Shown piece after piece: positions 1-64,000 of a stretch of 64,000 bases of DNA. The DNA lies in contig JBKJQZ010000069.1 in assembly GCA_046594835.1 (NCBI GenBank), positions 1,212 through 65,211 of the forward strand, written 5' to 3'. This DNA is from Acidimicrobiales bacterium. Its GTDB lineage: Bacteria > Actinomycetota > Acidimicrobiia > Acidimicrobiales > JACCXE01. Positions within the stretch are counted from its first letter, which is position 1. Each line of letters opens with the position of its first letter. The notes below the pieces were generated by a model. That model searched no databases, was not told the origin of the DNA, and saw nothing but the letters and a program-made list of their open reading frames with translations. The position numbers and the translations under genes were made by a program.

Positions 1-485
1 AGCCCGTCACAGCCAAGGCGTACGCCGCGGTGGCTTCGGGCGCCGCGGCGATCGGTCTGCGGTACGTCACTTCGTGGACCAACCCGGACGACCGCGAGGA
101 ACGAGACGCGCTGCACGCCGCATTGACCGCGGCGCGCGTGGACGACCTGCGCCGCGGCGTAACCACGATCGGTCCGCATCGCGACGAACTGGAATTACAC
201 ATCGGCACGCTGCCGGCCCGGACTCACGCCTCCCAAGGCGAGCAGCGATCGCTCGCGCTGGCGTTGCGGCTCGCCGTGCACGAGGCCGTCACCGAAACCA
301 CAGGCGCCGCGCCAGTGCTGCTGCTCGACGATGTGTTCTCCGAGCTCGACCCGATTCGTTCAGCGGCACTGCTTGCGAGCCTGCCGATCGGGCAGGCGAT
401 CCTGACCACCGCCGGTCCGCTGCCGGAGGGAGCGACCCCGGCCTCGACTGTGCACATCGTCAACGGACGGATCGTGGAGTCATGA
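1..485 (+). CDS. recF: DNA replication/repair protein RecF, C-terminal part (5' end outside the window)
   Basis: Frame 3 is open from the window edge. It carries the SMC/ABC signature GEQRSLALALRLA and the Walker-B/D-loop LLLDDVFSELD. Its position upstream of DUF721-gyrB-gyrA fits recF. Confidence 0.9.
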   Translation, partial: PVTAKAYAAVASGAAAIGLRYVTSWTNPDDREERDALHAALTAARVDDLRRGVTTIGPHRDELELHIGTLPARTHASQGEQRSLALALRLAVHEAVTETTGAAPVLLLDDVFSELDPIRSAALLASLPIGQAILTTAGPLPEGATPASTVHIVNGRIVES

Positions 486-811
486 CCTGGCGCCCCCTCC
501 CGCAAGCCAATGCTGATCGTGACCCCGAGCGGATTGGTGCGTCGCTGGACAAGGTTGCGCGCCGTCTCGGCACGTCATCGGCCAACGCGCTGCATGGATT
601 GTTTGAGCGCTGGGAGGAGTTGGTGGGGCCCGGAATCGCGGGGCATTCGAAGCCAGTTTCGCTGCGCGCCGGAGTTTTGCTGGTCGAGGTCGACTCCAAC
701 GCCTGGGCCACACAGCTGCGTTACATGACCACTGAATTGGTCGAACGCTGCTGCGCCGAGCTCGGGGGCGGCGCGGTCAAAAAGATCGAGCTACGCGTAG
801 CCCGTCGGTGA
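482..811 (+). CDS. DUF721 (Rv0004/DciA-like) protein
   Basis: The ATG at 482 overlaps the recF stop (ATGA). The 109-aa product contains VSLRAGVLLVEVDSNAWATQLRY, typical of the small protein between recF and gyrB in actinobacteria. The longer 74..811 ORF is only an upstream extension overlapping recF. Confidence 0.8.
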   Translation: MTWRPLPQANADRDPERIGASLDKVARRLGTSSANALHGLFERWEELVGPGIAGHSKPVSLRAGVLLVEVDSNAWATQLRYMTTELVERCCAELGGGAVKKIELRVARR

Positions 812-876
812 CCGCCGATGCCACACCCATCTGGTAAACTCACATGATTGCAATTCGGGTGTAACTGAGCCTCTGA

Positions 877-2922
<2,046 letters not shown>

Positions 2923-2936
2923 GGGAGTAACGAACA

Positions 2937-5462
2937 ATGTCTGATACCGAACCTCCCAACACTGGTCCCGAGGATGGCGACGCCCCGGAAGAAGACGAGG
3001 CGCCGGTAGACGTGTCCGCCGACTTCGTCGGTGGCGTCGAAGGCATCGAGATCCAAGAGGAGATGGAACGCTCCTTCCTCGACTACGCGATGTCGGTCAT
3101 TGTTTCGCGCGCTCTGCCCGATGCGCGCGACGGCCTCAAGCCCGTCCACCGCCGGATTCTTTACGGCATGCACGACATGGGCGCGCGCTCGGATCGTCCG
3201 CGCATGAAGTGCGCCCGCGTGTCGGGCGAGGTGATGGGCAAGCTCCATCCCCACGGCGACAGTTCGATTTACGACGCGCTCGTGCGCATGGCCCAGCCCT
3301 TCTCGCTGCGCGAGCCGCTGATCGATTTCCACGGCAACCTGGGTTCACCCGACTTTCCCGCTGCCGCCGCTCGTTATACGGAATGCCGCTTGGCGCTCCT
3401 CGCCAACGAGATGCTGGCCGGTATCGACGAGAACACGGTCGACTTCGAACCGAACTACACGTTCGAGTTCGAACAGCCAACCGTTCTCCCCGCACGTTTC
3501 CCCAACCTGTTGGTAAACGGTTCGCAGGGCATCGCCGTCGGCATGGCCACGAACATCCCGCCGCACAACCTGGCCGAGGTCATCGACGCCACGATCCACC
3601 TGATCGATAACCCGGAGGCGACCCCCGACGATTTGATGCAATTCGTCAAGGGCCCCGACTTCCCAACCGGCGCGCTCATCCTCGGACGTCAGGGCATCCT
3701 CGACGCGTACCGCACGGGCCGCGGCTCGATCCGGGTGCGGGCGAAGGCCGAGATCGAGGAGTCAAAAAACGGCGGCGTCTCGATCGTCGTATCTGAGTTG
3801 CCCTACCAGGCGTCGATGAACGCGATCACCACGCGCATCGCTGAGCTCGTGAACAATCGCGAGCTCGAGGGCATCCGCGCCCTCGACGATTTGTCGTCGG
3901 GTGAAGAAACCAAGTTGGTCATCGGCCTCAAGCGCGACGCCAACGCGCTGGTGGTGCTCAACAACCTGTTCAAGCACACGCAGCTCCAGACCAGCTTCGG
4001 CGTGAACATGGTTGCGCTCGTCGACGGCGTGCCCCGCACGCTGAACCTGGCGTCGGCGCTCACTGCGTACGTCGGCCATCAGGTCGAGGTGATTCGTCGC
4101 CGTTCCGAGTACCGCTTGAAGAAGGCGCAGGATCGCGCGCACATCGTCGAGGGCCTCCTCAAGGCGCTCGACATGATCGACAAGATCATTGCGTTGGTGC
4201 GTGGCTCCGAAGACCGCGCCGGCGCGCGCGTTGGGCTCATGGGCGACGGGTTTGAGTTCTCTGAGATCCAGGCGAACCACATCCTCGACATGACCATTGG
4301 TCGGCTCACGCGTCTTGGCCGGTCCGAGCTCGAAGCCGAAATGACAGAACTGCGGGCCACGATCACCGAGCTCGAAGAAATCCTGTCCAAACCCGAAGTG
4401 CTGCGCAGCGTGATCAAGTCCGAAATGACCGCGATTCGCGACAAGTTCGCATCACCGCGTCGGGCGATCATCACCCACGACCCGGGCGAACTCGGGGCCG
4501 AGGACTTCATCAACGACGAAGACCTCGTGTTTCTCATCACGCGCGCTGGTTACGTCAAGACCGTCGCCGCTGGCGCGTTCCGCACGCAAGGCCGTGGTGG
4601 CCGAGGCATCGCAGGCGCGAAGTTGAAGGAGGAAGATCTCGTCTCGCAGGTGATTCACACCACGGCGCACGAGTTCATCCTGTTCTTCTCCAACCGAGGG
4701 CGCGTATTCCGGCTCAAAGCGCACGAGATCCCGATGAAGGAGCGCACGGCGCGTGGTACGCCGGTCATCAACCTGCTGCCGCTCGAGCCCAACGAAAAAG
4801 TCCAGGCCGTTATCGCGACCCGCGACTACCCGAATGACAAAATGTTGTTCTTCGCGACCCGCAAGGGCATCGTGAAAAAGACGCCGTTCTCGGAGTACGA
4901 CAAGTCGCGACGCGAAGGCTTCATCGCCATCACGCTCAAGGACGGCGACGAGCTGGTCAAGGTCATGACCACCTCGGGCACCGACGACATCTTCATGGTC
5001 ACCCGCGACGGCACCACGATGCGCTTTGACGAACAGACGGTGCGGCCGACAGGTCGTTCCGCCCAGGGTGTGATCGGCATGCGGCTGCGGACCGACAACG
5101 AAGTGGTGAGCTGCGACGTGGCCCGCGACGACACCGCGATCCTCATCGTCACCGATGCTGGCTTTGGCAAGCGCACGCAGCTTGAGCACTTCCGTCGCAC
5201 CGGTCGCGGCACGATGGGTGTGCGCGGCATCAAGCTCACGGCGAAGCGTGGGTTCGTGGTGGGGGCCTTCATGGTTGGCCTCGACGATGAGATCATGGTC
5301 GCCGCGTCAAACGGCGTCACCGCTCGCATGCCGGTACGCCAGATCAGCTCGCAAGGTCGCGATGCAACTGGCGTCCGCGTGATGAACCTCGACGACGGTT
5401 CGACCCTTGCCACCGCAGCACCCATCATCCAAGCTGAAGAGGACGACGCTTCCCCGGCGTAA
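2937..5462 (+). CDS. gyrA: DNA gyrase subunit A
   Basis: N-terminal [28 protein letters not shown] is present, as are the QRDR-like [17 protein letters not shown], the catalytic-Tyr region [10 protein letters not shown] and C-terminal beta-pinwheel repeats. Confidence 0.97.
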
Positions 5463-5488
5463 ATCGCACTCCAGCTTGGAGGTTCCCT

Positions 5489-6013
5489 ATGCGCGGCGTC
5501 GTCAAAAGCGGGCGCGGGCAAGTAGTCCCATTACTAGCGGCGTTCATCGTGTTCGCTGGCCTGTTCCTGATCGGCCTCGCGCACCTCGGTGGCGGTGCGG
5601 TTGATCGTGCGCTGGCGCGCCGAGCCGCGGACTCCGCCGCGTTAGCTGGCGCGGCGGAGGGACGCGGACGAGCCGACGAGTTCGCACGCGCCAATGGTGC
5701 GCGCATCACGCGGTTTGGTCAACGCGGCCAGGACACCGAAGTCGTCGTCGCCTATGGCGACGCGCACGCGATTGCGCGCGCGCGTCTCGAGGGTGGTGGG
5801 TCCACGTCGAAGCCGGGTGATCCGGCCCCCGCGCTGCGCGCCGCGTTGGCGCGTGCCGCGCAGATTCTCGGCCATCGTCCGAAGGTGGTGCGGGCGCGGG
5901 GCTACACAGTTGAGCTAACCCCCGAAGGATTCACCGAACTCGCGCCGCGGGCGAAGGACGCGGGTCTGTGTCCGAGCGGGCCTCGCGAGTTCACCGTGTG
6001 CGGCGCCACGTAG
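5489..6013 (+). CDS. TadE/TadG-like (Rv3654c/Rv3655c-type) putative pseudopilin-like membrane protein
   Basis: GGAGG lies 8 nt upstream of the ATG. The N-terminus (GRGQVVPLLAAFIVFAGLFLIGLAHLGGGAVDRALARRAADSAALAGA) resembles TadE-like proteins usually found in tad/helicase neighbourhoods. The functional call is tentative. Confidence 0.5.
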   Translation: MRGVVKSGRGQVVPLLAAFIVFAGLFLIGLAHLGGGAVDRALARRAADSAALAGAAEGRGRADEFARANGARITRFGQRGQDTEVVVAYGDAHAIARARLEGGGSTSKPGDPAPALRAALARAAQILGHRPKVVRARGYTVELTPEGFTELAPRAKDAGLCPSGPREFTVCGAT

Positions 6014-6024
6014 CCTGCGCATCC

Positions 6025-7518
6025 GTGTCGGCTCAACCCCGCCCTGGGCGATCCGTCAACGATGCGTTGTGGTTCGTCACGTGGCTCATGACCGGCGTGG
6101 TTGGCCTCGCCCTATTCGTGCTCGCACTGCGTAGTTACACCCGTCTTGAGACGCGCTGGGACTCGTGGTCGTACCACCTCGCGTACGCGGCAAAGCTTGG
6201 TGGCGTCCACATCCCGTTTCACATGGACGAGCAACTCGCGGCTCGCTTTGATGGCTATCCGCCACTCGCGCACCTGGTTGAAGGTGTGCTGTGGCGCGTG
6301 ACCGGGTCGATCAACGCCACCGGTGTGGTGAACATGATCGGCCTCGCGTGGTTCCTGTTTGTGTGCGACCGCCTCCTGCGCGCCCCGCTTTACATCGTCG
6401 GACTCATCGCGCTCACAACCCCGGTCGTGATCATTCACGCCGCGACGAACTACATCGATCTGTTCGCCAACGCGTTCCTCGCGACCGGCCTCGTCGTAGT
6501 CATCCATGTGTACCTGTACGAAAGGCAGGCGGACCGTCGGCTCCTCGTCGTGGGCATCGGGTCGGTGGTCGCGGCGGGCTGGTCGAAGGTGCCTCTGGTG
6601 CCGCTGGCCGCGCTCGCCCTAGTGCTCTATGCAGTCGTGTACAAACCCTGGCGGGGCGAACAACGCTCGTGGTTGCTGCGCAGCTTTGGTGGCGCCGTGG
6701 CCGTCGCGTCGCTGCCGTTCGTGCGCAACCTCGTTATTCACGGCAACCCCTTGTGGCCCACGTCGGTGCCGTTGTTCACCGGTGATCCGGTGCCGAGGGG
6801 CGGGGCTATCCACCTCGAGCACGGGAGCCAGGTGCCACCCGCTCTGGTAGGCGCGAGCAAGCCGGAGTTGTTCGTGCGTTCGTTGTTCGAGTTCCGACTC
6901 CCGTGGCACTACGCCGACCGTCCGCGGTGGAATCTCGACCAGGGTGGCGGCCAGCTCGCGTATCGGTCGGGCGGGTTCTGGTTCGTCGGCGTGATCGTGT
7001 TCTTGAGCGTGATGATCGCCCTGCTCCTGCGCTACGGCGGCCCACGCGGCCGCACGGTGGCCATAGCGAGTGGCGTCGGGCTCGTGGTGGTCGCATTTCT
7101 GCCCCAATCGCACGTGCTGCGGTACTACATGTTCATTCCGCTCGTGTGGGCCGGCGTGATTGGGATGTTGTTTCCCCGCTTGCAGCGCCGCCAGCCCGCA
7201 CTCGCCCTCGGATTTTGTGCCCTCATGCTTGTGATGTTCTGGACGATGTTCCGCGCGAACCAGAGCTACTTCAAGGTCGAACACGTCGGCTACACCGAAG
7301 CGGCGCAGTACTGGGGAGGCTTGAGCATCTGGCCTTACCTGCGCGCGGGCTACGTCTATTGCGACGTGCGCAACCAAAGTCAGTCGCCCCGGTCGTTGAC
7401 CCTGTTGGGTCCGACGATGCGCGACTTCACGGTCTATGTCCGGCCGAAGGTGAGTGCCTGTCCGAAGGGCTCCGTGCCAATCGTGGACAACGTGGTGCGA
7501 TACGGCCACCAGATCTAA
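6025..7518 (+). CDS. Multi-pass membrane protein, paralogue A (GT-C-like glycosyltransferase fold suspected, family unknown)
   Basis: About 12 hydrophobic segments. It is clearly paralogous to 14506..15894 (81/153 identical in my ungapped hand alignment from RSYTRLE). The GTG at 6025 lies just after the upstream stop; the track start at 5968 overlaps the previous gene. Confidence 0.7.
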   Translation: MSAQPRPGRSVNDALWFVTWLMTGVVGLALFVLALRSYTRLETRWDSWSYHLAYAAKLGGVHIPFHMDEQLAARFDGYPPLAHLVEGVLWRVTGSINATGVVNMIGLAWFLFVCDRLLRAPLYIVGLIALTTPVVIIHAATNYIDLFANAFLATGLVVVIHVYLYERQADRRLLVVGIGSVVAAGWSKVPLVPLAALALVLYAVVYKPWRGEQRSWLLRSFGGAVAVASLPFVRNLVIHGNPLWPTSVPLFTGDPVPRGGAIHLEHGSQVPPALVGASKPELFVRSLFEFRLPWHYADRPRWNLDQGGGQLAYRSGGFWFVGVIVFLSVMIALLLRYGGPRGRTVAIASGVGLVVVAFLPQSHVLRYYMFIPLVWAGVIGMLFPRLQRRQPALALGFCALMLVMFWTMFRANQSYFKVEHVGYTEAAQYWGGLSIWPYLRAGYVYCDVRNQSQSPRSLTLLGPTMRDFTVYVRPKVSACPKGSVPIVDNVVRYGHQI

Positions 7519-7531
7519 CTAACTTCGTCAC

Positions 7532-7882
7532 ATGACCTCGTCTCGACAGCTCACCGTGCGCTCGGTCAACGTGCGCAGCGTCGTGCGGGTGTCGGTCGTG
7601 CTTTATGGCTGCATGGTGCTCGTGTTCATCGTCGCATGGGCGATCTTGTGGGTAGTCGCCGGGGTGCTTGGGGTTAAGGCCAACGTCGAGGAATTTGTGT
7701 CGAAGCTTCTCGCGCTGGACTCGTTTCACGTCTCGGTCCTCGCCCAAGCGGCCGCGGCCATGGTCGGCGCGCCTGTCGTAATCGCGCTCGGCACGGGCGC
7801 GAACGTCCTCGCGGCAATCTTTTACAACCAGATTGTCGAGGTCGCCGGCGGCGTCCAGATCGACGTCGACGTCGAGGACTAG
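7532..7882 (+). CDS. DUF3566 domain transmembrane protein (Rv0007-like)
   Basis: LTVRSVNVRSVVRVSVVLYGCMVLVFIVAWAILWVV and the acidic tail are typical of the DUF3566 gene that follows gyrA and precedes tRNA-Ile in actinobacteria. Confidence 0.85.
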   Translation: MTSSRQLTVRSVNVRSVVRVSVVLYGCMVLVFIVAWAILWVVAGVLGVKANVEEFVSKLLALDSFHVSVLAQAAAAMVGAPVVIALGTGANVLAAIFYNQIVEVAGGVQIDVDVED

Positions 7883-7904
7883 CTACATTCGCCGTTCCCT
7901 TCAA

Positions 7905-7981
7905 GGGGCTATAGCTCAGCTGGTTAGAGCGCAGCACTGATAATGCTGAGGTCCCTGGTTCGATTCCAGGTAGCCCCACCA
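7905..7981 (+). tRNA. tRNA-Ile (anticodon GAT), CCA encoded
   Basis: I folded the cloverleaf by hand. Acceptor GGGGCTA/TAGCCCC, anticodon loop CTGATAA, T-arm CCTGG TTCGATT CCAGG; 77 nt including the 3' CCA. Confidence 0.95.
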
Positions 7982-8200
7982 ATTTTCCCGCACCGCGCCA
8001 GAATTCGTACCGACGGTATGTGTATTTGGTCGCCTAAACGGCGCATCTGGACCGGTATGGCCGATTCGGCTGTCGCAGCCGCACGTGGCTCACTCACGCG
8101 AGCGTTTAGCTAATTTTTGCAAGATTTTGTCGTGCGCGGCGTCAGACTTTGCCCTCTGAAGCGTTAACACTTGACCGCCAAACCAGGAGTACATCTACAC

Positions 8201-10186
8201 ATGCGAACTCGTCGATGGGCTACAGCGGGGCTAGCTGCCCTTACTGCAGTACCCGCGCTCTTCGTAGCAACCGCTAATCCCGCGAAGGCGGCTACCGGTC
8301 CTTACGGTGGCAACGCCGTTGCTGACTTGGTGCACGTCAACGCCCTGAACACGATCCCGGCGCTACCGGGCCTGGCCGACGTGCACGTGGCTCGGTCTTC
8401 GGCCGAGGTGAACTCGGTTGGCCTCGTGGGCAACACAGCCAAGCGGTCCGCGGCACGGGCCACCAATCTCGACGCCCCCCTCGTGGGTGGCGCAATCGAC
8501 CTGAGTGGGCTCGTGGTTGAGGCCGTACAGACCGCACCGCCGAACAACGCCACGCCGACCACGGCGAGCCTCACGGGCCCGGTGGACGTTTCACCCGTCG
8601 CCAGCTTTGAGGCCGCCACGGCCACGGCCCACGCCCGGTGGGGTGCGAGCGACACCACCTGCATTCCCGCAGGTACCCCGATTTCCACGGCCAAGTCCGC
8701 GGTTCTTGACGCCGGTGTCCTCGGCCCGCTCCCGCTGCCTACCGGTAACGCGCTGGTCTCGGTCAACAACGCCAATGGTGGCGCGGCCTACTCGCAGTCC
8801 AGCGTTGGCCTCGTCAACGTTGCGGGCCAGACCAACAAGGGCGTGAAGTCCGAGGTCCTCGACCAGGTCGATGGCATCGTGCTCTTTAAGGGTTCGCCAA
8901 GTGAGCTGACCCTCAACATCGTCGCCCCGCCGACCGTGCAGGCCACGGCCACCGGTACGGCGGCGACCTCGACGGTCACCTACAACCAGCCCGTCGTGCA
9001 GATCATCCAGGGTGGAACCGTCACCGACGTGCTGAATGCCACCGACGCCAACGTCGACATCCAGCTTCCGCCCGGGCCCACCCCGTTGATGATCGCTCGC
9101 CTCCAGCTCGGCACCTTGCTCAATGTCGTCAAGACGGACACGCAGGCCAGCGGCGACGCCACGCTCCTTAGCCTCACCCTGCTCGACATCACCGGCACCG
9201 TGACCCTCGCGAAGGCCGACATCGCTCCGATGAGCGTCAAGGCCACAGTTCCTGCGGGCGGCGTTACTTGCGGTGCTGGCCCCCTGTCGAACCTTCAGGT
9301 CGACGCCTCAACCCCGACCGTTCTCCCGAACGGCCAGTTTGAGTACGCCGTGACCATTCCGAACATCGGTGCGTGCACCGTTGACAAGGTCAAGGTCATC
9401 CTCACGGTCACTGGCCCCGCCGGAAGCTCGATCACCGATACCAGCCCCACCGCAAGCAGTGTGAACGGGTTGGTAGCGACCTGGAATGACATCGGCTCGA
9501 TTGCGCCCGGTGCGCTGAAGGTCGTGAAGGCCACCGTGAAGGTGCCCTCGGACGCGCCGCCCGGCGCCACCTATACCGGGATAGCGACCGCGTCCGGTAC
9601 ATGCGACGGATCCGGAACCGAAGCCACCGCGACGTCGGGTCCGATCCCGACCGTGGGTGCGCCCAGCGACGCCACCTGCGACATCTCAGCCAGCTCGCTG
9701 TCGTCATCGCACAAGGAAGTTCGCATCGGCGACTTCTTCAACGAGTACGTCCGAGTCAGCAACCTCGGCAAGGGCACGTGTAACTCGATCTCGATCACGC
9801 TGAATTACCCGCCGGACTCCTCGTTCGTCACCTGCACCGATGACTGCACGCACTCGGACGCGACCCGCAAGGTCACTTGGACCGTCACGAACTTGGGCTC
9901 GGGTATCAGCAAGGACCTCGTCGCGACCTTCAAGGTGGACACCACTGCGAAGAACGGCGAGAACCTCGGCACGACTGTGACCATCAAGGCCGGTGGCCAG
10001 ACGGTGACCGACAAGACGACCCTTCCGGTAGTCACATCCTCGAACGTGCTCAACAACGGTGCCCAACGAGCGCGAGGCCTGCTGCCCCGCACCGGTGCTG
10101 ATGCACCGCTCGGGATTGCCCTTAGCCTTATGGGTGCCTTCGTGGCGCTGCGTGGCCTGCGGCGCCGCTTCGGCTTCGGCGGCTAA
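8201..10186 (+). CDS. Cell-wall-anchored surface protein with LPXTG-type sorting signal and DUF11-like repeats
   Basis: AGGAG lies 11 nt upstream of the ATG at 8201. Signal peptide MRTRRWATAGLAALTAVPALFVATANPAKA. The C-terminus is LPRTG followed by a hydrophobic stretch and RRRFGFGG. Repeated DUF11-like segments are present (e.g. TWTVTNLGSGISKDLVATFKV). Confidence 0.85.
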   Translation: MRTRRWATAGLAALTAVPALFVATANPAKAATGPYGGNAVADLVHVNALNTIPALPGLADVHVARSSAEVNSVGLVGNTAKRSAARATNLDAPLVGGAIDLSGLVVEAVQTAPPNNATPTTASLTGPVDVSPVASFEAATATAHARWGASDTTCIPAGTPISTAKSAVLDAGVLGPLPLPTGNALVSVNNANGGAAYSQSSVGLVNVAGQTNKGVKSEVLDQVDGIVLFKGSPSELTLNIVAPPTVQATATGTAATSTVTYNQPVVQIIQGGTVTDVLNATDANVDIQLPPGPTPLMIARLQLGTLLNVVKTDTQASGDATLLSLTLLDITGTVTLAKADIAPMSVKATVPAGGVTCGAGPLSNLQVDASTPTVLPNGQFEYAVTIPNIGACTVDKVKVILTVTGPAGSSITDTSPTASSVNGLVATWNDIGSIAPGALKVVKATVKVPSDAPPGATYTGIATASGTCDGSGTEATATSGPIPTVGAPSDATCDISASSLSSSHKEVRIGDFFNEYVRVSNLGKGTCNSISITLNYPPDSSFVTCTDDCTHSDATRKVTWTVTNLGSGISKDLVATFKVDTTAKNGENLGTTVTIKAGGQTVTDKTTLPVVTSSNVLNNGAQRARGLLPRTGADAPLGIALSLMGAFVALRGLRRRFGFGG

Positions 10187-10203
10187 CCGAAGTTTCAGAT
10201 TGT

Positions 10204-10235
10204 GAAAGAGCCTCGGCTTCGGCCGGGGCTCTTTC
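10204..10235 (+). terminator. Strong GC-rich hairpin with UUCG tetraloop downstream of the surface-protein gene
   Basis: GAAAGAGCCTCGGC-TTCG-GCCGGGGCTCTTTC forms a 14-bp stem with one G-U pair. It starts 18 nt after the stop at 10186. It has no U-tract, like the tail-less hairpin terminators described as common in actinobacteria. Confidence 0.6.
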
Positions 10236-10263
10236 GCGTCTGGGGTTCGGTAGGGTGACGCGT

Positions 10264-10401
10264 GTGAAGGGCTTCCGCCGCGCGTTCGTCGCCTTGTTCA
10301 TCGCGGCGCTGGCCACCGCCCTCGTGCGCCTGCGCGGTAGCGGTGGCACCCCGCCGAGTGGCGGCGGCTGGCATGAAGTTCCCGCCGACGAACTGCGCTA
10401 A
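10264..10401 (+). CDS. Possible small membrane protein (45 aa), not in the ORF track
   Basis: GTG start. Product VKGFRRAFVALFIAALATALVRLRGSGGTPPSGGGWHEVPADELR has one TM helix and high GC3. No recognisable family and no clear RBS. Confidence 0.3.
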   Translation: MKGFRRAFVALFIAALATALVRLRGSGGTPPSGGGWHEVPADELR

Positions 10402-10409
10402 CTCGCTTC

Positions 10410-11417
10410 GTGGCTAAGTCAGCGGCGATCAACGTCGCCGTCATCGGGACGGGCGCGGTCGGGCTTCGGGCGGCGCGGCAGCTCCACGAAACCGATGGGG
10501 TGGCACGCGTGGTTGTCGTGGCGCGTAAAGCCGTGCGCGCTGCGTCGATCGCAGGCCAGCTCGGCGAAGGCGCGTCGGTGGGGGAGTGGCCTCAGGTCGT
10601 ACGCGATGTCGACGCCGTGGTGCTCGCCGTGCCCGACACGCTCCACGCCGACATGGCGCGGGTTTGTCTCGGTGACGGCGCCAGCGTGGTGTCCACTGCG
10701 GGTTCCATCGAAGCGGTCGACGGTGTGAGCGGGCTTGCGGCGCGCGCATCCGCGCTCGGCCTTTCTGCGGTGGCTGGCGTCGCGATGTCGCCGGGCTTGT
10801 CGTGCCTGCTGGCGTGGCGAGCCGCCCGCGATCTCGATGTTGTCGACGAAATCCACGTCGCGAAGTCCGGCACCGGCGGCCCTGCGTGCGCGCGGGCAAC
10901 GCACGCTGCGTTGCGCGGTCCGGCGGCGGTGTGGCGCGACGGACGCTGGCAGTCCGAGCCCGCAGGTTCGGGACGCGAGCTGTGCTGGTTCCCCGAACCC
11001 ATCGGTGGCCTCGACTGTTACGCGGCGAGTTCGGCCGAGGCGGCCCTCATGGTGGCCGCGTTCCCCACCGCTCGGCGCGTCACCGCTCGCGTCGCGGCAA
11101 CCCGTCGAGATAAGGCAACGACATGGCTTCCGATGCTGCGCCCGCCCCACCCCGAAGGCCTCCTCGGTGCGGTGCGCGTGGAAGTGCGGGGCTGGAAGCG
11201 CGGCGTTGCCACCACCAACGTGATGGGCGCAGTTGATCGTCCCGCGGTTGCCGCGGGAACGTTGGCCGCGCTGGCGGCGGTCGGCGCGGTGCGGGGTGAA
11301 CTCACGCCGGGTGCCGGCGGGATTGCGGCACTGGCCGCAGACCCGGGCCGGCTCCTTGCCGACCTAGCCGAACGCGGCGTAAAAGTGGCGTCGTACGCAA
11401 CCGTCGCTGACACCTGA
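10410..11417 (+). CDS. NAD(P)-binding Rossmann-fold oxidoreductase (saccharopine-dehydrogenase-like)
   Basis: The N-terminal dinucleotide fold is INVAVIGTGAVGLRAARQL. The specific function is not identifiable. Confidence 0.6.
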   Translation: MAKSAAINVAVIGTGAVGLRAARQLHETDGVARVVVVARKAVRAASIAGQLGEGASVGEWPQVVRDVDAVVLAVPDTLHADMARVCLGDGASVVSTAGSIEAVDGVSGLAARASALGLSAVAGVAMSPGLSCLLAWRAARDLDVVDEIHVAKSGTGGPACARATHAALRGPAAVWRDGRWQSEPAGSGRELCWFPEPIGGLDCYAASSAEAALMVAAFPTARRVTARVAATRRDKATTWLPMLRPPHPEGLLGAVRVEVRGWKRGVATTNVMGAVDRPAVAAGTLAALAAVGAVRGELTPGAGGIAALAADPGRLLADLAERGVKVASYATVADT

Positions 11418-11678
11418 GCTTTCTCACTACCTGGAAACAAGTACCGAGTACTTGGGGCCGCCTCGGAGCCTGTCCGTACGGTCCAAAGCGTGGAACTCGC
11501 CCAACTGCTGCGCCGCCCGTCGCCGCCGGACCGATCGCTGTTGCTGAGTACGACGAACTCCGCAGGCGTTGCCGGAACGCGTCGCGCGGATAGGCGTGCG
11601 CACCACGAACCAGCATCACGTCCGGGCGAGCGTGTGGCTCAGGAGTTCGAGAGCTTCGAGGGGTTCGATCGGCTTTCG

Positions 11679-13160
11679 ATGCGCATGCACGAACGCCTTG
11701 GCTCAAAAGCAATTCTTGTGTACGCGCTCCTGGCCGGCGTGGTCGCGGTGTTCGGCGCGGGCCTCGAGGTCGTGACTGCGTACCAATACGCCGGGCGACG
11801 CATCCAAGGCGTGGGCAGCGTGGCGATCGCCGGCCAGTTCATCAGTCTCGTCTGCGTGACTACCGCCGCGTTTCTGACGGCGCGCCTTCTCGGTCCCGCT
11901 TTCGGGTTCGTAGGCTCAGACGATCGCGAGCGGGACGCGCCGGCGGCGTGGCTGGCCGCGATCCGCGGACTCGACCGAGCCGTCTCGCTGGGCTTTGTGC
12001 TCTTTGGGCTTGCGAATGTTCCCCTCGCGTTCTACGCCCGTTCGGCCCTCGACCTCGGGCCGGCGGCGGTCCCCGTGGCGTTCAGTTTCATGGTGTTATT
12101 CACTGCGCTCGCCGCTTGCCTCGACTACGTCGCGTTCCGTCGCCTGTTGCGGCCTCTCATCCATACGATCGCGGCCCATCTTGCCGAAGACTTCGAACCG
12201 CAGTACCGGACACCGCCGCTACGACTCCGGTTGTTTTCGGTGATGCTCGTGTTGACCACAGTCGCGGGCACAACTGCCGCGTCGGTCGGCACCGGCGACA
12301 TCGTGTCGCGGCTCGCCCTCGGCTTGGGGGTGTCGGGCGGATTCGTATTGGTCTACGGCGTGCTGTTGGCTTTCTTGCTCACCGACAGCGTCTCCAATCC
12401 GATGGACGAACTCGTGCGCGCGACCCGGCGAGTCGCGATCGGCGACTTCTCGACGCGGGTTCCAGTGGTGGATGCCGACGACACTGGTTCTTTGGCGACC
12501 GCGTTCAACCACATGATGCGCGGGCTCACCGAACGCCAGACACTGCGAGAAGCAATGGGTAGCTACGTGGATCCGTACGTGGCCGAACGTGTCCTTGCGG
12601 AAGGCCAGATGCTCGGCGGCCACGCGGTTGACGCCACCGTGCTGTTTGTTGACATTCGAGGCTTCACCGCGTGGTGCGACGGGCGCACCGCAGAGGAGAC
12701 CGTTGCCCACCTCAACGACTTCTTTGGACTCGTCGTACCGATACTCGCCGAGCGGGGTGGCCACGCAAACAAATTCATGGGCGACGGGCTGCTTGCGGCG
12801 TTCGGTGTGCCCACCGCATGTGAGGACCACGCCGACCGCGCGTTGCAGGCTTCAATCCGGGTTATCGAGGCCATCCGCGCTCGGTACGGCGAGGAGCTAC
12901 GCGTTGGAATTGGAATCAATACGGGCCGGCTTGTCGTCGGCAGTATCGGCGGCGGCGGCCGACTTGAGTTCGGCTTGATTGGCGACGTGGTGAATGTGGC
13001 CTCGCGCGTTGAACAATGCACAAAGGACACCGGCGACGCGATCCTGTTTACCGACGCAACCCGCGCCGCACTCGCGCAGGAGTATGCACTTGTTGCCCGC
13101 GGCGCAACGGCGGTGCGCGGCAAAACTGCCCCGGTCGCTCTGTACGCGCTCGAAGTTTGA
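11679..13160 (+). CDS. Class III adenylate/guanylate cyclase with 6 TM helices and a HAMP domain
   Basis: Six hydrophobic segments are followed by HAMP (MDELVRATRRVAIGDFSTRV...LATAFNHMMRGL). The cyclase homology domain follows (VLFVDIRGFTAW, KFMGDGLLAAFG, GINTGRLVVGSIG, IGDVVNVASR). The start is uncertain: the GTG at 11490 is the longest option and I prefer the ATG at 11679. Confidence 0.85.
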   Translation: MRMHERLGSKAILVYALLAGVVAVFGAGLEVVTAYQYAGRRIQGVGSVAIAGQFISLVCVTTAAFLTARLLGPAFGFVGSDDRERDAPAAWLAAIRGLDRAVSLGFVLFGLANVPLAFYARSALDLGPAAVPVAFSFMVLFTALAACLDYVAFRRLLRPLIHTIAAHLAEDFEPQYRTPPLRLRLFSVMLVLTTVAGTTAASVGTGDIVSRLALGLGVSGGFVLVYGVLLAFLLTDSVSNPMDELVRATRRVAIGDFSTRVPVVDADDTGSLATAFNHMMRGLTERQTLREAMGSYVDPYVAERVLAEGQMLGGHAVDATVLFVDIRGFTAWCDGRTAEETVAHLNDFFGLVVPILAERGGHANKFMGDGLLAAFGVPTACEDHADRALQASIRVIEAIRARYGEELRVGIGINTGRLVVGSIGGGGRLEFGLIGDVVNVASRVEQCTKDTGDAILFTDATRAALAQEYALVARGATAVRGKTAPVALYALEV

Positions 13161-13277
13161 TATAGCCGTACGGTGAATGCGTCTCCAGGCCGGGTGCGAA
13201 AGACCGCAACGACCTCCGGAATGCGCTTCTTGCCGCAACTTGAGGCTCCGACGGAGCCACTTGGGTACTAGAGCGCC

Positions 13278-14153
13278 ATGGAATTCAACGACGATGCACG
13301 ACTGGACACGTCACAGGTAAGCGACGGGCGCGGCCGCGGCGGGATGATGGGCGCACTGCCCGGCGGTCGCCTCGCTGCAGGCGGTGGCGGACTCGGCCTC
13401 ATCGGCGTGGTGATTGCGATCGTCCTTAGTCTCACGAACGGTGGCGGATCGACCAATCTCGCGACGCCCACAACACCGGGTGAAGTTGCGACGCAGTGCC
13501 AGACCGGCGCCGACGCCAACCAACGCACCGATTGCCGCGTGGTCGGCATCGTCAACAGCGTCCAGGCGTTCTGGGCCGACGAAGCGCCCAACCAAGGGCT
13601 TGCGTACGTAGACGCCAAGACGCGGTTGTTCAGCCAGCAGATATCGACGGGTTGTGGCCCGGCGTCATCCTCGACCGGACCGTTCTATTGCCCGGCCGAC
13701 AAGTACGTGTATCTCGACCTCACCTTTTTCGATGAGCTGCGCAGTCAGTTCGGCGCCACTGGTGGGCCGTTCGCGCAGGCCTACGTGATCGCGCACGAAT
13801 ATGGCCACCACGTGCAGGACATCCTGGGCACCATGGACCGCATCGACCAGCGCGCCACCGGACCCCAGAGTGATTCGGTGCGGCTCGAACTCCAGGCCGA
13901 CTGTTACGCGGGCGTGTGGGCCGCGCACGCAGTGGAAACCGGGTTCATCTCCCAGCTCACCGACGCCGACATCGCCGACGGACTCGACGCCGCGGCTGCG
14001 GTGGGCGACGACCGCACCCAGGAAAAGTTTCAGGGCGAAGTAAACCCCGAAGCCTGGACCCACGGTTCGGCGGCGTCGCGGCAGAAGTGGTTCCGCGCCG
14101 GCTATACGACCGGCGATCCGACGAAGTGCGACACCTTCGTTGGCTCAGTGTGA
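13278..14153 (+). CDS. Neutral zinc metallopeptidase (YpfJ / PF04228-like), membrane anchored
   Basis: HExxH is present in [12 protein letters not shown]. An N-terminal TM follows a Gly-rich stretch. The [10 protein letters not shown] and GS...R motifs are typical of this family. Confidence 0.8.
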
Positions 14154-14494
14154 TGACGGTGACCGCTGACATCGAGATCGTGCGCGCGATGTTCGCGGCA
14201 TATCTGGAGGGCGATACCGAGACCGCAGACCGGCTGCTCGCGGACGACTTCCAGTTCACTAGTCCGCAGGACGACCACATCGACAAGAGCGCGTTCATGG
14301 CGCGCTGCTTTCCGACGGCGGAGCGGGTCGTGACCCAGGAAATCCTTGAGCTGGTCTCGGCCGGCACGAATGGCGTTTTCATCATGTACGAGTACATGCT
14401 GAAGACGGGCGAGCGGCACCGCAACGCCGAGTTCATCACCGTGCGTAACGGCAAACTCGTCGAGACGCAGGTGTTCTTCGGCGGCGGTTACTGA
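14153..14494 (+). CDS. SnoaL-like / NTF2-fold protein
   Basis: The ATG overlaps the upstream stop (TGATG). The product (IVRAMFAAYLEGDTETADRLLADDFQFTSP...) fits the SnoaL-like pattern. Confidence 0.7.
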   Translation: MTVTADIEIVRAMFAAYLEGDTETADRLLADDFQFTSPQDDHIDKSAFMARCFPTAERVVTQEILELVSAGTNGVFIMYEYMLKTGERHRNAEFITVRNGKLVETQVFFGGGY

Positions 14495-14505
14495 TCGCTT
14501 GGGTT

Positions 14506-15894
14506 CTACGTGCGCGCTTCGTAGTGGACGATTCGGTTCTCCACCCGCACCGCTCCGGGCGGGCAACCGGGCGCGAAGTCCGCCGTGACCACACGGAACT
14601 CCGATTGTGTTGGTCCGGTGTAGAAGACCCCGGCGGGGGCTGCACCAACGACGCAGTACGTGTATCCCGGTCGGAGGTAGCGCCACATTGACGCCACGTT
14701 CCACTGCCGCGCCGCCTCGGCGTAATCGACCCGCTCAATCCGGTAGTACTGGGCATTCGCGCTCGTCATCACTGCGAACAGGACCGCCACGACCGCGAGG
14801 AGTCCGATGGCGGCTTCGGGTCGGTGGCGTTTCAGGCTCGGGTAGACGATGCCGACGACGCCCGCCCAGGTCAGCGGCAAGAACTGTAAGTAACGCATGT
14901 CGTTGGAGTTTGGTTGGGCCGACACGATCACAAGCAGGGCGAGACCGGTGAGAGCGACCACGCGCCCGCGTCGGCCGTGCACGACGACGAGTAGTCCGAC
15001 GAACAACACGAGGTACACGACGACGTTTACGTTCCAGAACCCACCCATGCGGTAGCCGGCCGCAGTATGGCCTTGATCGATGATCCAGCGGGCGCGATCC
15101 GGGTAATGCGTCGGAACCCCGATCTCGAACAACGAGCGGAAGAACACGACCACTTGGTTTGCGTGGGCTAGCGACGGGGGACGCTGGTCGCCAACCCCGA
15201 CGTCGGAGTACCGCCATGTAGCGGGGAATACGTTGCCGAGCACCGGAAACTCGACGGGCCAAAATGGGTTGCCGAACACCAAGAAGTTCTTGATGTAGTT
15301 CCCCAACCCGATCACGACCAGCGCCCCGAATTCCGCGACGCGGCGAGTGCGGTCTGCCACAGGGGCGGTCCAGGGCCGGTACACCAGCGCGTAGAGCCCG
15401 AAGCCAATCATGCAGATCAACCCAAGCTGCGGCTTGGACCACAACGCGCCCACCAGCGCGCCCGCGCCGATAAAGAACAGGCGGCGATCGTGGCGGCGGT
15501 CGTGCAAGTAAACGAACACGATGGTGCAAAGGCCCGTCGCTAGCAGCGAGTTCGAGAACAGGTCGACGTAGCTGGTGGCCGTGTGAATGATCACCATCGG
15601 TGCGGTCAGCGCGATCGGCGCTATCACATAGAACGGCGCGTGCAGCTTGAACTGGCACACCGCAAGGAAGCCGCCGAAGGCCGCGATGTTCAACACGCCG
15701 ATGGTGTTGATGTCGTTGGTCGCGCGCCACACCAATCCCATCAAGAGGTGGGGGAGGGCGGGATAGCCGTCGTAGAAGTCCTGCAGCCGTTGGGTGAGTT
15801 CGAACGGAACGTGGATGCCGGCAGCCTTGGCCGCGAAGGGGACGTGGTACGCCCACGCGTCCCAGCGCAGCTCGAGGCGCGTGTAGGAACGCAC
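14506..15894 (-). CDS. Multi-pass membrane protein, paralogue B of 6025..7518
   Basis: It aligns colinearly with paralogue A over N- and C-terminal regions. The track start is the GTG at 15894. The frame stays open upstream through a TM1-like segment but contains no ATG/GTG/TTG there (see findings). Confidence 0.7.
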   Translation of the reverse strand: MRSYTRLELRWDAWAYHVPFAAKAAGIHVPFELTQRLQDFYDGYPALPHLLMGLVWRATNDINTIGVLNIAAFGGFLAVCQFKLHAPFYVIAPIALTAPMVIIHTATSYVDLFSNSLLATGLCTIVFVYLHDRRHDRRLFFIGAGALVGALWSKPQLGLICMIGFGLYALVYRPWTAPVADRTRRVAEFGALVVIGLGNYIKNFLVFGNPFWPVEFPVLGNVFPATWRYSDVGVGDQRPPSLAHANQVVVFFRSLFEIGVPTHYPDRARWIIDQGHTAAGYRMGGFWNVNVVVYLVLFVGLLVVVHGRRGRVVALTGLALLVIVSAQPNSNDMRYLQFLPLTWAGVVGIVYPSLKRHRPEAAIGLLAVVAVLFAVMTSANAQYYRIERVDYAEAARQWNVASMWRYLRPGYTYCVVGAAPAGVFYTGPTQSEFRVVTADFAPGCPPGAVRVENRIVHYEART

Positions 15895-16264
15895 AGCGAG
15901 AACGCCAAGCGCGAGGAGCGTGACGATTCCGAGTGCCGTCTCAACTACGACAGTGGCGGTGGTGAGCCGGGCCCGAATGCACCGAGGCTACGCGGCACGT
16001 CGAATCAAAGTCACCCATGGCAGGTTCGCTACGATGACCCACGCGTTAAGGTGGCGCGGGGCCGGTACAAAACCCCGCCGTGCTGGGCAAACGTGCCCGC
16101 GATCACGAGCGTCAGAACGCATTGACCTCCATTTCAGAACGCTTTGACTCGGCGCGCTCTCCCGTGCCGAAATAGTTAGGCCCGCCAAAACCGCGGCCAG
16201 TTCTCCCGTTGGGCCTGCGTCGAACCTGCCGGGCGACAAGCAGGCTCAACGGGAGTTGTCGCGG

Positions 16265-16495
16265 TCAGTCCTGAATCTCGAGGTGAAACCAGGTGGCTTC
16301 GTCTTCGAATTGGAACTCGAACGACTCGCCGGCGTCGAACTCGAGACAGTCGCCAACGGCGAGCACGGTGCCGGAGGGGAGGTGGGTCATCTCGCCCTTA
16401 GTTGGGAAGATGAAACACCGCCCGACCGGCGTGTGAAACGCCTTCATCGTGCGCGAAGTCCCGCTGCTTGAATGGATCACGGAAATCTGACGCAT
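16265..16495 (-). CDS. Small cupin-like fragment / hypothetical protein
   Basis: HTPVGRCFIFPTKGEMTHLPSGTVLAVGDCLEFDAG resembles the second half of a cupin barrel. It lies directly downstream of the Cys-rich secreted protein gene. It may be a remnant. Confidence 0.35.
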   Translation of the reverse strand: MRQISVIHSSSGTSRTMKAFHTPVGRCFIFPTKGEMTHLPSGTVLAVGDCLEFDAGESFEFQFEDEATWFHLEIQD

Positions 16496-16506
16496 CGACT
16501 TCGACC

Positions 16507-17133
16507 CTAGTTACAGGGCAACTCTTCCGAGGGCGACACCGCGGTGATCTTGCCCGCTTCGTCGTAGGCGCTTCCGCTACCGACGACAATTGTGTAGGTG
16601 CCAACTGTCCTGTTGCAGTCGAACTCACCGCCAGCGCCAAGGTTGCAGGTTGGGTTGAATTTCGAGACCGGGCAGCCGCTGGCCCGTTCCTGAATCACCA
16701 CGCCGTTCACCGTGATCGTGTAGCTCCATCGAAGCTGTGCCGTGGAGTTCCCTGGGAAGTCGCAGTAGCAGGTGAGCGTAGGGACCCAACGCACGCCTGT
16801 GGCGTTTGAGGACAGGTTGATCGCCATTTCCAACGCTCCAGATGGATACGATCGAGCGGCGGCCAACACCACAGCGCAAGGACCTTCACTACGGCCTTGT
16901 TGATCGTCGATGCCAGCGATCTGGCATCCCGACTCAGCCGTGTTAGCTGTGAGATCGGCGCTAGGAGTGACCTGTTTGCCGGCGATCGGTCCGGCCGTGT
17001 TTCGCGCGATCCCAGTCGCACTTACCGGCGCCACCGGGACCCTCGGTACCTCAAGCGCTACCGCGGCGGGTGTCGCTATTAAGAACCCCAGTACCAGCGC
17101 GCAGGCGAGCGCCACTTGTCGTCGTTGAACCAT
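16507..17133 (-). CDS. Secreted cysteine-rich protein of unknown function
   Basis: GGGGAG lies about 8 nt upstream of the ATG at 17133. Signal peptide MVQRRQVALACALVLGFLIATPAAVALE. The mature part has 8 Cys. No family recognised. Confidence 0.65.
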   Translation of the reverse strand: MVQRRQVALACALVLGFLIATPAAVALEVPRVPVAPVSATGIARNTAGPIAGKQVTPSADLTANTAESGCQIAGIDDQQGRSEGPCAVVLAAARSYPSGALEMAINLSSNATGVRWVPTLTCYCDFPGNSTAQLRWSYTITVNGVVIQERASGCPVSKFNPTCNLGAGGEFDCNRTVGTYTIVVGSGSAYDEAGKITAVSPSEELPCN

Positions 17134-17356
17134 TTTCTTGCTCCCCAGCCTTAGGGAGGCCCTTTGGCCTCCTCGGTCCTTACGCACGAGAGGGTGTGGC
17201 CCTTACATCTACTTTTCAGAAATCGAGTTCGCTCGGAGCCGACAGCAGGTGCGGGGTGGCGCCGCGTTGAACTAAACCCACGTCCAAAGACGAAAAAGGG
17301 CGGGGCGCAGTTGCTCTTACAGCTGGGCGTGCAGCGTCAGACGACGCTGGGTGTGA

Positions 17357-17515
17357 CTAGACGCAGATCTCGATGGGATCTGGGAAGAGCGGCGGGATCG
17401 GCGGAATGGTGATGCAGACCGCCTGCGCAGGCGCGGGATTCACCATCGGAAGGACGAAACCGCCCACGATCATGGCGACGACTATGAGCGCCGCACGAGT
17501 CTTGCTACGTAGCAT
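17357..17515 (-). CDS. Small secreted peptide precursor (52 aa): signal peptide plus 20-aa Pro-rich two-Cys peptide; not in the ORF track
   Basis: I translated this ORF by hand: MLRSKTRAALIVVAMIVGGFVLPMVNPAPAQA|VCITIPPIPPLFPDPIEICV*. A perfect AGGAGG sits with a 9-nt spacer before the ATG (ACAGGAGGTTGGTCAATG). The n/h/c signal-peptide architecture ends in an AQA cleavage motif. Confidence 0.6.
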   Translation of the reverse strand: MLRSKTRAALIVVAMIVGGFVLPMVNPAPAQAVCITIPPIPPLFPDPIEICV

Positions 17516-17542
17516 TGACCAACCTCCTGTTGGGGTTGGTCA
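17516..17542. promoter_or_regulatory. Perfect 9-9-9 palindrome abutting the small-peptide start codon
   Basis: TGACCAACC (17516-17524) and GGTTGGTCA (17534-17542) are exact reverse complements separated by 9 nt. On the minus-strand mRNA the hairpin would include part of the AGGAGG SD and end at the ATG. Confidence 0.5.
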
Positions 17543-17571
17543 GGGCACGCTCGGGGGGTGCGACCTCTTAC

Positions 17572-18549
17572 ATGCTTGAACCGTTAGAGCCACTACAGCC
17601 GAGCGCGTTCGAGCTGTGGTGGGCGACTACAGACCCGGTAGTTCGAGCGTTCCTACGTCAACGTGGATGCCAGCTGCACGATGTCGACGACCTCGTGCAG
17701 CTGACCTCCGAGAAGGCATGGCGGACGCCTAAGAGCTTTGGCAACGCAGGACATTTCGTCGCTTGGTGTTGCACCGTCGCAGAAAGCCGTCGAATCGACG
17801 AGTGGCGCAAAACCCGTCGGGAGACACTGAGCGACCTTCACGAGCGCCCGGAGCACTTTGATATTGAGGACCTGGCTTTGAACCTCGTCACGAGGGACCT
17901 ACTGCTAAGGGTGATCGCGACGCTTCCGCCGGTGCAGCGGGACGCGGTCCTCGGAGTGCTCGACGTCTCCTCGCCCGGTGCGGCCAACCGAGTCGGCGTG
18001 GCGCGTCACCGGGCGCGGAACAAGCTCCGCGATGCGTGGGAGAGGCTCCTAGGAGGACTGACCGCGGGTCCGCTGGGCCGAGTCTTGGCGAGATTCACGC
18101 GCGCTGGTCAACAGGTGTCGCCAGAGGCAGCCAGTGCCGTGATCGCCACCGGTGTAGCAGCAATCTTGGGTGTTCTCGGTGTCTCGGCGCTAGCTCTCCA
18201 GGATTATCACCAGGCGTCGCGAGCTGAGGCGTCGAAAGCGGTCGGTCTGAAAGGCTCGGGCTTCGCTACGAACGCGACGGCGGGCAGGAATGCGACGACG
18301 TCGGTGGCTCCTAAAGCGGAAGCGCCGGTCTCCAAGCCGAACTATTCACCGGTGAGACGCACGAGTTTGCCGTTCTTGCCAGCGTCGGATGGGTCGCCTC
18401 AGAGGGTCGTCATCGAGCCCTCCACTCCCGAGAAGTCCGGCCAGCACGTGTGCTTCTCCACCATGGTCACGCCGTACGGATGTGTGACGACGCCCTTTCA
18501 GTCAATCGACTACGTGTTCCCGAGCTGGATGCCGCAACCTTTGCCTTAA
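17572..18549 (+). CDS. ECF-type sigma-70 factor fused to a C-terminal TM helix and extracytoplasmic domain
   Basis: The sigma-2-like region is DVDDLVQLTSEKAWR...FVAWCCTVAESRRIDEWRK. The sigma-4-like region is LPPVQRDAVLGV...VARHRARNKLRDAW. A TM helix (AVIATGVAAILGVLGVSALAL) follows, then a tail of about 110 aa with 2 Cys. The ATG at 17572 is preferred over the track start at 17515. Confidence 0.7.
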   Translation: MLEPLEPLQPSAFELWWATTDPVVRAFLRQRGCQLHDVDDLVQLTSEKAWRTPKSFGNAGHFVAWCCTVAESRRIDEWRKTRRETLSDLHERPEHFDIEDLALNLVTRDLLLRVIATLPPVQRDAVLGVLDVSSPGAANRVGVARHRARNKLRDAWERLLGGLTAGPLGRVLARFTRAGQQVSPEAASAVIATGVAAILGVLGVSALALQDYHQASRAEASKAVGLKGSGFATNATAGRNATTSVAPKAEAPVSKPNYSPVRRTSLPFLPASDGSPQRVVIEPSTPEKSGQHVCFSTMVTPYGCVTTPFQSIDYVFPSWMPQPLP

Positions 18550-18837
18550 TTGACGTATCGAATCGCCTGGCCCTCACGTAGGTCGGGTATGTCGAACTTC
18601 CGTCTTCGTTTACGGCCGCAAGCGCGTCTACGCCGACCTCCTCGGCTGGGCGTTGGGCGAGAACGGCGGTGTGGCCTGGATGGCGAAGCAACGCGGCGCG
18701 AACGCCCCACCCGGCGGGCACCTGAGCGATGGGTCGATCGGTCGAATAAAGGAGGTGGCTAGAGGTTCGCTACCATGATTGTCCGCGTTCACGTAAACTG
18801 GCGAGAGGTTTTCTTCCAGTTTTTTTGTGCACGCCCA

Positions 18838-18911
18838 GGGGGCGTAGCTCAGTTGGCTAGAGCACCTGCTTTGCAAGCAGGAAGTCGTCGGTTCGAGTCC
18901 GATCGCCTCCA
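18838..18911 (+). tRNA. tRNA-Ala (anticodon TGC), CCA not encoded
   Basis: The acceptor GGGGGCG/CGCCTCC carries the diagnostic G3:U70 pair. Anticodon loop TTTGCAA, T-loop TTCGAGT. The tRNA is 74 nt including the discriminator A. Confidence 0.95.
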
Positions 18912-19041
18912 CTACTCCTGAGCCTGTCGTTGAAAATCGAGCCTGGTCCCCTCGACGATATGTACGCGCTTGCGGGGGGTTTCTTGTGCGGCCGAACGGT
19001 ACGCCGCTCAAGTCGACGGCTCCTGATCCGATAGGCGAGAA

Positions 19042-22000
19042 ATGCGAGGCGCACTTGAAACACGCGAGCGCGACGGCGCCGGTGCTCACACCGAGGCTCC
19101 CGATCCGTCTGCGAGGGAACACCCGCGGACGATTGGCTGGGTCGGCACAACGGCAATGGCGATGGGCGGAAGCAACCAGAGCCTGTTCCTGATCGGTGCG
19201 CTGATAGCGGCGCAAGGGAGCGCGGCGGTTCCCCTGCTGGTGCTCGGCCTGTTGATGAGCTGGGCTGCCATGCCGGGTTGGACCGAGTTGATCCTGCTTT
19301 ATCCGAACCGCGTCGGGGGCATCGCGGCTGCGTGCGCGGAAGCGTTCAAGCCCTACTCACCTGTTCTCGCGAATCTCACCGGCACCTGTTACTGGTGGGG
19401 GTGGGTACCGACCTGCGGCCTGACTGCGTTGCTGTCGGCGTCGGCGATCCATGACTGGTACCTACCAGGAGTGCCGATCACGCCCATGGCGATTGCGATC
19501 GTCGTCGGCTTCACGCTCGCCAACCTGGCCGGATTGCGCAAGGTGACCAACCTCGCGATCCTCATCGCCACCGGATCCGCCTTCCTCGCCTTCGTCTCGG
19601 CGGTAGCACCGGTGTTCGCAGGCAACGTCGACTGGCACCAGGCGATGTCGTTCCACCTTGCGACGCCGTTCGGCGGCGCGTTCGGCAAGTTCACGAGCGC
19701 AATGGCTGGGCTGTATCTCATCGGGTTCGCCGCTCCCGCGTTCGAGGCCGCGGCGTGCCATGTCGGCGAGACGATCGACCCGAACCGAAACGTTCCGCGT
19801 GCCATGTTCGCCAGCGCCTGGATTGCGACGTTGTACTTCCTTGTGTTGCCGGTCGTGTGGCTTGGCGTGTTCGGGCCCGCGCCAATCACCGCCAATCTCG
19901 CCACCACACTCGGCCCGACGTTCGCACCGTTGTTCGGGGGCGCGGCCAGGGCGGCCGCGGTGTGGTTCATGGTGCTCAACATGTTCCACGGCACGCTCAC
20001 TCCCGTCACGGGTGTCGCGCGCACATTGTCGCAACTCTCCGAGGACGGTCTCCTGCCGCGTGTCTTGGCGAAGCGGCTGCGCAACGACGTGCCCTGGGTC
20101 GCCTCGGCACTGACCGCAGCGTTCGCGATCGCCTTCCTCGTCGCGGGTGATCCGATCTGGATGATTGCGGCCGCAAACTTCACCTATCTGATCGGCATCT
20201 CGCTGCCGAGCGTTGCGGTCTGGCTGCTGCGCAAGAACCAGCCGCACCTGGTCCGTCCGTATCGCGCGCCGCGCTTCACGATCGGTCTCGGTCTGCTTGC
20301 CGCGCTGGGCTGGGGTATCAGCACGATCTTCGGCTTCGAGCAGTTCGGCTTGCCGACGGTGCTCTTCGGCCTCGGCCTCGCGTATTCGGGAGCGGGCGCT
20401 TACGTATTCCGTCAGTGGCGCGACCGCGACGGCCGCCCAAAGCTCGTCAAGCGTTCGTTGCACTTGAAGTTGACCGGCGCGATGTTGGCGGTGATGGCGC
20501 TCGACGGAGCGGGCTACCTCCTCGCGGTAAGCCACGTCACCGCCGCTGACCCTGCTCTGATTAGCGTGCTTCAAGACATTTTTGTCGCGGTCGCCGTGCT
20601 CACAATCACCGTCGGGCTCGTGTTGCCGGGCATGATCGCCCACGGTGCGAGCGAGGTGTCCAACGCTGCGGACCGCCTTGTTAGCGGCACGTTGGCAGAC
20701 CTGACCCGAGCGATGCGTGCGTTATCGGAAGGTGATCTCGAGGGAGCGAGCGCTCGGGTCGACAATCCGCACATCGCGATCCACTCGCGCGACGAGGTCG
20801 GTGCGATGGCGTCGAGCTTCAACGAGATCCTCGACGAGTCGGGCCGCGCCGCGGAGGCGCTCGATAGTGCTCGCTCCGGACTGCAAGCCGTGCTGGCCGA
20901 CCTCAAAGAGACGAAGGTGCAACTCGAGATCGCGCTGGCCGAAGCGACCGAAGCCTCGCGTTTGAAGTCGGCGTTTCTCGCCAACATGAGCCATGAGATC
21001 CGCACGCCGATGAACGGCGTGATGGGCATGATCGGGTTGTTGCTCGACAGCGAGCTCGCCCCGGAACAACGCGACTACGTCGAGACGATGGCCGGATCGG
21101 CCGAGGCGCTCGGCGGGATCGTCAACGACGTGCTCGATTTCTCCAAAATCGAAGCCGGCAAGCTGGACATTGAGCACCGGCAGTTCGCACTGCCCGCAGC
21201 GGTGGACGCCGCGCTCGACGCCCTGGCCACGAGCGCCGGCGACAAGGGCATCGAGCTGATCAGCGTGATTGCGCCGGGCGTACCCGAACTCGTCATCGGC
21301 GACCGTCTGCGGCTACGCCAGGTGGTGTCCAACCTGGTGTCAAACGCGATCAAGTTCACCGACGTCGGCCATGTGTTGGTGCGGGTGTCGCCGACTCCAA
21401 CCGGGGTGTGCTTCGAGGTGATTGACACCGGCATCGGCGTGCCCCGCGAAAATCGCAGCCGGCTGTTCGAGGCATTTGTGCAGGCCGACGACTCCGATTC
21501 ACGGCGCTACGGAGGCAGCGGCCTGGGTCTCGCCATCTGCCGCCAGCTCGTGGAACTGATGGGCGGGACCATTGGCGTTGCGAGCGAAGGCAACGGCGGC
21601 AGCAGGTTCTGGTTCACGCTTCCTTTCGAAGTCCTGGCCGGACCGTCGGTCCGACGTATCGAGCAGCCCGTCCGCGCGCTCGTTGTGACGCGGCAGCCCG
21701 CGTTGGCGGACGCGCTCATCGATCTCATGGGTCAATGGTCAATCAGTGCGAGCAGCGTCGAGGGTTACTTCGCCGAGCGTGAGGTGGCGGACGCTGCGTT
21801 GCGCGGCAAGCCATTCGATGTGGTGGTGATTGACGTTGATCCCGGCGGCGCGCACCAGAAGGCGCTTGCGCGCTCGATAGGCACCGACACCGATCGCGGA
21901 TCGCCGCGGGTCGTCGCGCTTACGCCACCGGGCCGGGGTGTGCGGGATCTGGACAAGGGCGTCGACGGGTGGGTGACAAAACCGGTGCACCAGGCTGCGC

Positions 22001-22485
22001 TGTTCGACTGTTTGACGAGCCTGCTCGGAGTGGCCGCGGACGGTCAGGACGAGGGTCCGCCGGCCCCGTCGCCGGCCCGGTCCGCGGCGCGCGGACGACT
22101 CCTGGTCGTGGAGGACAACCTGGTCAACCAGAAAGTTGCGTTGGCGATGCTCACAAGGCTCGGGTACACCTGCGACGTGGCCCTTGATGGCCGAGAGGCG
22201 TTGGTCGCGCTGGGCGCTGCGCACTACGACGCGGTTTTGATGGACTGTCAGATGCCGAACATGGACGGGTACGAAGCGACCGCCGCGATCAGGCTGGTGG
22301 AAAGCATGAGAGACGTGCCGATCGTCGCGATGACCGCGTCGGCGATGGCATCAGACCGCGAGCGCTGCCTCGCCGTCGGCATGGACGATTACGTGTCGAA
22401 GCCAGTCGACCCCGAGTTGCTTGCCTCCGTCGTGGAACGTTGGGTCGGGTCGCGCCACCCCGTTGGCGCTTCCGGTCTTTCTTGA
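19042..22485 (+). CDS. APC-superfamily permease domain fused to HAMP, HisKA, HATPase_c, a degenerate REC-like domain and a canonical REC domain (hybrid sensor kinase)
   Basis: One uninterrupted 1147-aa ORF. The N-terminal ~480 aa has about 12 TM helices and APC hallmarks ([13 protein letters not shown]..., [31 protein letters not shown]). Two more TM helices and HAMP follow. The H-box is [11 protein letters not shown]. The N/G boxes are [13 protein letters not shown] and GGSGLGLAI. The terminal REC has [20 protein letters not shown] and SKP. Confidence 0.85.
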
Positions 22486-22647
22486 GTCCTCGATTACGAC
22501 GTCGGCCCCGTTCCCGCTGCGGACGATCACGCTCCCGGACTGGATGACGAACATGTCCTGGCCTGGGTCGCCCTTGCGGACGATGAATTCGCCGTCGCGA
22601 AAGTCCCTCTCCGACTCGGAGGCGGCGGCAAATCGATCCGTCAGCAT
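22351..22647 (-). pseudogene. Truncated cyclic-nucleotide-binding domain remnant
   Basis: FRDGEFIVRKGDPGQDMFVIQSGSVIVRS matches the first half of a cNMP-binding beta-roll. The FGE...RSA half is missing. The last 135 nt of the ORF run antisense through the 3' end of the kinase gene. Confidence 0.5.
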
Positions 22648-22656
22648 TCCCGCAAT

Positions 22657-22866
22657 CTACGGGTCGAGCGCGCGCAAGATGAGCGCCCACGAGGCGAGCC
22701 CGTGCTGGCACCACGCGTCGGGCGCGACGAGGCAATTGTCGGGACACCGGCACACGCCGTCGCCCGCCCACTCATCGAGCGTCTCTGGATCCGGCGGCGC
22801 CCATCCACTGTTGTGCTCGAACCATTCGTGCGCGTTGCGGATCGCGGCGGCCGCAGAGGTCGTCAT
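22657..22866 (-). CDS. Small Cys-motif protein (69 aa) of unknown function
   Basis: GGGAGAG lies about 4 nt upstream of the ATG at 22866. Product MTTSAAAAIRNAHEWFEHNSGWAPPDPETLDEWAGDGVCRCPDNCLVAPDAWCQHGLASW... carries a CxCx4C...CxH pattern suggesting metal binding. Confidence 0.55.
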   Translation of the reverse strand: MTTSAAAAIRNAHEWFEHNSGWAPPDPETLDEWAGDGVCRCPDNCLVAPDAWCQHGLASWALILRALDP

Positions 22867-22889
22867 GGGCTCTCCCGCGCGATGCGTAC

Positions 22890-23318
22890 TTATTCCATTC
22901 CGGTGGGGTTGTCGTTGACTTCTTGCAGCACCCACTGGTTCCCGTCGGGATCGGCGATCTCCGCGTAGGTGCCGAACCGGGCGCGCTCGGGGTGCAGGCC
23001 GGGCGCCTTGCCCTCGGTGCCGAAGTGGTACGGATCGCCGACGGGCGCGCCGCGCCCTTTGAGATCGTCGATGGCCGCTGCGATGTCGCGGACGCAGAGG
23101 TGCATGCCGCTGTACATGCCCGCCTTGGCCGGATCGGACACGCCGAGGCCGAACGTGATCGAGCAGTCCGAGCCCGGCGGGGTGAGCTGCACGACGCGGA
23201 ACTGATCGCCCATCGCGTGGTCGACGTCGAGGTTCCAGCCCATCTGCTCCTCGTAGAACTGTTTGGCACGGTCGACGTCGGTCACCGGCAACACGAAGAC
23301 TTCGATGCGGTAGTCCAT
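22890..23318 (-). CDS. VOC / glyoxalase-bleomycin-resistance family protein
   Basis: MDYRIEVFVLPVTDVDRAKQFYEEQMGW...DPDGNQWVLQE is a typical VOC fold pattern. The ATG at 23318 lies 4 nt after the upstream stop. Confidence 0.8.
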   Translation of the reverse strand: MDYRIEVFVLPVTDVDRAKQFYEEQMGWNLDVDHAMGDQFRVVQLTPPGSDCSITFGLGVSDPAKAGMYSGMHLCVRDIAAAIDDLKGRGAPVGDPYHFGTEGKAPGLHPERARFGTYAEIADPDGNQWVLQEVNDNPTGME

Positions 23319-23322
23319 CGCT

Positions 23323-24078
23323 TTATTGGTCCGCGTACATGAGCGAGCCGGGCGTGGTGAGCAGCTCACCGGATTCGAGCCAGGTCTTGAGGCCCGACAG
23401 GATCATCGGCCAGCCGCCGTAGATCTGATCGTTTGCGCCTTCGCGCATCTGATCGTGCGTGAGTCTGAGCAGACACGAATCACCGACTGCTTCGATCTCC
23501 CACGTGATGCGCGTCGTGCCCTCTTCTTTCACGTCGTCGCCCCACAGCGCGCGCATCGTTTGCACGAGTCGGCGCGGTGGATCGGTCTCGACGATCTCGC
23601 CCTCGCCCAGCGGCATGCCGTCGGGTGTCGACATCTCGTAGGACGCGCCCTTTGCAAAGCTCGACTTCACGCGCGCACCGAACTGATACTTGCTGCGCGT
23701 TTCTTCGTCGGTGATCGCCTGCCACAACTTGTCGGGGGTGGTCTTGATGTAGATCTCGTAGATCTTTTCCATCGTGTTCTCCATATCGCTCTTGAGCTCG
23801 CTGAGCGTGGCCGCCCATGGCTCTGCGTATTTGCTTACCCACCGGTCGTGAAGTAGCCGGATGGGAATGGGGTTGAGGAAGTGCAACTTCTCCCGTCCCC
23901 GACGACGGGGGACGACCAGGTGCGCGTCCTCGAGAACCTTGAGGTGCTTCATGACGTTCTGGCGTGTCATGTCGAACCGGGCCTCGAGTTGGCCGAGCGT
24001 TTGGCCGTCCTGACGGAACAACGCATCCAGCAGCGTCCGCCGAGTCGGGTCGGCGATTGCTCTGAATACGTCCTCCAT
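23323..24078 (-). CDS. ArsR-family HTH regulator fused to SRPBCC/AHSA1 domain
   Basis: FRAIADPTRRTLLDAL...LGQLEARFDMTRQNVMKHLKVLEDAHLV is the ArsR wHTH. The C-terminal IYIKTTPDKLWQAITDEE...GGWPMILSGLKTWLE is SRPBCC-like. Confidence 0.85.
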   Translation of the reverse strand: MEDVFRAIADPTRRTLLDALFRQDGQTLGQLEARFDMTRQNVMKHLKVLEDAHLVVPRRRGREKLHFLNPIPIRLLHDRWVSKYAEPWAATLSELKSDMENTMEKIYEIYIKTTPDKLWQAITDEETRSKYQFGARVKSSFAKGASYEMSTPDGMPLGEGEIVETDPPRRLVQTMRALWGDDVKEEGTTRITWEIEAVGDSCLLRLTHDQMREGANDQIYGGWPMILSGLKTWLESGELLTTPGSLMYADQ

Positions 24079-24094
24079 CGCCCGCCCACCATAT

Positions 24095-24110
24095 GTAACC
24101 AACTAGTTAC
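24095..24110. promoter_or_regulatory. Inverted repeat GTAAC-N6-GTTAC in the divergent ArsR/alkA intergenic region (candidate operator)
   Basis: GTAACcaactaGTTAC contains the perfect palindrome AACTAGTT. The local sequence is AT-richer than its surroundings and lies between the divergent starts at 24078 and 24186. Confidence 0.3.
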
Positions 24111-24185
24111 CTGTCAAGGGTGGTCGCCGACCTACCTGTCGGATTTCCGCTAGTCCTCACACCCGTGGCGTGCCAGAGTGGCGGC

Positions 24186-25637
24186 GTGCACGAGGACTTC
24201 GACCGCTGCTACCGGGCGGTGCAGTCCAAGGACGCACGCTTCGACGGTTGGTTCGTCACGGCGGTTCTAACGACGAAGATTTACTGCCGGCCGAGCTGCC
24301 CGGTGCGTCCACCGCTGGCCAAGAACATGCGTTTCTTACCGTCGGCTGCGGCCGCGCAACAGGCGGGGTTCCGGGCGTGCAAGCGGTGCCGGCCCGACGC
24401 GTCGCCCGGTTCGCCGGAGTGGAACCTGCGCTCCGACCTCGTGTCGCGCGCCATGCGACTTATCGGAGACGGGGTGGTCGACCGCGAAGGCGTGTCGGGC
24501 CTCGCGTCACGCCTGGGTTACTCCACCCGTCAGCTCGAGCGGCACCTCCAGGCTGAGGTCGGCGCCGGGCCGCTAGCGGTTGCTCGTGCGCAACGCGCCC
24601 AGACCGCACGTCTCCTTATTGAGACGACCGAGATGCCCTTCAGCGCGGTGGCCTTCGGTGCGGGTTTCGCGTCGATCCGTCAGTTCAACGACACGGTCCG
24701 CCTCGTCTTTGACGGCACGCCGACCGGACTGCGTGAGCAGGCGCGTCGGCGCAAGACCATTACTGCGCCGGGCTCGCTGTCGTTCCGGCTCCCGTTCCGC
24801 AAGCCGTTCGCCGCTGACCCGTTGTTCGGCCGGCTGGTCTCGGTGGGGGTGCCCGGCGTTGAGGAGTTTCGCGACGGCGCCTACCGGCGCACGATGCGGC
24901 TGCCACATGGCACATGCATCGCCGAGCTCTCGCCGACTCCCGATTTCATCGCGTGCCGGTTGATCCTCGACGACGTGCGCGACATCACCACTGCGATCGC
25001 GCGCTGCCGGCGCCTGCTCGACCTCGACGCCGACCCCGAGGCGATCGACGCCGCGCTCGGTGCGGACCCCTATCTGAAGGAGCTCATCGAAAAGCACCCC
25101 GGCATCCGCATTCGCCGCACGACCGACGAACACGAGACAGCGGTACGGGTTGTGCTCGGCCAGCAGGTCACGCTCGCCGCCGCGCGCAACCACGCGGGCC
25201 GACTCGTGGAGACCTGTGGGACACCGATCGAGGACGCGAGCGGTGGGCTCACCTACCTGTTCCCGTCGCTCGACGAACTCGCATCCTTCGACGCGACCAC
25301 GCTGCGCATGCCGGCCTCGCGGCAGCGCACGCTGCGCGGCGTAATCGACGCATTGGCAAACGGATCTGTGGTGCTCGACGCCGGTGCCGAGTGGGCGCGG
25401 GCGCGTGAACAGTTGCTTGCGTTGCCGGGCATCGGGCCCTGGTCGGCCGAGATGATCGCAATGCGCGCTCTCGGGGATCCCGACGCCTTCCCCGCGACTG
25501 ACGCGGGGGTGCTCAGCGCCGCGCGCACGGCGGGCGCGCCCGGCGATCTGTCGGCGTACGCGCACGAACACTGGCGGCCCTGGCGGTCCTACGCCGTCCA
25601 CTACCTCTGGGCTGCGAACACGAAAGGCGAAGCATGA
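24186..25637 (+). CDS. alkA: Ada-AlkA fusion: Ada Zn-binding methylphosphotriester domain, AraC HTH and DNA-3-methyladenine glycosylase II
   Basis: The Cys4 Ada domain is CYRAVQSKDARFDGWF...YCRPSCP...FRACKRCRP. An AraC-type HTH and an HhH-GPD region (LLALPGIGPWSAEMIAMRALGDPDAFPATD) follow. The GTG at 24186 (VHEDFDRCY) matches, as I recall it, the N-terminus of the mycobacterial Ada-AlkA. The track start at 24120 is the alternative. Confidence 0.88.
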   Translation: MHEDFDRCYRAVQSKDARFDGWFVTAVLTTKIYCRPSCPVRPPLAKNMRFLPSAAAAQQAGFRACKRCRPDASPGSPEWNLRSDLVSRAMRLIGDGVVDREGVSGLASRLGYSTRQLERHLQAEVGAGPLAVARAQRAQTARLLIETTEMPFSAVAFGAGFASIRQFNDTVRLVFDGTPTGLREQARRRKTITAPGSLSFRLPFRKPFAADPLFGRLVSVGVPGVEEFRDGAYRRTMRLPHGTCIAELSPTPDFIACRLILDDVRDITTAIARCRRLLDLDADPEAIDAALGADPYLKELIEKHPGIRIRRTTDEHETAVRVVLGQQVTLAAARNHAGRLVETCGTPIEDASGGLTYLFPSLDELASFDATTLRMPASRQRTLRGVIDALANGSVVLDAGAEWARAREQLLALPGIGPWSAEMIAMRALGDPDAFPATDAGVLSAARTAGAPGDLSAYAHEHWRPWRSYAVHYLWAANTKGEA

Positions 25638-26146
25638 AGCGTCACGAAACCAAGGTCACGCGTGCGCGCACGCTCGAGACGCCGATCGGCGACATCACCC
25701 TCGGCGGCGACGACGACGTCCTGACGCAACTCGTGATGCACGAGCAGCGGCACGCGCCGCTCGACATCGACGAATGGCCCCAGGACCCGAACGCGTTCGG
25801 TGACGTTGTGGATCAGCTGAAGGCGTACTGGGAAGGCGATCTCGCCGACTTCGACGTCGACATGCGGCTCGAGGGCACCGAGTTTCAACAGCGCGTCTGG
25901 CGGGGGCTGCAAGAGATCCCCTACGGCGAGACGTGGTCCTACGGCCAGCTCGCCGATCACATCGGCGCCCACGGCGCGCAGCGCGCGGTGGGCCTCGCGA
26001 ACGGCAAGAACCCCGTTGCCATCATCGTGCCGTGCCACCGCGTGATCGGATCGAGCGGCACCCTCGTTGGCTACGGCGGCGGGCTTGACCGCAAAGGGTT
26101 TCTGCTCGCGCTCGAAGGCGCGATGCACGCGCCGCGGCTGCTCTAG
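25634..26146 (+). CDS. ogt: Methylated-DNA-protein-cysteine methyltransferase
   Basis: The active site IVPCHRVIGSSG is present. The ATG overlaps the alkA stop (ATGA), giving the alkA-ogt operon arrangement I recall from mycobacteria. Confidence 0.92.
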   Translation: MKRHETKVTRARTLETPIGDITLGGDDDVLTQLVMHEQRHAPLDIDEWPQDPNAFGDVVDQLKAYWEGDLADFDVDMRLEGTEFQQRVWRGLQEIPYGETWSYGQLADHIGAHGAQRAVGLANGKNPVAIIVPCHRVIGSSGTLVGYGGGLDRKGFLLALEGAMHAPRLL

Positions 26147-26640
26147 AGCGCGGCCGGAGCGAGTTCGCCGGTGTGCACGTCGTAGACGAAGCCGGCGATC
26201 TCGGTGGTGCTCGGAATGAGCGTGCAATCGCGCAGGATCGCGATGTCGTCGCGTAGAGCGTCGGCCTGGCTGGTCATGGCCAGGAACTCGACGCCCGACG
26301 TATCGGCACCACTCGCCTCAGCTACTCGCGCTGCGATCTCGGCCTCGCTCGACTTCGCCATTGCGCAGTCGGTGTGCTGGACCACGCAGATGCGTTCGAC
26401 GCCAAGGAGGTTCGTGGCGAGGATCAACGAACGAAGCGCGTCATTGGTGATACGAGCGCCGGCGTTGCGGATGATTTTGGCGTCGCCAGGGATGAGGCCG
26501 AGCATCGCGAGCGGGTCGATACGCGAGTCGATGCAGGTAACAACCGCCAACTTCTTTGCGGCGGTGCCGGCAACGCCCGAGTCGTGAAACTTCGATGCGT
26601 AGCGCTTGTTCGCGGCGAGGAGATCGTCGAACATGACCAC
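26143..26640 (-). CDS. Beta-class carbonic anhydrase
   Basis: The zinc ligand context VVTCIDSRIDP and VVQHTDCAM is typical of Rv1284-type beta-CA. Confidence 0.85.
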   Translation of the reverse strand: MVMFDDLLAANKRYASKFHDSGVAGTAAKKLAVVTCIDSRIDPLAMLGLIPGDAKIIRNAGARITNDALRSLILATNLLGVERICVVQHTDCAMAKSSEAEIAARVAEASGADTSGVEFLAMTSQADALRDDIAILRDCTLIPSTTEIAGFVYDVHTGELAPAAL

Positions 26641-26648
26641 TAGTTCTA

Positions 26649-28016
26649 CTAGCGAGCTACGGCGACTCGTGTACCGGCGGGGATGCGGCTGTAGGCGTAG
26701 AAGCCGGGATCCGCGGTCGCGCCGCTGGTGCTTGTGAAGACCCGGACGTGCGGATCGCCGCCGAGGTAGGGGCCCGTCACGATTTCGTTGCCCGCGGCGA
26801 GGTTGGCGTTGCCGACGGCAACCGATACCCCGCCGTTGAACGCAGGGTCGTACGCGTAGAACCCAGGCCCGAACTTGGTGCCGTCGGCGGTGAAGATCGC
26901 GACGTGGGGCCCACCGCCGGGTCGGGTGCCGGTGACGATCTCGGCCTTGGCGTCGCCGGCCACGTTGCCGGCGGCGACGTTGAGGCCACCGAAGTAGTTC
27001 GGTGCGTACGCGAAGAACCCGGGACCGTTGGCGGTGCCGTTGCCCTCGAAGACGCGCAGGTGCGGGCCGCCGCCCGGGCCGGCACCGGTGACGATCTCGT
27101 CTCGGCCGTCTCCATCGACGTCTGCGGCCGCAACCGACACGCCACCGCCGAACGACGGGTTGTACGCGTAGAAGCTCGCAAGCAGATTGCCGGCTACATC
27201 GGTGACCACGACGAGCGGACCGCCGCCGGGGCCAGCCGCGGAGATGATCTCCTTGGCGGAATCACCAAGCACGTCGCCGATCGCGACGCTCACTTCGCCG
27301 TTGAACGAACCAAACGGCGTGAAACTCGACGAGCCGCCGCTGTCGCCCCAGTACACGCCGACAGTGGTCTGGCCCGGGTTCGAACCGACGACGACGTCGG
27401 GCACGGTGTCGGCGTCGAGGAAGCCCGCGGCGACCGATGCGCCCCGGCCACCGCCGTCGTCGAACGCGTAGAAGTTGGTGGCCTTTACGGCGCCGGCCGC
27501 GTTCATGCCCTTCACGTGTGCGGGGCACGGGATGGACTGGTCTTGATCCGGAGGGCCGAAGCCGTAGCCGCAGGCGCCTTGGCCGAGACCCGTAAAGATC
27601 GTCGGCGCGTCCGTCGTGGTGCGTTGGGTCGACGCGAACGCCTGGCGATGCGAGAGGTTGCCGCAGCTGGCGCGCACTTCGAGATCGATGGGGTCTTCGG
27701 CGGGAAACTGCTGGGTCGACGAGATGTCGTTGGTCAACGTCGCACTGAATTCGTTGTTCTGATCGGTCTGGGTTGACTCGGTGTCGATCGGTGGCGGCAG
27801 TGCGTCGGAGCGCGTCGGGAAGCCGAGCGTCAGGTTCACCGTTGCGCCTGCCGAGCAGTAACCGGTGACCGTGAGCTGCGTGCCCGAGGGCCCGGCGACC
27901 GGCGACACTTTGAAGAACAACGCCGGCGCGGGCAACGACAGCGCGTGCGAGGTAGGCGTGGTTGCAAAGGGGGCGATCAGGGCGACGGCGGCAACAGCCG
28001 CAAAGCGGATCCGCAT
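26649..28016 (-). CDS. Secreted FG-GAP/VCBS repeat (beta-propeller) protein
   Basis: Signal peptide MRIRFAAVAAVALIAPFATTPTSHA. There are at least 5 repeats of the form GPGGGPHVRVF...GFYAY.P.F.GGV.VA.GDV.GD...EIVTG. Confidence 0.8.
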   Translation of the reverse strand: MRIRFAAVAAVALIAPFATTPTSHALSLPAPALFFKVSPVAGPSGTQLTVTGYCSAGATVNLTLGFPTRSDALPPPIDTESTQTDQNNEFSATLTNDISSTQQFPAEDPIDLEVRASCGNLSHRQAFASTQRTTTDAPTIFTGLGQGACGYGFGPPDQDQSIPCPAHVKGMNAAGAVKATNFYAFDDGGGRGASVAAGFLDADTVPDVVVGSNPGQTTVGVYWGDSGGSSSFTPFGSFNGEVSVAIGDVLGDSAKEIISAAGPGGGPLVVVTDVAGNLLASFYAYNPSFGGGVSVAAADVDGDGRDEIVTGAGPGGGPHLRVFEGNGTANGPGFFAYAPNYFGGLNVAAGNVAGDAKAEIVTGTRPGGGPHVAIFTADGTKFGPGFYAYDPAFNGGVSVAVGNANLAAGNEIVTGPYLGGDPHVRVFTSTSGATADPGFYAYSRIPAGTRVAVAR

Positions 28017-28063
28017 AGCGACAGCGTACGCCTGTGGGAATGCGGCAGGATTCCGAGGTGACG

Positions 28064-28762
28064 ATGCACCGGTGGCTGTTCGTGGGCCTTGCGATCATGG
28101 CTGCGGTCGGCGGTGTGGGCGCGGCGTTGGTGAGCGGCCAGCACCCCACTAACCCGTCGCTTGGTCTCGAACTCATTGCGATGGCGAAGGATTCGAGTGC
28201 CGATGGCAACGTGCTGCAGTTCGGCGGTGACGGGGGAGGTGGCCCGTTCGCGCGACCGTCGATTCCTGATAGCGAACAGCTCGCCAACCTCCAGAAGACC
28301 GCAGAGCAATTGCAGACCGAGCGCGCCACTCGCTTGCGGGCGATCGTCGATGAGTACGGGTGGCCGGGTAAGCGCCTCGTAGGCCACGACGGTGCGCACG
28401 CGGCGTTCGAACTCTTGCGCCAAGTGGACGACGTTGCGTTTCAGCAACGAGCCCTCGATCTGATGCAACGCCTGCGCGCGGGGGACGTCGACAAGTTTGA
28501 TCTGGCCGCCCAAACCGATCGCGTCGCGGTGCAGCGTCAGCAGCCGCAGACCTACGGCACGCAGGTCAACTGTGACTACGACACCGGCGAGGTGGTGGTG
28601 GCGGGCGGGCTGATCGACGAGGCGCACGTCGACGAACGCCGCGCGGCCATCGGCCTCCCGTCGCTCGCGCTCGATATGAAGGACGCTCGTTACAAGTTCG
28701 GCTCGTGCGTAGCGGACGAACGCTTTGGTCCACCCGTTACCGCCGTGGTCGCGCCCGGCTAG
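28064..28762 (+). CDS. Membrane-anchored hypothetical protein
   Basis: MHRWLFVGLAIMAAVGGVGAALV is an N-terminal TM anchor. The remainder is helical-looking (LRAIVDEYGWPGKRLVGHDGAHAAFELLRQ). The family is uncertain; the start could be 28034. Confidence 0.55.
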   Translation: MHRWLFVGLAIMAAVGGVGAALVSGQHPTNPSLGLELIAMAKDSSADGNVLQFGGDGGGGPFARPSIPDSEQLANLQKTAEQLQTERATRLRAIVDEYGWPGKRLVGHDGAHAAFELLRQVDDVAFQQRALDLMQRLRAGDVDKFDLAAQTDRVAVQRQQPQTYGTQVNCDYDTGEVVVAGGLIDEAHVDERRAAIGLPSLALDMKDARYKFGSCVADERFGPPVTAVVAPG

Positions 28763-28989
28763 AGCTTCGCGGCGGCGCTTTGCACTGCCGCAACGATCGG
28801 GTCCCACTCGGCGCCGCCGGCGCGCGTGACGGTCACGAAGTCAACTACACCAAACACTGACGCCACGCCCTCGATCGCCAGCAATTCCTGGCCGAACGCG
28901 CTGGCCTCGAGGTTGTCGGGCACGTTCGTGTCGAGCGTGAACTTCATCGCGTTCGGGTTGGGGGTGGGCGAAGGCGAAGCGGTGGCCAT
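28759..28989 (-). CDS. Nfu/NifU N-terminal-domain-like small protein (76 aa)
   Basis: MKFTLDTNVPDNLEASAFGQELLAIEGVASVFGVVDFVTVTRAGGAEWDPI matches the scaffold Nfu_N pattern. It is the only credible part of the 542-aa minus-strand ORF 28759..30387. Confidence 0.65.
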   Translation of the reverse strand: MATASPSPTPNPNAMKFTLDTNVPDNLEASAFGQELLAIEGVASVFGVVDFVTVTRAGGAEWDPIVAAVQSAAAKL

Positions 28990-29061
28990 GGGTGCAGTCT
29001 TACCGCATTCGCCATACCCTGCGGTACGGCACGCCGTGGCGAAATCTGCAACGATGCGCCC

Positions 29062-29457
29062 ATGGCTACGCAGATCCCGCTCGTCGATTACTTGGTACTC
29101 GGCGACAACCCTCATCTTCAGGGCCACACGTGTACGAGCTGCGGTGCGATCTTCTTCGATCGCCGCAACGCCTGCGCGTCGTGCTCCAATACCGAGTTCA
29201 AGCTCACCGACGTCGCGACCGAAGGCGTGCTGCGCACGTTCACGATCGTGTCGCTCGCAGCACCCGGCATCCCGGTGCCCTTCGTAGCGGCCGTGGTCGA
29301 CTGCGACGGCGTATCGGTGCGCGGCAACATCATCAATACCGAGCCGGACCCCGATCACGTGCAAACCGGCATGAAGGTTCGCCTCGCCACCCAGCTGGTT
29401 GGCACCGACGACGACGGCACCGAGGCCATTGGCTTCGGCTTCGAGCCGATTTCCTAA
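29062..29457 (+). CDS. Zn-ribbon OB-fold protein (DUF35 family)
   Basis: The CxxC...CxxC ribbon is CTSCGAIFFDRRNACASC. An OB-fold follows (GVLRTFTIV...VAAVVDCDGVSVRGNI). It lies next to a thiolase-like gene, as is usual for DUF35. Confidence 0.85.
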   Translation: MATQIPLVDYLVLGDNPHLQGHTCTSCGAIFFDRRNACASCSNTEFKLTDVATEGVLRTFTIVSLAAPGIPVPFVAAVVDCDGVSVRGNIINTEPDPDHVQTGMKVRLATQLVGTDDDGTEAIGFGFEPIS

Positions 29458-29469
29458 GGAGACACGACC

Positions 29470-30669
29470 ATGGCGACTGACGACGTTTACATCCTCGGCA
29501 TTGTGATGACCAAGTTCGGGAAGCACCCGGACAAAGACATCATCGACCTCGCATCGGAAGCCGCGCTTGGCGCGATCGCCGACGCGGGCATCTCCATGAA
29601 GGAAGTCGGCATCCTCGGATTCGGCAACCTCATGGGGCAAAACAGCGGCCAGATGCTGCAGAAGCAGATCGGCCAAACGGGCATCCCCGTCTACAACGTG
29701 TCGAACGCGTGCGCGACGGGCGCGACCGCGCTTCGCACCGTGGTCATGGCGATCAAGGCGGGCGAGACCGACTGCGGCATGGCCGTCGGCGTAGAGAAGC
29801 TCGCCGGCGCAGGCCTGCTCGGTGGCAACGCGCCGCGTAGCGACAAGAACGAGTACAAGCCCTCGGGCCGCTTCGGTTCTGTCGCCGGCACCGACGGTCG
29901 CATCGGCACCAACACGATGCCCGGTGTGTTTGCACAAATCGGCATGGAGTACGGCCACAAGTACGGCGGCGCGAGCTTCGAACTGTTCGCCAAGATCAGC
30001 GAGAAGAACCACGCGCACTCCACGCTCAATCCCCTCGCGGCGTACACGAAGAAGATGACGCTCGAAGAGATCATGGGCGACGTGATGATCGCCTACCCGA
30101 ACACGCGTCCCATGTGCTCGGCCAACTGTGACGGCGCGGCCGCTGCGGTCGTGGTGAGTGGCACCAAGCTCAAGACGCTGTCGCTTGCACAGCAGAAGCG
30201 CGCAGTGAAGATCAGCGCGTCGATCCTCACCACCGACCCGTACCAAGAGGCCTGCCAGGTTCTCCCCGACGTGAACGCGCTCACGAAGATGGCGGCCAAG
30301 CAGGCGTACGAGCAAGCCGGGGTCGGCCCGTCGGACCTCAACCTGGTTGAGCTGCACGACTGTTTCGCCACCGCCGAGCTGGTTCACTACGACAACCTCG
30401 GCCTGTGTGAAGAGGGCGGCGCCGCCGACTTCTTCCTCTCAGGTGCGACCTGGCGTGACGGCACGATGCCGGTCAACGTCTCGGGGGGCCTCGAGTCCAA
30501 GGGTCACCCGATCGCCGCAACCGGCATTGCGAACATCTGGGAGGTCTGTCATCACCTGCGTGGTGAAGCGGGCGACCGTCAGATCGAGGGTGCCAAGGTC
30601 GGGCTGGCACACGTCATCGGCCTCGGCAACGCGTGCGGCGTGCACATCCTTGAGAAGAGCGCGTTCTAA
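29470..30669 (+). CDS. Thiolase-like protein (SCP-x / non-specific lipid-transfer type)
   Basis: VSNACATGATAL carries the active-site Cys. The C-terminal half has HDCFATAE and NVSGGLESKGHPIAATG. It is paired with DUF35. Confidence 0.88.
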   Translation: MATDDVYILGIVMTKFGKHPDKDIIDLASEAALGAIADAGISMKEVGILGFGNLMGQNSGQMLQKQIGQTGIPVYNVSNACATGATALRTVVMAIKAGETDCGMAVGVEKLAGAGLLGGNAPRSDKNEYKPSGRFGSVAGTDGRIGTNTMPGVFAQIGMEYGHKYGGASFELFAKISEKNHAHSTLNPLAAYTKKMTLEEIMGDVMIAYPNTRPMCSANCDGAAAAVVVSGTKLKTLSLAQQKRAVKISASILTTDPYQEACQVLPDVNALTKMAAKQAYEQAGVGPSDLNLVELHDCFATAELVHYDNLGLCEEGGAADFFLSGATWRDGTMPVNVSGGLESKGHPIAATGIANIWEVCHHLRGEAGDRQIEGAKVGLAHVIGLGNACGVHILEKSAF

Positions 30670-30747
30670 CTGTCTCGATCGGTCGCATTTCCGAAGCAGT
30701 ACTGGTATCCGGTTTGCCAGTCGAAGGATCTTCGACGTAACAAACCG

Positions 30748-31752
30748 GTGTCCGTCACGTTGATGGACGAGCCGCTGGCGGTCTTTCGAGACGCCAGTGG
30801 CTCGCCGCGTGCGGTGCTTGATCGCTGCCCGCACCGCAACGCCGCGTTATCCGATGGGCGCGTCGCGTCCGACGGCAACCTCGAGTGCCCGTACCACGGG
30901 TGGCGTTTTGACGGCACGGGCGAGTGCCGCGCCGTGCCCGGCTTGTTCGAAGGTGACGCAGCTCCAGCAACGGCGCGACGCGTGTCGTCGCACGCCGCGA
31001 CCGAACGCGACGGCTTCGTGTACGTGTGGGCCGCGCCGGGTGCTGAGCCGACGCGCGAAGCGTTCGCGATGCCGGACCTGCTCAAGGAAGGCCGAAAGCC
31101 CTGGCAGATCGGCCAGGTGGTGTTTCCGTGCGACCTCGACGCCACGCTGCACGCTGCGCTCGAGAACACGCTCGACGTGCCCCACACCGCGTTCTTGCAT
31201 AAGGGCATCTTTCGCGGCAAGCGACTGAAGGAACTCACGGCGGTGCGTCGCGACTTTGACGGCGGCGTGGAGGTGGAGTTCCTCGGTGAGCCGGTCGGCC
31301 TCGGCCCGATCCAGGGCGGCCCGTTCGCGAAGAAGACGTTCCAACACTGGGACCGCTTTCTCATGCCGCACGTCGCGCAGGTTGAGTACCGCGTTGAAGA
31401 CTGGCTCGAGATCTTCAACAACGTGATCCACGTGCCGCTCTCGCCGACGGTCACGCGCGCGTGGTTCGTGTTCCGGTGGTGGACGCCGCTGCCGGCCCGA
31501 TTGATCGCGCCGATCGTGAGCGCGCAGGGCCGTTTCGTATTGCGTCAGGACAAGCACGCGATGGCTGCACAGTCCAAGAACATCGACCGCTTCGGCGGCG
31601 AACGCTTCGCGTCGACGGACCTCGACTTGCTGGGCGCCGCAATCTGGCGGCTGCTGCGTCAGGCCGAGCGGGCCGAGGAAGCAGAGATGCGACCGTCGCA
31701 GCTTGACGAGTCGCTCGTCGAAGGCGCGACCCACCTCACCTTCGAGGCCTGA
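30748..31752 (+). CDS. Rieske [2Fe-2S] non-heme-iron oxygenase; coordinates given from the first canonical start
   Basis: The Rieske motif is CPHRNAALSDG...CPYHGWRF. The catalytic domain carries TLDVPHTAFLH. The conserved N-terminal segment FPKQYWYPVCQSKDLRRNKP is encoded upstream of the GTG at 30748, in the same frame, from a CTG at 30670 (see findings). Confidence 0.8.
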   Translation: MSVTLMDEPLAVFRDASGSPRAVLDRCPHRNAALSDGRVASDGNLECPYHGWRFDGTGECRAVPGLFEGDAAPATARRVSSHAATERDGFVYVWAAPGAEPTREAFAMPDLLKEGRKPWQIGQVVFPCDLDATLHAALENTLDVPHTAFLHKGIFRGKRLKELTAVRRDFDGGVEVEFLGEPVGLGPIQGGPFAKKTFQHWDRFLMPHVAQVEYRVEDWLEIFNNVIHVPLSPTVTRAWFVFRWWTPLPARLIAPIVSAQGRFVLRQDKHAMAAQSKNIDRFGGERFASTDLDLLGAAIWRLLRQAERAEEAEMRPSQLDESLVEGATHLTFEA

Positions 31753-31819
31753 CCGAGGCCAACTCGTCCCGCGAATCGACGCATAGGAGGTCGTTTCGCA
31801 GAACAGGTTCGGGGTTGGG

Positions 31820-32278
31820 TCAGCTGATGCGGCGCCACTTGGCGGTGGCGGAGGTAAGGACCTGCTCGTCGGCGTCGAGGATCTCGGCTGCGGCGAGGTA
31901 GTCGCGGCCCGTGACGCGCAAGACCTCAGCGCGGATCGTCAGAGGAGTCTCAGACGGCGCGGGCTTGCGATAGCGGAGATCGAACTCAACCGTTACGACG
32001 CGCTGCCACTCCGGGTCATCAGTCGAGGACACGTCGCCCTGCGATTCGTGGAACGCGTGCATCGCAAAGCCGATCGCTTCGTCGAGGATCGTGGCTTGCA
32101 CGCCGCCGTGGATCACGCCGGGTGAACCACACGTATGGCTTGGCGCGGCGTAGGTGGTTTCGACGCCGCCGGGCTTGGTGTGGGTGAAACTGAGTTGCAG
32201 CCCGCGATCGTTGTGCTGGCTGCAGCCGAAGCACATGTTGTTAGGGAAGTCGAAGCGCAGCTCTTGACCGATAGCCAT
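31820..32278 (-). CDS. PaaI/hotdog-fold thioesterase
   Basis: CFGCSQHNDRGLQL...GVIHGGVQATILDEAIGFA is the PaaI-type pattern. The ATG at 32278 lies just after the kdpE stop. Confidence 0.75.
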   Translation of the reverse strand: MAIGQELRFDFPNNMCFGCSQHNDRGLQLSFTHTKPGGVETTYAAPSHTCGSPGVIHGGVQATILDEAIGFAMHAFHESQGDVSSTDDPEWQRVVTVEFDLRYRKPAPSETPLTIRAEVLRVTGRDYLAAAEILDADEQVLTSATAKWRRIS

Positions 32279-32288
32279 GCGCGCGACG

Positions 32289-32999
32289 CTAACGGTCGTC
32301 GTCGGAGCGGTCGACGAGGCGGTACCCAACCCCCGGCTCGGTGATCAGACGAGGCCGCGTCGCGTCCTCATCAAATTTCTTTCGAAGCTGGCTGGCGTAG
32401 ACGCGTAAGTACTGGGTTTCGGTTCCGTATCCTTTGCCCCACACTTCCTCGAGGATCATGCGGTGCGTAATTACCCGGCCCGGGTGGCGGGCGAGCACGG
32501 CGATGAAGCCAAACTCCTTCGGCGTGAGGTCAACTTCGCCGCCCGACACGGTGACCACGCGTCGAGCGATGTCGATGTGCAGATCGCCTACGTCGTAGAC
32601 CGATTCGTCGATCGTTGCCGCGGAGCTGGTGCGGTGCCGCAGCGCGACGCGCACGCGCGCCAACAACTCCGGTACGGAGAACGGCTTCGTGACGTAATCA
32701 TCCGCTCCCTCATCTAGCGCTGCGACCTTGCGGTCGTCTGCGCCCTCCGCCGTCAACACAATTATCGGCACCTGCGACCACTGCCGGATGCGGCGGCATA
32801 CCTCGATGCCGTCGATGTCGGGGAGGCCGAGGTCGAGGATGACGAGGGCCGGCCCCTCGGCCGCCGCCCGATCGAGAGCTGCGAGCCCACTAGTGGCTTG
32901 CACGACCCGGTAGCTGCGAGCTTCGAGTGCCGCGGTGAGCGCACGCACGATTGCGGGCTCGTCGTCCACGACAAGGATGGTGGTCGACAGGTCAGTCAT
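32289..32999 (-). CDS. kdpE: OmpR-family response regulator, KdpE-like
   Basis: The REC domain has ILVVDDEP, LVILDLGLPDIDG and LTAEG. The wHTH tail TQYLRVYASQLRKKFDEDATRPRLITEPGVGYRL matches the KdpE signature. The ATG at 32999 overlaps the kinase stop by 8 nt. Confidence 0.85.
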   Translation of the reverse strand: MTDLSTTILVVDDEPAIVRALTAALEARSYRVVQATSGLAALDRAAAEGPALVILDLGLPDIDGIEVCRRIRQWSQVPIIVLTAEGADDRKVAALDEGADDYVTKPFSVPELLARVRVALRHRTSSAATIDESVYDVGDLHIDIARRVVTVSGGEVDLTPKEFGFIAVLARHPGRVITHRMILEEVWGKGYGTETQYLRVYASQLRKKFDEDATRPRLITEPGVGYRLVDRSDDDR

Positions 33000-34125
33000 G
33001 ACGCATCGGAAGGCTGAAACTGAATCGGGCTCCGCCGGTTGTAGCTGTCGACACGTCGATGAGGCCACCGTGGGCTTCGATGATCGCCCGACAGATTGCG
33101 AGGCCGACGCCGCTCGACGAACTGCCGTCCCCGCGCTGGAACGGCTCGAAAATCCGATCGGCTTGGTAGGTGGCCACGCCGCTGCCCTCGTCGCTTATGG
33201 ACGCGACCACAAGGTTTGCCTCTACACGCGCGGTTACGCGCACCGTGGTGCGGGGCGGGGAGTGACGCGCCGCGTTTTCGAGCAGATTGGTCACAACCTG
33301 ATCGACCAGGACGTAGTCGGCATCGACGAGGGGCAGATCAGACGGGATCTCCACCTGCACCCGTACCTGACGGAACAGCCGGTCGAGGCGCCGCACTCGC
33401 TCTCGCACGAGCTCCTCGAGGTCAACGGCCTGCGGCTCGGGCACGAGGGCTCCTGCTTCAATCCGGCTGAGACTAAGGAGGTTGGCGACGATTCGATCGA
33501 GGCGCTGTGCTTCGTCGCTCACGAGATCGAGCAGTTCGTCGCGGGTCTCGGCGTCATAGGCCGTCCCGCTGCGCAGATCGGAGGCGACGGCGCGAATCGT
33601 CGACAGAGGTGTGCGCAGGTCGTGTGAGACCGACCGAATCAGGGCGCGACGCTGCTCGTCGACTTGTTCGAACACTGCGAGTCGCGTGGTCTCCTCGACG
33701 CGCGCGTCGCGCTCGGCCACCGCCGCTTCGTAGCGGGTGTGCATCGTCTCCACTTCACGCGCTCGCTGCTCGGCGGAGTGGCGTCGTTCTGCTTCGAGGG
33801 CGACCACCGTGCCGAGCACGGCCCCAACCGCTAGTAGGACCACGAGCGCGACCGCGTCATCGAGCGCGTCCACTTTGAGTGTCCAGTAGGGCTCAATGAA
33901 GGCGAGATTGAACGCGAGCGCTGCGCCGACGGCCGTTACGAGCGCACCCACTCGACCACCGAGTACCCCGGCAACCAGAACAGGGACCACGAGCATGAGC
34001 GCAGGCGTAGCCCGACTCGACGAGTCGCGCAGGGGCACCAGGGACGCGCTCACGGCGATGGTCAGCGCCAGACCCATTGCCGCGCCAATCAACGGCGCCG
34101 GACGGCGACCCACAGCGAGTTCCAC
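32992..34125 (-). CDS. Sensor histidine kinase, KdpD C-terminal type (DUF4118 TM module, HisKA, HATPase_c) lacking the KdpD N-terminal and Usp domains
   Basis: Four TM helices with NLAFIEPYWTL (DUF4118-like). The H-box is SHDLRTPLSTI. The ATPase motifs are NLLENAARHS, DEGSGV and SSSGVGLAICR. At only 377 aa it is less than half, as I recall, the length of a full KdpD. Confidence 0.8.
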   Translation of the reverse strand: MELAVGRRPAPLIGAAMGLALTIAVSASLVPLRDSSSRATPALMLVVPVLVAGVLGGRVGALVTAVGAALAFNLAFIEPYWTLKVDALDDAVALVVLLAVGAVLGTVVALEAERRHSAEQRAREVETMHTRYEAAVAERDARVEETTRLAVFEQVDEQRRALIRSVSHDLRTPLSTIRAVASDLRSGTAYDAETRDELLDLVSDEAQRLDRIVANLLSLSRIEAGALVPEPQAVDLEELVRERVRRLDRLFRQVRVQVEIPSDLPLVDADYVLVDQVVTNLLENAARHSPPRTTVRVTARVEANLVVASISDEGSGVATYQADRIFEPFQRGDGSSSSGVGLAICRAIIEAHGGLIDVSTATTGGARFSFSLPMRHD

Positions 34126-34130
34126 GCAGC

Positions 34131-34151
34131 ATCTTTACGCGATCTTTGCGG
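34131..34151. promoter_or_regulatory. Direct repeats ATCTTTACGC / ATCTTTGCGG phased 11 bp apart (candidate KdpE-type box); third TCTTTACG copy at 34174..34181
   Basis: Read directly in the 79-bp divergent intergenic region between the kinase start (34125) and the permease start (34205). OmpR-family regulators, including KdpE, bind T-rich direct repeats with about 11-bp spacing. Confidence 0.4.
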
Positions 34152-34204
34152 CGACGGCGGTGTCCTTATGACTTCTTTACGAACCGGCGCGGTTCAATCA
34201 AGGA

Positions 34205-36187
34205 GTGAGCAATTTTGCGCCTCCGAAGCCGATCCCAGCGATGCCGGCGCTCGACCTCGCCGAGGACCGGCGCTACCGGATCAAACGACGTCTGCTCGGC
34301 GCGCCGTTGCACACCGAAGAACTCGCCCACGAGCGCCTTGGCAAGCCAACGGCGCTGGCCGTATTTGCGTCAGACAACCTGTCGTCCTCGGCGTACGCGA
34401 CCGAGGAGATCCTCCGGGTCCTCGTACCCGCGGTCGGCGTCGCCGCCTTCAGCCTTGTACTGCCGATCACGGTTGGTTTGCTCGTCGTCCTGGGCTTCCT
34501 GATCCTCTCGTACCGCCAAACCATCAAGGCCTACCCGACCGCGGGTGGCGCCTACATCGTCACGAAGGACAACTTCGGACTGCTGCCGGCGCAGGTTGCG
34601 GGCGTGTCGTTGCTTACCGACTACATCCTGACCGTGTCGGTGTCGGTCGCTGCGGGCACCGCAGCGCTTACTTCCGTTTTCGTGGGGGTGCGGCCCTATG
34701 CAGTGGAGGTGTCACTGCTGTTCATCGTCGTCATTGCGTACGGCAACCTGCGGGGCGTGAAGGAGTCAGGGAAGCTCTTCGCAGTCCCTACGTATTTCTT
34801 CATAGGCAACATGATCCTGCTGCTGGCCGTCGGGCTTTCAAAGCAGTTCTTCGGGCATCTTCCGGTCGAGTCGCTCAACCACCCGGGCCTCGTGCCGATC
34901 GGCCGCGGTGGCGCTGACGGCGCGATGTTCGCCGGCGCGAGTCTGTACATCGTGCTGCACGCGTTTGCCTCGGGGGGCGCCGCGGTGACTGGGGTAGAGG
35001 CAATCTCGAACGGCGTGCCTGCATTCAAGGTGCCCGAGTGGAAGAACGCCCGGGAGACCCTCGTGGTCATGGGTGGCCTGCTCGGCGTGATGTTCTTCGG
35101 CCTGTCGGTCCTCGCCGCGCACATGCACGTTGCCCCGTACGCCGAAGGTACCCCCACGGTGATCTCCCAGATCGGGAAGCTGGTCTACGGGCCGGGAACC
35201 CTCGGCACGATTCTTTACTTCGGGTTGCAAGCGGGAACCATGCTCATCCTCGTTCTCGCCGCCAACACGAGCTTCGCTGACTTTCCTCGCCTCGCCAGCT
35301 TCCACGCCGGTGACAACTTCATGCCGCGGCAGCTAACAAAACGCGGCCATCGACTCGTGTTCTCCAACGGCATCATCAGCCTCGCGGTTGCGTCCGCGTT
35401 GCTCGTTGTCCTCACCGAGGCGAAGGTCGATCGGCTCATCCCGCTCTACGCGATCGGCGTATTCACCAGCTTCACGCTGAGCCAGGCCGGCATGGCCAAA
35501 CACCACATCACGCACAAAGAGGATGGCTGGCGGACGGGCTTGTTTATCAACGGCACGGGCGCGTTTCTCTCGCTCCTCGTCGACGTCGTCGTCGCCGTCA
35601 CAAAGTTCACCCACGGGGCGTGGGTGATCCTCGTGATGGTCCCCGTGATGGTTGCGATGCTGATGCGTCTCAACAAGCAGTACGAGGCCGAGGCCGCCGA
35701 GCTCGCTGCCGATGCGAAAGCCGCCGCCGAGGCGCCGGTCCTTCGCCGCCACGTCGTGCTCGTGCTCGTCGATCGGCTCGATCGTGCCGCGGCTCGTGCG
35801 ATCCAGTACGCGCGGACGCTCCACCCTGACGAGTTGCGGGCGGTGCATATCGCGGTCGACCTGTATCGAGCGGACGTGCTCGCCGATGACTGGCGCCGTC
35901 TCGGGCTCACCCGACTGCCGTTGGAACTCGTCGACTGCCCAGATCGGCGCATCGATCATTCCGTGCTCGAGATTGTGGCCGAGTGCCTGGCCGGAGGCCA
36001 GACCGAAGTCAGCGTTCTGGTGCCTCGTCTTGCCCACCGACGCATGTGGCACCGGTTGCTTCATGACCGCACCGGGGACCAGATCGCCGATTCGGTCGGG
36101 CGTCTCGCGCACGCCAACGTGACGTTCGTGCCCTACCACCTCGGGTCCCGCATATTGAAGGAGAGCATTGATGCCGATTCCCATTAA
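34205..36187 (+). CDS. kimA: KimA (YdaO)-type K+/H+ symporter of the APC superfamily with a C-terminal cytoplasmic domain
   Basis: Blocks that I recall as conserved in B. subtilis KimA and mycobacterial Rv2690c: SDNLSSSAYATEEIL, SYRQTIKAYPTAGGAYIV, LLTDYILTVSVSVAAG, TGVEAISNGVPAFK, LVLAANTSFADFPRLAS and LIPLYAIGVFTSFTLSQAGM. The start is uncertain (GTG at 34205 or ATG at 34241). Confidence 0.8.
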   Translation: MSNFAPPKPIPAMPALDLAEDRRYRIKRRLLGAPLHTEELAHERLGKPTALAVFASDNLSSSAYATEEILRVLVPAVGVAAFSLVLPITVGLLVVLGFLILSYRQTIKAYPTAGGAYIVTKDNFGLLPAQVAGVSLLTDYILTVSVSVAAGTAALTSVFVGVRPYAVEVSLLFIVVIAYGNLRGVKESGKLFAVPTYFFIGNMILLLAVGLSKQFFGHLPVESLNHPGLVPIGRGGADGAMFAGASLYIVLHAFASGGAAVTGVEAISNGVPAFKVPEWKNARETLVVMGGLLGVMFFGLSVLAAHMHVAPYAEGTPTVISQIGKLVYGPGTLGTILYFGLQAGTMLILVLAANTSFADFPRLASFHAGDNFMPRQLTKRGHRLVFSNGIISLAVASALLVVLTEAKVDRLIPLYAIGVFTSFTLSQAGMAKHHITHKEDGWRTGLFINGTGAFLSLLVDVVVAVTKFTHGAWVILVMVPVMVAMLMRLNKQYEAEAAELAADAKAAAEAPVLRRHVVLVLVDRLDRAAARAIQYARTLHPDELRAVHIAVDLYRADVLADDWRRLGLTRLPLELVDCPDRRIDHSVLEIVAECLAGGQTEVSVLVPRLAHRRMWHRLLHDRTGDQIADSVGRLAHANVTFVPYHLGSRILKESIDADSH

Positions 36188-36464
36188 GGACGTTGAGTGG
36201 CGTGGCGAGGTCACGGTCGAGGGCCGCGTCCGCTCAATGCGCATCACGCCGTGGGCTGACGTGCCGAGCCTGGAATGCACGATCGTCGACGAGACAGGCG
36301 GGATGACGGTCGTGTTCCTTGGTCGGCGCAAGATCGCCGGGATACATCCGGGCACGATCATGCGAGCGGAGGGCACTGCCGGTGCACACCACGGCAAGCT
36401 CGCACTGATGAACCCGATCTACGAGCTGCTGCAGACACCCCACTTCGAGGCGCCGCACCACTGA
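36171..36464 (+). CDS. OB-fold domain protein (Rv2694c-like)
   Basis: EVTVEGRVRSMRITPWADVPSLECTIVDETGGMTVVFLGRRKIAGIHPGTIMRAEG...MNPIYELL resembles the actinobacterial OB-fold protein found in K+ transporter (trkA/Rv2690c) neighbourhoods. It overlaps the permease 3' end by 17 nt. Confidence 0.7.
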   Translation: MPIPIKDVEWRGEVTVEGRVRSMRITPWADVPSLECTIVDETGGMTVVFLGRRKIAGIHPGTIMRAEGTAGAHHGKLALMNPIYELLQTPHFEAPHH

Positions 36465-36517
36465 AAATAGAAACCCGCGCGCGGAGGTTTACCGCTCCCC
36501 GCTAGAGGCATAACTCT

Positions 36518-37384
36518 GTGGCCATGGCCGCTACCCGTCACACCAACCCGTGGGCGGACGAGGTGACCGACCTGGTGCGCGCCATTTCGGGTGGGCTGTT
36601 GTTTGGCATCCCCCTCCTCTACACAATGGAGGTGTGGTGGGTCGGCACCTCCACTGATCCCGATCGCGTGATCGGCGTGTTGCTCATCACGTTCCTGCCC
36701 GTGTGGTTTCTCAACCGCACCTCGGGCTTCCGGTCCGGCAAAGACGTGCGTTTGTCGGACTCGTTTATGGACTCCGTGGAAACCGTCGCCCTCGGCGTCG
36801 TCTCCGCGACCCTGTTCTTGTTGCTGCTCGAAGAGATCACACTCGCCACACCATTGAACGAAGCGCTCGGAAAGATCGCGTTCGAAGCGACGCCATTTGG
36901 CATCGGCATCGCCCTTGCGAGTCACTTCCTGCGTCAGGGCCGCACGCAGGGCGACGACGACGGCGGCGGCGAGGCCAAGACCCCGTTTCAAGCCACTATC
37001 GCCGACGTAGGTGCCACGACCATCGGCGCAATCTTCGTCGCCTTCAACATCGCACCCACCGACGAAGTGCCCCTCATCAGTAGCGCCCTCGGCCCGTATT
37101 CGCTGATCGCCGTCGTTCTTGTTTCGCTGCTGGTGTCGTTCTGCATCGTGTTCATCGCTGGCTTTTCCGACCAAGAGGGCCGCCGGGCCCAACAGGGGCT
37201 GTTGCAGCACCCGCTTACCGAGACCGTGGCGTGCTACCTCATCGCGTTCGGCGCCTCGGGTTTGATGTTGTGGCACTTTCAGCGGATCGACGCGTCCGCG
37301 CCGTGGCAAGAAATTCTTGGTTACATGATCGTGCTCGGACTCCCTGCGTCGGTTGGCGGCGCGGCAGGAAGGTTGGCTACGTGA
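36518..37384 (+). CDS. Integral membrane protein resembling the TIGR02587 family
   Basis: LVRAISGGLLFGIPLLYTMEVWWVG plus about 6 TM segments. It is followed by its usual small partner gene. Confidence 0.65.
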   Translation: MAMAATRHTNPWADEVTDLVRAISGGLLFGIPLLYTMEVWWVGTSTDPDRVIGVLLITFLPVWFLNRTSGFRSGKDVRLSDSFMDSVETVALGVVSATLFLLLLEEITLATPLNEALGKIAFEATPFGIGIALASHFLRQGRTQGDDDGGGEAKTPFQATIADVGATTIGAIFVAFNIAPTDEVPLISSALGPYSLIAVVLVSLLVSFCIVFIAGFSDQEGRRAQQGLLQHPLTETVACYLIAFGASGLMLWHFQRIDASAPWQEILGYMIVLGLPASVGGAAGRLAT

Positions 37385-37779
37385 GCGACAACGAAGCAGA
37401 CAACAAGCGCGCGCCGCGCACGGCTGCGGAATGGGTGACCTTCGCAGTGTCGCTCGTGGTGTTGTCGTTGCTCATCGGGGCAATGCTGGTGGAAGCCCAA
37501 CAAAGCGATGAGCCGCCGCGACCCGTCGCTCGAATCACGACGACCAAGCACATGGGCGATCAGTTCCAGGTGACGGTGAAAGTCGAGAACAAGGGCGACC
37601 TCGCCGCGGAAGCGGTGCAGGTCGTTGCCTCTCTCGAAATCGACGGCGAGACCACCGAAGGGGATCAGGTCGTGGACTTTCTCGCCGGCGATGACGAAGC
37701 CGAGCTTGTTTTCGTCTTCGGGGATGACCCCGACGACGGGAAGCTCACCGCTGAGGTGACCGGCTTTACCGTGCCCTAG
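37381..37779 (+). CDS. Single-TM protein resembling the TIGR02588 family (partner of TIGR02587)
   Basis: The GTG overlaps the upstream stop (GTGA). An N-terminal TM (WVTFAVSLVVLSLLIGAMLV) is followed by a beta-rich domain (FQVTVKVENKGDLAAEAVQVVASLEIDGE). Confidence 0.6.
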   Translation: MSDNEADNKRAPRTAAEWVTFAVSLVVLSLLIGAMLVEAQQSDEPPRPVARITTTKHMGDQFQVTVKVENKGDLAAEAVQVVASLEIDGETTEGDQVVDFLAGDDEAELVFVFGDDPDDGKLTAEVTGFTVP

Positions 37780-38306
37780 CTAAGGGGTCGGCGCATCGTT
37801 GCGTGATTCCGCGCGTTCTCGATGTAGTGGACGCTGCTCATCGCGAGGCCTGCCAACGCGTTCTCGTCGAGCTCGCGCACGACCTTCGCGGGCACGCCCG
37901 CTGCGAGTACACCCGGCGGAATCACTTGACCTTCCTTCACAAGCGCGCCTGCGGCGATCAGCGACTGCTCGCCGATCACGGCGCGATTGAGAACGGTCGC
38001 GTGGAGGCCGATGAGGCAGCCGTCGCCCAGGGTTGCGCCGTGGATCATCGCGGCGTGGCCGATGGTGACGCCTTTGCCGACCACGAGGGGGACGCCGGGG
38101 TCGGTGTGCATCACGGTGTTGTCCTGCACGTTGGAGCCTTCGCCGATGGTGATGGCCTCGAACTCGGAGCGGAGCACGCAGCCGTACCAAACGCTGGCGT
38201 TGGCCTTGAGCACGATGTTGCCGACGAGAGTTGCGTTCTCGGCGACCCACGCGGTCGGGTCGATCTGCGGGCTCAGATCGCCAAAGGTGTAGATGTGCGC
38301 GGCCAT
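37776..38306 (-). CDS. Gamma-carbonic-anhydrase-like hexapeptide-repeat protein (YrdA/PaaY type)
   Basis: IDPTAWVAENATLVGNIVLKANASVWYGCVLR...IGEGSNVQDNTVMHTD is the left-handed beta-helix pattern with the His ligand context. Confidence 0.85.
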   Translation of the reverse strand: MAAHIYTFGDLSPQIDPTAWVAENATLVGNIVLKANASVWYGCVLRSEFEAITIGEGSNVQDNTVMHTDPGVPLVVGKGVTIGHAAMIHGATLGDGCLIGLHATVLNRAVIGEQSLIAAGALVKEGQVIPPGVLAAGVPAKVVRELDENALAGLAMSSVHYIENARNHATMRRPLS

Positions 38307-38325
38307 CGCCGCAGGCTACGAGAAC

Positions 38326-38340
38326 GCGGCATGATGCCGC
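38326..38340. promoter_or_regulatory. Perfect 15-bp palindrome GCGGCAT-G-ATGCCGC in a 35-bp divergent intergenic region
   Basis: Read directly. It ends 1 nt before the amidohydrolase ATG (38342) and lies 20 nt from the gamma-CA-like start (38306). Confidence 0.3.
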
Positions 38341-38341
38341 G

Positions 38342-39538
38342 ATGCCCACGTTGCTCGAAGAGGCCCAGTCGCTCCAGGAGCGCACGATCGCGCTGCGCCG
38401 TCAACTGCACCAGCATCCCGAGCTCGCGCTCGAGCTGCCTTGGACGCAGCAACGCGTCGCGGACGAACTCGCCGATCTGCCGATCGCGCTGAACCAAGGC
38501 GCGGGCTGCACGTCGCTGATCGGTGTGCTCGAAGGCGCCGAACCCGGGCCGACGGTGTTGCTGCGCGGTGACATGGACGCGCTACCCATGCCCGAAGACA
38601 CCGATGTCGAGTTCAAATCGGCGATCGACGGTGTGATGCACGCGTGCGGCCACGACGCGCACACCGCGATGCTTGCGAGCGCGGCACGCGTGCTGAGTGA
38701 CCGGCGCGGTGAACTACGCGGCCGGGTGTTGTTCATGTTCCAACCCGGCGAAGAGGGTGGCTTCGGCGCCAGGGTGATGCTGGAGAACGGTCTGTTCGAC
38801 GTGATCGGCCGGCCCGACGCCGCGTTCGCGCTGCACCAGTCGCCCACGATCCCCAACGGGATGATCGCGCTGAAGCCGGGCGCCACGATGGCCTCGACCA
38901 ACAACTTCGTTATTCGGGTCGTCGGTAAGGGCGGGCACGCATCGATGCCGCACCTGGCCGTCGATCCGATCCCTCCTGCGTGCGAGATCGTCACCGCGAT
39001 CCAGTCCTACGTGACGCGCCGCGTCGACGCGTTCGATCCGGCGGTGGTGACCGTGGCCAAGATCCGCGCCGGCACCACGATCAATGTGGTGCCTGAAGAC
39101 GCGTTGCTGATCGGCACGATCCGCACCGTGTCGGCGCGCACGCGGGCGATGGTGGTCCAGGGCGTCGAGGAGTTGGCGAAGGGGATTGCGTCCGCGCACG
39201 GTTGCGTGGCTGAGGTGGAGATGACCGAGGGCTATCCCGTCACCGTCAACGACGACACGATGGCGGGCTACATGCGCGGTGTGGCAACCGACCTGATCGG
39301 CAGCGACCTCGTGCGGGTGATGCAGGCGCCGGTGATGGGCGCCGAAGACTTCTCCTACGTGCTCAACGAGGTGCCCGGCGCAATGGCCTTCCTCGGCACC
39401 ATGCCCGTAGACCACAGCGGGTTCGTCGCTCCGAACCACTCCAACCGTATGGTGCTCAACGAGGACGGCATGGTCACAGGCGTGGCGGTCTACGCCGCCG
39501 CGGCGTTGCAGTTCGCGTCGAGCGTTGCCGAGGGGTGA
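38342..39538 (+). CDS. M20-family amidohydrolase (N-acyl-L-amino-acid amidohydrolase / HipO-like)
   Basis: LRRQLHQHPELA, LLRGDMDALP, MHACGHDAH, FQPGEEGG and the C-terminal HSNRMVLNED are typical of the M20D subfamily. Confidence 0.85.
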   Translation: MPTLLEEAQSLQERTIALRRQLHQHPELALELPWTQQRVADELADLPIALNQGAGCTSLIGVLEGAEPGPTVLLRGDMDALPMPEDTDVEFKSAIDGVMHACGHDAHTAMLASAARVLSDRRGELRGRVLFMFQPGEEGGFGARVMLENGLFDVIGRPDAAFALHQSPTIPNGMIALKPGATMASTNNFVIRVVGKGGHASMPHLAVDPIPPACEIVTAIQSYVTRRVDAFDPAVVTVAKIRAGTTINVVPEDALLIGTIRTVSARTRAMVVQGVEELAKGIASAHGCVAEVEMTEGYPVTVNDDTMAGYMRGVATDLIGSDLVRVMQAPVMGAEDFSYVLNEVPGAMAFLGTMPVDHSGFVAPNHSNRMVLNEDGMVTGVAVYAAAALQFASSVAEG

Positions 39539-40299
39539 GCAAGACCACAACGAAGGTCGCGCTCTTTCCGACCTGCGTCGTTGACGCCACCGCGCCGGAG
39601 GTCGGCTTCGCGACGGCGCGTGTGTTGACGCGGAGCGGCTGTGATGTGTCGCTCGCGGAACGCACCACGTGTTGTGGGCAGCCGGCGTGGAACTCGGGCT
39701 TCACCCAGCCGGCAGCGATGGTGGCTCGCACGACGCTCGCCGGTATCGAGGAGGCACTGCGCGACAACGACGTCGTCGTCGTGCCGGCCGGGAGTTGCGC
39801 CACGATGATCAAGGTCTTCTGGCCCGAACTCTTCGAGATCGAACGCGACGCCGACTGCGCGAACCGTGCCCGCGCCGTCGCCGACCGCGTCGTCGAACTC
39901 AGCGCCTACCTCGCTTCTGCGCGGGAAAATGATCCAGGGCGGACGGAACTGCCGCACAGAAGTGATGGCGGCGGCGTGCGGTACCACCCGTCGTGTCACA
40001 TGCTGCGGGAGCTGGGGCTGAAGGACGAGCCGTGCGACGCGTTGACGGGCGCGGGCTACGACGTGACGCGCGGGGTGGAACGGTGCTGCGGCTTCGGTGG
40101 GTTGTTCAGCGTGAAGCTGCCCGAGACGTCGATCGCCATGGCCGATGAGGTGCTTGACGCCGCACTTGGCGATGGCGCGGCCGAGATCGTTTCCGCCGAC
40201 TCGTCGTGCCTCATGCAGTTGCGCACGCGGGCCGAAGCGCGTGGGCTGAACATGCGCTTCCGGCACCTCGCGGTGGCGCTCGACGACGCGGGCGCATGA
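39535..40299 (+). CDS. lutA: (Fe-S)-binding CCG-domain oxidoreductase LutA
   Basis: VALFPTCVVDATAPEVG...TCCGQPAWNSGF and a second CCG motif CCGFGGLFSV are present. It is first in an overlapping three-gene lut operon. Confidence 0.88.
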   Translation: MSKTTTKVALFPTCVVDATAPEVGFATARVLTRSGCDVSLAERTTCCGQPAWNSGFTQPAAMVARTTLAGIEEALRDNDVVVVPAGSCATMIKVFWPELFEIERDADCANRARAVADRVVELSAYLASARENDPGRTELPHRSDGGGVRYHPSCHMLRELGLKDEPCDALTGAGYDVTRGVERCCGFGGLFSVKLPETSIAMADEVLDAALGDGAAEIVSADSSCLMQLRTRAEARGLNMRFRHLAVALDDAGA

Positions 40300-41702
40300 C
40301 CACGCAACCGATCGCTCTGACGCCGCGGCTGCGCGACCGCACCGTCAACGCGGTCATCGACGACCGCCTCGGACGGGCGCTGGCCAACGCTGCGGACACG
40401 TTCGACGAACGCCGCGAGATCGCGTTTGCGGCGATGGCCGATCCCACGGCGACCAAGACCCTGGCGCGCTCGATCCGCGCCGACGTGCTCAGTCGACTCC
40501 CAACACTGCTCGAGGAGTTCGCCGACAAGGTGCTCGCGGCGGGCGGCCACGTCTGGTGGGCGCGCACGGCCGAAGACGCGCGCGCCTACGTCCAGGAGAT
40601 CGCGAAGCACCGCGGCGCAACGAAGATCGTCAAGGGCAAGTCCATGCTCTCGGAGGAGATCGAACTCAACGCCGCGCTCGAGGGCGACGGCATCGAGGTA
40701 ACCGAGACCGACCTTGGCGAGTGGATCATCCAGGTCGCTAACGAGACGCCCAGCCACATCATCGTTCCGGCCATCCACCGCGACCGCGGCCAGATCCGCG
40801 ACGCGCTCCAACGCGTCGCGACCGGCGACCTCACCGACGTGCCCGAGGACCTCGCCGCGTTCGCGCGCGACAAACTGCGCGCCAAGTTCCTCGACGCCGA
40901 CATCGGCATCACGGGCGTGAACTTCGGCGTGGCGTCGACCGGTTCGATGGTGTTGGTCACCAACGAAGGCAACGGACGCCTCACCTCGAGCGTGCCACCG
41001 GTGCACATCGCGTTGATGGGCATGGAACGCGTGGTGGCCGATTGGGATCAGCTCGACGTGCTGCTGTCGCTGCTCCCGCGTTCGGCGACCGGTCAAGCCG
41101 TGACCACCTACGTGTCCGCCATCACCGGGCCGCGCCACGACGGTGAACGCGACGGGCCCGACGAGTTCCACGTGGTCATCGTCGACAACGGCCGCAGCCA
41201 GGTGGCCGGTTCCGAGTTTGCCGAGATGCTCAGCTGTATCCGTTGTGGCGCGTGCCTCAACGTGTGCCCCGTGTACCGCCAGGTCGGCGGTCATGCGTAC
41301 GGGTGGGTGTACTCAGGGCCGATGGGCGCAGTCCTCACGCCGCTGTTCGCGCAGGAGGAGCACGCGACGGCGAACGAACTCGCCAACGCGTCGAGCCTCT
41401 GCGGAGCGTGCTGGGAGGTGTGCCCGGTCGGCATCCCGCTGCAGGACCTTCTGCTTGCGCAACGTCGTCGCAACGCGGAGGACGCCCGCCCAAGCGAGCA
41501 GGCCGCGTGGGCGGCGTGGGCCCAAACGTGGTCGCGCACCGGCACTTACTGGATGAGTCTGCGCGCCGGATCGGCCGCGCATCGCCTGCTCGGCCCGCGC
41601 CTGGCGCGTCTTCCCGGTGCGAAGAACTGGGCGACGGGTCGCACGCTGCCGGTCCCGGCCAAGGTGTCGTTTCGCGACGCGTGGCAACGAGGCGAACGGT
41701 GA
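40296..41702 (+). CDS. lutB: LutB/LldF iron-sulfur L-lactate oxidation protein
   Basis: ATGA overlap with lutA. It has a LUD domain plus two 4Fe-4S motifs, CIRCGACLNVCP and CGACWEVCP. Confidence 0.9.
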   Translation: MTTQPIALTPRLRDRTVNAVIDDRLGRALANAADTFDERREIAFAAMADPTATKTLARSIRADVLSRLPTLLEEFADKVLAAGGHVWWARTAEDARAYVQEIAKHRGATKIVKGKSMLSEEIELNAALEGDGIEVTETDLGEWIIQVANETPSHIIVPAIHRDRGQIRDALQRVATGDLTDVPEDLAAFARDKLRAKFLDADIGITGVNFGVASTGSMVLVTNEGNGRLTSSVPPVHIALMGMERVVADWDQLDVLLSLLPRSATGQAVTTYVSAITGPRHDGERDGPDEFHVVIVDNGRSQVAGSEFAEMLSCIRCGACLNVCPVYRQVGGHAYGWVYSGPMGAVLTPLFAQEEHATANELANASSLCGACWEVCPVGIPLQDLLLAQRRRNAEDARPSEQAAWAAWAQTWSRTGTYWMSLRAGSAAHRLLGPRLARLPGAKNWATGRTLPVPAKVSFRDAWQRGER

Positions 41703-42448
41703 CGCTGCACGCACGCGAGCACGGCAGCCGGGCCGACTTCCTCGCGTCGCTGCGGCGTGCCGTCGCCGTACCGCACGCGCACGAGACCCGACCGGTTTCG
41801 CCACTGCCGAGCCCGCTGCCACCAGTCACCTACGTCGCCACCGTCGAGGACGATCTCGTTGGCGCGTTCGCTGCGGGCCTGACCGCGCTCGGTGGCGTAG
41901 TCAGAGTCGTCGATTCCGTCGAAGCGCGCGCTCAGCTGGTTGGCGAGGCAATCGCTCTGGCCCGTCCGAAGGACGGGCGGCCCCTGCGGGTGGTACTCAG
42001 CGCCGAGCCCGAGTGTGCGGCGATCGCCGCCCTCCTGGCCGAGCGCGACGACGTCGATATCCTCGATTACGACAACCCTGCGACCGTCGCGACCGCCGAT
42101 CTCGGCATCACCGGCGCTCGCGCCGCGGTGGCCCTCACTGGCTCGATCGTGGTCGACTCCACCCGGGCCGGCGGCCGCACCGTGTCGCTCCTGCCGCCGG
42201 TCCACCTCGCCCTTGTGGAGCTGGACGCGATCGTCGCAAACCCGGGTGATTTGTGGCGCTCCATGGCAGAACCGATGAGCGCAAACGTGGTGCAGATCAC
42301 CGGACCCAGCCGCTCCGCCGACATCGAACTGATCATCACGCTGGGCGTCCATGGCCCGCGTGCGCTCGTGGTGGGCGTTTTGCGCGAGTTCCCTGAGGGC
42401 CAATCCGAGGACGGGCCCGAAGCTCCGAGCAAGAAAGCTGAGCCTTGA
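41699..42448 (+). CDS. lutC: LutC / LUD-domain protein
   Basis: GTGA overlap with lutB. ADLGITGARAAVALTGSIVV...SLLPPVHLALV is the LUD pattern. Confidence 0.8.
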   Translation: MTLHAREHGSRADFLASLRRAVAVPHAHETRPVSPLPSPLPPVTYVATVEDDLVGAFAAGLTALGGVVRVVDSVEARAQLVGEAIALARPKDGRPLRVVLSAEPECAAIAALLAERDDVDILDYDNPATVATADLGITGARAAVALTGSIVVDSTRAGGRTVSLLPPVHLALVELDAIVANPGDLWRSMAEPMSANVVQITGPSRSADIELIITLGVHGPRALVVGVLREFPEGQSEDGPEAPSKKAEP

Positions 42449-42507
42449 GCGTTACCCTTCGTTGGGGCACACCGCAGCGCAGTTCACAGAAGTACCGAAG
42501 GAGCACC

Positions 42508-44352
42508 GTGCGAAAGATCCTGGCCGTCCTTGTGACGGGTCTCACTCTCTTGGCTGTCGACCTCGTGTGGGCGCAATCTGCCCACGCCGCGGAACTCGTG
42601 CAGCCCACCACGCAAGGTGAGGCGATCATCGGCTTTCAGCGCGGCTTCCTCCCGGTGGTGGCGGTTGATCAGTTGCTCGGCAACGTATTGCCGGTTACTC
42701 GCGTGTCGACCAAGGGCTCGTTCCTGACGGTCCGCGCGCCCGACCTTGCGATCGTCAAGCAGGTAATCGCCGCGATGCCCGGTGTCTCCTACGTTGAGGA
42801 CAACGCGGCGTTGCACACGTTGGCGACGCCGAACGACGCCCGTTACGGGTCCCAGTACGGGCCCGCAATGATGGGCTTTCCTGCGGCGTGGGACTCGAGC
42901 GCGGGCTACGGCTCCGCGAACGTCACTGTCGCGCTGATCGACTCGGGCATCCTGCGGACCCACGAAGATTTCGTCGGTGGTCGCGTGCTGCAGGGCCACG
43001 ACTACGTGAGCAACGACGCCGATCCCGACGACAGCTGCGGCCACGGCACGCACACGTCGGGCATTGTTGGCGCGAGTACGAACAACACGGTCGGTGTGGC
43101 CGGGATGAGCCAGGCCAAGATCCTGCCGCTCAAGGCACTTGCCAAGTCCACGAGTCTGTTGTCGAGCGGCTGCTCGGGCAGCACCGCCGGTATTGCCCAG
43201 GCGATCATGGACGCGGCCGATCAGGGCGCACGCGTGATCTCGATGAGCATCGGTGGTGGCTCGTCCTCGTCGATGGCTAACGCGGTCAACTACGCGGCTG
43301 GCAAGGGCGTGATTCTCGTGGCCGCGGCCGGCAACGACGGCGGCGCGAACAGCATCGATTATCCGGGCGCGTATCCGAACGTGATTGCGGTCGGTGCGCT
43401 CGACTCCAACAAGGCTCGTGCGTCGTACTCCGACGGCGGCCCGCAGCTCGACATCATGGCGCCGGGCTCTGGGGTTATCTCCACCTATACCGGTAGCAAC
43501 AACACCACTTACGCGAGCCTGAGCGGTACGTCGATGGCGACGCCGCACGTGGCGGGCGCCATTGCCCTAGCGCTCAGCTGCGCACCGACTGCGACGGCGT
43601 CGCAGGTGACCAACGCGCTGTTCTCCACCGCCGACGACCTCGGCGCCGCCGGCTACGACCAGGCGTACGGCAACGGCCTCGCTCGCGCCGACAAGCTCGT
43701 CGCCGCGCTGTGCCCGAGTGGCCCGCCGCCCCCCAACCAGGCGCCGACCGCCGCCTTCACGGCAACGGCCGCAGGCTCCAACGGCGTCGCGGTGAACGGT
43801 TCGACCTCGTCGGACCCTGACAACGATCCGCTTACCTACAGCTGGAGCTTTGGCGACGGCGGCACTGCGACCGGTGCGACCGCGACCCACACCTACGCGG
43901 CGGCCGGGGCCAAGACGATCTCGCTCACGGTGAGCGATGGGCGTGGTGGCTCCAACACGTCGTCGCAAAGCTTCACTGCGGTCGAGATCACCGACCCCGA
44001 CCCGTCAACCCCGACGGTGAAGAGCGGGCAAGTCACCTCGCTCGCGATCGGCTCGACGACGCCCGAACGATTCGTGAAGATTCTCGTACCGTCGGGCACG
44101 ACCCAGATCAAGGCCGTCACCACCGGTCCGGCCTGCGGCTTCTTCTCCTGCTCGCTCGACGCCGATCTCTACACGCGTTCGAACGTAAAGCCGACCGACT
44201 CGCTGTACAACTGCCGGTCCCAAGCGCGTGGCAACGCTGAGAACTGCACCACCGCGAACCCGTACCCGAGCTACTGGTATATCCGGGTCAAGCGGTACTC
44301 CGGTACCGGCACCATCAGTCTGACCGTGACCCTTGCCCCGGTGCCGACCTGA
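42508..44352 (+). CDS. Secreted S8 (subtilisin-family) serine peptidase with PKD domain and C-terminal pre-peptidase (PPC)-like domain
   Basis: GAAGGAG lies upstream of the GTG at 42508. Signal peptide VRKILAVLVTGLTLLAVDLVWAQSAHA. The D/H/S triad is VALIDSGI, GHGTHTSG and SGTSMATPHVAG. The PKD signature is DPDNDPLTYSWSFGDG. Confidence 0.88.
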   Translation: MRKILAVLVTGLTLLAVDLVWAQSAHAAELVQPTTQGEAIIGFQRGFLPVVAVDQLLGNVLPVTRVSTKGSFLTVRAPDLAIVKQVIAAMPGVSYVEDNAALHTLATPNDARYGSQYGPAMMGFPAAWDSSAGYGSANVTVALIDSGILRTHEDFVGGRVLQGHDYVSNDADPDDSCGHGTHTSGIVGASTNNTVGVAGMSQAKILPLKALAKSTSLLSSGCSGSTAGIAQAIMDAADQGARVISMSIGGGSSSSMANAVNYAAGKGVILVAAAGNDGGANSIDYPGAYPNVIAVGALDSNKARASYSDGGPQLDIMAPGSGVISTYTGSNNTTYASLSGTSMATPHVAGAIALALSCAPTATASQVTNALFSTADDLGAAGYDQAYGNGLARADKLVAALCPSGPPPPNQAPTAAFTATAAGSNGVAVNGSTSSDPDNDPLTYSWSFGDGGTATGATATHTYAAAGAKTISLTVSDGRGGSNTSSQSFTAVEITDPDPSTPTVKSGQVTSLAIGSTTPERFVKILVPSGTTQIKAVTTGPACGFFSCSLDADLYTRSNVKPTDSLYNCRSQARGNAENCTTANPYPSYWYIRVKRYSGTGTISLTVTLAPVPT

Positions 44353-44363
44353 GCGATTTCAAC

Positions 44364-45440
44364 GTGACCGAGATGCTCGAGCAACTCGAGCATCTCGTCA
44401 CAACCGAGTCACCGTCGTCTGACCGCGACGCGTGTGCCCGCTGTGCCGACGCGGTGACCGAACTCGCCGCCCCGGTGCTTGGCGCGCCGGAGCGCATCGA
44501 GATCGACGGCGTGACGCACCTGCGTTGGCAGTTCGGCGCGCCTACCCGCGTCGTGTTGATCGGCCACTTCGACACGGTGTGGCCGATAGGCACCATCAAC
44601 GATCTTCCGTTCTCGATCGCCGACGGCTTGGCGTGGGGCCCCGGCTGCTTCGACATGAAGGCGGGCATTGTGCAGGCCGTGCACGCGCTCGGCTCGCTGC
44701 CAGCGCTCGAGGGGGTGACGCTGTTGCTTACGAGCGACGAGGAGACGGGCTCGCAGAGTTCGCGTGGCTTGGTGGAGTACACGGCGCGTGGCGCGCAGGC
44801 GGCGTTGGTACTTGAGCCCTCGGTCGACGGCGCGGTGAAGATCGCGCGCAAGGGCGTGGGCATGTACCGCCTCGAAGTGCAGGGGCGATCCGCCCATGCC
44901 GGCCTCGAGCCCGAGAACGGCGCCAACGCGTTACTCGCGCTGGCTGCTGCGCTCGGGCAGGTGGCGGTGCTCGGCGATGCGTCGGTGGGCACAACGGTCA
45001 CGCCTACCACTGCGCAGGCCGGCACGGCCCGAAACGTCGTCCCCGACACGGCGGTGTGCGAGATCGACGTGCGCGCAGAGTCGATCTCGGAAATGGGACG
45101 CGTCGACGTAGGGCTGCGCAACCTTGTACCGAGCGTCGCCGACACGTCGTTCAACTTCGTCGGCGGCATCAACCGTCCGCCGATGGAGGCGTCGGCCTCG
45201 GCCGAGCTCTTTGCGCGTGCCCAGAAGGTCGCGGCGAACCTCGGCCTAGGTGAACTACGCGGTCAGGCCGTTGGCGGCGGCAGCGACGGCAACTTCACCG
45301 CGGGCATGGGCATCCCAACACTCGACGGCTTGGGTGCGGTGGGCGACGGCGCGCACGCGCGTCATGAACACGTGGTGATTGCTGAAATTCCCAAGCGCAC
45401 GGCCTTGTTGGCCGCGCTCGTCGCCGACCTACTTAGGTAA
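44364..45440 (+). CDS. M20/M25/M40 metallopeptidase (carboxypeptidase G2-like)
   Basis: LIGHFDTVWP, LTSDEETGS, RKGVGMYRLEVQGRSAHAG and GGGSDGNF are present. Confidence 0.82.
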   Translation: MTEMLEQLEHLVTTESPSSDRDACARCADAVTELAAPVLGAPERIEIDGVTHLRWQFGAPTRVVLIGHFDTVWPIGTINDLPFSIADGLAWGPGCFDMKAGIVQAVHALGSLPALEGVTLLLTSDEETGSQSSRGLVEYTARGAQAALVLEPSVDGAVKIARKGVGMYRLEVQGRSAHAGLEPENGANALLALAAALGQVAVLGDASVGTTVTPTTAQAGTARNVVPDTAVCEIDVRAESISEMGRVDVGLRNLVPSVADTSFNFVGGINRPPMEASASAELFARAQKVAANLGLGELRGQAVGGGSDGNFTAGMGIPTLDGLGAVGDGAHARHEHVVIAEIPKRTALLAALVADLLR

Positions 45441-46311
45441 GTTCGTCGGCGAAGATCGGCGTTACGGCGGGAACGACGCCCGACGCCATCACGGCTTGGG
45501 CCACCGGTAATGCGGCTTCGGCGATCGCGGCTGCGGCGTCGACACCGATCGCGAGAACCGGGAAGCTCGCGAGCTCGTCGGTGCGCCGCTCGATGTTTGC
45601 GAGACCACCGCGGCCCTTGTCGTTGGCTTGGCCCTCGACGCCGAGCCACCCGCGCGATGCGAGCGATGCGACCGCGGTGTCCCAGTCGTCGTCAGACCAC
45701 TGGCGTGAGGTTTGCAGCACCTCACGCGGCACGTTCGCGTACACCGACTGCAACACCAATGACTCGCACGGCGAGACGCCGGCGTCGACCAGCGCGGCGA
45801 TGTGGCCGTCGCCGCGGTGTTCACGAATCAGCGTCGCGGCCCACCACGCTTGGAGCGCCGGGCCTTCTTCGGGCCACGGCAGTTCGGCGTGCGCGGCGAA
45901 CAAGGGGCGACCGCCGAGTTCGAGGCACGCGGCGTCGGCCATGGTGCGAGCAAGAGGTGCGAGCGTGGCGAGGAGTTCGAGGTCGAGTGGCACCGCGCTC
46001 ATGAGCGCATTGACCATGCCGTCGATGCGCGCGTGCGTCAACGCAGCGGGCGTCGTGATCTTCCAGCAGGCGGGCACCGCACGCGCGACGCGACGGGGAT
46101 GAAAGTTGTAGAAGGTTGCGGTGACGAGGTTCGCCCCGACTGCACCCATCGGTGCGGCGCGTCCGGCGAAATAGCCCATCCAGAAGCCCTTCATGCCGAC
46201 GGCTTCGAACGCGACCTGACTTTCCTTGGCGAAGTACGTGATCGCGTGGAACGGCTCGAGGCGTCGCCAGATGTGGCGGGCCAGCAGTGCAACCTCACCC
46301 TCGGCCTCCAT
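45433..46311 (-). CDS. Conserved hypothetical helical protein (possibly SCO6745-like; family uncertain)
   Basis: LEPFHAITYFAKESQVAFEAVGMKGFWMGYFAGRAAPMG. The ATG at 46311 follows the SDR stop by 1 nt. It is last in a tightly coupled four-gene minus-strand operon. Confidence 0.6.
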   Translation of the reverse strand: MEAEGEVALLARHIWRRLEPFHAITYFAKESQVAFEAVGMKGFWMGYFAGRAAPMGAVGANLVTATFYNFHPRRVARAVPACWKITTPAALTHARIDGMVNALMSAVPLDLELLATLAPLARTMADAACLELGGRPLFAAHAELPWPEEGPALQAWWAATLIREHRGDGHIAALVDAGVSPCESLVLQSVYANVPREVLQTSRQWSDDDWDTAVASLASRGWLGVEGQANDKGRGGLANIERRTDELASFPVLAIGVDAAAAIAEAALPVAQAVMASGVVPAVTPIFADELT

Positions 46312-46312
46312 G

Positions 46313-47128
46313 TCAGCCCCCGAGCAACATCGCGCGCACACCGTCGGCGCCGATCGACTGCTCCATCACACTGTGCATGTCGGGGCCGCGACGAAGCGTG
46401 TGGCCGCCGTCGACGGAAAGGATCTGACCGGTCGTCCACGAGGACTCGGGGCCCGCGAGGTAGCGGACTGCCTCGGCGATGTCCGCGGGCGTGCCGTTGC
46501 GACCGAGGGGCATCTGGTCGATGTAGTCGGCCTGGATGTATTCGTTGGTGGTGAGCATCGTCGAGAGGTCCGTAGGTACGAGGCCGGGACGAATCGCGTT
46601 CACGCGCACGTTCACCATGCCGAGCTCGTCGGCGGTGTTTTTCACCAACATCTCCACCGCGGCCTTGGACACGCAATACGGGCCCATGTAGCGGTGCGTG
46701 AGCGCGCCGGCGATCGACGAAATCGCGACCATGGCGCCGCCTCCGCTCTTCGCGATCGCGGCACCCGCGTGCTTGAAGGTGAGGAAGACGCCGGTGAGGT
46801 TTGTTGCGAGCACTGCGTTCCACGCCTCGAGCTCGGTGGTGGTGATCGGACCGAACGAACCACTGCCCGCGTTGGCGACCGTAATATGGAGGCCGTTGCC
46901 CTCCGCCGCGTGCCCAACCGCGGCGCGCACTGAATCCTCGTCGCGTACGTCGCACGTGATGTAGCGCGCGTTGCCCGGCAGCGTCTCGGCCGCGAGCTTC
47001 AGTTTGTCTTCGGTGCGTCCGCAGATCGTGACGACGCAACCATCTGCTGCGAGTCGGTGCGCGGCGGCAAGGCCGAGGCCCGAGCCCCCGCCGGTTACCA
47101 GTGCCTGCATGCCATCGAGTGCGCCCAT
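46313..47128 (-). CDS. SDR-family oxidoreductase
   Basis: The cofactor motif is TGGGSGLG. NAG is present, and the catalytic YxxxK is YCVSKAA. The ATG overlaps the DUF2207 stop (TAATG). Confidence 0.88.
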   Translation of the reverse strand: MGALDGMQALVTGGGSGLGLAAAHRLAADGCVVTICGRTEDKLKLAAETLPGNARYITCDVRDEDSVRAAVGHAAEGNGLHITVANAGSGSFGPITTTELEAWNAVLATNLTGVFLTFKHAGAAIAKSGGGAMVAISSIAGALTHRYMGPYCVSKAAVEMLVKNTADELGMVNVRVNAIRPGLVPTDLSTMLTTNEYIQADYIDQMPLGRNGTPADIAEAVRYLAGPESSWTTGQILSVDGGHTLRRGPDMHSVMEQSIGADGVRAMLLGG

Positions 47129-48960
47129 TACCAGCCTCCTCCTCCGCCACCACCGCCGCCGCCACCGGAGAAGCCGCCGCCTCCAGAGAAGCCGCTACCC
47201 CCAGACGCGCCGGGTGTGGAGACGATTGTTCCTGACGTTTGCACGGTGAAGCTCGACATCGATCCCGCGAAACTGCCGAACGCGAACGCGTTCCAGGTTC
47301 CGTACGGGTGGTACCAGCCCATGCCCGGGGGTGCGGCGTCGCCGCCGTAGATGCCTTCAAACGCTTTCGCCCAGCGATCGGTCTCGCCGAAGACGATCGC
47401 GTACGGCAGGTACTTGGCGAAAATGTTCTCTTCCTCGGCGAACTTCATGCGGTCTGCCTCGGCCGTCGCGATGTACTGCTTGAAGCCCAGCACCGTGTTG
47501 AGCGCAGCGCTGCCCTTCGCTGTACGCGCCGGCATCCAATGGTGCGCGACGAGCAGCGTGAGCGCGGCCAGCACCAGCGGCACCCCGAGCAGGGCGGCGT
47601 GGGTGTCGATGGCCAGGCCAACCGTGACCGCAGTTGCGACGATGAGGGCTAAGACGCCAAGGACGAGGTACTTCGCGCGCGTGTTCTGCGGTTGCTGCGT
47701 GTACCAACCCTGCTTGACGCAATCGACGTAGAGGCTGTCCTGCACCTTCTTGAGGTCGGATGCGAACTTGTTCTTCAGCTCCGACAGGTGCACTTCATCG
47801 CGGCCGTCGAACAGCGCGTCGAACAGAATCGATTCGAAGGGCAGGAACGTGTCGTCGGCCGGCTTCACCTTGGTCATCTTCCAGTCAGCCTTCGAGAACA
47901 AGCCGCCCTTCTCCACCTCTTCCAGGGTGAGGAAGCCGCGCACACCGAGGTCGATCATGGTGGCGGTCACGTCGATCGGGTCGGCCGATTCGTCGATGAG
48001 CACGCCCACCTGCGCCGGACGCGCGTCGTCCGGCGGTCGGAACTGCACCGGGCCACCCTTGCGGTCGAGCAGCGGGCGAGGTGCCTCCGCTCCCGTTCCC
48101 GAAACGGCGCGACGGTCGCGGCCCTTGCGAAAAATGAGGCGGCCGACGAGTCCGGCGGCAACGAGCAAGATCGCAAGCGACCCACCACCCGTCGCCGGAG
48201 TGATGGCGAAGGCGCGCTGGAAGCTCCACTTCTCGTCGAGGATCGGGGCGATGCCCGCAGGCGCGATGACGCCCTTGTCGATGGCCACCGCGATGGTGAC
48301 GCCGCTGGCGGGAGGCAGCAGGCCCTGGTGGAACGTGGCCTCGGTCTTGGACAGGCGCTGCGCAGAATCGCAGGTGAGGTTCGACTGGTAGCCGCCGGTG
48401 AAGCAGCGCACCTCGCTGATGCCGTCAGGGGCGTGCACGGCGATGTCGGTGCTGTCGATGGGGATCTGCCAACCCAGACCAACGACGTTCCAATACAACT
48501 CGTCGTGATCGTCGAACCCGTTCAGCGCACCGACCAACGTGTAGCTGATCGTGTAGGTGTGCTCGCCAGTTTCAGTTACATCGCCGTCGCCGATCTTGAG
48601 CGTCTTCTCGCGGCCCTCGTCGGTGATCTCGGTGGAAGCCGACGCGCCCGTCGCGCGCACGTGGATGTTGCGCATTTTGTAGACGCGCTCGTATTTCGCG
48701 TCGTAGTCGAAGCGGACTTGGAAGTTACGGAAGATGCCGTGATGCGGTTCATTGGCGAAGTCGACGTCGATCGTCTCGACGACCTTGACCTGACCGTTGG
48801 GCTGGATCGCCATGTCGATGGTCTGATGGTCGATGTGGAAGCCGGGGCTCTGGTCTGTCTGGGCGCCGACGGACGGCGCGCCAATCAGCAGCGCGACACC
48901 GACGAGAGCGACGCCCGCGCCGAGGCTTCTAAAACTGCGCACTTGGCGCCACCTTTGCAT
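47128..48960 (-). CDS. DUF2207 domain membrane protein with Gly-rich C-terminal tail
   Basis: It has a signal/TM segment, an extracytoplasmic DUF2207-like N-domain, 3 TM helices and the tail SGGSGFSGGGGFSGGGGGGGGGGGW. It follows LemA, as is typical. Confidence 0.8.
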   Translation of the reverse strand: MQRWRQVRSFRSLGAGVALVGVALLIGAPSVGAQTDQSPGFHIDHQTIDMAIQPNGQVKVVETIDVDFANEPHHGIFRNFQVRFDYDAKYERVYKMRNIHVRATGASASTEITDEGREKTLKIGDGDVTETGEHTYTISYTLVGALNGFDDHDELYWNVVGLGWQIPIDSTDIAVHAPDGISEVRCFTGGYQSNLTCDSAQRLSKTEATFHQGLLPPASGVTIAVAIDKGVIAPAGIAPILDEKWSFQRAFAITPATGGGSLAILLVAAGLVGRLIFRKGRDRRAVSGTGAEAPRPLLDRKGGPVQFRPPDDARPAQVGVLIDESADPIDVTATMIDLGVRGFLTLEEVEKGGLFSKADWKMTKVKPADDTFLPFESILFDALFDGRDEVHLSELKNKFASDLKKVQDSLYVDCVKQGWYTQQPQNTRAKYLVLGVLALIVATAVTVGLAIDTHAALLGVPLVLAALTLLVAHHWMPARTAKGSAALNTVLGFKQYIATAEADRMKFAEEENIFAKYLPYAIVFGETDRWAKAFEGIYGGDAAPPGMGWYHPYGTWNAFAFGSFAGSMSSFTVQTSGTIVSTPGASGGSGFSGGGGFSGGGGGGGGGGGW

Positions 48961-49471
48961 CGAGATCGGCTTGGAAATACTCGGCGGTCCGGAAGCCGAG
49001 TGGCTTGGCCAGCACCACGTTCGGGAACTGTTCCTGCGCGGTGTTGTAGTTGCGTACGGTGCCGTTGTAATAGCGGCGAGCGAAGGAGATGTCTTCTTCG
49101 AGAGTGGCCAACTCCGTCTGCAGCTGCAGAAAGTTCGTGTTGGCCTTGAGGTCCGGATAGTCCTCGGCGACCGCGAGCAGCGAGCCGACGGCCTGGCTCA
49201 CTTTCTCTTCGGCGGCCCCGGCCTGCGCTGCGCCACGCGCGTTCGTGCGCGCCGCAACAACCTGCTCAAGCGTCTGCTGCTCGTGCAGTTGGTAGCCCTT
49301 GACCGTCTCAACGAGGTTCGGCACGAGATCGGCCCGGCGGGTGAGTTGCACGTCGATACCTGACCATGCGTCGGCGACCTGGTTGCGCTGTTTGACCAGC
49401 TTGTTGAACGTGACCACGGCAAAAACTGCCAGCACCACAACGAGAACTACGGCAACCCCGACTCCCAACAT
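48929..49471 (-). CDS. lemA: LemA family protein
   Basis: An N-terminal TM is followed by FNKLVKQRNQVADAWSGIDVQLTRRADLVPNLVETVKGY and EDISFARRYYNGTVRNYN. Only the last 180 codons of the 341-aa track ORF are credible. Confidence 0.88.
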   Translation of the reverse strand: MLGVGVAVVLVVVLAVFAVVTFNKLVKQRNQVADAWSGIDVQLTRRADLVPNLVETVKGYQLHEQQTLEQVVAARTNARGAAQAGAAEEKVSQAVGSLLAVAEDYPDLKANTNFLQLQTELATLEEDISFARRYYNGTVRNYNTAQEQFPNVVLAKPLGFRTAEYFQADLDAKVAPSAQF

Positions 49472-49532
49472 GCGGTCGACGCTAGTGGGGGCGCCGTGTC
49501 TGATCGCGCTCGCCGCAGGGTATGCCACCGCC

Positions 49533-50015
49533 ATGGGAGTTATCCGCAAGACGATGTCAATTGGCACCTTGGGTCTGGTCAATTTTCGCAGCAAGAAAGA
49601 AAAGCTGCGTCGCGCTGAGCGCGGGATGGCCGACGCTCTGACTGCACGCGACGCCGAGCACATGGCTCGCTCCGTCGCCGAGTCGGGTTTCAGCAAGGTC
49701 GAGGCGGAACTGAAGCGCCTCAGCGCCTCGGAAGAAAAGGCCTCCAAGCAACTGGCCCGTCTGCGTAAGCGGAGCCGCAACGTACGCAAGGCGGACCGCC
49801 TTAGCGGCGTCATCGCTGGAGCGACCCCGATCATGAAAGACGGCATGGAATCGGCGCGTTCCACTGCGCAGACGATGGCGACCCACGGTCGCAAGCACGG
49901 CCGCAAGGCCAACAAGGCGGCCCGCACTGCAGCGAAGCGCGCCTCCCACGACATTCGTGTTGGCGCCGAAAAGGTGCTGGGCGAAGCCCGCGCAGTGCTC
50001 GCCTCCGAGTCCTAA
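49533..50015 (+). CDS. Basic, Lys/Arg/Ala-rich hypothetical protein
   Basis: ATG at 49533, divergent from lemA. The product MGVIRKTMSIGTLGLVNFRSKKEKLRRAE... looks helical or coiled-coil and belongs to no recognised family. Confidence 0.45.
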   Translation: MGVIRKTMSIGTLGLVNFRSKKEKLRRAERGMADALTARDAEHMARSVAESGFSKVEAELKRLSASEEKASKQLARLRKRSRNVRKADRLSGVIAGATPIMKDGMESARSTAQTMATHGRKHGRKANKAARTAAKRASHDIRVGAEKVLGEARAVLASES

Positions 50016-51052
50016 ACCGCGAACGCGTCGATCAGTCGGCGCACCCAGTCCGCAATGTTCTGGTAGTTCGTCGCCTCCGTCTTGCCACTGCGCACGATCA
50101 CAAGATCGAGCGCTGGCACCACAACGATGCGTTGCCCCTCGTAGCCGCTGCACCGGAACGTTCCGTACGCGTCGTCGTGCACCCACCAGTGCGCTCCGTA
50201 CCCACTGCCGTCGTCGTCGCTTGACCGGAGTTGTCGGGCGTGGTCTACCCAACCTTCGGGCAACAAGCGGTGTCCATTCCAGACGCCGTCGCGCAGGTAC
50301 AGGTAGCCGAATCGGGCAAAGTCCTGCGCGGTCGCGTGCACGTACGAACTCGCGATCCACGTGCCCGCCGCGTCGAAGCGGGCGGTGGCGCTACGCATTC
50401 CGATGGGTTCGAATAGCCGGTCATGCAAAAAGGTGTTGTAAGCCTCGCCGGCTCCGACCGCCCGCGCGACGATGCGCGACACGATGTTGGTGGTGCCACT
50501 TGAGTAGTTGAAGCGGTCGCCGGGGGATGCGCGCAGCCCGCGGGCGGCGGCGAAGTGCGCGACATCGGCCGCGCCTGTGCCGAAGAGCATCTCGATCACG
50601 TCAGATCGATCCGCGTCCACGTAGTCCTCGAGGAAGTCGAGGCCGTCGCGCATCTCGAGGAGCTGCTGGAGCGTGATGGTGCTGCGGGCGTCGTTGGCGT
50701 CGCGCCATTCCGGCACGTCGACGGGCGCGTGGAGTTCGAGGCGGCCTTCGGCCACGAGCATGCCGACGAGCGCGTGCAGCATCGACTTGGCCATCGACCA
50801 ACTCAGCAGCGGCGTGGCCGCCGTGATCGGTTCGGACGGCCGATCGAAGTGGTCGATGGCGTGGGCGTAGCGCTCGGCGATGAGACGTCCGCGATGAACT
50901 ATCGCGACCGCGAAGGTCCGAGCGAGCAGCCCGTCGTCGTCGAAGGCTTCGTCGAGGAGCGGGTCGATGTCGACGCCCGCAGGAGCGTCGCCGAGCGGCC
51001 AGGTATCGGTGGGCCAGGCCAGGCCGTTGGGTTGGGGCGGGAGGGGCAGCAT
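50012..51052 (-). CDS. Serine hydrolase, beta-lactamase/transpeptidase-like (class C type)
   Basis: The SxxK motif is in SWSMAKSM. YSSGTT and the C-terminal HWW...GYEGQ are typical. The ATG at 51052 immediately follows the upstream stop. Confidence 0.8.
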   Translation of the reverse strand: MLPLPPQPNGLAWPTDTWPLGDAPAGVDIDPLLDEAFDDDGLLARTFAVAIVHRGRLIAERYAHAIDHFDRPSEPITAATPLLSWSMAKSMLHALVGMLVAEGRLELHAPVDVPEWRDANDARSTITLQQLLEMRDGLDFLEDYVDADRSDVIEMLFGTGAADVAHFAAARGLRASPGDRFNYSSGTTNIVSRIVARAVGAGEAYNTFLHDRLFEPIGMRSATARFDAAGTWIASSYVHATAQDFARFGYLYLRDGVWNGHRLLPEGWVDHARQLRSSDDDGSGYGAHWWVHDDAYGTFRCSGYEGQRIVVVPALDLVIVRSGKTEATNYQNIADWVRRLIDAFAV

Positions 51053-51054
51053 TG

Positions 51055-51864
51055 TTAGGTGGTGGAGATCCGCAGCGTTGCGCGCTCGTAGTCCACGCGG
51101 AGCGTAAAACGTTCGAGCAAGTTGCCGCCGAGCAGGCCGTCGCCAGCGGTGACGAACCCGGGATCGCTCACTACCTCGAAGGGCGCGAGCACGACTCGTC
51201 CCCACACACCCTGACGCGTGCCGGTCATCCGAATCGGCACCCGCTCACGAATGTGAGTCGTGACCGACCCCGTGTCGAGGAGCAGATGTTGGGTGAGGCT
51301 GCCGAGCGAGATGCGCGCCGTGAACACGCCGTTGTCGTAACGGGTCGGGACGAGCGTGCCGAGCACCGCGGTACCCGCGGGCTCGCCCAATTGCAGTTGC
51401 CGCGCGGGAAAGTTCAGCGTGAGGCGACCGTAGCGGCGCAACACTTGCGCACCGATAAGGCCGTCGACGCCCTTGAGATCGTCGCGGGTCGTTTTGAGTG
51501 CGATCAGGGGTTCGGTCTTGCCGATCTCCAGCCGGGTCTTGCCGATACGCAGCGCGGTCAGGTCGGTTGCGGCGAACAGCCCCGCGTCGGTGCGCGTCCG
51601 CTTGCCGAGGGCAAGCTTTGCCCGCTTCGCGGCGCCGGGTGTCAACACGACCCCCGCGTCGGTGGTGGCGATGAGCAGTCGAACGAGGTGCGCTTCGCCT
51701 TCAGTGTTGATCACGTCGGCCTCGACGATCGGCCGGTGGTTGACGACGTCGATAGGCGCGGCGATCGGAGGCGGCGCTGCCTCGCTGCGTTGGCACCCAC
51801 CCAGTGCTGCTGCTGCAACCGCGAAAGTCGTCACGGCAAGTGAACTTCGCCAGACCGCAGTCAT
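51055..51864 (-). CDS. Lipoprotein with two retropepsin-like aspartic protease domains
   Basis: GGGGAGG RBS. The lipobox-like signal is TTFAVAAAALGGC. Two D(T/A)G motifs are present, LIATTDAGVVL and LLLDTGSVT. Confidence 0.7.
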   Translation of the reverse strand: MTAVWRSSLAVTTFAVAAAALGGCQRSEAAPPPIAAPIDVVNHRPIVEADVINTEGEAHLVRLLIATTDAGVVLTPGAAKRAKLALGKRTRTDAGLFAATDLTALRIGKTRLEIGKTEPLIALKTTRDDLKGVDGLIGAQVLRRYGRLTLNFPARQLQLGEPAGTAVLGTLVPTRYDNGVFTARISLGSLTQHLLLDTGSVTTHIRERVPIRMTGTRQGVWGRVVLAPFEVVSDPGFVTAGDGLLGGNLLERFTLRVDYERATLRISTT

Positions 51865-51936
51865 GGCTGCACCTCCCCGTTGTGCGCCGTCAATTCTGCC
51901 CGAAATGGTTAGTTCTCTGTAGGGTCGGCCGGCATC

Positions 51937-52443
51937 GTGGCTGATTGGTTGAGTGAACGGAGTCGCAACGGTGGGCTCGATGAGATCCCCCTGCCCTCGG
52001 GGCCGGGGAGGATGTGGATGTGCGGCAAGCACCTCGTGGGCCCTGATCCCGAAGCAGCGTTGGCTCGCAGTGGCGCGTCCACGATCGTGTGCCTCAACGA
52101 GATCGGCGAGCTCGCGTCGCGTTATCCGGACTACGTCGAGTGGCTGCGCGGCCACGACGGTGAGCGCGCGATGTGGGTGCCAACCCACGATATGCACGGC
52201 CTGGCCGACCTCGAATCAGTGGTGGACGCGGTGCGACGTCGCCTCGACGACGGCCAGGGCGTGATCGTCCACTGCGGCGCCGGCATCGGGCGCGCCGGCA
52301 CGCTCGGCATTGCGGTGTTGCTGTCACTCGGGATGAGCCTCGACGCCGCGCTAGCGCACGTGCGGGCGCACCGGCCGATGGCCGGGCCACAAACGCGTGA
52401 GCAGGAACTTGCGCTCGAGGACTACGCCCGCTCTTTGGGTTAG
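51937..52443 (+). CDS. Dual-specificity / protein-tyrosine phosphatase family protein
   Basis: The CX5R P-loop is VIVHCGAGIGRAGT. Confidence 0.8.
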   Translation: MADWLSERSRNGGLDEIPLPSGPGRMWMCGKHLVGPDPEAALARSGASTIVCLNEIGELASRYPDYVEWLRGHDGERAMWVPTHDMHGLADLESVVDAVRRRLDDGQGVIVHCGAGIGRAGTLGIAVLLSLGMSLDAALAHVRAHRPMAGPQTREQELALEDYARSLG

Positions 52444-52452
52444 ATCGCTCAG

Positions 52453-53235
52453 TTAGATCGACCAGCGCGCGAAGGCGCGCTGGGTGAGCGCACGGAACCG
52501 GGCAACGTCTGGCGCGAGGCACACAGCGAGTCGTTGCGTTGTCTCGTCATCGAGGTCGGGGCGCGCCACTTTGGTGGTCGCCGTGTTGTGCTCGTGCTCG
52601 AACGCGTCGATCCAGAACGATTCGTCGACGCCGATGAATGCGAACAGTGCGCGCAACGTGGTGCGACGGTCGTCGCGTAGGTCAGCCTGGTCGATCACGT
52701 GCACGCGCGCGGGGCCAAACAATCCGAGGTGATGGCCGTAGCGGCTCGCGGCGACGTACGGGTTCGTGCGTGGGTCAAGGTCGCGCAGCGCGTCGACCAA
52801 CGAGCGTTCGTCGTTGCCGAGCCCGTGCTGTTCGCCCCAATGGGCGACGACCCGCGGAATCGGATCGCCGACGACGTAGACGAACTTTGCGTCCTCGGGC
52901 AGAACCACTTCCATCTGCTCGACCACGTGCGGGATGAACGGATCCATCGAGTAACTCGGCGACGACTCGCCGCGCACCGCCCGCGTACCGTCGAATTGAT
53001 CGGCGTACCAACCGAGCCGTTCGATCCACCGATTGCCACCGAAGAGCATGAGTTCCTTGCGAGGCGACATCGCGATCTCCGGGTGCGCGGCGAGGTAGCG
53101 GTGTAGCGCGGTGGTGCCGCACTTTGCCGCGCCGATCACGATCAGGTTCGGTAGCGCGACGCGCTGCTGCAGGGTCAGCGGGGCGAGCGGCTGCGCTGGC
53201 GCCGGTGGTGGGTTGTACGGCTCAGGCTGCTTCAT
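52453..53235 (-). CDS. Sulfotransferase family protein
   Basis: The 5'-PSB loop is IVIGAAKCGTTAL. A 3'-PB-like region is also present (RGESSPSY). Confidence 0.8.
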   Translation of the reverse strand: MKQPEPYNPPPAPAQPLAPLTLQQRVALPNLIVIGAAKCGTTALHRYLAAHPEIAMSPRKELMLFGGNRWIERLGWYADQFDGTRAVRGESSPSYSMDPFIPHVVEQMEVVLPEDAKFVYVVGDPIPRVVAHWGEQHGLGNDERSLVDALRDLDPRTNPYVAASRYGHHLGLFGPARVHVIDQADLRDDRRTTLRALFAFIGVDESFWIDAFEHEHNTATTKVARPDLDDETTQRLAVCLAPDVARFRALTQRAFARWSI

Positions 53236-53474
53236 GCACGCACGAGGTCGATCTCGATGATTCGGTCCGACAGTTGGATTACGCAGGTGCTGGCGGCTTG
53301 TTCAACATCGGACACTTCGAGTCCGAGTCGCGCTGCGGCCTCTGCCCCGACAAAGGTCCAGCCTCCTCCGGTGTCGAGGTGGCACCGCACGGTTACCTCG
53401 CCTTTCGGTCCTCTGAGTCGCACCTGCACGCACGGAGTCGCGTGAACGACCTCCATGTCGACGGTGGTGGCCAC
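53232..53474 (-). CDS. Small retropepsin-like (single D-T-G) protein, translationally coupled to the sulfotransferase
   Basis: VQVRLRGPKGEVTVRCHLDTGGGWTFVGAEAAARLGLEV resembles a retropepsin half-domain. Its stop overlaps the sulfotransferase ATG (ATGA). The start is the GTG at 53474 or the ATG at 53456. Confidence 0.45.
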   Translation of the reverse strand: MATTVDMEVVHATPCVQVRLRGPKGEVTVRCHLDTGGGWTFVGAEAAARLGLEVSDVEQAASTCVIQLSDRIIEIDLVRA

Positions 53475-53991
53475 CCGCGGAGCGTACCGACGATCACGAG
53501 TGCGACGATGGGTCGTGGACTCGGAGTCACAGCAGCGGTTCGACGATCAGCTGGCCAAGGTTGGAACGCCCATCTTTGGGCTGGACGCGCGCTCGCAGTG
53601 GGAGCGCAGCGTTGGCGGTTGGGGCATGAGCGAAATCGAGCTTCGTCATCGCCGCGACGACAAGTGGCTCGAAGTGCACACGAGCACGCGTGACGGGGGT
53701 AGGCCGTTGGCGGTCAACCTGGCGCTGACGCGCTGGATGGGTGTGCGCTTCGGCTTCGAAGACGACTACGACTTTCCGATCGAATTACGAATCGATCGAT
53801 CGGCGCGGCCACTTTCCGTCGACGGCGTAGACGTCGTCTTCGACGTTGTCGGCGACGCCGAGAGCTGGATTGCGTCAGCTGTGATGGTCGATCGAAGCGT
53901 ACTGATCGATGCCCGGCGGGTTTCGTTTAAGGATGTTGGTCTGGTCACGGCCTCGCTTGACGACTACTGGAACCCGTGGAAAGAGCAGTGA
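53455..53991 (+). CDS. Hypothetical protein
   Basis: 178-aa ORF with coding-like GC3 and no recognisable motif. The start is uncertain, because the ATG at 53455 overlaps the divergent gene's start region. Confidence 0.45.
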   Translation: MSTVVATRGAYRRSRVRRWVVDSESQQRFDDQLAKVGTPIFGLDARSQWERSVGGWGMSEIELRHRRDDKWLEVHTSTRDGGRPLAVNLALTRWMGVRFGFEDDYDFPIELRIDRSARPLSVDGVDVVFDVVGDAESWIASAVMVDRSVLIDARRVSFKDVGLVTASLDDYWNPWKEQ

Positions 53992-54072
53992 CCTGCTCAA
54001 CGAGTTCACGCTCGGGCTGGTGCCACTCGCGGGTGGCCTCACCGCAAAGTCCTCGCGGGTAACTTCGTCGCC

Positions 54073-54591
54073 GTGGCGGGAGAACTAAGGCGCTACAGCT
54101 CGTGGCGAGGGCGGCGGCTCACCCTGCGTGAGGCGCTGCTCGAGCGCTTGGCGATGGCCGGTGCCGGCAACCTGTTTCTGCTCCACATCGCGCCGAGGCT
54201 CGACCCGGTTCTGATTCCGCGTTCGAACGGGCGCATCAGCTCGACGGGCGTGAACCGCGTTGGCTTGCTCACCACCACGGGAGCAAACAGCGGCATGGCG
54301 CGCACGCATCCGGTCGTGCTGATCGACGACGGCGATGGACTGATCGCCGTCGGCTCGTACTACGGCCGGCCCACTCACCCTGCGTGGACCCACAATCTGG
54401 TGGCCCATCCCGAGTGTGACGTTCGTTTTCGCGGCCCGCTGCGGCGCTACCGCGCCGAACTCCTTGAAGGGGCGCCGCGCGCGGACGCGTGGCGCACGGC
54501 GCTCGACTTCTACGCGGGTTACGCGCTCTACGAGGAGCGGGCCGCGCCGCGGGTCATCCGACTTTTCCGGCTGCGACCCGTCGACGACTAG
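54073..54591 (+). CDS. Deazaflavin (F420)-dependent nitroreductase family protein (DDN-like)
   Basis: GLLTTTGANSGMARTHPVVLIDDGDGLIAVGSYYGRPTHPAWTHNLVAHPECDV...RVIRLFRL follows the DDN/PNPOx-like split-barrel pattern. Confidence 0.8.
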   Translation: MAGELRRYSSWRGRRLTLREALLERLAMAGAGNLFLLHIAPRLDPVLIPRSNGRISSTGVNRVGLLTTTGANSGMARTHPVVLIDDGDGLIAVGSYYGRPTHPAWTHNLVAHPECDVRFRGPLRRYRAELLEGAPRADAWRTALDFYAGYALYEERAAPRVIRLFRLRPVDD

Positions 54592-55067
54592 GCGAGAAGC
54601 TTCTCGATCTCTTTCGTGAGCTTCTCGGGCTTGGTGGTGGAGCCGAAGCGCTTGATGACCTTGCCGTCACCGTCGACGAGAAACTTGGTGAAGTTCCACT
54701 TGATCTTGTTACCGAGCATCCCGCTCTTGGCCGAGCGGAGAAACTTGAAGATCGGGTGCGACTCGCTGCCGTTCACGTTGACCTTGGCGAAGAGCGGGAA
54801 CGTGACGCCGTAGTTCTTCTTGCAGAACGTGGCGATTTCGTCGTTGGGACCCGGCTCCTGATGACCGAACTGGTCGCACGGGAACCCGAGCACCGCGAAG
54901 CCGCGGTCGCCGTACTGGTCTTGCAGCTTCTGCAGGCCGTCGTACTGAGGGGTAAAGCCGCAGTTCGACGCCGTGTTCACCACGAGGACGACCTTTCCTT
55001 TGTAGTCAGACAGCGACTCCTCGTCACCGTTGATTTTGATCGCGTCGAAGTCGTGGAGGGTCGCCAT
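54588..55067 (-). CDS. gpx: Glutathione peroxidase (Cys type)
   Basis: VVLVVNTASNCGFTPQY, LGFPCDQFGHQEPG and IKWNFTKFLVD are present. GC content is clearly below that of the neighbours (about 50-57% in two 60-nt samples I counted). Confidence 0.9.
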   Translation of the reverse strand: MATLHDFDAIKINGDEESLSDYKGKVVLVVNTASNCGFTPQYDGLQKLQDQYGDRGFAVLGFPCDQFGHQEPGPNDEIATFCKKNYGVTFPLFAKVNVNGSESHPIFKFLRSAKSGMLGNKIKWNFTKFLVDGDGKVIKRFGSTTKPEKLTKEIEKLLA

Positions 55068-55114
55068 AGCGTTATTCCGTAACCCCGTTTCGACTCGGAT
55101 GATTCCCGCTTGCA

Positions 55115-55137
55115 ATTCGTACGAATAATTTTTATTC
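55115..55137. promoter_or_regulatory. Two overlapping palindromes, ATTCGTACGAAT and GAATAA-TTT-TTATTC (candidate TetR operator)
   Basis: Read directly in the AT-rich 76-bp region between the divergent gpx (start 55067) and TetR (start 55144) genes. Confidence 0.45.
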
Positions 55138-55143
55138 TTACCG

Positions 55144-55755
55144 GTGATGGCACCCAACCCTGCTGCGCTACAGACCGACGACCCGATCCGGGTTCAGCTG
55201 CTCGACGCGGCCGCGCGCGTCTTTGCCGCCAAGGGCTACTCGGGCACCAAGATCCAAGACATCGTCAAAGAGGCAGGCCTTTCGACCGGAGCGGTCTACG
55301 GCCGCTTCCGATCCAAGGACGAGCTGCTGCGTGAGGCCGTTATCGCGCAGCGCGGCAGCTTCGCCCACATGGATTCGCTCAAGGGCGTCAAGGTGGCCGA
55401 CGTCATCCGTGCGGTAGCGAGCACAAAGCGCACCACGCTGTCCGACGCCGAAGCGGTGAGGCTCGAAGCCTTCGTCACCGCTCGTCGCGAGCCCGACGTC
55501 GCAAGCGCGGTGGCCGAGGCCCAAGCGGAATGGCGCGAAGGCGTGCAGCCGCTGGTCGAAGCCGCGCTTGCAGACGGCACCGTCGGCGAAGGCGTCGACC
55601 CCGAAGCCGTTTTGTTCTTTGTCCGCACCATGCACCTCGGCCTGCTGCTCCAACGCGGCGCCGGCATCCCAGGGCCCGACCCCGCGTCGTGGAACGAACT
55701 CATCACCCGCATCGTCGCCAGCTTTGGCGACTCAGCTTCAGGAGAAACCGAATGA
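55144..55755 (+). CDS. TetR/AcrR family transcriptional regulator
   Basis: The HTH is RVQLLDAAARVFAAKGYSGTKIQDIVKEAGLSTGAVYGRFRSKDELL. Confidence 0.88.
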   Translation: MMAPNPAALQTDDPIRVQLLDAAARVFAAKGYSGTKIQDIVKEAGLSTGAVYGRFRSKDELLREAVIAQRGSFAHMDSLKGVKVADVIRAVASTKRTTLSDAEAVRLEAFVTARREPDVASAVAEAQAEWREGVQPLVEAALADGTVGEGVDPEAVLFFVRTMHLGLLLQRGAGIPGPDPASWNELITRIVASFGDSASGETE

Positions 55756-56867
55756 GCACGACCGAAGCCCCGCCCGCGCTGCCGAGCGACGGCGAAATGA
55801 AGGCGACGATCAAGTACGTCACCGACAACGCACCGCGCGCGTTCCTGTGGGACTACGACCGCAGCCGCGACCAGCTCGTCACGCTCTACAACAAGGCGAT
55901 GTCATCGCAGTGGAACTCGGTCACGGAGCTCGACTGGGCCACCAACGTCGATCCCGAAGAAGTGGTGTCGTCTTCGCCGCAGTCGAACCTCACTGTGCAG
56001 TTGGCCCGTCACGCGGCGGAGGTCGACGGCTCGCCGTTCTCGAAGTGGAGCGAGAAGGAATTCACCCAGCTCGGCGTCGAGTCCCTGAAGGCGATGATGA
56101 GCCAGTTCATGCACGGCGAGCAAGGCGCCATGCTCGTGGCGGCCAAGATCGTCGAGACCGTTCCGTGGATCGACGCCAAGTACTACGCGGCGACCCAGAC
56201 GATGGACGAGGCCCGCCACACCGAGGTGTTTGCGAAGTACCTGCACACCAAGCTCGGTGACTCGTACCCGATGAGCCCGTACCTCGAGGCCCAGATCGAC
56301 GCGCTGATGACCGATGACCGGTGGGACATCGCGTACCTCGGCATGCAGATCGTGATCGAGTCGCTCGCCCTCGCGGCGTTCGGCTCGATGCTGCGCGCCA
56401 CCAACGAGCCGCTGCTCAAGAAGCTCCTGCGTTACGTGATGAGCGACGAGGCCCGCCACGTCGCCTTCGGTGTGCTGAGCCTCGCCGAGTTCTACCAAGA
56501 GCTTTCGTCGGCCGAGCTGAAAGAGCGCCAGGAGTTCCTCGCGGAGAACACGCTGCGCAGTCGGCAGCGCTCGACCACCCCCGAGATCTGGGAGCGCATG
56601 GGCACGACGATGGACGCGGCCCTGCCCTCGCTGATCGAAGCGTCGACCAAGATCGACCAAAGTCAGTTCGGCAGTTTTGAAGGCGGCTTCTTCGGCAAGC
56701 TCGTCCCGAACGTCCGCAAGCTGGGCCTGATCGACGCCAACGACGGCCACCTCCGCAAGCTGTGGGGCGACGCCGGGCTCCTGAAGTACGAGTTCGCCGA
56801 TAACACCGGCGACGACTACGAGACCTACGACGAAGTCGCCAAGGACAGGGCCGCCATCGCGAGCTAG
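55752..56867 (+). CDS. Ferritin-like diiron-carboxylate protein (AurF/desaturase-like oxygenase)
   Basis: ATGA overlap with the TetR stop. There are two E...DExRH motifs: HGEQGA...MDEARHTEVF and IESLALA...SDEARHVAFG. Confidence 0.7.
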   Translation: MSTTEAPPALPSDGEMKATIKYVTDNAPRAFLWDYDRSRDQLVTLYNKAMSSQWNSVTELDWATNVDPEEVVSSSPQSNLTVQLARHAAEVDGSPFSKWSEKEFTQLGVESLKAMMSQFMHGEQGAMLVAAKIVETVPWIDAKYYAATQTMDEARHTEVFAKYLHTKLGDSYPMSPYLEAQIDALMTDDRWDIAYLGMQIVIESLALAAFGSMLRATNEPLLKKLLRYVMSDEARHVAFGVLSLAEFYQELSSAELKERQEFLAENTLRSRQRSTTPEIWERMGTTMDAALPSLIEASTKIDQSQFGSFEGGFFGKLVPNVRKLGLIDANDGHLRKLWGDAGLLKYEFADNTGDDYETYDEVAKDRAAIAS

Positions 56868-56880
56868 AAAGCACAGCGCT

Positions 56881-58083
56881 ATGGGGGGAACGGAACGGAC
56901 GTTACGCGGCAAGGCTGCGGTAGTGGGTGTGACCGACGCGGTCTCGCCCACGGGTGAGCTACAGCTGACCGGGCGCGCCCTCGAGGCGCAGATGGTGCGC
57001 GAAGTTCTCGACGACGCGGGCCTGACGCTCGCCGACATCGATGGCGTCTGCCACCACAGCTCGGCTATGCAGTTCGCCGAGTTCCTCGGCATCACCCCGA
57101 CCTTCACCGACTCGACCACAACCGGTGGTTCGGTGTTCGAGGTGTACCTCGAGCACGCGGCCTCCGCGGTTGCGAGCGGCGTGGCCGAGTGCGTGCTGGT
57201 GGTGTTTGCCCAAACGCCACGTGCCGGTCGCGCGTTGGCCAAGCGCCGCAACGCCGATCCCAACGCGGCGCAAAAGGCGCGCGCCGCGATGTACGGCACC
57301 GACAACCCGATGACCGAGTGGGAGACGCCCTACGGGTTGCAGGGCCCGGTCGGCTCGTACGCGCTCGCGGCGAACCGGCACATGTCGCAGTACGGCACGA
57401 CGTCGGAACAGCTCGCGTCGATCGCCGTGCAGACGCGTCAGTGGGCCACGCTGAACCCACGAGCGAAGGCGCGCGACGCGCTGACGGTGGACGACGTGCT
57501 CGCGTCAGGACTGGTGGCGTCGCCCTTGCACAAGCTCGACTGCTGCCTGGTGACCGACGGCGGCGGCGCCTTCATCGTCACGTCGGCCGAACGGGCGAAG
57601 GATTTGAAGAAACCGCCGGTGTACGTGCTCGGTGCGGCCACCGCGCACGACCACATGATGATCAGTCAGATGCCCGACCTCGCCACGACGCCGGGCGCGA
57701 TCAGCGGTCCGAAGGCGTTCGGCATGGCCGGGATCACGCCGAGCGATGTGGACGTGTTCATGGGCTACGACAGCTTCACCATCACCCAGCTGCTGCACTT
57801 CGAAGACCTCGGCTTCTGCGCCAAGGGCGAAGGCGGCGCATTCGTCGAGTCGGTCGGCATCGGACCCGGCGGCGGCCTGCCCACCAACACCAACGGCGGT
57901 GGACTCAGCTACACCCACCCCGGCATGTACGGGATGTTCCTCGTGGTCGAAGCAGTCCGTCAGCTGCGGGGCGAGTGCGACGACCGGCAGGTCGCCGACG
58001 CCAACATTGCCGTGGCCCACGGCTCGGGCATGGTGCTCAGTTGCATGTCGACCGCAGTCCTCGGCACGGAGGCGGCGCTCTGA
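56881..58083 (+). CDS. Thiolase-like protein (SCP-x type), second copy in the window
   Basis: It has a thiolase N- and C-domain pattern (GYDSFTITQLLHFEDLGFC, TNGGGLSYTHPG) and is followed by DUF35. Confidence 0.8.
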   Translation: MGGTERTLRGKAAVVGVTDAVSPTGELQLTGRALEAQMVREVLDDAGLTLADIDGVCHHSSAMQFAEFLGITPTFTDSTTTGGSVFEVYLEHAASAVASGVAECVLVVFAQTPRAGRALAKRRNADPNAAQKARAAMYGTDNPMTEWETPYGLQGPVGSYALAANRHMSQYGTTSEQLASIAVQTRQWATLNPRAKARDALTVDDVLASGLVASPLHKLDCCLVTDGGGAFIVTSAERAKDLKKPPVYVLGAATAHDHMMISQMPDLATTPGAISGPKAFGMAGITPSDVDVFMGYDSFTITQLLHFEDLGFCAKGEGGAFVESVGIGPGGGLPTNTNGGGLSYTHPGMYGMFLVVEAVRQLRGECDDRQVADANIAVAHGSGMVLSCMSTAVLGTEAAL

Positions 58084-58514
58084 TGGCCCGCGTCGAACCG
58101 AAGCCGACCGAGACCACCGACGCGTTTTGGGAAGCGACGCGCGAGGGCACGTACCTCGTGCAGTGGTGCACCGCGTGCGACACGCCGATCTTCTATCCAC
58201 GCGAGGTGTGCCCGCAGTGCTTGTTGTCCGACAACCTCACGTGGCGCGCGTCCAACGGCACCGCGACCGTCTACGCAGTGAGCGTGCAGTACCGACCCGC
58301 CAACCCGACCATGGCTGACCGCGTCCCGTACGCGGTTGCCCTCGTCGAGCTCGACGCCGGCGACGGCGCCCGCACCATTCGCTGCATGACCAACGTCGTT
58401 GATTGCGACCCCGAAACGGTCGCGGTGGGCGACGCGGTGTCTCTCACCTGGGAGCCGTTGTCCGACGGCCGCCAACTTCCACTGTTCCGCCCTGTTGAAG
58501 GAGCCACCTCATGA
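58083..58514 (+). CDS. Zn-ribbon OB-fold protein (DUF35), second copy
   Basis: TGATG overlap with the thiolase. The ribbon is CTACDTPIFYPREVCPQC and the OB part is YAVALVELDAG...IRCMTNVV. Confidence 0.82.
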   Translation: MARVEPKPTETTDAFWEATREGTYLVQWCTACDTPIFYPREVCPQCLLSDNLTWRASNGTATVYAVSVQYRPANPTMADRVPYAVALVELDAGDGARTIRCMTNVVDCDPETVAVGDAVSLTWEPLSDGRQLPLFRPVEGATS

Positions 58515-59830
58515 CCGTCACCGAAACCACGAGCGAGAACATCGTCGAGGAACTGCGCGACTGGCTCAGCGAGAACTGGAGCGCGGATCTCACGTGCGCG
58601 GAGTGGTGGGAGCGCCTCGGCCTTGCCGGCTATTCGCAGCCGATCATGCCGGTGGGCCGCTACGGCCGCGGCGTTAGTCGCGGCGACGCGATCAAGGTGC
58701 AGCGCGTGATCGCCGACCACGGCGCGCTCGGCGCGCCCAACGGTCTCGGCCTCATGCTTGCGGCGCCCACGATCGCGACCCACGGTACCGACGAGCAGGT
58801 TGAGCGCTTCGTACGCCCGATCGTCACCGGGCAGCTCGCGTGGTGCCAGCTCTTCAGCGAACCGGGTGCAGGGTCTGACCTCGCGGGATTGAACACAAAG
58901 GCGATCAAAGACGGCGACGTCTGGATCATCAACGGTCAAAAGGTTTGGACCTCGGGCGGACAGATCGCGGACATGGGCATGCTCATCGCGCGGACCAACC
59001 CGTCGGCCCCGAAGCACCAGGGCATCACGTGGTTTGCGTTCGATATGCACCAGCCCGGCGTGGAGGTCGTCCCGCTCAAGGAGATGACGGGCCACGCGAT
59101 GTTCAACGAGGTCTTCATGACCGACGCGACAGTGAACGACGACGCGCGCATCGGTGACGTCAATGACGGCTGGGCCGTGGCCAACACCACGCTGCTGTTC
59201 GAGCGCTCGGGCATGGGCGCCGGTGGCGACCGCGTGATGGGTGCGTCGCCCGGCACGATCGCAGGCAACCTCGACAAGCCCGCCGGCTCGTTCGTGCGCT
59301 CGCGCCCGGTCACTGCGACCAAGGAGAAGAAGGCGCAGGCTTCGGGAGCGGCGGCTTCGCCGGCCGCCGCCTACATCAACCTCGCTCGCGAGTTTGGCAA
59401 GGACCAGGACCCGAGCATGCGGCAGCGCTTGGCGCAGAGCCACATCCTGCAAACCCTCACGCGTCTCAACACCGAGCGTCACAAGGCGGTGCGGGCCAAG
59501 GGTGGCGACATTCCCGGCATGCCGAACTTCTCGAAGCTGTTGATGGCCGACATCCTTCGTCACAACCGCGACATGAGCGGCGACATCATGGGCGCCCGCG
59601 GCATGCTGCACGCCTACACCGACGAGCAGCGGGCGACCCTTGAGAACGCCCCCGGCGGTTCCGCCGCAGCGGCCTACACCGGGCTGATCCTGAGCGCGCA
59701 GGCGCTGCCGATCTACGGCGGCACCGATCAGATCCAGAAGAACATCGCGGGCGAGCGCGCCCTCGGACTCCCCAAAGAGCCGGGCGACCTCTCCCGTCTC
59801 CCGTTCAACGAACTCCCCAAGAACGGCTAG
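58511..59830 (+). CDS. Acyl-CoA dehydrogenase family protein
   Basis: ATGA overlap with DUF35. WCQLFSEPGAGSDLAGL, ING.KVWTSGG and the C-terminal IYGGTDQIQKNIIAGE-like IYGGTDQIQKNIAGE are present. Confidence 0.88.
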   Translation: MTVTETTSENIVEELRDWLSENWSADLTCAEWWERLGLAGYSQPIMPVGRYGRGVSRGDAIKVQRVIADHGALGAPNGLGLMLAAPTIATHGTDEQVERFVRPIVTGQLAWCQLFSEPGAGSDLAGLNTKAIKDGDVWIINGQKVWTSGGQIADMGMLIARTNPSAPKHQGITWFAFDMHQPGVEVVPLKEMTGHAMFNEVFMTDATVNDDARIGDVNDGWAVANTTLLFERSGMGAGGDRVMGASPGTIAGNLDKPAGSFVRSRPVTATKEKKAQASGAAASPAAAYINLAREFGKDQDPSMRQRLAQSHILQTLTRLNTERHKAVRAKGGDIPGMPNFSKLLMADILRHNRDMSGDIMGARGMLHAYTDEQRATLENAPGGSAAAAYTGLILSAQALPIYGGTDQIQKNIAGERALGLPKEPGDLSRLPFNELPKNG

Positions 59831-59847
59831 CACTTCCGCGTCGTCGG

Positions 59848-60798
59848 CTAGTGGTCGTGGCCGGCGTGGCCGCCGGTCACGTGGACGTCGAGGCCTTCGA
59901 TGGCGCACCAGGCGCCGTTGTCGACGCAGCCTTCGCACTCCAGCTCGATGGTTGCGTGCGCGATCGAGAACGGCGCGCTGATGGCCGCCTTCACGCGCGT
60001 GGCGACCTGCTGCGCGTCTTCGAGCGACGGGTGACCTTCCACGATCACGTGGGCCGAGAGGGCGCGCACCTCTGACGAAAGGCTCCACACGTGCAGGTCG
60101 TGCACGGCCTCGACGCCGACGACCGCCATGATCGTGGCCGCGACCTCGGCGACGTCGAGGCCGCGGGGGGTGGACTCGAGCAACACGTCGCCCGTCGAGC
60201 GCAGCAGAAGCCACGCCTGCCATGAGATCAGCGCCGCGATAAGCAGCGAGATGAGCGGGTCGATCCGCTCGGCGCCGTCGACGACGAGGACCACGATGCC
60301 GCTCACGACCACGCCGAAGCTGGCGGCCGCGTCTGCGGCCATGTGCAGCACCGCGCCGCGCATGTTGATGTCGTGCTCCTTCTCCCGTAGGAGCAACGCA
60401 CTAAACCCGTTCACGACGAGTGCGGTCGCAGCGACTGCGATCACGGTGCGGCCTTCGACGGCCTCGGGATGAATAAGGCGGCGAACGCTCTCATAGGTGA
60501 TCACCGCGGTGGTGATCAGAATGGCCGCGGCGTTTGCCTGCGCGGCGAGCACGGAGCTGCGGTGGTAGCCGAACGAGCGTGAGGCGTCGGGCGTCCGCCG
60601 TGACCACCGCACGGCGAGTAACGCCAGTGCGATGCCGCCGACGTCGACGAGGTTGTGGCCGGCGTCGGCGAGCAGTCCGATTGAATCGGCAAGGAACCCC
60701 GCGGCGGCTTCGCCAGCGACGATCATGACGTTGAGCCCAAGCACGATCAGGAGGCGTCGCTCCCGTCGTTCCGACACGCTCCTCGCTCGGCTGGCCAT
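59848..60798 (-). CDS. Cation diffusion facilitator (CDF) family metal efflux transporter
   Basis: Six TM helices with SIGLLADAGHNLVD and HMAADAAAS metal-site motifs, a cytoplasmic domain and a His-rich tail (HVTGGHAGHDH). Confidence 0.88.
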   Translation of the reverse strand: MASRARSVSERRERRLLIVLGLNVMIVAGEAAAGFLADSIGLLADAGHNLVDVGGIALALLAVRWSRRTPDASRSFGYHRSSVLAAQANAAAILITTAVITYESVRRLIHPEAVEGRTVIAVAATALVVNGFSALLLREKEHDINMRGAVLHMAADAAASFGVVVSGIVVLVVDGAERIDPLISLLIAALISWQAWLLLRSTGDVLLESTPRGLDVAEVAATIMAVVGVEAVHDLHVWSLSSEVRALSAHVIVEGHPSLEDAQQVATRVKAAISAPFSIAHATIELECEGCVDNGAWCAIEGLDVHVTGGHAGHDH

Positions 60799-60833
60799 CT
60801 CCTAGTTGTAGCGGGCGCGGGTAGGTTCCGGAT

Positions 60834-61712
60834 GTGGAGACCGACCTGCGCTGCTCGTCCCAGGCACGCGCCCTTGGATCTGACCCCGCGGGTACTGCGG
60901 TTTCGTCGTTCGCGTTCTTGCTCATCGAAGTGCCGCTGCCGTGGCCGAACGAGATCGGTGCGCACCCTGGAGTTATCGCCGCAGCCGACGCGATCCACGC
61001 GATCGGCGCGCGCGTGCAAGGAGTCGTGCCACGGAGTGACGACGCCGAGCAGGCTCACGCGGTGCTGTATTCGCACGACGACGGACCGTTCCGTTCCTAC
61101 GTTCGCCGCGACGCGTGCCTCGACGCGGCCGACCTTGTCTCCGGCGTCTCCTCGCTCGCCGACTCGCCCGTCGCCGACGACGGCGTGCGCGACCTATTGG
61201 TGTGCACACACGGCGCGCGCGACCGCTGCTGCGGCTCGATGGGTACGTCGCTTGCGAGAAACGTGGCCCCGCGTGCGGATGTCCGCGTGCGTCGCACTAG
61301 TCACCTGGGCGGCCACCGGTTCGCGCCAACCGTGCTCGTGCTGCCCGAAGGCACCGCGTGGGCCTGGCTCGATGACGCGCTGCTTGCTTCGGTCCTCGAT
61401 CGCTCGGGTGATCCGCGCAAGGTGCTCCCGCACTACCGGGGCTCGACGGCGATGCCGTCGCCGTTGCTGCAGTTCGCTGATCGGTGGGTGTTCGGCGACG
61501 TTGGCTGGGATTACCTCGACGCGTCGCGAGGCGGGGCCGTGGTCGAAGTAGACGACGACTGCACCACAGTGCGCATCGACACCTCGATCGGGTCGTGGAC
61601 CGCAGTCATCAAGAAGCTCGGTACCACCCCCCAGCCCGTGTGCGGTGACGAGCTACGTGCTGCGAAGAAGTGCGACGACATTCTGCAGCTCGTCGAACTC
61701 ACCGAGAACTAG
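60834..61712 (+). CDS. Sucrase/ferredoxin-like (thioredoxin-like [2Fe-2S]) family protein
   Basis: LLVCTHGARDRCCGSMG and SHLGGHRFAP are present. Confidence 0.75.
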   Translation: METDLRCSSQARALGSDPAGTAVSSFAFLLIEVPLPWPNEIGAHPGVIAAADAIHAIGARVQGVVPRSDDAEQAHAVLYSHDDGPFRSYVRRDACLDAADLVSGVSSLADSPVADDGVRDLLVCTHGARDRCCGSMGTSLARNVAPRADVRVRRTSHLGGHRFAPTVLVLPEGTAWAWLDDALLASVLDRSGDPRKVLPHYRGSTAMPSPLLQFADRWVFGDVGWDYLDASRGGAVVEVDDDCTTVRIDTSIGSWTAVIKKLGTTPQPVCGDELRAAKKCDDILQLVELTEN

Positions 61713-61727
61713 AGGGAGCAACGGCCG

Positions 61728-62357
61728 CTAAGCGGAGCGACGGGCAAACACCGCGAAGAGTGGGTCGCCTGGCGCGGTGAGCGGCGTACGCAGCTGCGGC
61801 GTTGGTTCGTCGAAGCCGCCCGCGTTGGCGAAGTAGCTCTCGACGATGCGGCAATGGCCGACGCTGTCGGTGTTGAGCCAGCCCCGGATCGCCTTGGTCG
61901 GGAAGAGACGGTTCGAGAAGGTGACGACGAACCAACCGCCGGGGCGCAGCACGCGCGCGACGTCGCGGAACACTTCGACCGGGCGAACGAGGTAGTCGAC
62001 CGAGACGCAGCACGTGGCGTTGTCGAACGAGGCGTCGACAAACGGCAGGATGGGGTCGACGTTGAGGTCCTGAATGACCGAGTCGGTCGCCAGTGGGTTC
62101 GCCTCGAGCTCCTCCGCGTTCATTCCGAGCACCGTGAGTTCGTTGGGTTCGGCTCCGGGCCGGAAGTGCGAGATCCAGGAACTCATGAGGTCGAGCACGG
62201 TGGTGCCACCGAGGCCGAGGTGTTCGTACAAAGCTCCCACCGCTGCGATGGCGCGGTCGTCGATGTGGGTGAGCAAGCGCGGCTCGTCGTAAAACCGGGC
62301 GTCATCGGAAGAATCGGCGCGGTCGAAGAACCCGGCGGGGTAGTCGCTCCCGGTCAC
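61728..62357 (-). CDS. Class I SAM-dependent methyltransferase
   Basis: VLDLMSSWISH resembles motif I. FDNATCCVSVDYL and RVLRPGGWFVVTF are post-I/III motifs. Confidence 0.8.
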   Translation of the reverse strand: MTGSDYPAGFFDRADSSDDARFYDEPRLLTHIDDRAIAAVGALYEHLGLGGTTVLDLMSSWISHFRPGAEPNELTVLGMNAEELEANPLATDSVIQDLNVDPILPFVDASFDNATCCVSVDYLVRPVEVFRDVARVLRPGGWFVVTFSNRLFPTKAIRGWLNTDSVGHCRIVESYFANAGGFDEPTPQLRTPLTAPGDPLFAVFARRSA

Positions 62358-62776
62358 GCTCGCGGCAGCACTCCGTAGGCGTGGTTCGGCTTCAGCCGCA
62401 CGACCAAGCGCTTGTCGTTGACCATTGCCTGGCGGTACTCGTCCCAGTTCGGGTGCTCGCCGGCCATGGACCGGTACGTCTCTACCAAGAGGTCCACCGT
62501 TGCGTCGTGTGGATCAGCCGCGATCGGCGTGAGTTCCACGTCGCCCTCTATCACCACGTAGGCCCAGAAGTTTTCCTGTGTGACGTGCAGCGCCGCCCAC
62601 GGCTCGCGGGTGAGGTTGAAGTACTTGGCGCGGTCGGCCGTGATCGAAATCTCGACGGTGTCGCCAGCGAGTCGGTAGACGATGTTTGACAACTGCGGAC
62701 GTCCGTCGCGCTTGATGGTGGTCAGGACGGCCGACTTCTTGTCGGCGGCGAAGGCGAGCGCGGCAACGAGTTCCAT
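62354..62776 (-). CDS. PPOX-class (pyridoxamine 5'-phosphate oxidase-like) probable F420-dependent oxidoreductase
   Basis: SAVLTTIKRDGRPQLSNIVY...ISITADRAKYFNLTREPWAALHV is the split-barrel pattern. Its stop overlaps the methyltransferase start. Confidence 0.8.
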   Translation of the reverse strand: MELVAALAFAADKKSAVLTTIKRDGRPQLSNIVYRLAGDTVEISITADRAKYFNLTREPWAALHVTQENFWAYVVIEGDVELTPIAADPHDATVDLLVETYRSMAGEHPNWDEYRQAMVNDKRLVVRLKPNHAYGVLPRA

Positions 62777-62838
62777 GGGTCCTTGCTAGCGCACTCCGTA
62801 GTGACGCGCTCCTCAGCCAGTTCGCGTAGACATCACGC

Positions 62839-63573
62839 ATGACGCGTGGCGTGGCGGTGGTGACGGGAGCGAGCAGCGGCATCGGCGCGGCCGCCGCGCG
62901 ACGACTCGCAGCTGAAGGCTTCGAAGTGGTTCTCGGTGCACGGCGCATGGACCGGCTCGAAGAGGTCGCGGCCGCGGTGGGTGGTCGCGCACTCGCCCTG
63001 GATGTGACCTCGACCGCATCCGTCGACGCGTTTTGCGCCGAGGTTGGGCCGTGCCGCGTGCTGGTGAACAACGCGGGCGGCGCGCTCGGCCGTGACGCGC
63101 TCGCGCGCGCCGACGAGGAAGAGTGGCGCTGGATGTATGACGCGAACGTGCTCGGCGTGATGCGGATGACCCGTGCGTTGTTGCCGGCGCTCGAGGCGTC
63201 GGGCGACGGCCACGTGGTGATGGTCGGCTCGATCGCCGGCCACGAGCCCTACGCCGGCGGTGCTGGCTACAACGCGGCCAAGTTCGCGCTCAAGGCCGTG
63301 ACCAAGGTGCTGCGCCTCGAACTTGTGGGGATACCGGTGCGCGTCACGTCGATCGATCCGGGCATGGTCGACACCGACTTCAGCCTCGTGCGCTTCCACG
63401 GCGACCAGGCCCAAGCCGACGCGGTGTACGCCGGTATGACGCCGCTCGTCGCCGATGACATCGCCGACTGCATCTCGTTCGCGGTCACGCGCCCGAGCCA
63501 CGTGAACATCGACACGATGATCGTGACGCCGCGCGATCAGGCGAGCGTTACCTCGGTCCACCGCCAGCTTTAG
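62839..63573 (+). CDS. SDR-family oxidoreductase
   Basis: VVTGASSGIGAA, NNAG and YNAAKFA (YxxxK) are present. Confidence 0.88.
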   Translation: MTRGVAVVTGASSGIGAAAARRLAAEGFEVVLGARRMDRLEEVAAAVGGRALALDVTSTASVDAFCAEVGPCRVLVNNAGGALGRDALARADEEEWRWMYDANVLGVMRMTRALLPALEASGDGHVVMVGSIAGHEPYAGGAGYNAAKFALKAVTKVLRLELVGIPVRVTSIDPGMVDTDFSLVRFHGDQAQADAVYAGMTPLVADDIADCISFAVTRPSHVNIDTMIVTPRDQASVTSVHRQL

Positions 63574-63634
63574 CATCGAGGCCAAACGAGGCCCTGAGGT
63601 TTGTACAACAGCATCGGCCCCCTAACCTGAGGAA

Positions 63635-64000
63635 ATGAAGCCGTCTTCCCGGTTCCTTTTCGCGGGCCTCGCTGCTGCGGCCAACACGGCTAATGCCATC
63701 AAGCCCGCCGCGCGCTTCGGCAAGGCGTCGCCGGCCTCTTTCGCGTTCGGCGTCCTGCCCTCGGAGTGGCCCACCCAAGTCGGTTTAGCCCAGGCCGCTG
63801 GCGCAGCGTTACTGGCGCGCAACGGTGGCATGAAGGGTTGGAAGGGCGCGCTCGGCCTCGCCGCCTATGGCGCTTCGGCGGCGGGGCTCGTCTACATGCA
63901 CCGCCAGGCCGGTCAGGCCGGTCGCATCCTTGAACAAGCATTAGTAGACGAACTGGGCAGCGACTACGCCAGCCATATCAGCGAACAATTCGTCCCGAAG
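63635..64000 (+). CDS. Hypothetical membrane-associated protein, 5' part only (runs off the window; possibly the N-terminus of an alpha/beta hydrolase)
   Basis: The ATG at 63635 is preceded by GAGGAA. The frame is open to the window end and GC3 is high. Product MKPSSRFLFAGLAAAANTANA... The functional guess is weak. Confidence 0.5.
   Translation, partial: MKPSSRFLFAGLAAAANTANAIKPAARFGKASPASFAFGVLPSEWPTQVGLAQAAGAALLARNGGMKGWKGALGLAAYGASAAGLVYMHRQAGQAGRILEQALVDELGSDYASHISEQFVPK

Follow-up and report, generated by a model that had tools for sequence, protein, structure and literature searches.

The locus considered here raises the question of what a permease is doing at the head of a histidine kinase. 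Within the window, by which we mean the whole 64-kb stretch of DNA that was analysed, one uninterrupted open reading frame on the plus strand (19042..22485; ATG start, 1147 codons plus stop) encodes, from N- to C-terminus, a 12-TM APC/LeuT-fold permease, two further transmembrane helices, a HAMP domain, a HisKA/HATPase_c kinase core, a degenerate receiver and a canonical receiver. We consider it likely that this protein is a 'transceptor'-type hybrid histidine kinase, in which a divergent 12-TM APC-family (LeuT-fold) permease domain serves as the input.

Gene structure and domain architecture

The gene and its parts are laid out as follows.

19042..22485, plus strand: complete gene for a permease-fold hybrid sensor histidine kinase (ORF list, translation, Pfam architecture)
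19042..19131, plus strand: cytoplasmic N-terminal tail, residues 1-30 (pLDDT below 50 for residues 1-20; 27% mean identity to relatives)
19132..20424, plus strand: 12-TM APC/LeuT-fold permease-like input domain, residues 31-461 (Pfam, Foldseek, invariant columns)
20458..20631, plus strand: TM13-TM14 hairpin, residues 473-530 (model helices; 70% mean identity)
20638..20841, plus strand: HAMP domain, residues ~533-600 (Pfam 547-598, 28.9 bits, cut-off 25)
20842..20961, plus strand: signalling-helix coiled coil from HAMP to DHp, residues ~601-640 (model helices 585-620 and 628-668)
20962..21159, plus strand: DHp/HisKA, residues 641-706 (Pfam HisKA 642-706, 1.4e-21, 76.8 bits)
21178..21639, plus strand: catalytic ATP-binding (CA) domain, residues ~713-866 (Pfam HATPase_c 753-863, 3.9e-33, 114.6 bits)
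21670..22029, plus strand: first receiver-fold domain (Rec1), degenerate, residues 877-996 ((beta-alpha)5 in the model; aligns with ShkA Rec1)
22093..22449, plus strand: canonical receiver (REC2), residues 1018-1136 (Pfam Response_reg; E1024-D1025, D1068, T1098, K1120)

A sequence-only reading of this DNA had described a single 1147-codon ORF that joins a 12-TM APC-fold N-terminus, through two extra transmembrane helices and a HAMP domain, to a complete HisKA/HATPase_c core and two receiver-type domains, the first lacking its N-terminal acidic pair and the second canonical. Each part of that description held. The ORF list and translation give the single frame, AA_permease_2 and Foldseek matches agree on an APC-fold N-terminus, Pfam and an AlphaFold2 model place the hairpin, the HAMP domain and the kinase core, and the model, an alignment with ShkA and Pfam together account for the two receivers. 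All of the Pfam families that it had predicted were matched (AA_permease_2/AA_permease, HAMP, HisKA, HATPase_c and Response_reg), with a single receiver called by Pfam (residues 1021-1131, E 7e-28).

The product is a 100% match to database protein P0001. Its AlphaFold2 model has a mean pLDDT of 81, with most of the permease core between 85 and 95. The family consensus begins at 'HPRT.GW', after the poorly conserved N-terminal tail, and scanning the surroundings of the gene for a promoter and a terminator turned up neither.

A divergent APC-family permease domain

The N-terminal domain matches AA_permease_2 over residues 31-423 (E 4e-31; 108.8 bits against a cut-off of 27; profile positions 1-396 of 427) and, more weakly, AA_permease (7e-14; 51.7 bits against 24.6). 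In the AlphaFold2 model it forms a core of 12 helices (residues 33-461), for which a Foldseek search returns BasC, AdiC, LAT1 and y+LAT1 (target-normalised TM-score 0.73-0.81, roughly 440-470 aligned columns). Profile searches against solved structures also return the APC family, although at a distance (about 1e-8 to 1e-13), and of the twelve helices only TM4-TM12 can be aligned in this way with APC transporters of solved structure, TM1-TM3 being unalignable to any.

Invariant motifs are found in TM1 (GGSNQS), TM3 (a 10-residue motif), TM6 (GFAAPAFE...HVGE), TM8 (NMFHGT) and TM10 (AAANFTY). In the LAT transporters, the counterpart of the TM6 sequence 'GFAAPAFE' is 'FSYSGWD', which shares the Phe and an acidic residue with it, while 'GGSNQS' in TM1 stands at the expected place but without a sequence alignment to any solved structure. 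The predicted cytoplasmic loops hold 28 Lys/Arg residues and the periplasmic loops none, which puts the N-terminus inside and the HAMP domain in the cytoplasm. The architecture, fold and membrane topology of the protein are established.

Among named permease families the TMAO permease, NF053774, scores highest, and it is a distant relative only (129 bits against a cut-off of 690), and a score so far below the cut-off allows no substrate to be inferred. BLASTP revealed no kinship with the second AA_permease_2 gene of the window (34205-36187). If a ligand had to be named, a small nitrogenous solute or organic cation would be our weak guess.

A conserved hairpin, HAMP domain and signalling helix

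Two helices follow the permease core, TM13 (residues 473-498) and TM14 (residues 504 to ~530, within a model helix of 504-562), the second of which is continuous into the HAMP domain. Since the periplasmic turn between them is only about five residues long in the model, there is no other extracytoplasmic sensor domain. K476, D488, D512, P529 and G530 are invariant around the hairpin, and D488 and D512 are intramembrane. We propose that the hairpin is the transmission element that connects the permease to the HAMP domain.

The stretch that corresponds to residues 471-640 (TM13-14, HAMP and signalling helix) differs in length between homologues by 7-residue steps (156, 170, 177, 184, 191, 198, 205 and 212 residues). 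In addition, similarity to a GGDEF-EAL relative (L006) stops at the signalling helix, just past HAMP, and this helix is the point at which the differing output domains of the relatives are attached.

The kinase core and its two receivers

The predicted phospho-acceptor, H651 (codon 20992-20994), lies in an 11-residue H-box, and S650, H651, E652, R654, T655 and P656 are invariant among 77 homologues. In the same 77 sequences, N764, N768, D795, G797, G799, F812 and G824-L830 are invariant in the ATP-binding domain, and by our own reading they would occupy the typical positions of the N, G1, F and G2 boxes. Foldseek and phmmer match the kinase half to ShkA, GacS, RetS and HK853. Among named orthologue groups, BarA (423.9 against a cut-off of 890), TorS (374.6 against 676.5), ArcB, RcsC and LuxQ all fall below their NCBIfam equivalog cut-offs.

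The first receiver has no Pfam call, and is recognised by its (beta-alpha)5 receiver fold in the AlphaFold2 model (residues 877-995). It carries T883-R884 in place of the acidic pair, with D931, T961 and K980 kept. Family column counts show mostly D-D at this pair in the relatives; the degeneracy is specific to the present lineage, and the domain is canonical in most relatives that have it. Perhaps a second input, from the cytoplasm, enters through this first receiver. In REC2, D1025, the phospho-acceptor D1068, T1098 and K1120 are invariant in the family alignment. Judging from these residues, the catalytic and phospho-acceptor sites of the kinase are intact.

Phosphorelay partners and gene neighbourhood

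That no Hpt protein or cognate response regulator lies next to the gene had been remarked from the sequence, and searches with receiver and Hpt HMMs over six frames of the window agree. Neither a Pfam scan of the protein nor a purpose-built HMM, made from the Hpt tails of 24 homologues and run over all six frames of the 64 kb, found an Hpt domain. There is no Hpt remnant past the stop codon, the downstream DNA encoding two small minus-strand ORFs. The sole other receiver in the window belongs to an OmpR-type regulator (32289-33068) 10 kb off, and because it adjoins its own DUF4118-type kinase, we do not take it as the cognate partner.

P0002 and P0003, the nearest of the kinase relatives, each carry an Hpt in the same polypeptide, and for this reason its absence here has the look of a loss in this lineage. 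An Hpt gene may be present elsewhere in the genome, the phosphorelay being incomplete within the 64-kb window.

The neighbourhood offers no clue to the stimulus. Among 203 ORFs that flank the gene at the fetched genome loci, Pfam revealed no conserved neighbour gene, only scattered receiver-domain and kinase genes at a minority of loci, and four individually inspected gene contexts likewise had no conserved neighbour. When the ORFs of the 80 fetched loci were clustered all against all, the recurrent clusters were mostly antisense ORFs within the sensor gene itself. With no conserved neighbour, the ligand is not inferable from context.

A portable input module in about ten phyla

A key finding from our searches is that this protein is one member of a large family. 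The permease-2TM-HAMP module was confirmed by tblastn at no fewer than 470 loci in GTDB species-representative genomes, spread over about ten phyla and always with a signalling output attached. Each of the best 120 database homologues has both permease and kinase domains (120/120), and at 80 of 80 fetched loci the permease runs on into a long multidomain ORF. Among 56 complete relatives, 55 have a HAMP domain, 35 a HATPase_c domain, 21 a GGDEF domain (20 of these with EAL) and one an HD-GYP-type HD_5 domain, and the different outputs segregate by taxon. Rec1 is missing in about half of the kinase relatives.

Since the same module is shared by such different outputs, permease-2TM-HAMP is a portable input module, joined to kinase, GGDEF-EAL or HD_5 domains. 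The earlier view that the output is read as a phosphorelay calls for an adjustment: a HisKA/HATPase_c kinase is present in this protein, but in relatives the module is also coupled to c-di-GMP enzymes. The association persists at greater distances. When ten full-length members with 31-43% identity were scanned, nine had the permease, eight HAMP and seven a recognisable output, which was a kinase in six and PAS-GGDEF-EAL in one. In a search of 1.84 billion cluster representatives, there was no clear stand-alone permease among the best 150 matches, all of which were fused members or fragments.

The sensor module is the most conserved region of the protein. Across phyla, mean identity to relatives is 68% in the permease and 70% in TM13-14, as opposed to 48% in the CA domain and 52% in REC2. 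About 120 positions are invariant, including the motifs of TM1, TM3, TM6, TM8 and TM10 and the outward-facing loops. Permease-2TM-HAMP sensors are a large, widespread and apparently unstudied family that is visible in databases.

A proposed mechanism and its alternatives

How might such a module work? We suggest that a small external solute binds in, or passes through, the permease core, and would thereby shift it between the outward- and inward-facing states typical of the LeuT fold. The movement would be passed by TM12 to the tightly conserved TM13/TM14 hairpin, and from there to the cytoplasmic HAMP domain and the coiled-coil signalling helix, whose register is kept in heptad steps. The signalling helix would in turn set the autophosphorylation of H651. 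The phosphoryl group would then move intramolecularly to D1068 of the second receiver, and onwards to an Hpt protein and a response regulator whose genes lie elsewhere; or, perhaps, the second receiver acts as a phosphate sink only. The direction of signalling, from permease to kinase, the coupling through TM13/14 and a solute as the stimulus are all supposed in this scheme, in which the kinase would read out substrate flux or occupancy.

It is tempting to generalise further. Permease-2TM-HAMP may represent a previously undescribed, ancient and widespread receptor class, in which an APC transporter has been turned into a dedicated solute sensor (transporting or not) that drives phosphorelay or c-di-GMP turnover via its built-in transmembrane hairpin, and with which soil and freshwater bacteria from about ten phyla detect one specific small molecule that is ecologically common. 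We regard this broader proposal as evenly balanced between right and wrong.

Perhaps, instead, the stimulus is physical or ionic (proton-motive force, pH, Na+ or membrane state, for instance) and is read through the conformational equilibrium of the LeuT fold, with no specific organic solute. The invariant E235, K476, D488 and D512, which lie inside predicted membrane helices or at their ends, would suit such a role, as would the lack of conserved catabolic or transport genes nearby that point to a nutrient, and the great sequence uniformity of the family fits one universal stimulus. The conserved motifs, however, fall on the helices that canonically form the substrate path in APC transporters, that of TM6 is aligned with the LAT substrate gate, and the invariant outward-facing loops suggest a path for an external ligand. 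Indirect as these indications are, they leave an ionic or physical stimulus unlikely in our judgement.

Could the permease-like domain be only a membrane anchor or dimerisation scaffold, with the true signal acting in the cytoplasm on HAMP, the signalling helix or the degenerate Rec1? One model for this is ShkA of Caulobacter crescentus (PDB 6qrj, the top Foldseek match), which shares the order DHp-CA-pseudoreceiver-receiver and aligns end to end with residues 646-1135 (E 5.6e-77, 33% identity). ShkA is switched when c-di-GMP binds to Rec1, where it competes with the DDR motif of a linker (PMC6969517). Its first receiver, like ours, is degenerate, keeping the Asp without the metal-binding acidic pair, and of its six c-di-GMP contacts (R324, Y338, I340, R344, S347 and Q351; residue roles from PMC6969517) R324 is identical here (R965) and Y338 conservatively replaced by the aromatic W977. 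The remaining contacts are changed, however (I340 to T979, R344 to H983, S347 to A986 and Q351 to T992), and the linker has no DDR motif; with only one or two of six contacts retained, we reject c-di-GMP control of the ShkA kind. Nor is any of the three positions tabulated across the family conserved, 965 being mostly Q, 979 mostly V and 984 mostly Q or A, and Rec1 itself is absent from about half of the kinase relatives. ShkA has no N-terminal input, whereas a large membrane input is present here. A mere anchor would not keep 65-83% identity across phyla, with invariant residues in TM1, TM3, TM6, TM8, TM10 and the outward loops. We therefore think it improbable that the domain is a scaffold only.

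It is also conceivable that information flows the other way, and that the protein is mainly a transporter regulated by its kinase and receiver domains on cytoplasmic cues. The permease core does look structurally complete, and CbrA is known both to transport and to signal (PMC7096432). Yet a HAMP domain directly after the last transmembrane helix, with heptad-step register to DHp, is standard input-to-output wiring, chemically unrelated outputs (kinase, GGDEF-EAL, HD_5) on one module are hard to explain as transporter regulators, and the best 150 representatives include no clear stand-alone permease of the clade, all of which makes reversed flow very improbable. Finally, the contig probably comes from a metagenome assembly, but a frameshift or assembly chimera joining separate permease and kinase genes, for which we found no support, is excluded for all practical purposes by conservation of the fusion in hundreds of genomes and metagenomes, seen in the best homologues and fetched loci above across independent assemblies and many phyla, and by a junction (TM13-14 and HAMP) that is among the most conserved segments.

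Comparison with known transceptors

A transporter-fold input fused to a kinase is not without precedent. CbrA and CrbS (MxtR) of Pseudomonas and Vibrio have been described as rare bacterial 'transceptors' (PMC13022988, PMC7096432, PMC5715377). As here, a single polypeptide combines a histidine kinase with a LeuT-fold secondary transporter as its presumed input, and CrbS is also a hybrid kinase. In contrast, their transporter is of the SSS/SLC5 type with 13 TM rather than AA_permease/APC with 12, it is followed by a soluble STAC four-helix domain and PAS rather than a TM13-TM14 hairpin and HAMP, and no sequence relationship is visible in the input half. Indeed, a Pfam scan of our protein at E values up to 0.1 gave no SSS-family or STAC match, with AA_permease families only in the input. 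A further difference is that the present module is also found on GGDEF-EAL and HD_5 outputs.

Ks-Amt5 of Candidatus Kuenenia stuttgartiensis is likewise a transporter-fold membrane domain fused to a histidine kinase. It binds ammonium in the transporter domain, without efficient translocation, and passes the signal intramolecularly to the kinase (PMC8534201). Its Amt/Mep/Rh fold (trimeric and channel-like) is without HAMP, and differs from the LeuT/APC fold here. Of the APC family itself is LysP, a permease of E. coli that forms a 'trigger transporter' pair with CadC, to which it reports lysine in trans via membrane-embedded contacts (PMC5936718). LysP thus also informs a signal-transduction protein of its substrate, but the two are separate proteins, with a ToxR-like DNA-binding protein in place of a kinase as the output.

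The yeast proteins Ssy1 and Gap1, of the YAT family in the APC superfamily, are permeases that serve as receptors for external amino acids. Unlike the present family they are eukaryotic, and they signal via associated proteins (SPS or PKA pathways) instead of a fused two-component or c-di-GMP domain. Gap1 has been cited as a transceptor (PMC11109136).

In the full-text literature that we searched, which is no proof of absence, we found no characterised APC-family sensor kinase; the only transporter-kinase fusions were of the SLC5 (CbrA/CrbS) and Amt types. This agrees with the sequence-only reading, which likewise named no characterised APC-fold equivalent, and in this sense the 'undescribed signalling device' first suspected here stands, although not as a one-off, being one of a large family. 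Transporter-kinase 'transceptors' are already known as a kind; what is new is the APC-family variant, which we find moderately to highly interesting, with a function that we infer.

Significance

Transporter-fold inputs to bacterial signalling have so far been treated as rare oddities. CbrA has been called a rare "transceptor" (PMC13022988), and a 2024 survey, under a strict definition that leaves CbrA out, counts only a few reported transceptors, all of them from eukaryotes (PMC11109136). The present family adds another transporter family and another coupler (a transmembrane hairpin and HAMP, not STAC), with both two-component and c-di-GMP outputs. It would offer a second, independent system for exploring how LeuT-fold rocking becomes a kinase signal. 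It points to a signal that evidently matters to many bacteria of soil and freshwater, among them Verrucomicrobiota, Actinomycetota, Chloroflexota and Myxococcota, and the compact module could potentially be grafted onto reporter kinases for biosensing. One member is found in the complete genome of Verrucomicrobia bacterium IMCC26134 (CP011265.1), and if this strain is cultivable, the question would be accessible to experiment.

Domain architecture and predicted topology

The sensor kinase is encoded from 19042 to 22485 (+ strand) by one unbroken ORF of 1147 codons, which begins with an ATG preceded by a weak Shine-Dalgarno-like GGCGAG. All of its Pfam domains fall in a single frame, and the fusion of permease and kinase noticed in the sequence-only reading is real. 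A BarA/TorS-like core was also recognized by NCBIfam at residues ~583 to 1138, with all named NCBIfam orthologue groups scoring far under their curated cut-offs.

Pfam domains of the sensor kinase
Residues 31-423, AA_permease_2 (E 4e-31, almost the full profile)
Residues 51-372, AA_permease (E 7e-14)
Residues 547-598, HAMP (28.9 bits, cut-off 25)
Residues 642-706, HisKA (E 1e-21)
Residues 753-863, HATPase_c (E 4e-33)
Residues 1021-1131, Response_reg (E 7e-28)

Helices and domains in the AlphaFold2 model
Residues 33-461, 12 core helices
Residues 473-498 and 504-~530, TM13 and TM14
Residues 585-620, second HAMP helix and signalling helix
Residues 628-704, DHp (HisKA) hairpin, with the ATP-binding (CA) domain also modelled
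Residues 877-995, (beta-alpha)5 domain not called by Pfam (REC1)
Residues 1019-1136, canonical receiver (REC2)

The model was built on an alignment of 77 full-length homologues and has a mean pLDDT of 81.4, with the membrane core mostly at 85-95; TM14 continues into the first HAMP helix without a break. Counted on the model helices, 28 Lys/Arg residues lie in predicted cytoplasmic loops versus 0 in periplasmic loops, which places the N-terminus inside and HAMP in the cytoplasm. The periplasmic turn between TM13 and TM14 comprises only ~5 residues in the model, and thus the permease core is the sole plausible extracytoplasmic input.

The N-terminal domain is APC-fold by two independent routes: sequence, beginning with the Pfam match, and structure, by a Foldseek match to solved APC transporters. 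Sequence matches to solved SLC7 transporters and GkApcT were weak but significant (E 2.5e-8 with the single sequence and, at best, 7e-13 with a family profile). Foldseek against the PDB returned BasC (9h76, 6f2g), y+LAT1, AdiC (5j4n, 3ob6) and LAT1, with target-normalised TM-scores of 0.73-0.81 over ~440-470 columns at 16-19% identity. Judged by its sequence, the domain is an outlier within the APC family: a search of 1.84 billion cluster representatives gave 1051 at E 1e-3 and 206 at 1e-30, and alignment to solved APC structures was possible for TM4-TM12 only. The best-scoring named permease family, TMAO permease, was rejected at 129 bits against a cut-off of 690.

A widespread family of permease-output fusions

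Fusion of this permease with a signalling output is very widely conserved. HisKA, HATPase_c and a receiver accompany the permease in all of the best 120 matches from a 5.8-billion-protein collection, some of which add PAS domains or a C-terminal Hpt. A scan of one genome per species (GTDB) for the motifs YWWGW[VI]PT and GFAAPAFE yielded at least 599 candidates, with at least 470 confirmed by tblastn. The best 80 of these loci represent Actinomycetota, Verrucomicrobiota, Chloroflexota, Myxococcota, Alpha-, Beta- and Gammaproteobacteria, Gloeobacterales, Planctomycetota, Acidobacteriota, Armatimonadota and Dormibacterota. Almost all 80 are soil, peat or freshwater MAGs, and one complete named-strain genome is among them, Verrucomicrobia bacterium IMCC26134 (CP011265.1). 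The permease runs on into a long ORF in 80/80 of these loci, except at contig ends, and no clear stand-alone permease was seen among the best 150 cluster representatives. Ten distant full-length members (31-43% identity) were also scanned; the permease was found in nine, HAMP in eight, and a recognisable output in seven (six kinases and one PAS-GGDEF-EAL).

Because the fusion is conserved on this scale across genomes, an assembly chimera or frameshift is ruled out as its origin, with no reads required. The evidence from architecture, fold and family together leaves the original interpretation, a chimera of an APC-type permease, HAMP and a hybrid kinase, essentially right, and we regard the architecture and the family as described here as close to certain. 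The architecture is visible in databases; for example, a JGI automated name reads 'signal transduction histidine kinase/.../amino acid transporter', and some members are labelled 'amino acid permease' at NCBI.

Interchangeable outputs and conservation of the sensory module

The permease, TM13-14 and HAMP form a portable input module, and the kinase is not its only output. In the closest genomic relative among the best 80 loci (L006, Acidimicrobiales), the module is 83% identical, GAF-GGDEF-EAL lies downstream of HAMP, and similarity to the sensor kinase ends ~15 residues past the second HAMP helix.

Pfam domains in 56 complete relatives
HAMP, 55/56
HATPase_c, 35/56 (27 with HisKA, 2 with HisKA_2/HWE)
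Response_reg, 24/56
GGDEF, 21/56 (20 also with EAL)
HD_5 (HD-GYP type), 1/56
PAS inserts, about 12/56
GAF inserts, 8/56
Hpt, 3/56

A constant membrane module with swappable outputs classically marks a sensory input domain. Nearly all Actinomycetota and Dormibacterota versions carry the GGDEF-EAL output, and the kinase output is found in the Verrucomicrobiota, Proteobacteria, Myxococcota, cyanobacterial and planctomycete versions. Since output sorts by taxon, the sensor kinase represents a minority combination of an actinobacterial-type module with a hybrid-kinase output.

Across residues 471-640, which span TM13-14, HAMP and the signalling helix, homologues differ in length almost only by multiples of 7 (156, 170, 177, 184, 191, 198, 205 and 212 residues in the kinase subfamily), indicating that the coiled-coil register from HAMP to the phospho-acceptor His is preserved. 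Mean identity to the sensor kinase is 68% for the permease, 70% for TM13-14, 56% for HAMP, 64% for DHp, 48% for CA and 52% for REC2; the sensor half is the best-conserved portion of the protein, which is unusual. Among 64 sequences from many phyla, ~120 of 515 module residues are invariant. These include the motifs GGSNQS (TM1), GFAAPAFE...HVGE (TM6), NMFHGT (TM8) and AAANFTY (TM10), a further motif in TM3, the outward-facing loops, and E235, K476, D488 and D512.

The kinase half and its likeness to ShkA

Invariant residues of the H-box are S650, H651, E652, R654, T655 and P656; others lie where the N, G1, F and G2 boxes are typically found, and REC2 contributes D1025, D1068, T1098 and K1120. 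From this conservation, the enzyme should be catalytically competent.

The top fold match of the protein is Caulobacter ShkA (6qrj), with which residues 646-1135 align (E 5.6e-77) and which has the same order of DHp, CA, pseudoreceiver and receiver. ShkA is switched on by c-di-GMP, which dislodges a DDR motif of the linker from the pseudoreceiver (PMC6969517). When the ShkA contact residues were transferred through a HMMER alignment, R324 and Y338 corresponded to R965 and W977, whereas I340, R344, S347 and Q351 are replaced by T979, H983, A986 and T992. The DDR motif is absent from the sensor kinase, and none of the three positions tabulated across the family (965, 979 and 984) is conserved. 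ShkA-like control by c-di-GMP is therefore unsupported.

REC1 has T883-R884 where an acidic pair is expected. In 38 homologues that bear REC1, D or E occupies the first position in 33 and the second in 32, alongside D931, T/S961 and K980. The degeneracy is thus lineage-specific; about half of the kinase relatives are missing REC1 altogether.

The 3' end and genomic neighbourhood

The protein stops 12 residues past REC2. A C-terminal Hpt is present in its two closest kinase-type relatives (P0002 and P0003, 71-72% identical). All six reading frames of the 64-kb window lack an Hpt.

Features near the kinase gene and beside the gene for P0002
18838-18912 (+), tRNA-Ala (TGC), ending 130 nt before the kinase start codon
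22351-22647 (-), 98-aa ORF overlapping the kinase gene over its final 135 nt
22660-22866 (-), 69-aa Cys-rich ORF (…CRCPDNCLVAPDAWCQH…) directly upstream of the 98-aa ORF
L001 (genome locus of P0002) 3693-5354 (-), REC-PAS-GGDEF-REC gene
L001 9346-10692 (-), HATPase_c-REC-Hpt gene

In the 98-aa ORF, only residues 1 to ~52 match Pfam cNMP_binding, and only over profile positions 2-43 of 89; the remainder runs antisense to the kinase gene's 3' end. The cNMP_binding homology breaks off at ~22491, six bases away from the end of the kinase gene (stop codon 22483-22485), which suggests a junction; we conjecture that a deletion may have taken away both a 3' part coding for an Hpt and the distal half of a cNMP-binding gene convergent with the kinase gene. 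The 69-aa ORF matched no Pfam family and had no homologue in the fetched loci.

Promoter-like and terminator-like sites were not found between 18500 and 23000. The flanking genes encode a sigma-70 region-2 protein, tRNA-Ala, a glyoxalase-fold protein, an ArsR-AHSA1 regulator and Ada/AlkA, none of them informative. Four contexts, ORF clustering over 80 loci and Pfam annotation of 203 flanking ORFs revealed no conserved neighbour gene; receiver-domain, kinase or GGDEF genes flank relatives only occasionally. The two L001 genes are candidate partners of P0002, and both are absent beside the gene in the window. Their context is suggestive of multi-kinase or c-di-GMP networks, not of a dedicated operon.

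Proposed mechanism and relation to known systems

The best-supported mechanistic reading, which we consider probable as a whole, is that a small external solute binds the APC-fold core and is perhaps carried by it. We infer that the resulting shift in the outward/inward equilibrium would reach HAMP and the signalling helix by way of TM12 and the TM13/14 hairpin, and would thereby set autophosphorylation of H651. The phosphoryl group would then move to D1068, and from there by way of an Hpt protein to a regulator, both encoded elsewhere. As a very tentative hint, the distant similarity to TMAO permease and the invariant aromatic YWWGW in TM3 might point to a small nitrogenous solute or an organic cation as the stimulus.

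Transporter-kinase fusions such as CbrA/CrbS and Ks-Amt5 have been described (PMC13022988, PMC7918813, PMC7096432, PMC5715377, PMC8534201), and in LysP-CadC an APC permease acts as a co-sensor in trans (PMC5936718). By a strict definition that excludes CbrA, a 2024 paper regards reported transceptors as few and exclusively eukaryotic (PMC11109136). Since transporter-fold kinase inputs are already known, the present family is not categorically new. CbrA and CrbS, however, use an SLC5 domain with a STAC coupler and Ks-Amt5 an Amt domain, whereas the protein described here joins an APC-family domain to a TM hairpin and HAMP. In a full-text literature search, no AA_permease or APC-family domain was described as joined to HAMP plus a kinase or a GGDEF-EAL output. 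What is new is a different transporter family and coupling device, together with interchangeable outputs, wide distribution and striking conservation.

Other observations

Elsewhere in the window, a permease is again paired with a two-component system.

Genes of the second pairing
32289-33068 (-), OmpR-type regulator
32992-34125 (-), DUF4118-HisKA-HATPase kinase, paired with the regulator
34205-36187 (+), 660-aa AA_permease_2 protein with a long C-terminal extension, divergent from the kinase/regulator pair

By BLASTP, this permease is unrelated to that of the sensor kinase. Two of the other fetched loci (L031 and L033) carry one and the same family member, with identical ORF coordinates, in opposite orientation at the two ends of a 70-kb Ktedonobacterales contig (JBBQXY010000009.1); the cause is an inverted terminal duplication or else an artefact of assembly. 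Another HAMP-coupled signalling protein of the window, 556 aa with HAMP and an adenylate/guanylate cyclase domain, is encoded at 11490-13160 (+); its N-terminal half is hydrophobic by eye. A 344-aa protein (17515-18549, +) has sigma-70 region 2 only, at its N-terminus, followed by a long extension that by eye is hydrophobic and Pro/Ser-rich, and is perhaps an ECF-type sigma factor to which a C-terminal domain has been fused. Lastly, what by eye looks like a sortase-type cell-wall anchor, a feature that would agree with a Gram-positive (actinobacterial) origin, closes a 671-aa protein (8171-10186, +), whose sequence ends in LPRTG, a hydrophobic stretch and a basic tail.

Follow-up and report, generated by a model that had tools for sequence, protein, structure and literature searches.

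The locus analysed here is probably a self-contained K+ uptake module, in which a gene pair for a sensor kinase and a response regulator (hk-rr) is divergent from a two-gene operon, kimA-OB, encoding a KimA-type transporter and an OB-fold protein. It belongs to an uncultured soil-type actinobacterium of the Acidimicrobiales, and lies within a 64-kb stretch of DNA that was analysed as a whole and is called the window below. The best reading of the sequence, and to us a probable one, is that the pair is a KdpDE-like paralogue dedicated to the kimA-OB operon, which is itself probably leaderless. KdpDE is regarded as having almost no target but the Kdp pump, and for kimA the known control is by a c-di-AMP riboswitch; no description of a KdpDE-type switch wired to a KimA-type importer was found in the literature searched. 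Since KdpE-type repeats are present in the promoter of the adjoining importer, the switch probably controls it. The locus suggests that a large uncultured actinobacterial lineage uses a KdpDE-type switch for a KimA-type symporter.

A two-component pair divergent from a KimA-type importer gene

An earlier reading of this DNA, made from the sequence alone (the sequence-only reading), had proposed most of this arrangement, and all the elements it named were recovered at or close to where it had placed them. The features are as follows.

32289..32999, minus strand: KdpE-like response regulator of the OmpR family, 236 aa, with Response_reg and Trans_reg_C domains; start ATG at 32999
32992..34125, minus strand: minimal KdpD-like sensor kinase, 377 aa, with a DUF4118 four-helix membrane module, a coiled coil, HisKA and HATPase_c
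34126..34204, no strand: divergent control region of 79 bp, its whole length occupied by conserved elements
34131..34150, plus strand: R1-R2, predicted distal KdpE-type dimer site, -74 to -55 from the kimA start
34162..34181, plus strand: R3-R4, predicted proximal KdpE-type dimer site, -43 to -24, spanning the -35 region
34193..34198, plus strand: -10-like hexamer TTCAAT, -12 to -7 from the kimA GTG
34205..36187, plus strand: KimA-type (KUP family) K+/H+ symporter homologue, 660 aa, C-terminal cytosolic domain present
36171..36464, plus strand: OB-fold protein, 97 aa, with a 17-nt overlap with kimA

That no kdpFABC operon lies nearby was borne out over the 64 kb by two approaches. Searches by tblastn for KdpA, KdpB, KdpC and the KdpD N-terminus gave zero matches in the window, and no P-type ATPase was present among the 10 scanned ORFs of at least 500 aa. 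No intrinsic terminator was found after the OB gene. The downstream DUF2391/TIGR02587 and TIGR02588 genes were considered as further members of the module and rejected, as only L115 and L116, the closest relatives, have them beside it.

The regulator resembles KdpE and the kinase is a minimal KdpD-like protein

The regulator ORF extends from 32289 to 33068, with the real start at ATG 32999, which overlaps the stop codon of the kinase gene by 8 nt, as in relatives. Its top NCBIfam family is KdpE (NF007820), with 227 bits against 199 for MtrA, the score being under the family cut-off of 325. The top match in the PDB is E. coli KdpE (4kny, E=1e-59, 205 bits), compared to 4e-46 and 160 bits for RegX3. 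[quoted passage not shown] KdpEs in general keep R193, where PhoB and OmpR have an acidic residue. The KdpE-type DNA-binding part attributed to this protein by the sequence-only reading is thus supported by both the best match and the conserved residues. Identity to true KdpEs of several phyla is ∼47–55%, about equal to all of them.

Pfam searches with the kinase returned DUF4118 (residues 17–121, E=3.5e-18), HisKA (158–225), HATPase_c (270–375) and nothing else; neither the KdpD N-terminal serine kinase domain (PF02702) nor Usp was found, and tblastn with two KdpD N-termini gave no match anywhere in the window. The description of the kinase as a DUF4118 module plus a catalytic core therefore stands, and should be extended, as the GAF segment is missing too: the gap between DUF4118 and HisKA is only ∼35 residues, and the segment of ∼125 aa found in full-length KdpD (∼490–614 in P. 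putida) has no counterpart. Residues 120–374 align with 614–873 of P. putida KdpD, at 39% identity. The best kinase match in the PDB is also KdpD (6lgq_C), as is the top NCBIfam family (NF007793), with 173 bits, far under the cut-off of 1123. In KdpD, the N-terminal domain phosphorylates KdpB as a serine kinase, and the N-terminal/Usp module would be absent here because such a kinase has no substrate within the module.

An R-x-P-x-P motif at the N-terminus of the kinase is conserved in homologues, which favours the long GTG start and disfavours the short, NCBI-style start (M17, 361 aa). The kinase family comprises thousands of proteins; its closest members reach ∼400 aa, many of these being ∼377 aa long. 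The position of both proteins under the NCBIfam cut-offs (227/325 and 173/1123) speaks against a KdpDE-like assignment.

A KimA homologue with an overlapping OB-fold gene

The sequence-only reading had noted blocks shared between the permease and KimA/YdaO. The similarity turned out to be full length: residues 24–645 match residues 3–604 of B. subtilis KimA (6s3k, E=6e-122), including the 12-TM APC fold and the cytosolic C-terminal domain. The K+-binding and gating residues D36, Y43, D117, T121, S125, T230, E233 and Y377 are identical, 8 out of 8. In the c-di-AMP pocket, R337, Y118, N237 and H579 are kept, and P479L, N580D, Q581R and S582T are changed. In Pfam only the generic AA_permease_2 matched, and no NCBIfam model did. 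An N-terminal APPKPIP stretch evolves as coding sequence, which fixes the kimA start at 34205; the alternative start M13 (ATG 34241) was rejected, since this methionine is not conserved and coding-type evolution extends upstream of it.

The following gene does overlap kimA, by the 17 nt already listed, and an AlphaFold model of its product (pLDDT 93) has an OB fold, both as previously proposed. Its probable start is ATG 36171, with its own Shine-Dalgarno sequence, GAAGGAG, 7 nt upstream. Foldseek gave generic OB-fold matches only (RPA, SSB and aaRS OB domains, TM ∼0.6–0.75), and the score for Pfam tRNA_anti-codon (PF01336) was 20.4 bits, under the cut-off of 27. Judging from this arrangement, the OB protein is translationally coupled to kimA. 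In L004 and L119, OB is fused to the KimA C-terminus.

Two pairs of phased direct repeats in the divergent region

Four repeats were found in the 79-bp region, at offsets 0, 11, 31 and 42, with the 11-bp phased consensus wTCTTTRCG.

34131-34139: R1, ATCTTTACG
34142-34150: R2, ATCTTTGCG
34162-34170: R3, GTCCTTATG
34173-34181: R4, TTCTTTACG

The sequence-only reading had reported three repeats; their positions were correct, and the count was not, as a fourth repeat had been missed, so that there are two predicted dimer sites. The distal one, ATCTTTACG cg ATCTTTGCG, fits the tandem pattern without a mismatch, and the proximal one reads GTCCTTATG ac TTCTTTACG. From the kinase side, the region consists of 5 nt, R1-R2, 11 nt, R3-R4, 11 nt, the hexamer and 6 nt. 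When the tandem pattern was searched on both strands of the 64 kb with at most 3 mismatches, it occurred twice, both times inside this region. A position matrix gave 31.8 bits for R1-R2 and 27.4 bits for R3-R4, the next-best site in the window scoring 13.0.

The hexamer, of family consensus T[TG][CG]A[CA]T, is placed 11 nt past R4 in every family locus read, and does not have the A that a canonical -10 shows at position 2. No sigma-70 promoter was detected in a scan of 31700–38000, and Rfam revealed neither a ydaO riboswitch nor any other element upstream of kimA. The hexamer is followed 5–8 nt downstream by a start codon in frame in 8 of 10 loci, which suggests a leaderless kimA mRNA; the distance of 6 nt in the window likewise makes the kimA-OB mRNA probably leaderless. 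The hexamer was also considered as a -35 element. This was rejected, as no -10 follows and the conserved start codon is just 5–8 nt downstream.

We propose that the phosphorylated regulator would bind the four 11-bp-phased direct repeats as two tandem dimers. The proximal pair, R3-R4, would replace a -35 element, like a pho box, 11 nt upstream of the weak -10-like hexamer, and the probably leaderless kimA-OB mRNA would depend on this activator. With only 5 nt between the distal pair and the start codon of the kinase gene, hk-rr is probably autoregulated too. By analogy with KdpDE, the signal would be K+ limitation and the output an induced K+ uptake.

The opposite sign of regulation has to be considered. 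In that case the regulator would occlude the kimA core promoter through R3-R4 and the hk-rr promoter through R1-R2, kimA being on when the regulator is unphosphorylated. R3-R4 do span -43 to -24, over the -35 region, and R1 is so placed that cover of the kinase 5′ end would suit a repressor; moreover the reverse complement of R1, (T)AAAGAT, sits where the -10 of a leaderless hk mRNA would be. However, KdpE and its closest characterised relatives are activators of transcription. PhoB-type activation relies on direct repeats that stop ∼10 bp short of a weak -10, with no -35 element, and this classic layout is that of the present repeats. The poor -10 and the lack of a detected sigma-70 promoter also fit activator dependence. 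We therefore regard repression as unlikely, and keep activation of kimA-OB as the preferred reading.

The arrangement persists in related loci

A metagenome scan with the single kinase yielded five close loci. Genome contigs were also searched with a profile from the kinase alignment (generic H-box patterns); the matches listed were mostly distant full-length KdpDs, which served as a comparison set. Among 13 informative loci of the family, kimA (with or without OB) adjoins hk-rr in 12, with kinases 56–85% identical: the window, L001, L002/L003, L004, L086, L087 (partial), L089, L115, L116, L117, L119 and L120. The linkage survives rearrangement, as divergent and co-directional orders and KimA-OB fusions all occur, L089 and L120 being co-directional (kimA-...-HK-RR). 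L118 is the sole exception: kimA is absent, yet the two-component genes remain, along with a degenerate site resembling R1-R2.

Alignment of the intergenic region in relatives showed that both the repeats and their geometry to the kimA start are conserved. Wherever the region ahead of kimA is retained in a related locus, the repeat layout is kept (10 of 10 loci, kinases 58–85% identical), in one of them with kimA co-directional and upstream of the kinase, and the 79-bp layout of the window recurs in L001, L002, L004, L086, L115, L116, L117 and L119. R3-R4 are offset from R1 by 31–32 in all family loci. This includes L116 and L120, which had been held out and both carry the repeats. The spacing from R4 through the hexamer to the kimA start codon is fixed across the family. 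In the divergent-layout relatives (13–17 kb each), the repeats are the only strong sites, except in L086, where they have diverged. The L086 repeats are of a TTGAC type, yet the recognition helix is invariant there as throughout the family, and covariation between helix and half-site gave nothing. L001 has three KimA-like genes, of which only the copy divergent from the kinase has sites.

These loci bear on whether the adjacency might be incidental, the repeats serving only to autoregulate a generic DUF4118 kinase that senses a signal other than K+, next to a permease for another substrate. DUF4118 is found also in kinases other than KdpD, the permease is recognised by no more specific a model than AA_permease_2, and L118 keeps its two-component system and degenerate site without kimA. 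Against this stand the linkage in 12 of 13 loci despite rearrangements, the sites of L120, which lie upstream of kimA and not beside the kinase, and the fixed spacing of the sites to the kimA start codon. The E value of the KimA match and the complete set of K+-site residues argue for a K+ transporter, and the repeat motif equals the Kdp promoter box (see below). We consider an incidental adjacency most improbable. That a Kdp-type system controls a KimA-type transporter, as first proposed, agrees with every computational test that was run, namely linkage, repeats, KdpE residues and shared motif.

The repeats match Kdp promoter boxes

KdpE recognises a pair of direct repeats, each T-rich and 6 bp long, which are separated by 5 bp and precede the target; in E. 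coli, the half-sites are TTTATA and TTTACA, with an 11-bp period, at -72 to -50. A matrix built from the family repeats also picked out true kdpFABC promoters, in Pseudomonas as well as in other phyla. Of 36 kdpA loci, 12 have a coding-strand site of at least 16 bits ahead of this gene, compared to ∼0.2 expected from the background rate, and all 7 Pseudomonas loci have a site at about -210. The half-site geometry, described earlier as OmpR/KdpE-like, can now be narrowed down to an 11-bp period and a KdpE-box motif common to true kdpFABC promoters, and the matrix is usable across phyla.

The shared box makes cross-recognition plausible, so that the regulon might be wider than the module: the system, being one of two KdpDE-type pairs or the sole one, would control kimA-OB plus a kdpFABC operon outside the window, with kimA as an extra member. 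KdpA is common in Acidimicrobiales (the best 120 matches listed are all at least 76% identical). Two loci place the genes side by side. In L086, the operon divergent from a short HK-RR pair runs kimA-OB-DUF4118-kdpA-kdpB, so kdpFABC is directly downstream of kimA-OB, and in some genomes Kdp may belong to the regulon. L123 has a fused kimA-OB gene immediately upstream of kdpFABC-kdpDE. On the other hand, the 64 kb around the present locus have zero kdp genes, and none was seen within 6–8 kb in L001, L002, L004, L115, L116, L117 and L119. The kdpFABC operons seen in related Acidimicrobiia (L121-L123) come with their own full-length kdpDE, and kdp promoters in Acidimicrobiia bear a somewhat different half-site, of a GCTAAG type, read on the other strand. 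We find such an expanded regulon doubtful for the present organism.

A pair dedicated to kimA-OB is the reading that we prefer. The sequence-only reading had spoken of a rewired Kdp system; the link to kimA holds, and "rewired" is probably better replaced by "paralogue dedicated to kimA", because the kdpFABC operons of L121-L123 have their own kdpDE, that of L086 adjoins kimA-OB, and the regulator is ∼50% identical to all KdpEs.

Relation to characterised systems

Compared to the KdpD/KdpE-kdpFABC systems of E. coli and M. smegmatis, the module has in common a kinase built on DUF4118 and a DHp/CA core, a regulator that is KdpE-like and keeps equivalents of the DNA-contact residues R193, R200 and T215, and TTTAC-type direct repeats recurring every 11 bp, the distal site being as far from the start as in E. 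coli. A regulator divergent from its target is also found for mycobacterial KdpDE. The differences are that the target is a KimA-type secondary transporter instead of the Kdp P-type ATPase, that the kinase is devoid of the KdpD_N serine-kinase, Usp and GAF parts, that two predicted dimer sites are present instead of one, the proximal overlapping the -35 region, and that the target mRNA is probably leaderless.

Split KdpD systems, in which a KdpD/Usp protein is accompanied by a separate TM/GAF/DHpCA kinase, have been described (Silberberg et al. 2024, PMC11018627). We also found them in loci of Chloroflexia, Solirubrobacterales and Acidimicrobiales. They likewise pair a stand-alone membrane histidine-kinase half with a KdpE-type regulator, but keep the N-terminal half nearby and target kdpFABC, whereas here there is no KdpD_N in the 64 kb, no GAF, and kimA is the neighbour.

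With B. subtilis KimA (YdaO), homology is full length, cytosolic C-terminal domain and 8 of 8 K+-site/gating residues included; at the c-di-AMP pocket, four residues are kept and half of the residues differ. Bacillus kimA is controlled by the ydaO c-di-AMP riboswitch, whereas the present gene has no riboswitch and probably no leader, and a two-component system would take that place. To our knowledge, an OB-fold partner such as the one present here is not known for Bacillus KimA.

With PhoB and class II activation at pho boxes, the locus shares tandem repeats, phased by 11 bp, whose end is ∼10 bp from a weak -10 and which stand in for a -35; it differs in the regulator subfamily, the half-site sequence and the extra upstream dimer site.

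The kinase is a natural minimal form: it consists of a membrane bundle and a catalytic core, the serine-kinase, Usp and GAF parts being missing. It makes testable where KdpD-type kinases sense K+, and whether the N-terminal module serves KdpB alone, since its absence coincides precisely with a neighbouring target other than the Kdp pump. A broader proposal can be made, which is speculative and which we would not expect to hold as a whole: the bare DUF4118-DHp-CA core might suffice as a K+ sensor, this kinase and regulator might form a distinct, widespread "KimS/KimR" branch of the Kdp regulatory family, in control of KUP-type secondary transporters in Actinomycetota and Chloroflexota, and the OB protein might be a new regulatory subunit of KimA-type transporters. 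Coupled or fused to the transporter, the OB protein might dock on its cytosolic domain and receive a ligand or a nucleotide. KdpDE-KimA-OB-TrkA neighbourhoods in Streptomyces would mean that the "KdpDE" there governs secondary K+ transporters too. The present work in any case draws attention to an OB-fold protein as a conserved partner of transporters of the KimA type.

Organisation of the locus

The window has a G+C content of ~65% and begins with gyrB followed by gyrA. The genes under study are the following:

32289-32999, minus strand: OmpR-family regulator, 236 aa; starts (ATG) within the kinase gene, with an 8-nt overlap at the kinase stop codon
32992-34125, minus strand: kinase, 377 aa; DUF4118 (residues 17-121), HisKA and HATPase_c only
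34205-36187, plus strand: permease (kimA), 660 aa; starts after a 79-bp gap from the kinase
36171-36464, plus strand: OB-fold gene, 97 aa; 17-nt overlap with the permease gene, own GAAGGAG ribosome-binding site

The two-component pair (HK-RR), the permease gene, the overlapping OB gene and the 79-bp gap are thus as the sequence-only reading had described them, and the observation was strengthened by what follows. The reported absence of kdpFABC nearby also held: tblastn of the 64-kb window with KdpA, KdpB, KdpC and the KdpD N-terminus gave no match, and no P-type ATPase was found among its 10 scanned ORFs of at least 500 aa.

Downstream, in the orientation of the OB gene, 53 nt beyond its end and with no terminator detected in between, lie genes for a DUF2391/TIGR02587 membrane protein (36518-37384, plus strand) and a TIGR02588 protein (~37390-37779, plus strand). 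L115 and L116, the closest relatives, also have this pair a few genes 3′ of the module; more distant ones lack it there.

A Kdp-like two-component system

The regulator had been called KdpE-type, and KdpE is its best match both among families (227 bits, short of the 325 set as equivalog cut-off; MtrA second, 199) and among structures (E. coli KdpE, E=1e-59; RegX3, 4e-46). All three residues shown to be necessary for KdpE-DNA binding (R193, R200, T215) are retained; the R193 equivalent is kept among KdpEs and acidic in PhoB and OmpR. The top-ranked family of the kinase is KdpD (173 bits versus a cut-off of 1123), and its residues 120-374 are 39% identical to residues 614-873 of P. putida KdpD. 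Domain search and tblastn bore out the proposal that it consists of DUF4118 and the catalytic core, without KdpD_N or Usp domains, with the refinement that the ~125-aa GAF segment has no counterpart either. A truncation artefact was ruled out: the family has thousands of members, close relatives are similarly short and the N-terminus is conserved. Among the matches listed, close relatives all measure 308-460 aa, many of them ~377 aa, and come from MAGs labelled Acidimicrobiales or Actinomycetota; the source of the window is accordingly an uncultured member of the Acidimicrobiia. Judged by these comparisons, the system is best described as Kdp-like but not KdpDE proper.

[quoted passage not shown] Its absence would be predicted here, since a kinase that serves a KimA-type symporter lacks KdpB as a substrate. 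The K+-sensing sites proposed for KdpD belong to its TM and GAF portion (PMC11018627); in E. coli, truncated forms of KdpD retain a response to K+ limitation, which makes the TM-DHp-CA core a plausible K+ sensor. The published survey (PMC11018627) included only species with an annotated Kdp pump and would therefore miss the present class.

The transporter and its probable OB-fold partner

The divergent neighbour, supposed to be of KimA type, matches B. subtilis KimA along its whole length (6s3k; E=6e-122, residues 24-645 versus 3-604), cytosolic C-terminal domain included. In this alignment all eight K+ coordination and gating residues of KimA (D36, Y43, D117, T121, S125, T230, E233, Y377) are identical, which upholds the assignment; the permease is most likely a KimA-type K+ importer. 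In the c-di-AMP pocket, R337, Y118, N237 and H579 are retained, and P479, N580, Q581 and S582 are substituted. Bacillus kimA has an upstream ydaO riboswitch, whereas none was found upstream of kimA in the window, where the 79-bp gap leaves no space for one.

KimA and OB form a single, stop-free polypeptide in two comparison loci, L004 and L119 (777 and 787 aa), which is Rosetta-stone evidence for joint action of OB protein and transporter. Gene coupling, these fusions and recurrence beside KimA and TrkA genes together argue for such a role. The AlphaFold model (pLDDT 93) is a plain OB barrel, most like those of RPA, SSB and aminoacyl-tRNA-synthetase anticodon-binding domains by structure comparison. 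Existing labels read "OB-fold nucleic acid binding domain-containing protein" or "RecG-like helicase".

Repeats in the control region

Positions are given relative to the kimA GTG (34205 = +1):

34131-34139: repeat R1, ATCTTTACG, -74 to -66
34142-34150: repeat R2, ATCTTTGCG, -63 to -55
34162-34170: repeat R3, GTCCTTATG, -43 to -35
34173-34181: repeat R4, TTCTTTACG, -32 to -24
34193-34198: hexamer TTCAAT, -12 to -7 from the start codon

The three repeats noticed earlier are all real, and their count has to be raised to four. Their offsets of 0, 11, 31 and 42 indicate two sites of dimer type, separated by three helical turns, one distal (R1-R2) and one proximal (R3-R4). Allowing up to 3 mismatches, the tandem pattern matched only twice in 64 kb, both times within this control region. 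A position matrix derived from seven relatives gave these sites scores of 31.8 and 27.4 bits; no other site in the window scored above 13.0.

The repeats are conserved in relatives. The same two sites are the only strong ones in 13-17 kb in every locus of divergent layout except L086, where the repeats have diverged to a TTGAC type with unchanged offsets and are not scored by the matrix. Both sites are also present in the held-out loci L116 and L120. In L120, where the kinase lies downstream of kimA, they are upstream of kimA and not beside the kinase; in L001, with three KimA-like genes within 8 kb, only the kinase-facing one has them.

The matrix, trained on kimA promoters only, was used to scan ~1.3 Mb of unrelated loci. 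It singled out the kdpF and kdpA upstream region of true kdp operons, with coding-strand sites of at least 16 bits in 12 of 36 kdpA-upstream regions (29.7 kb), for ~0.2 expected from the background rate. All 7 Pseudomonas loci have a site at about -210, and Planctomycetota, Alphaproteobacteria, Victivallales and Solirubrobacterales gave matches as well. Several lower-scoring kdp upstream regions contain the same 11-bp-phased CTT(T/G)AY half-sites; the E. coli KdpE site is TTTATA-N5-TTTACA. The suggested resemblance to KdpE half-sites is thereby borne out; among the independent lines of support for the original idea, this match to kdp promoters is the strongest. We take R1-R4, on their sequence, to be KdpE boxes.

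The KdpE footprint at the M. smegmatis kdpF promoter, AAGAAACCATCAAGGCCG, was described as "A-rich" and unlike other KdpE sites (PMC5401905). On the opposite strand it reads CGGCCTTGATGGTTTCTT and contains CTTGATG, matching the CTTGAYG half-site seen here.

A candidate promoter

In each family locus (those with a related short kinase) where it was read, a hexamer T[TG][CG]A[CA]T follows R4 by 11 nt; 8 of 10 loci have their first usable in-frame start codon 5-8 nt further on. An in-frame stop at 34169-34171 makes GTG 34205 the first possible kimA start in the window, and in the APPKPIP codons that follow, relatives differ mostly at third positions. This would fit an activator-dependent promoter for a leaderless kimA mRNA, in which the proximal site would replace the -35 element in pho-box fashion; the distal site is placed as is the E. 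coli KdpE site (-72 to -50). Both the lack of a leader and the role of the hexamer as -10 element are inferred; the hexamer is without the usual A at position 2, and a scan for sigma-70 consensus promoters gave none.

Towards the kinase gene, the gap between R1 and the start codon is 5 nt in the window and 6-7 nt in L002, L004 and L115. The reverse complement of R1, (T)AAAGAT, is located where a leaderless hk-rr mRNA would have its -10, which makes autoregulation of hk-rr likely, though speculative.

Conservation of the link to kimA

Loci with usable flanks and a kinase 56-85% identical to that of the window were compared. A KimA homologue (44-86% identical) adjoins HK-RR in the window, L001, L002/L003, L004, L086, L089, L115, L116, L117, L119 and L120, and in L087 an OB fragment lies directly upstream of the kinase; L118 is the sole family locus examined without kimA. 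Most loci are divergent, L089 and L120 have a co-directional kimA-(OB)-HK-RR order, and L004 and L119 carry the fusion. The association thus persists while the arrangement varies.

L001 is a dense K+ neighbourhood (~4000-13400), with three KimA-like, two OB-fold and two TrkA genes around the short HK-RR; its kinase-facing kimA has an apparent frameshift near the 5′ end, probably a long-read indel. In L118, a degenerate R1-R2-like site (5994-6013, 10.2 bits) lies at the kinase start, beside a 456-bp gap and an acyltransferase gene, and would fit an autoregulatory role of the distal site.

A probable dedicated paralogue

HK-RR could be a decayed KdpDE or a dedicated paralogue. In the comparison loci, full-length KdpD (~830-940 aa) is located after kdpABC. 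Split systems, a class already known (PMC11018627), pair a TM(-GAF)-DHpCA kinase with a regulator in Chloroflexia, Sericytochromatia, Solirubrobacterales and some Acidimicrobiales; they are accompanied by kdpABC, usually plus a separate KdpD_N gene. The Acidimicrobiia kdp operons L121-L123 have their own full-length kdpDE, and in L123 a kimA-OB fusion is directly upstream of the operon. In L086 the short HK-RR faces kimA-OB-DUF4118-kdpA-kdpB, and by analogy with L123 a full-length kdpDE probably lies further on. The window regulator is ~50% identical to local Acidimicrobiia KdpEs and equally so to Pseudomonas or Streptomyces KdpE, which indicates that the branch is old. These comparisons support a dedicated paralogue rather than a decayed KdpDE. 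Of the "rewired" Kdp system first proposed, the link to kimA stands, and simple rewiring probably gives way to such a paralogue.

KdpDE-type pairs with medium-length kinases adjoin KimA-like genes in other Actinomycetota/Chloroflexota MAGs (L017, L053, L057, L076, L081), with box-like sites in L057 and L017. Searches of full-text literature outside subscription journals found no description of KdpDE-type control of a KimA-type transporter or of an OB partner, and a review lists Streptomyces KimA-like genes without any regulator. Conserved linkage, repeats and the motif shared with kdp promoters support, with these refinements, a Kdp-type system wired to a KimA-type transporter, a variant of a known system inferred wholly from sequence. 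The regulator probably acts at this promoter on kimA-OB; activation is the somewhat favoured mode, and K+ limitation a reasonable, if less secure, candidate for the signal.

Other observations

Six Streptomyces loci (L055, L060, L065, L070, L080, L082) have a full-length kdpD-kdpE followed by an OB homologue (41-44% identical), with no kdpABC within 7 kb; in 4 of them a KimA homologue (38-40%) occurs a few kb on, and L055, the locus inspected, has a TrkA-like ORF between the two. In Streptomyces L038, L059 and L075, kdpABC is beside a second KdpD.

Acidimicrobiia kdp operons start with a DUF4118-only membrane protein of 248-265 aa (L086, 2638-3435, minus strand; L121, 9049-9795; L122, 9012-9791; L123, 3901-4674), which resembles a kinase-free KdpD membrane module; between it and kdpF, L121 and L123 have a 41-aa ORF. 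The kdp promoters of L121, L122 and L086 carry GCTAAG-N5-GCTAAG type repeats on the coding strand. Before the kimA-OB fusion of L123 (~960-1020), where only full-length kdpDE is nearby, 11-bp-phased GTCGTTAGCGC repeats share the layout of those in the window but differ in half-site.

Finally, a 1147-aa ORF of the window (19042-22485, plus strand) has a permease domain of the APC family (AA_permease_2, residues 31-423) fused to HAMP, HisKA, HATPase_c and receiver domains, a transporter-like hybrid sensor kinase of "transceptor" architecture.
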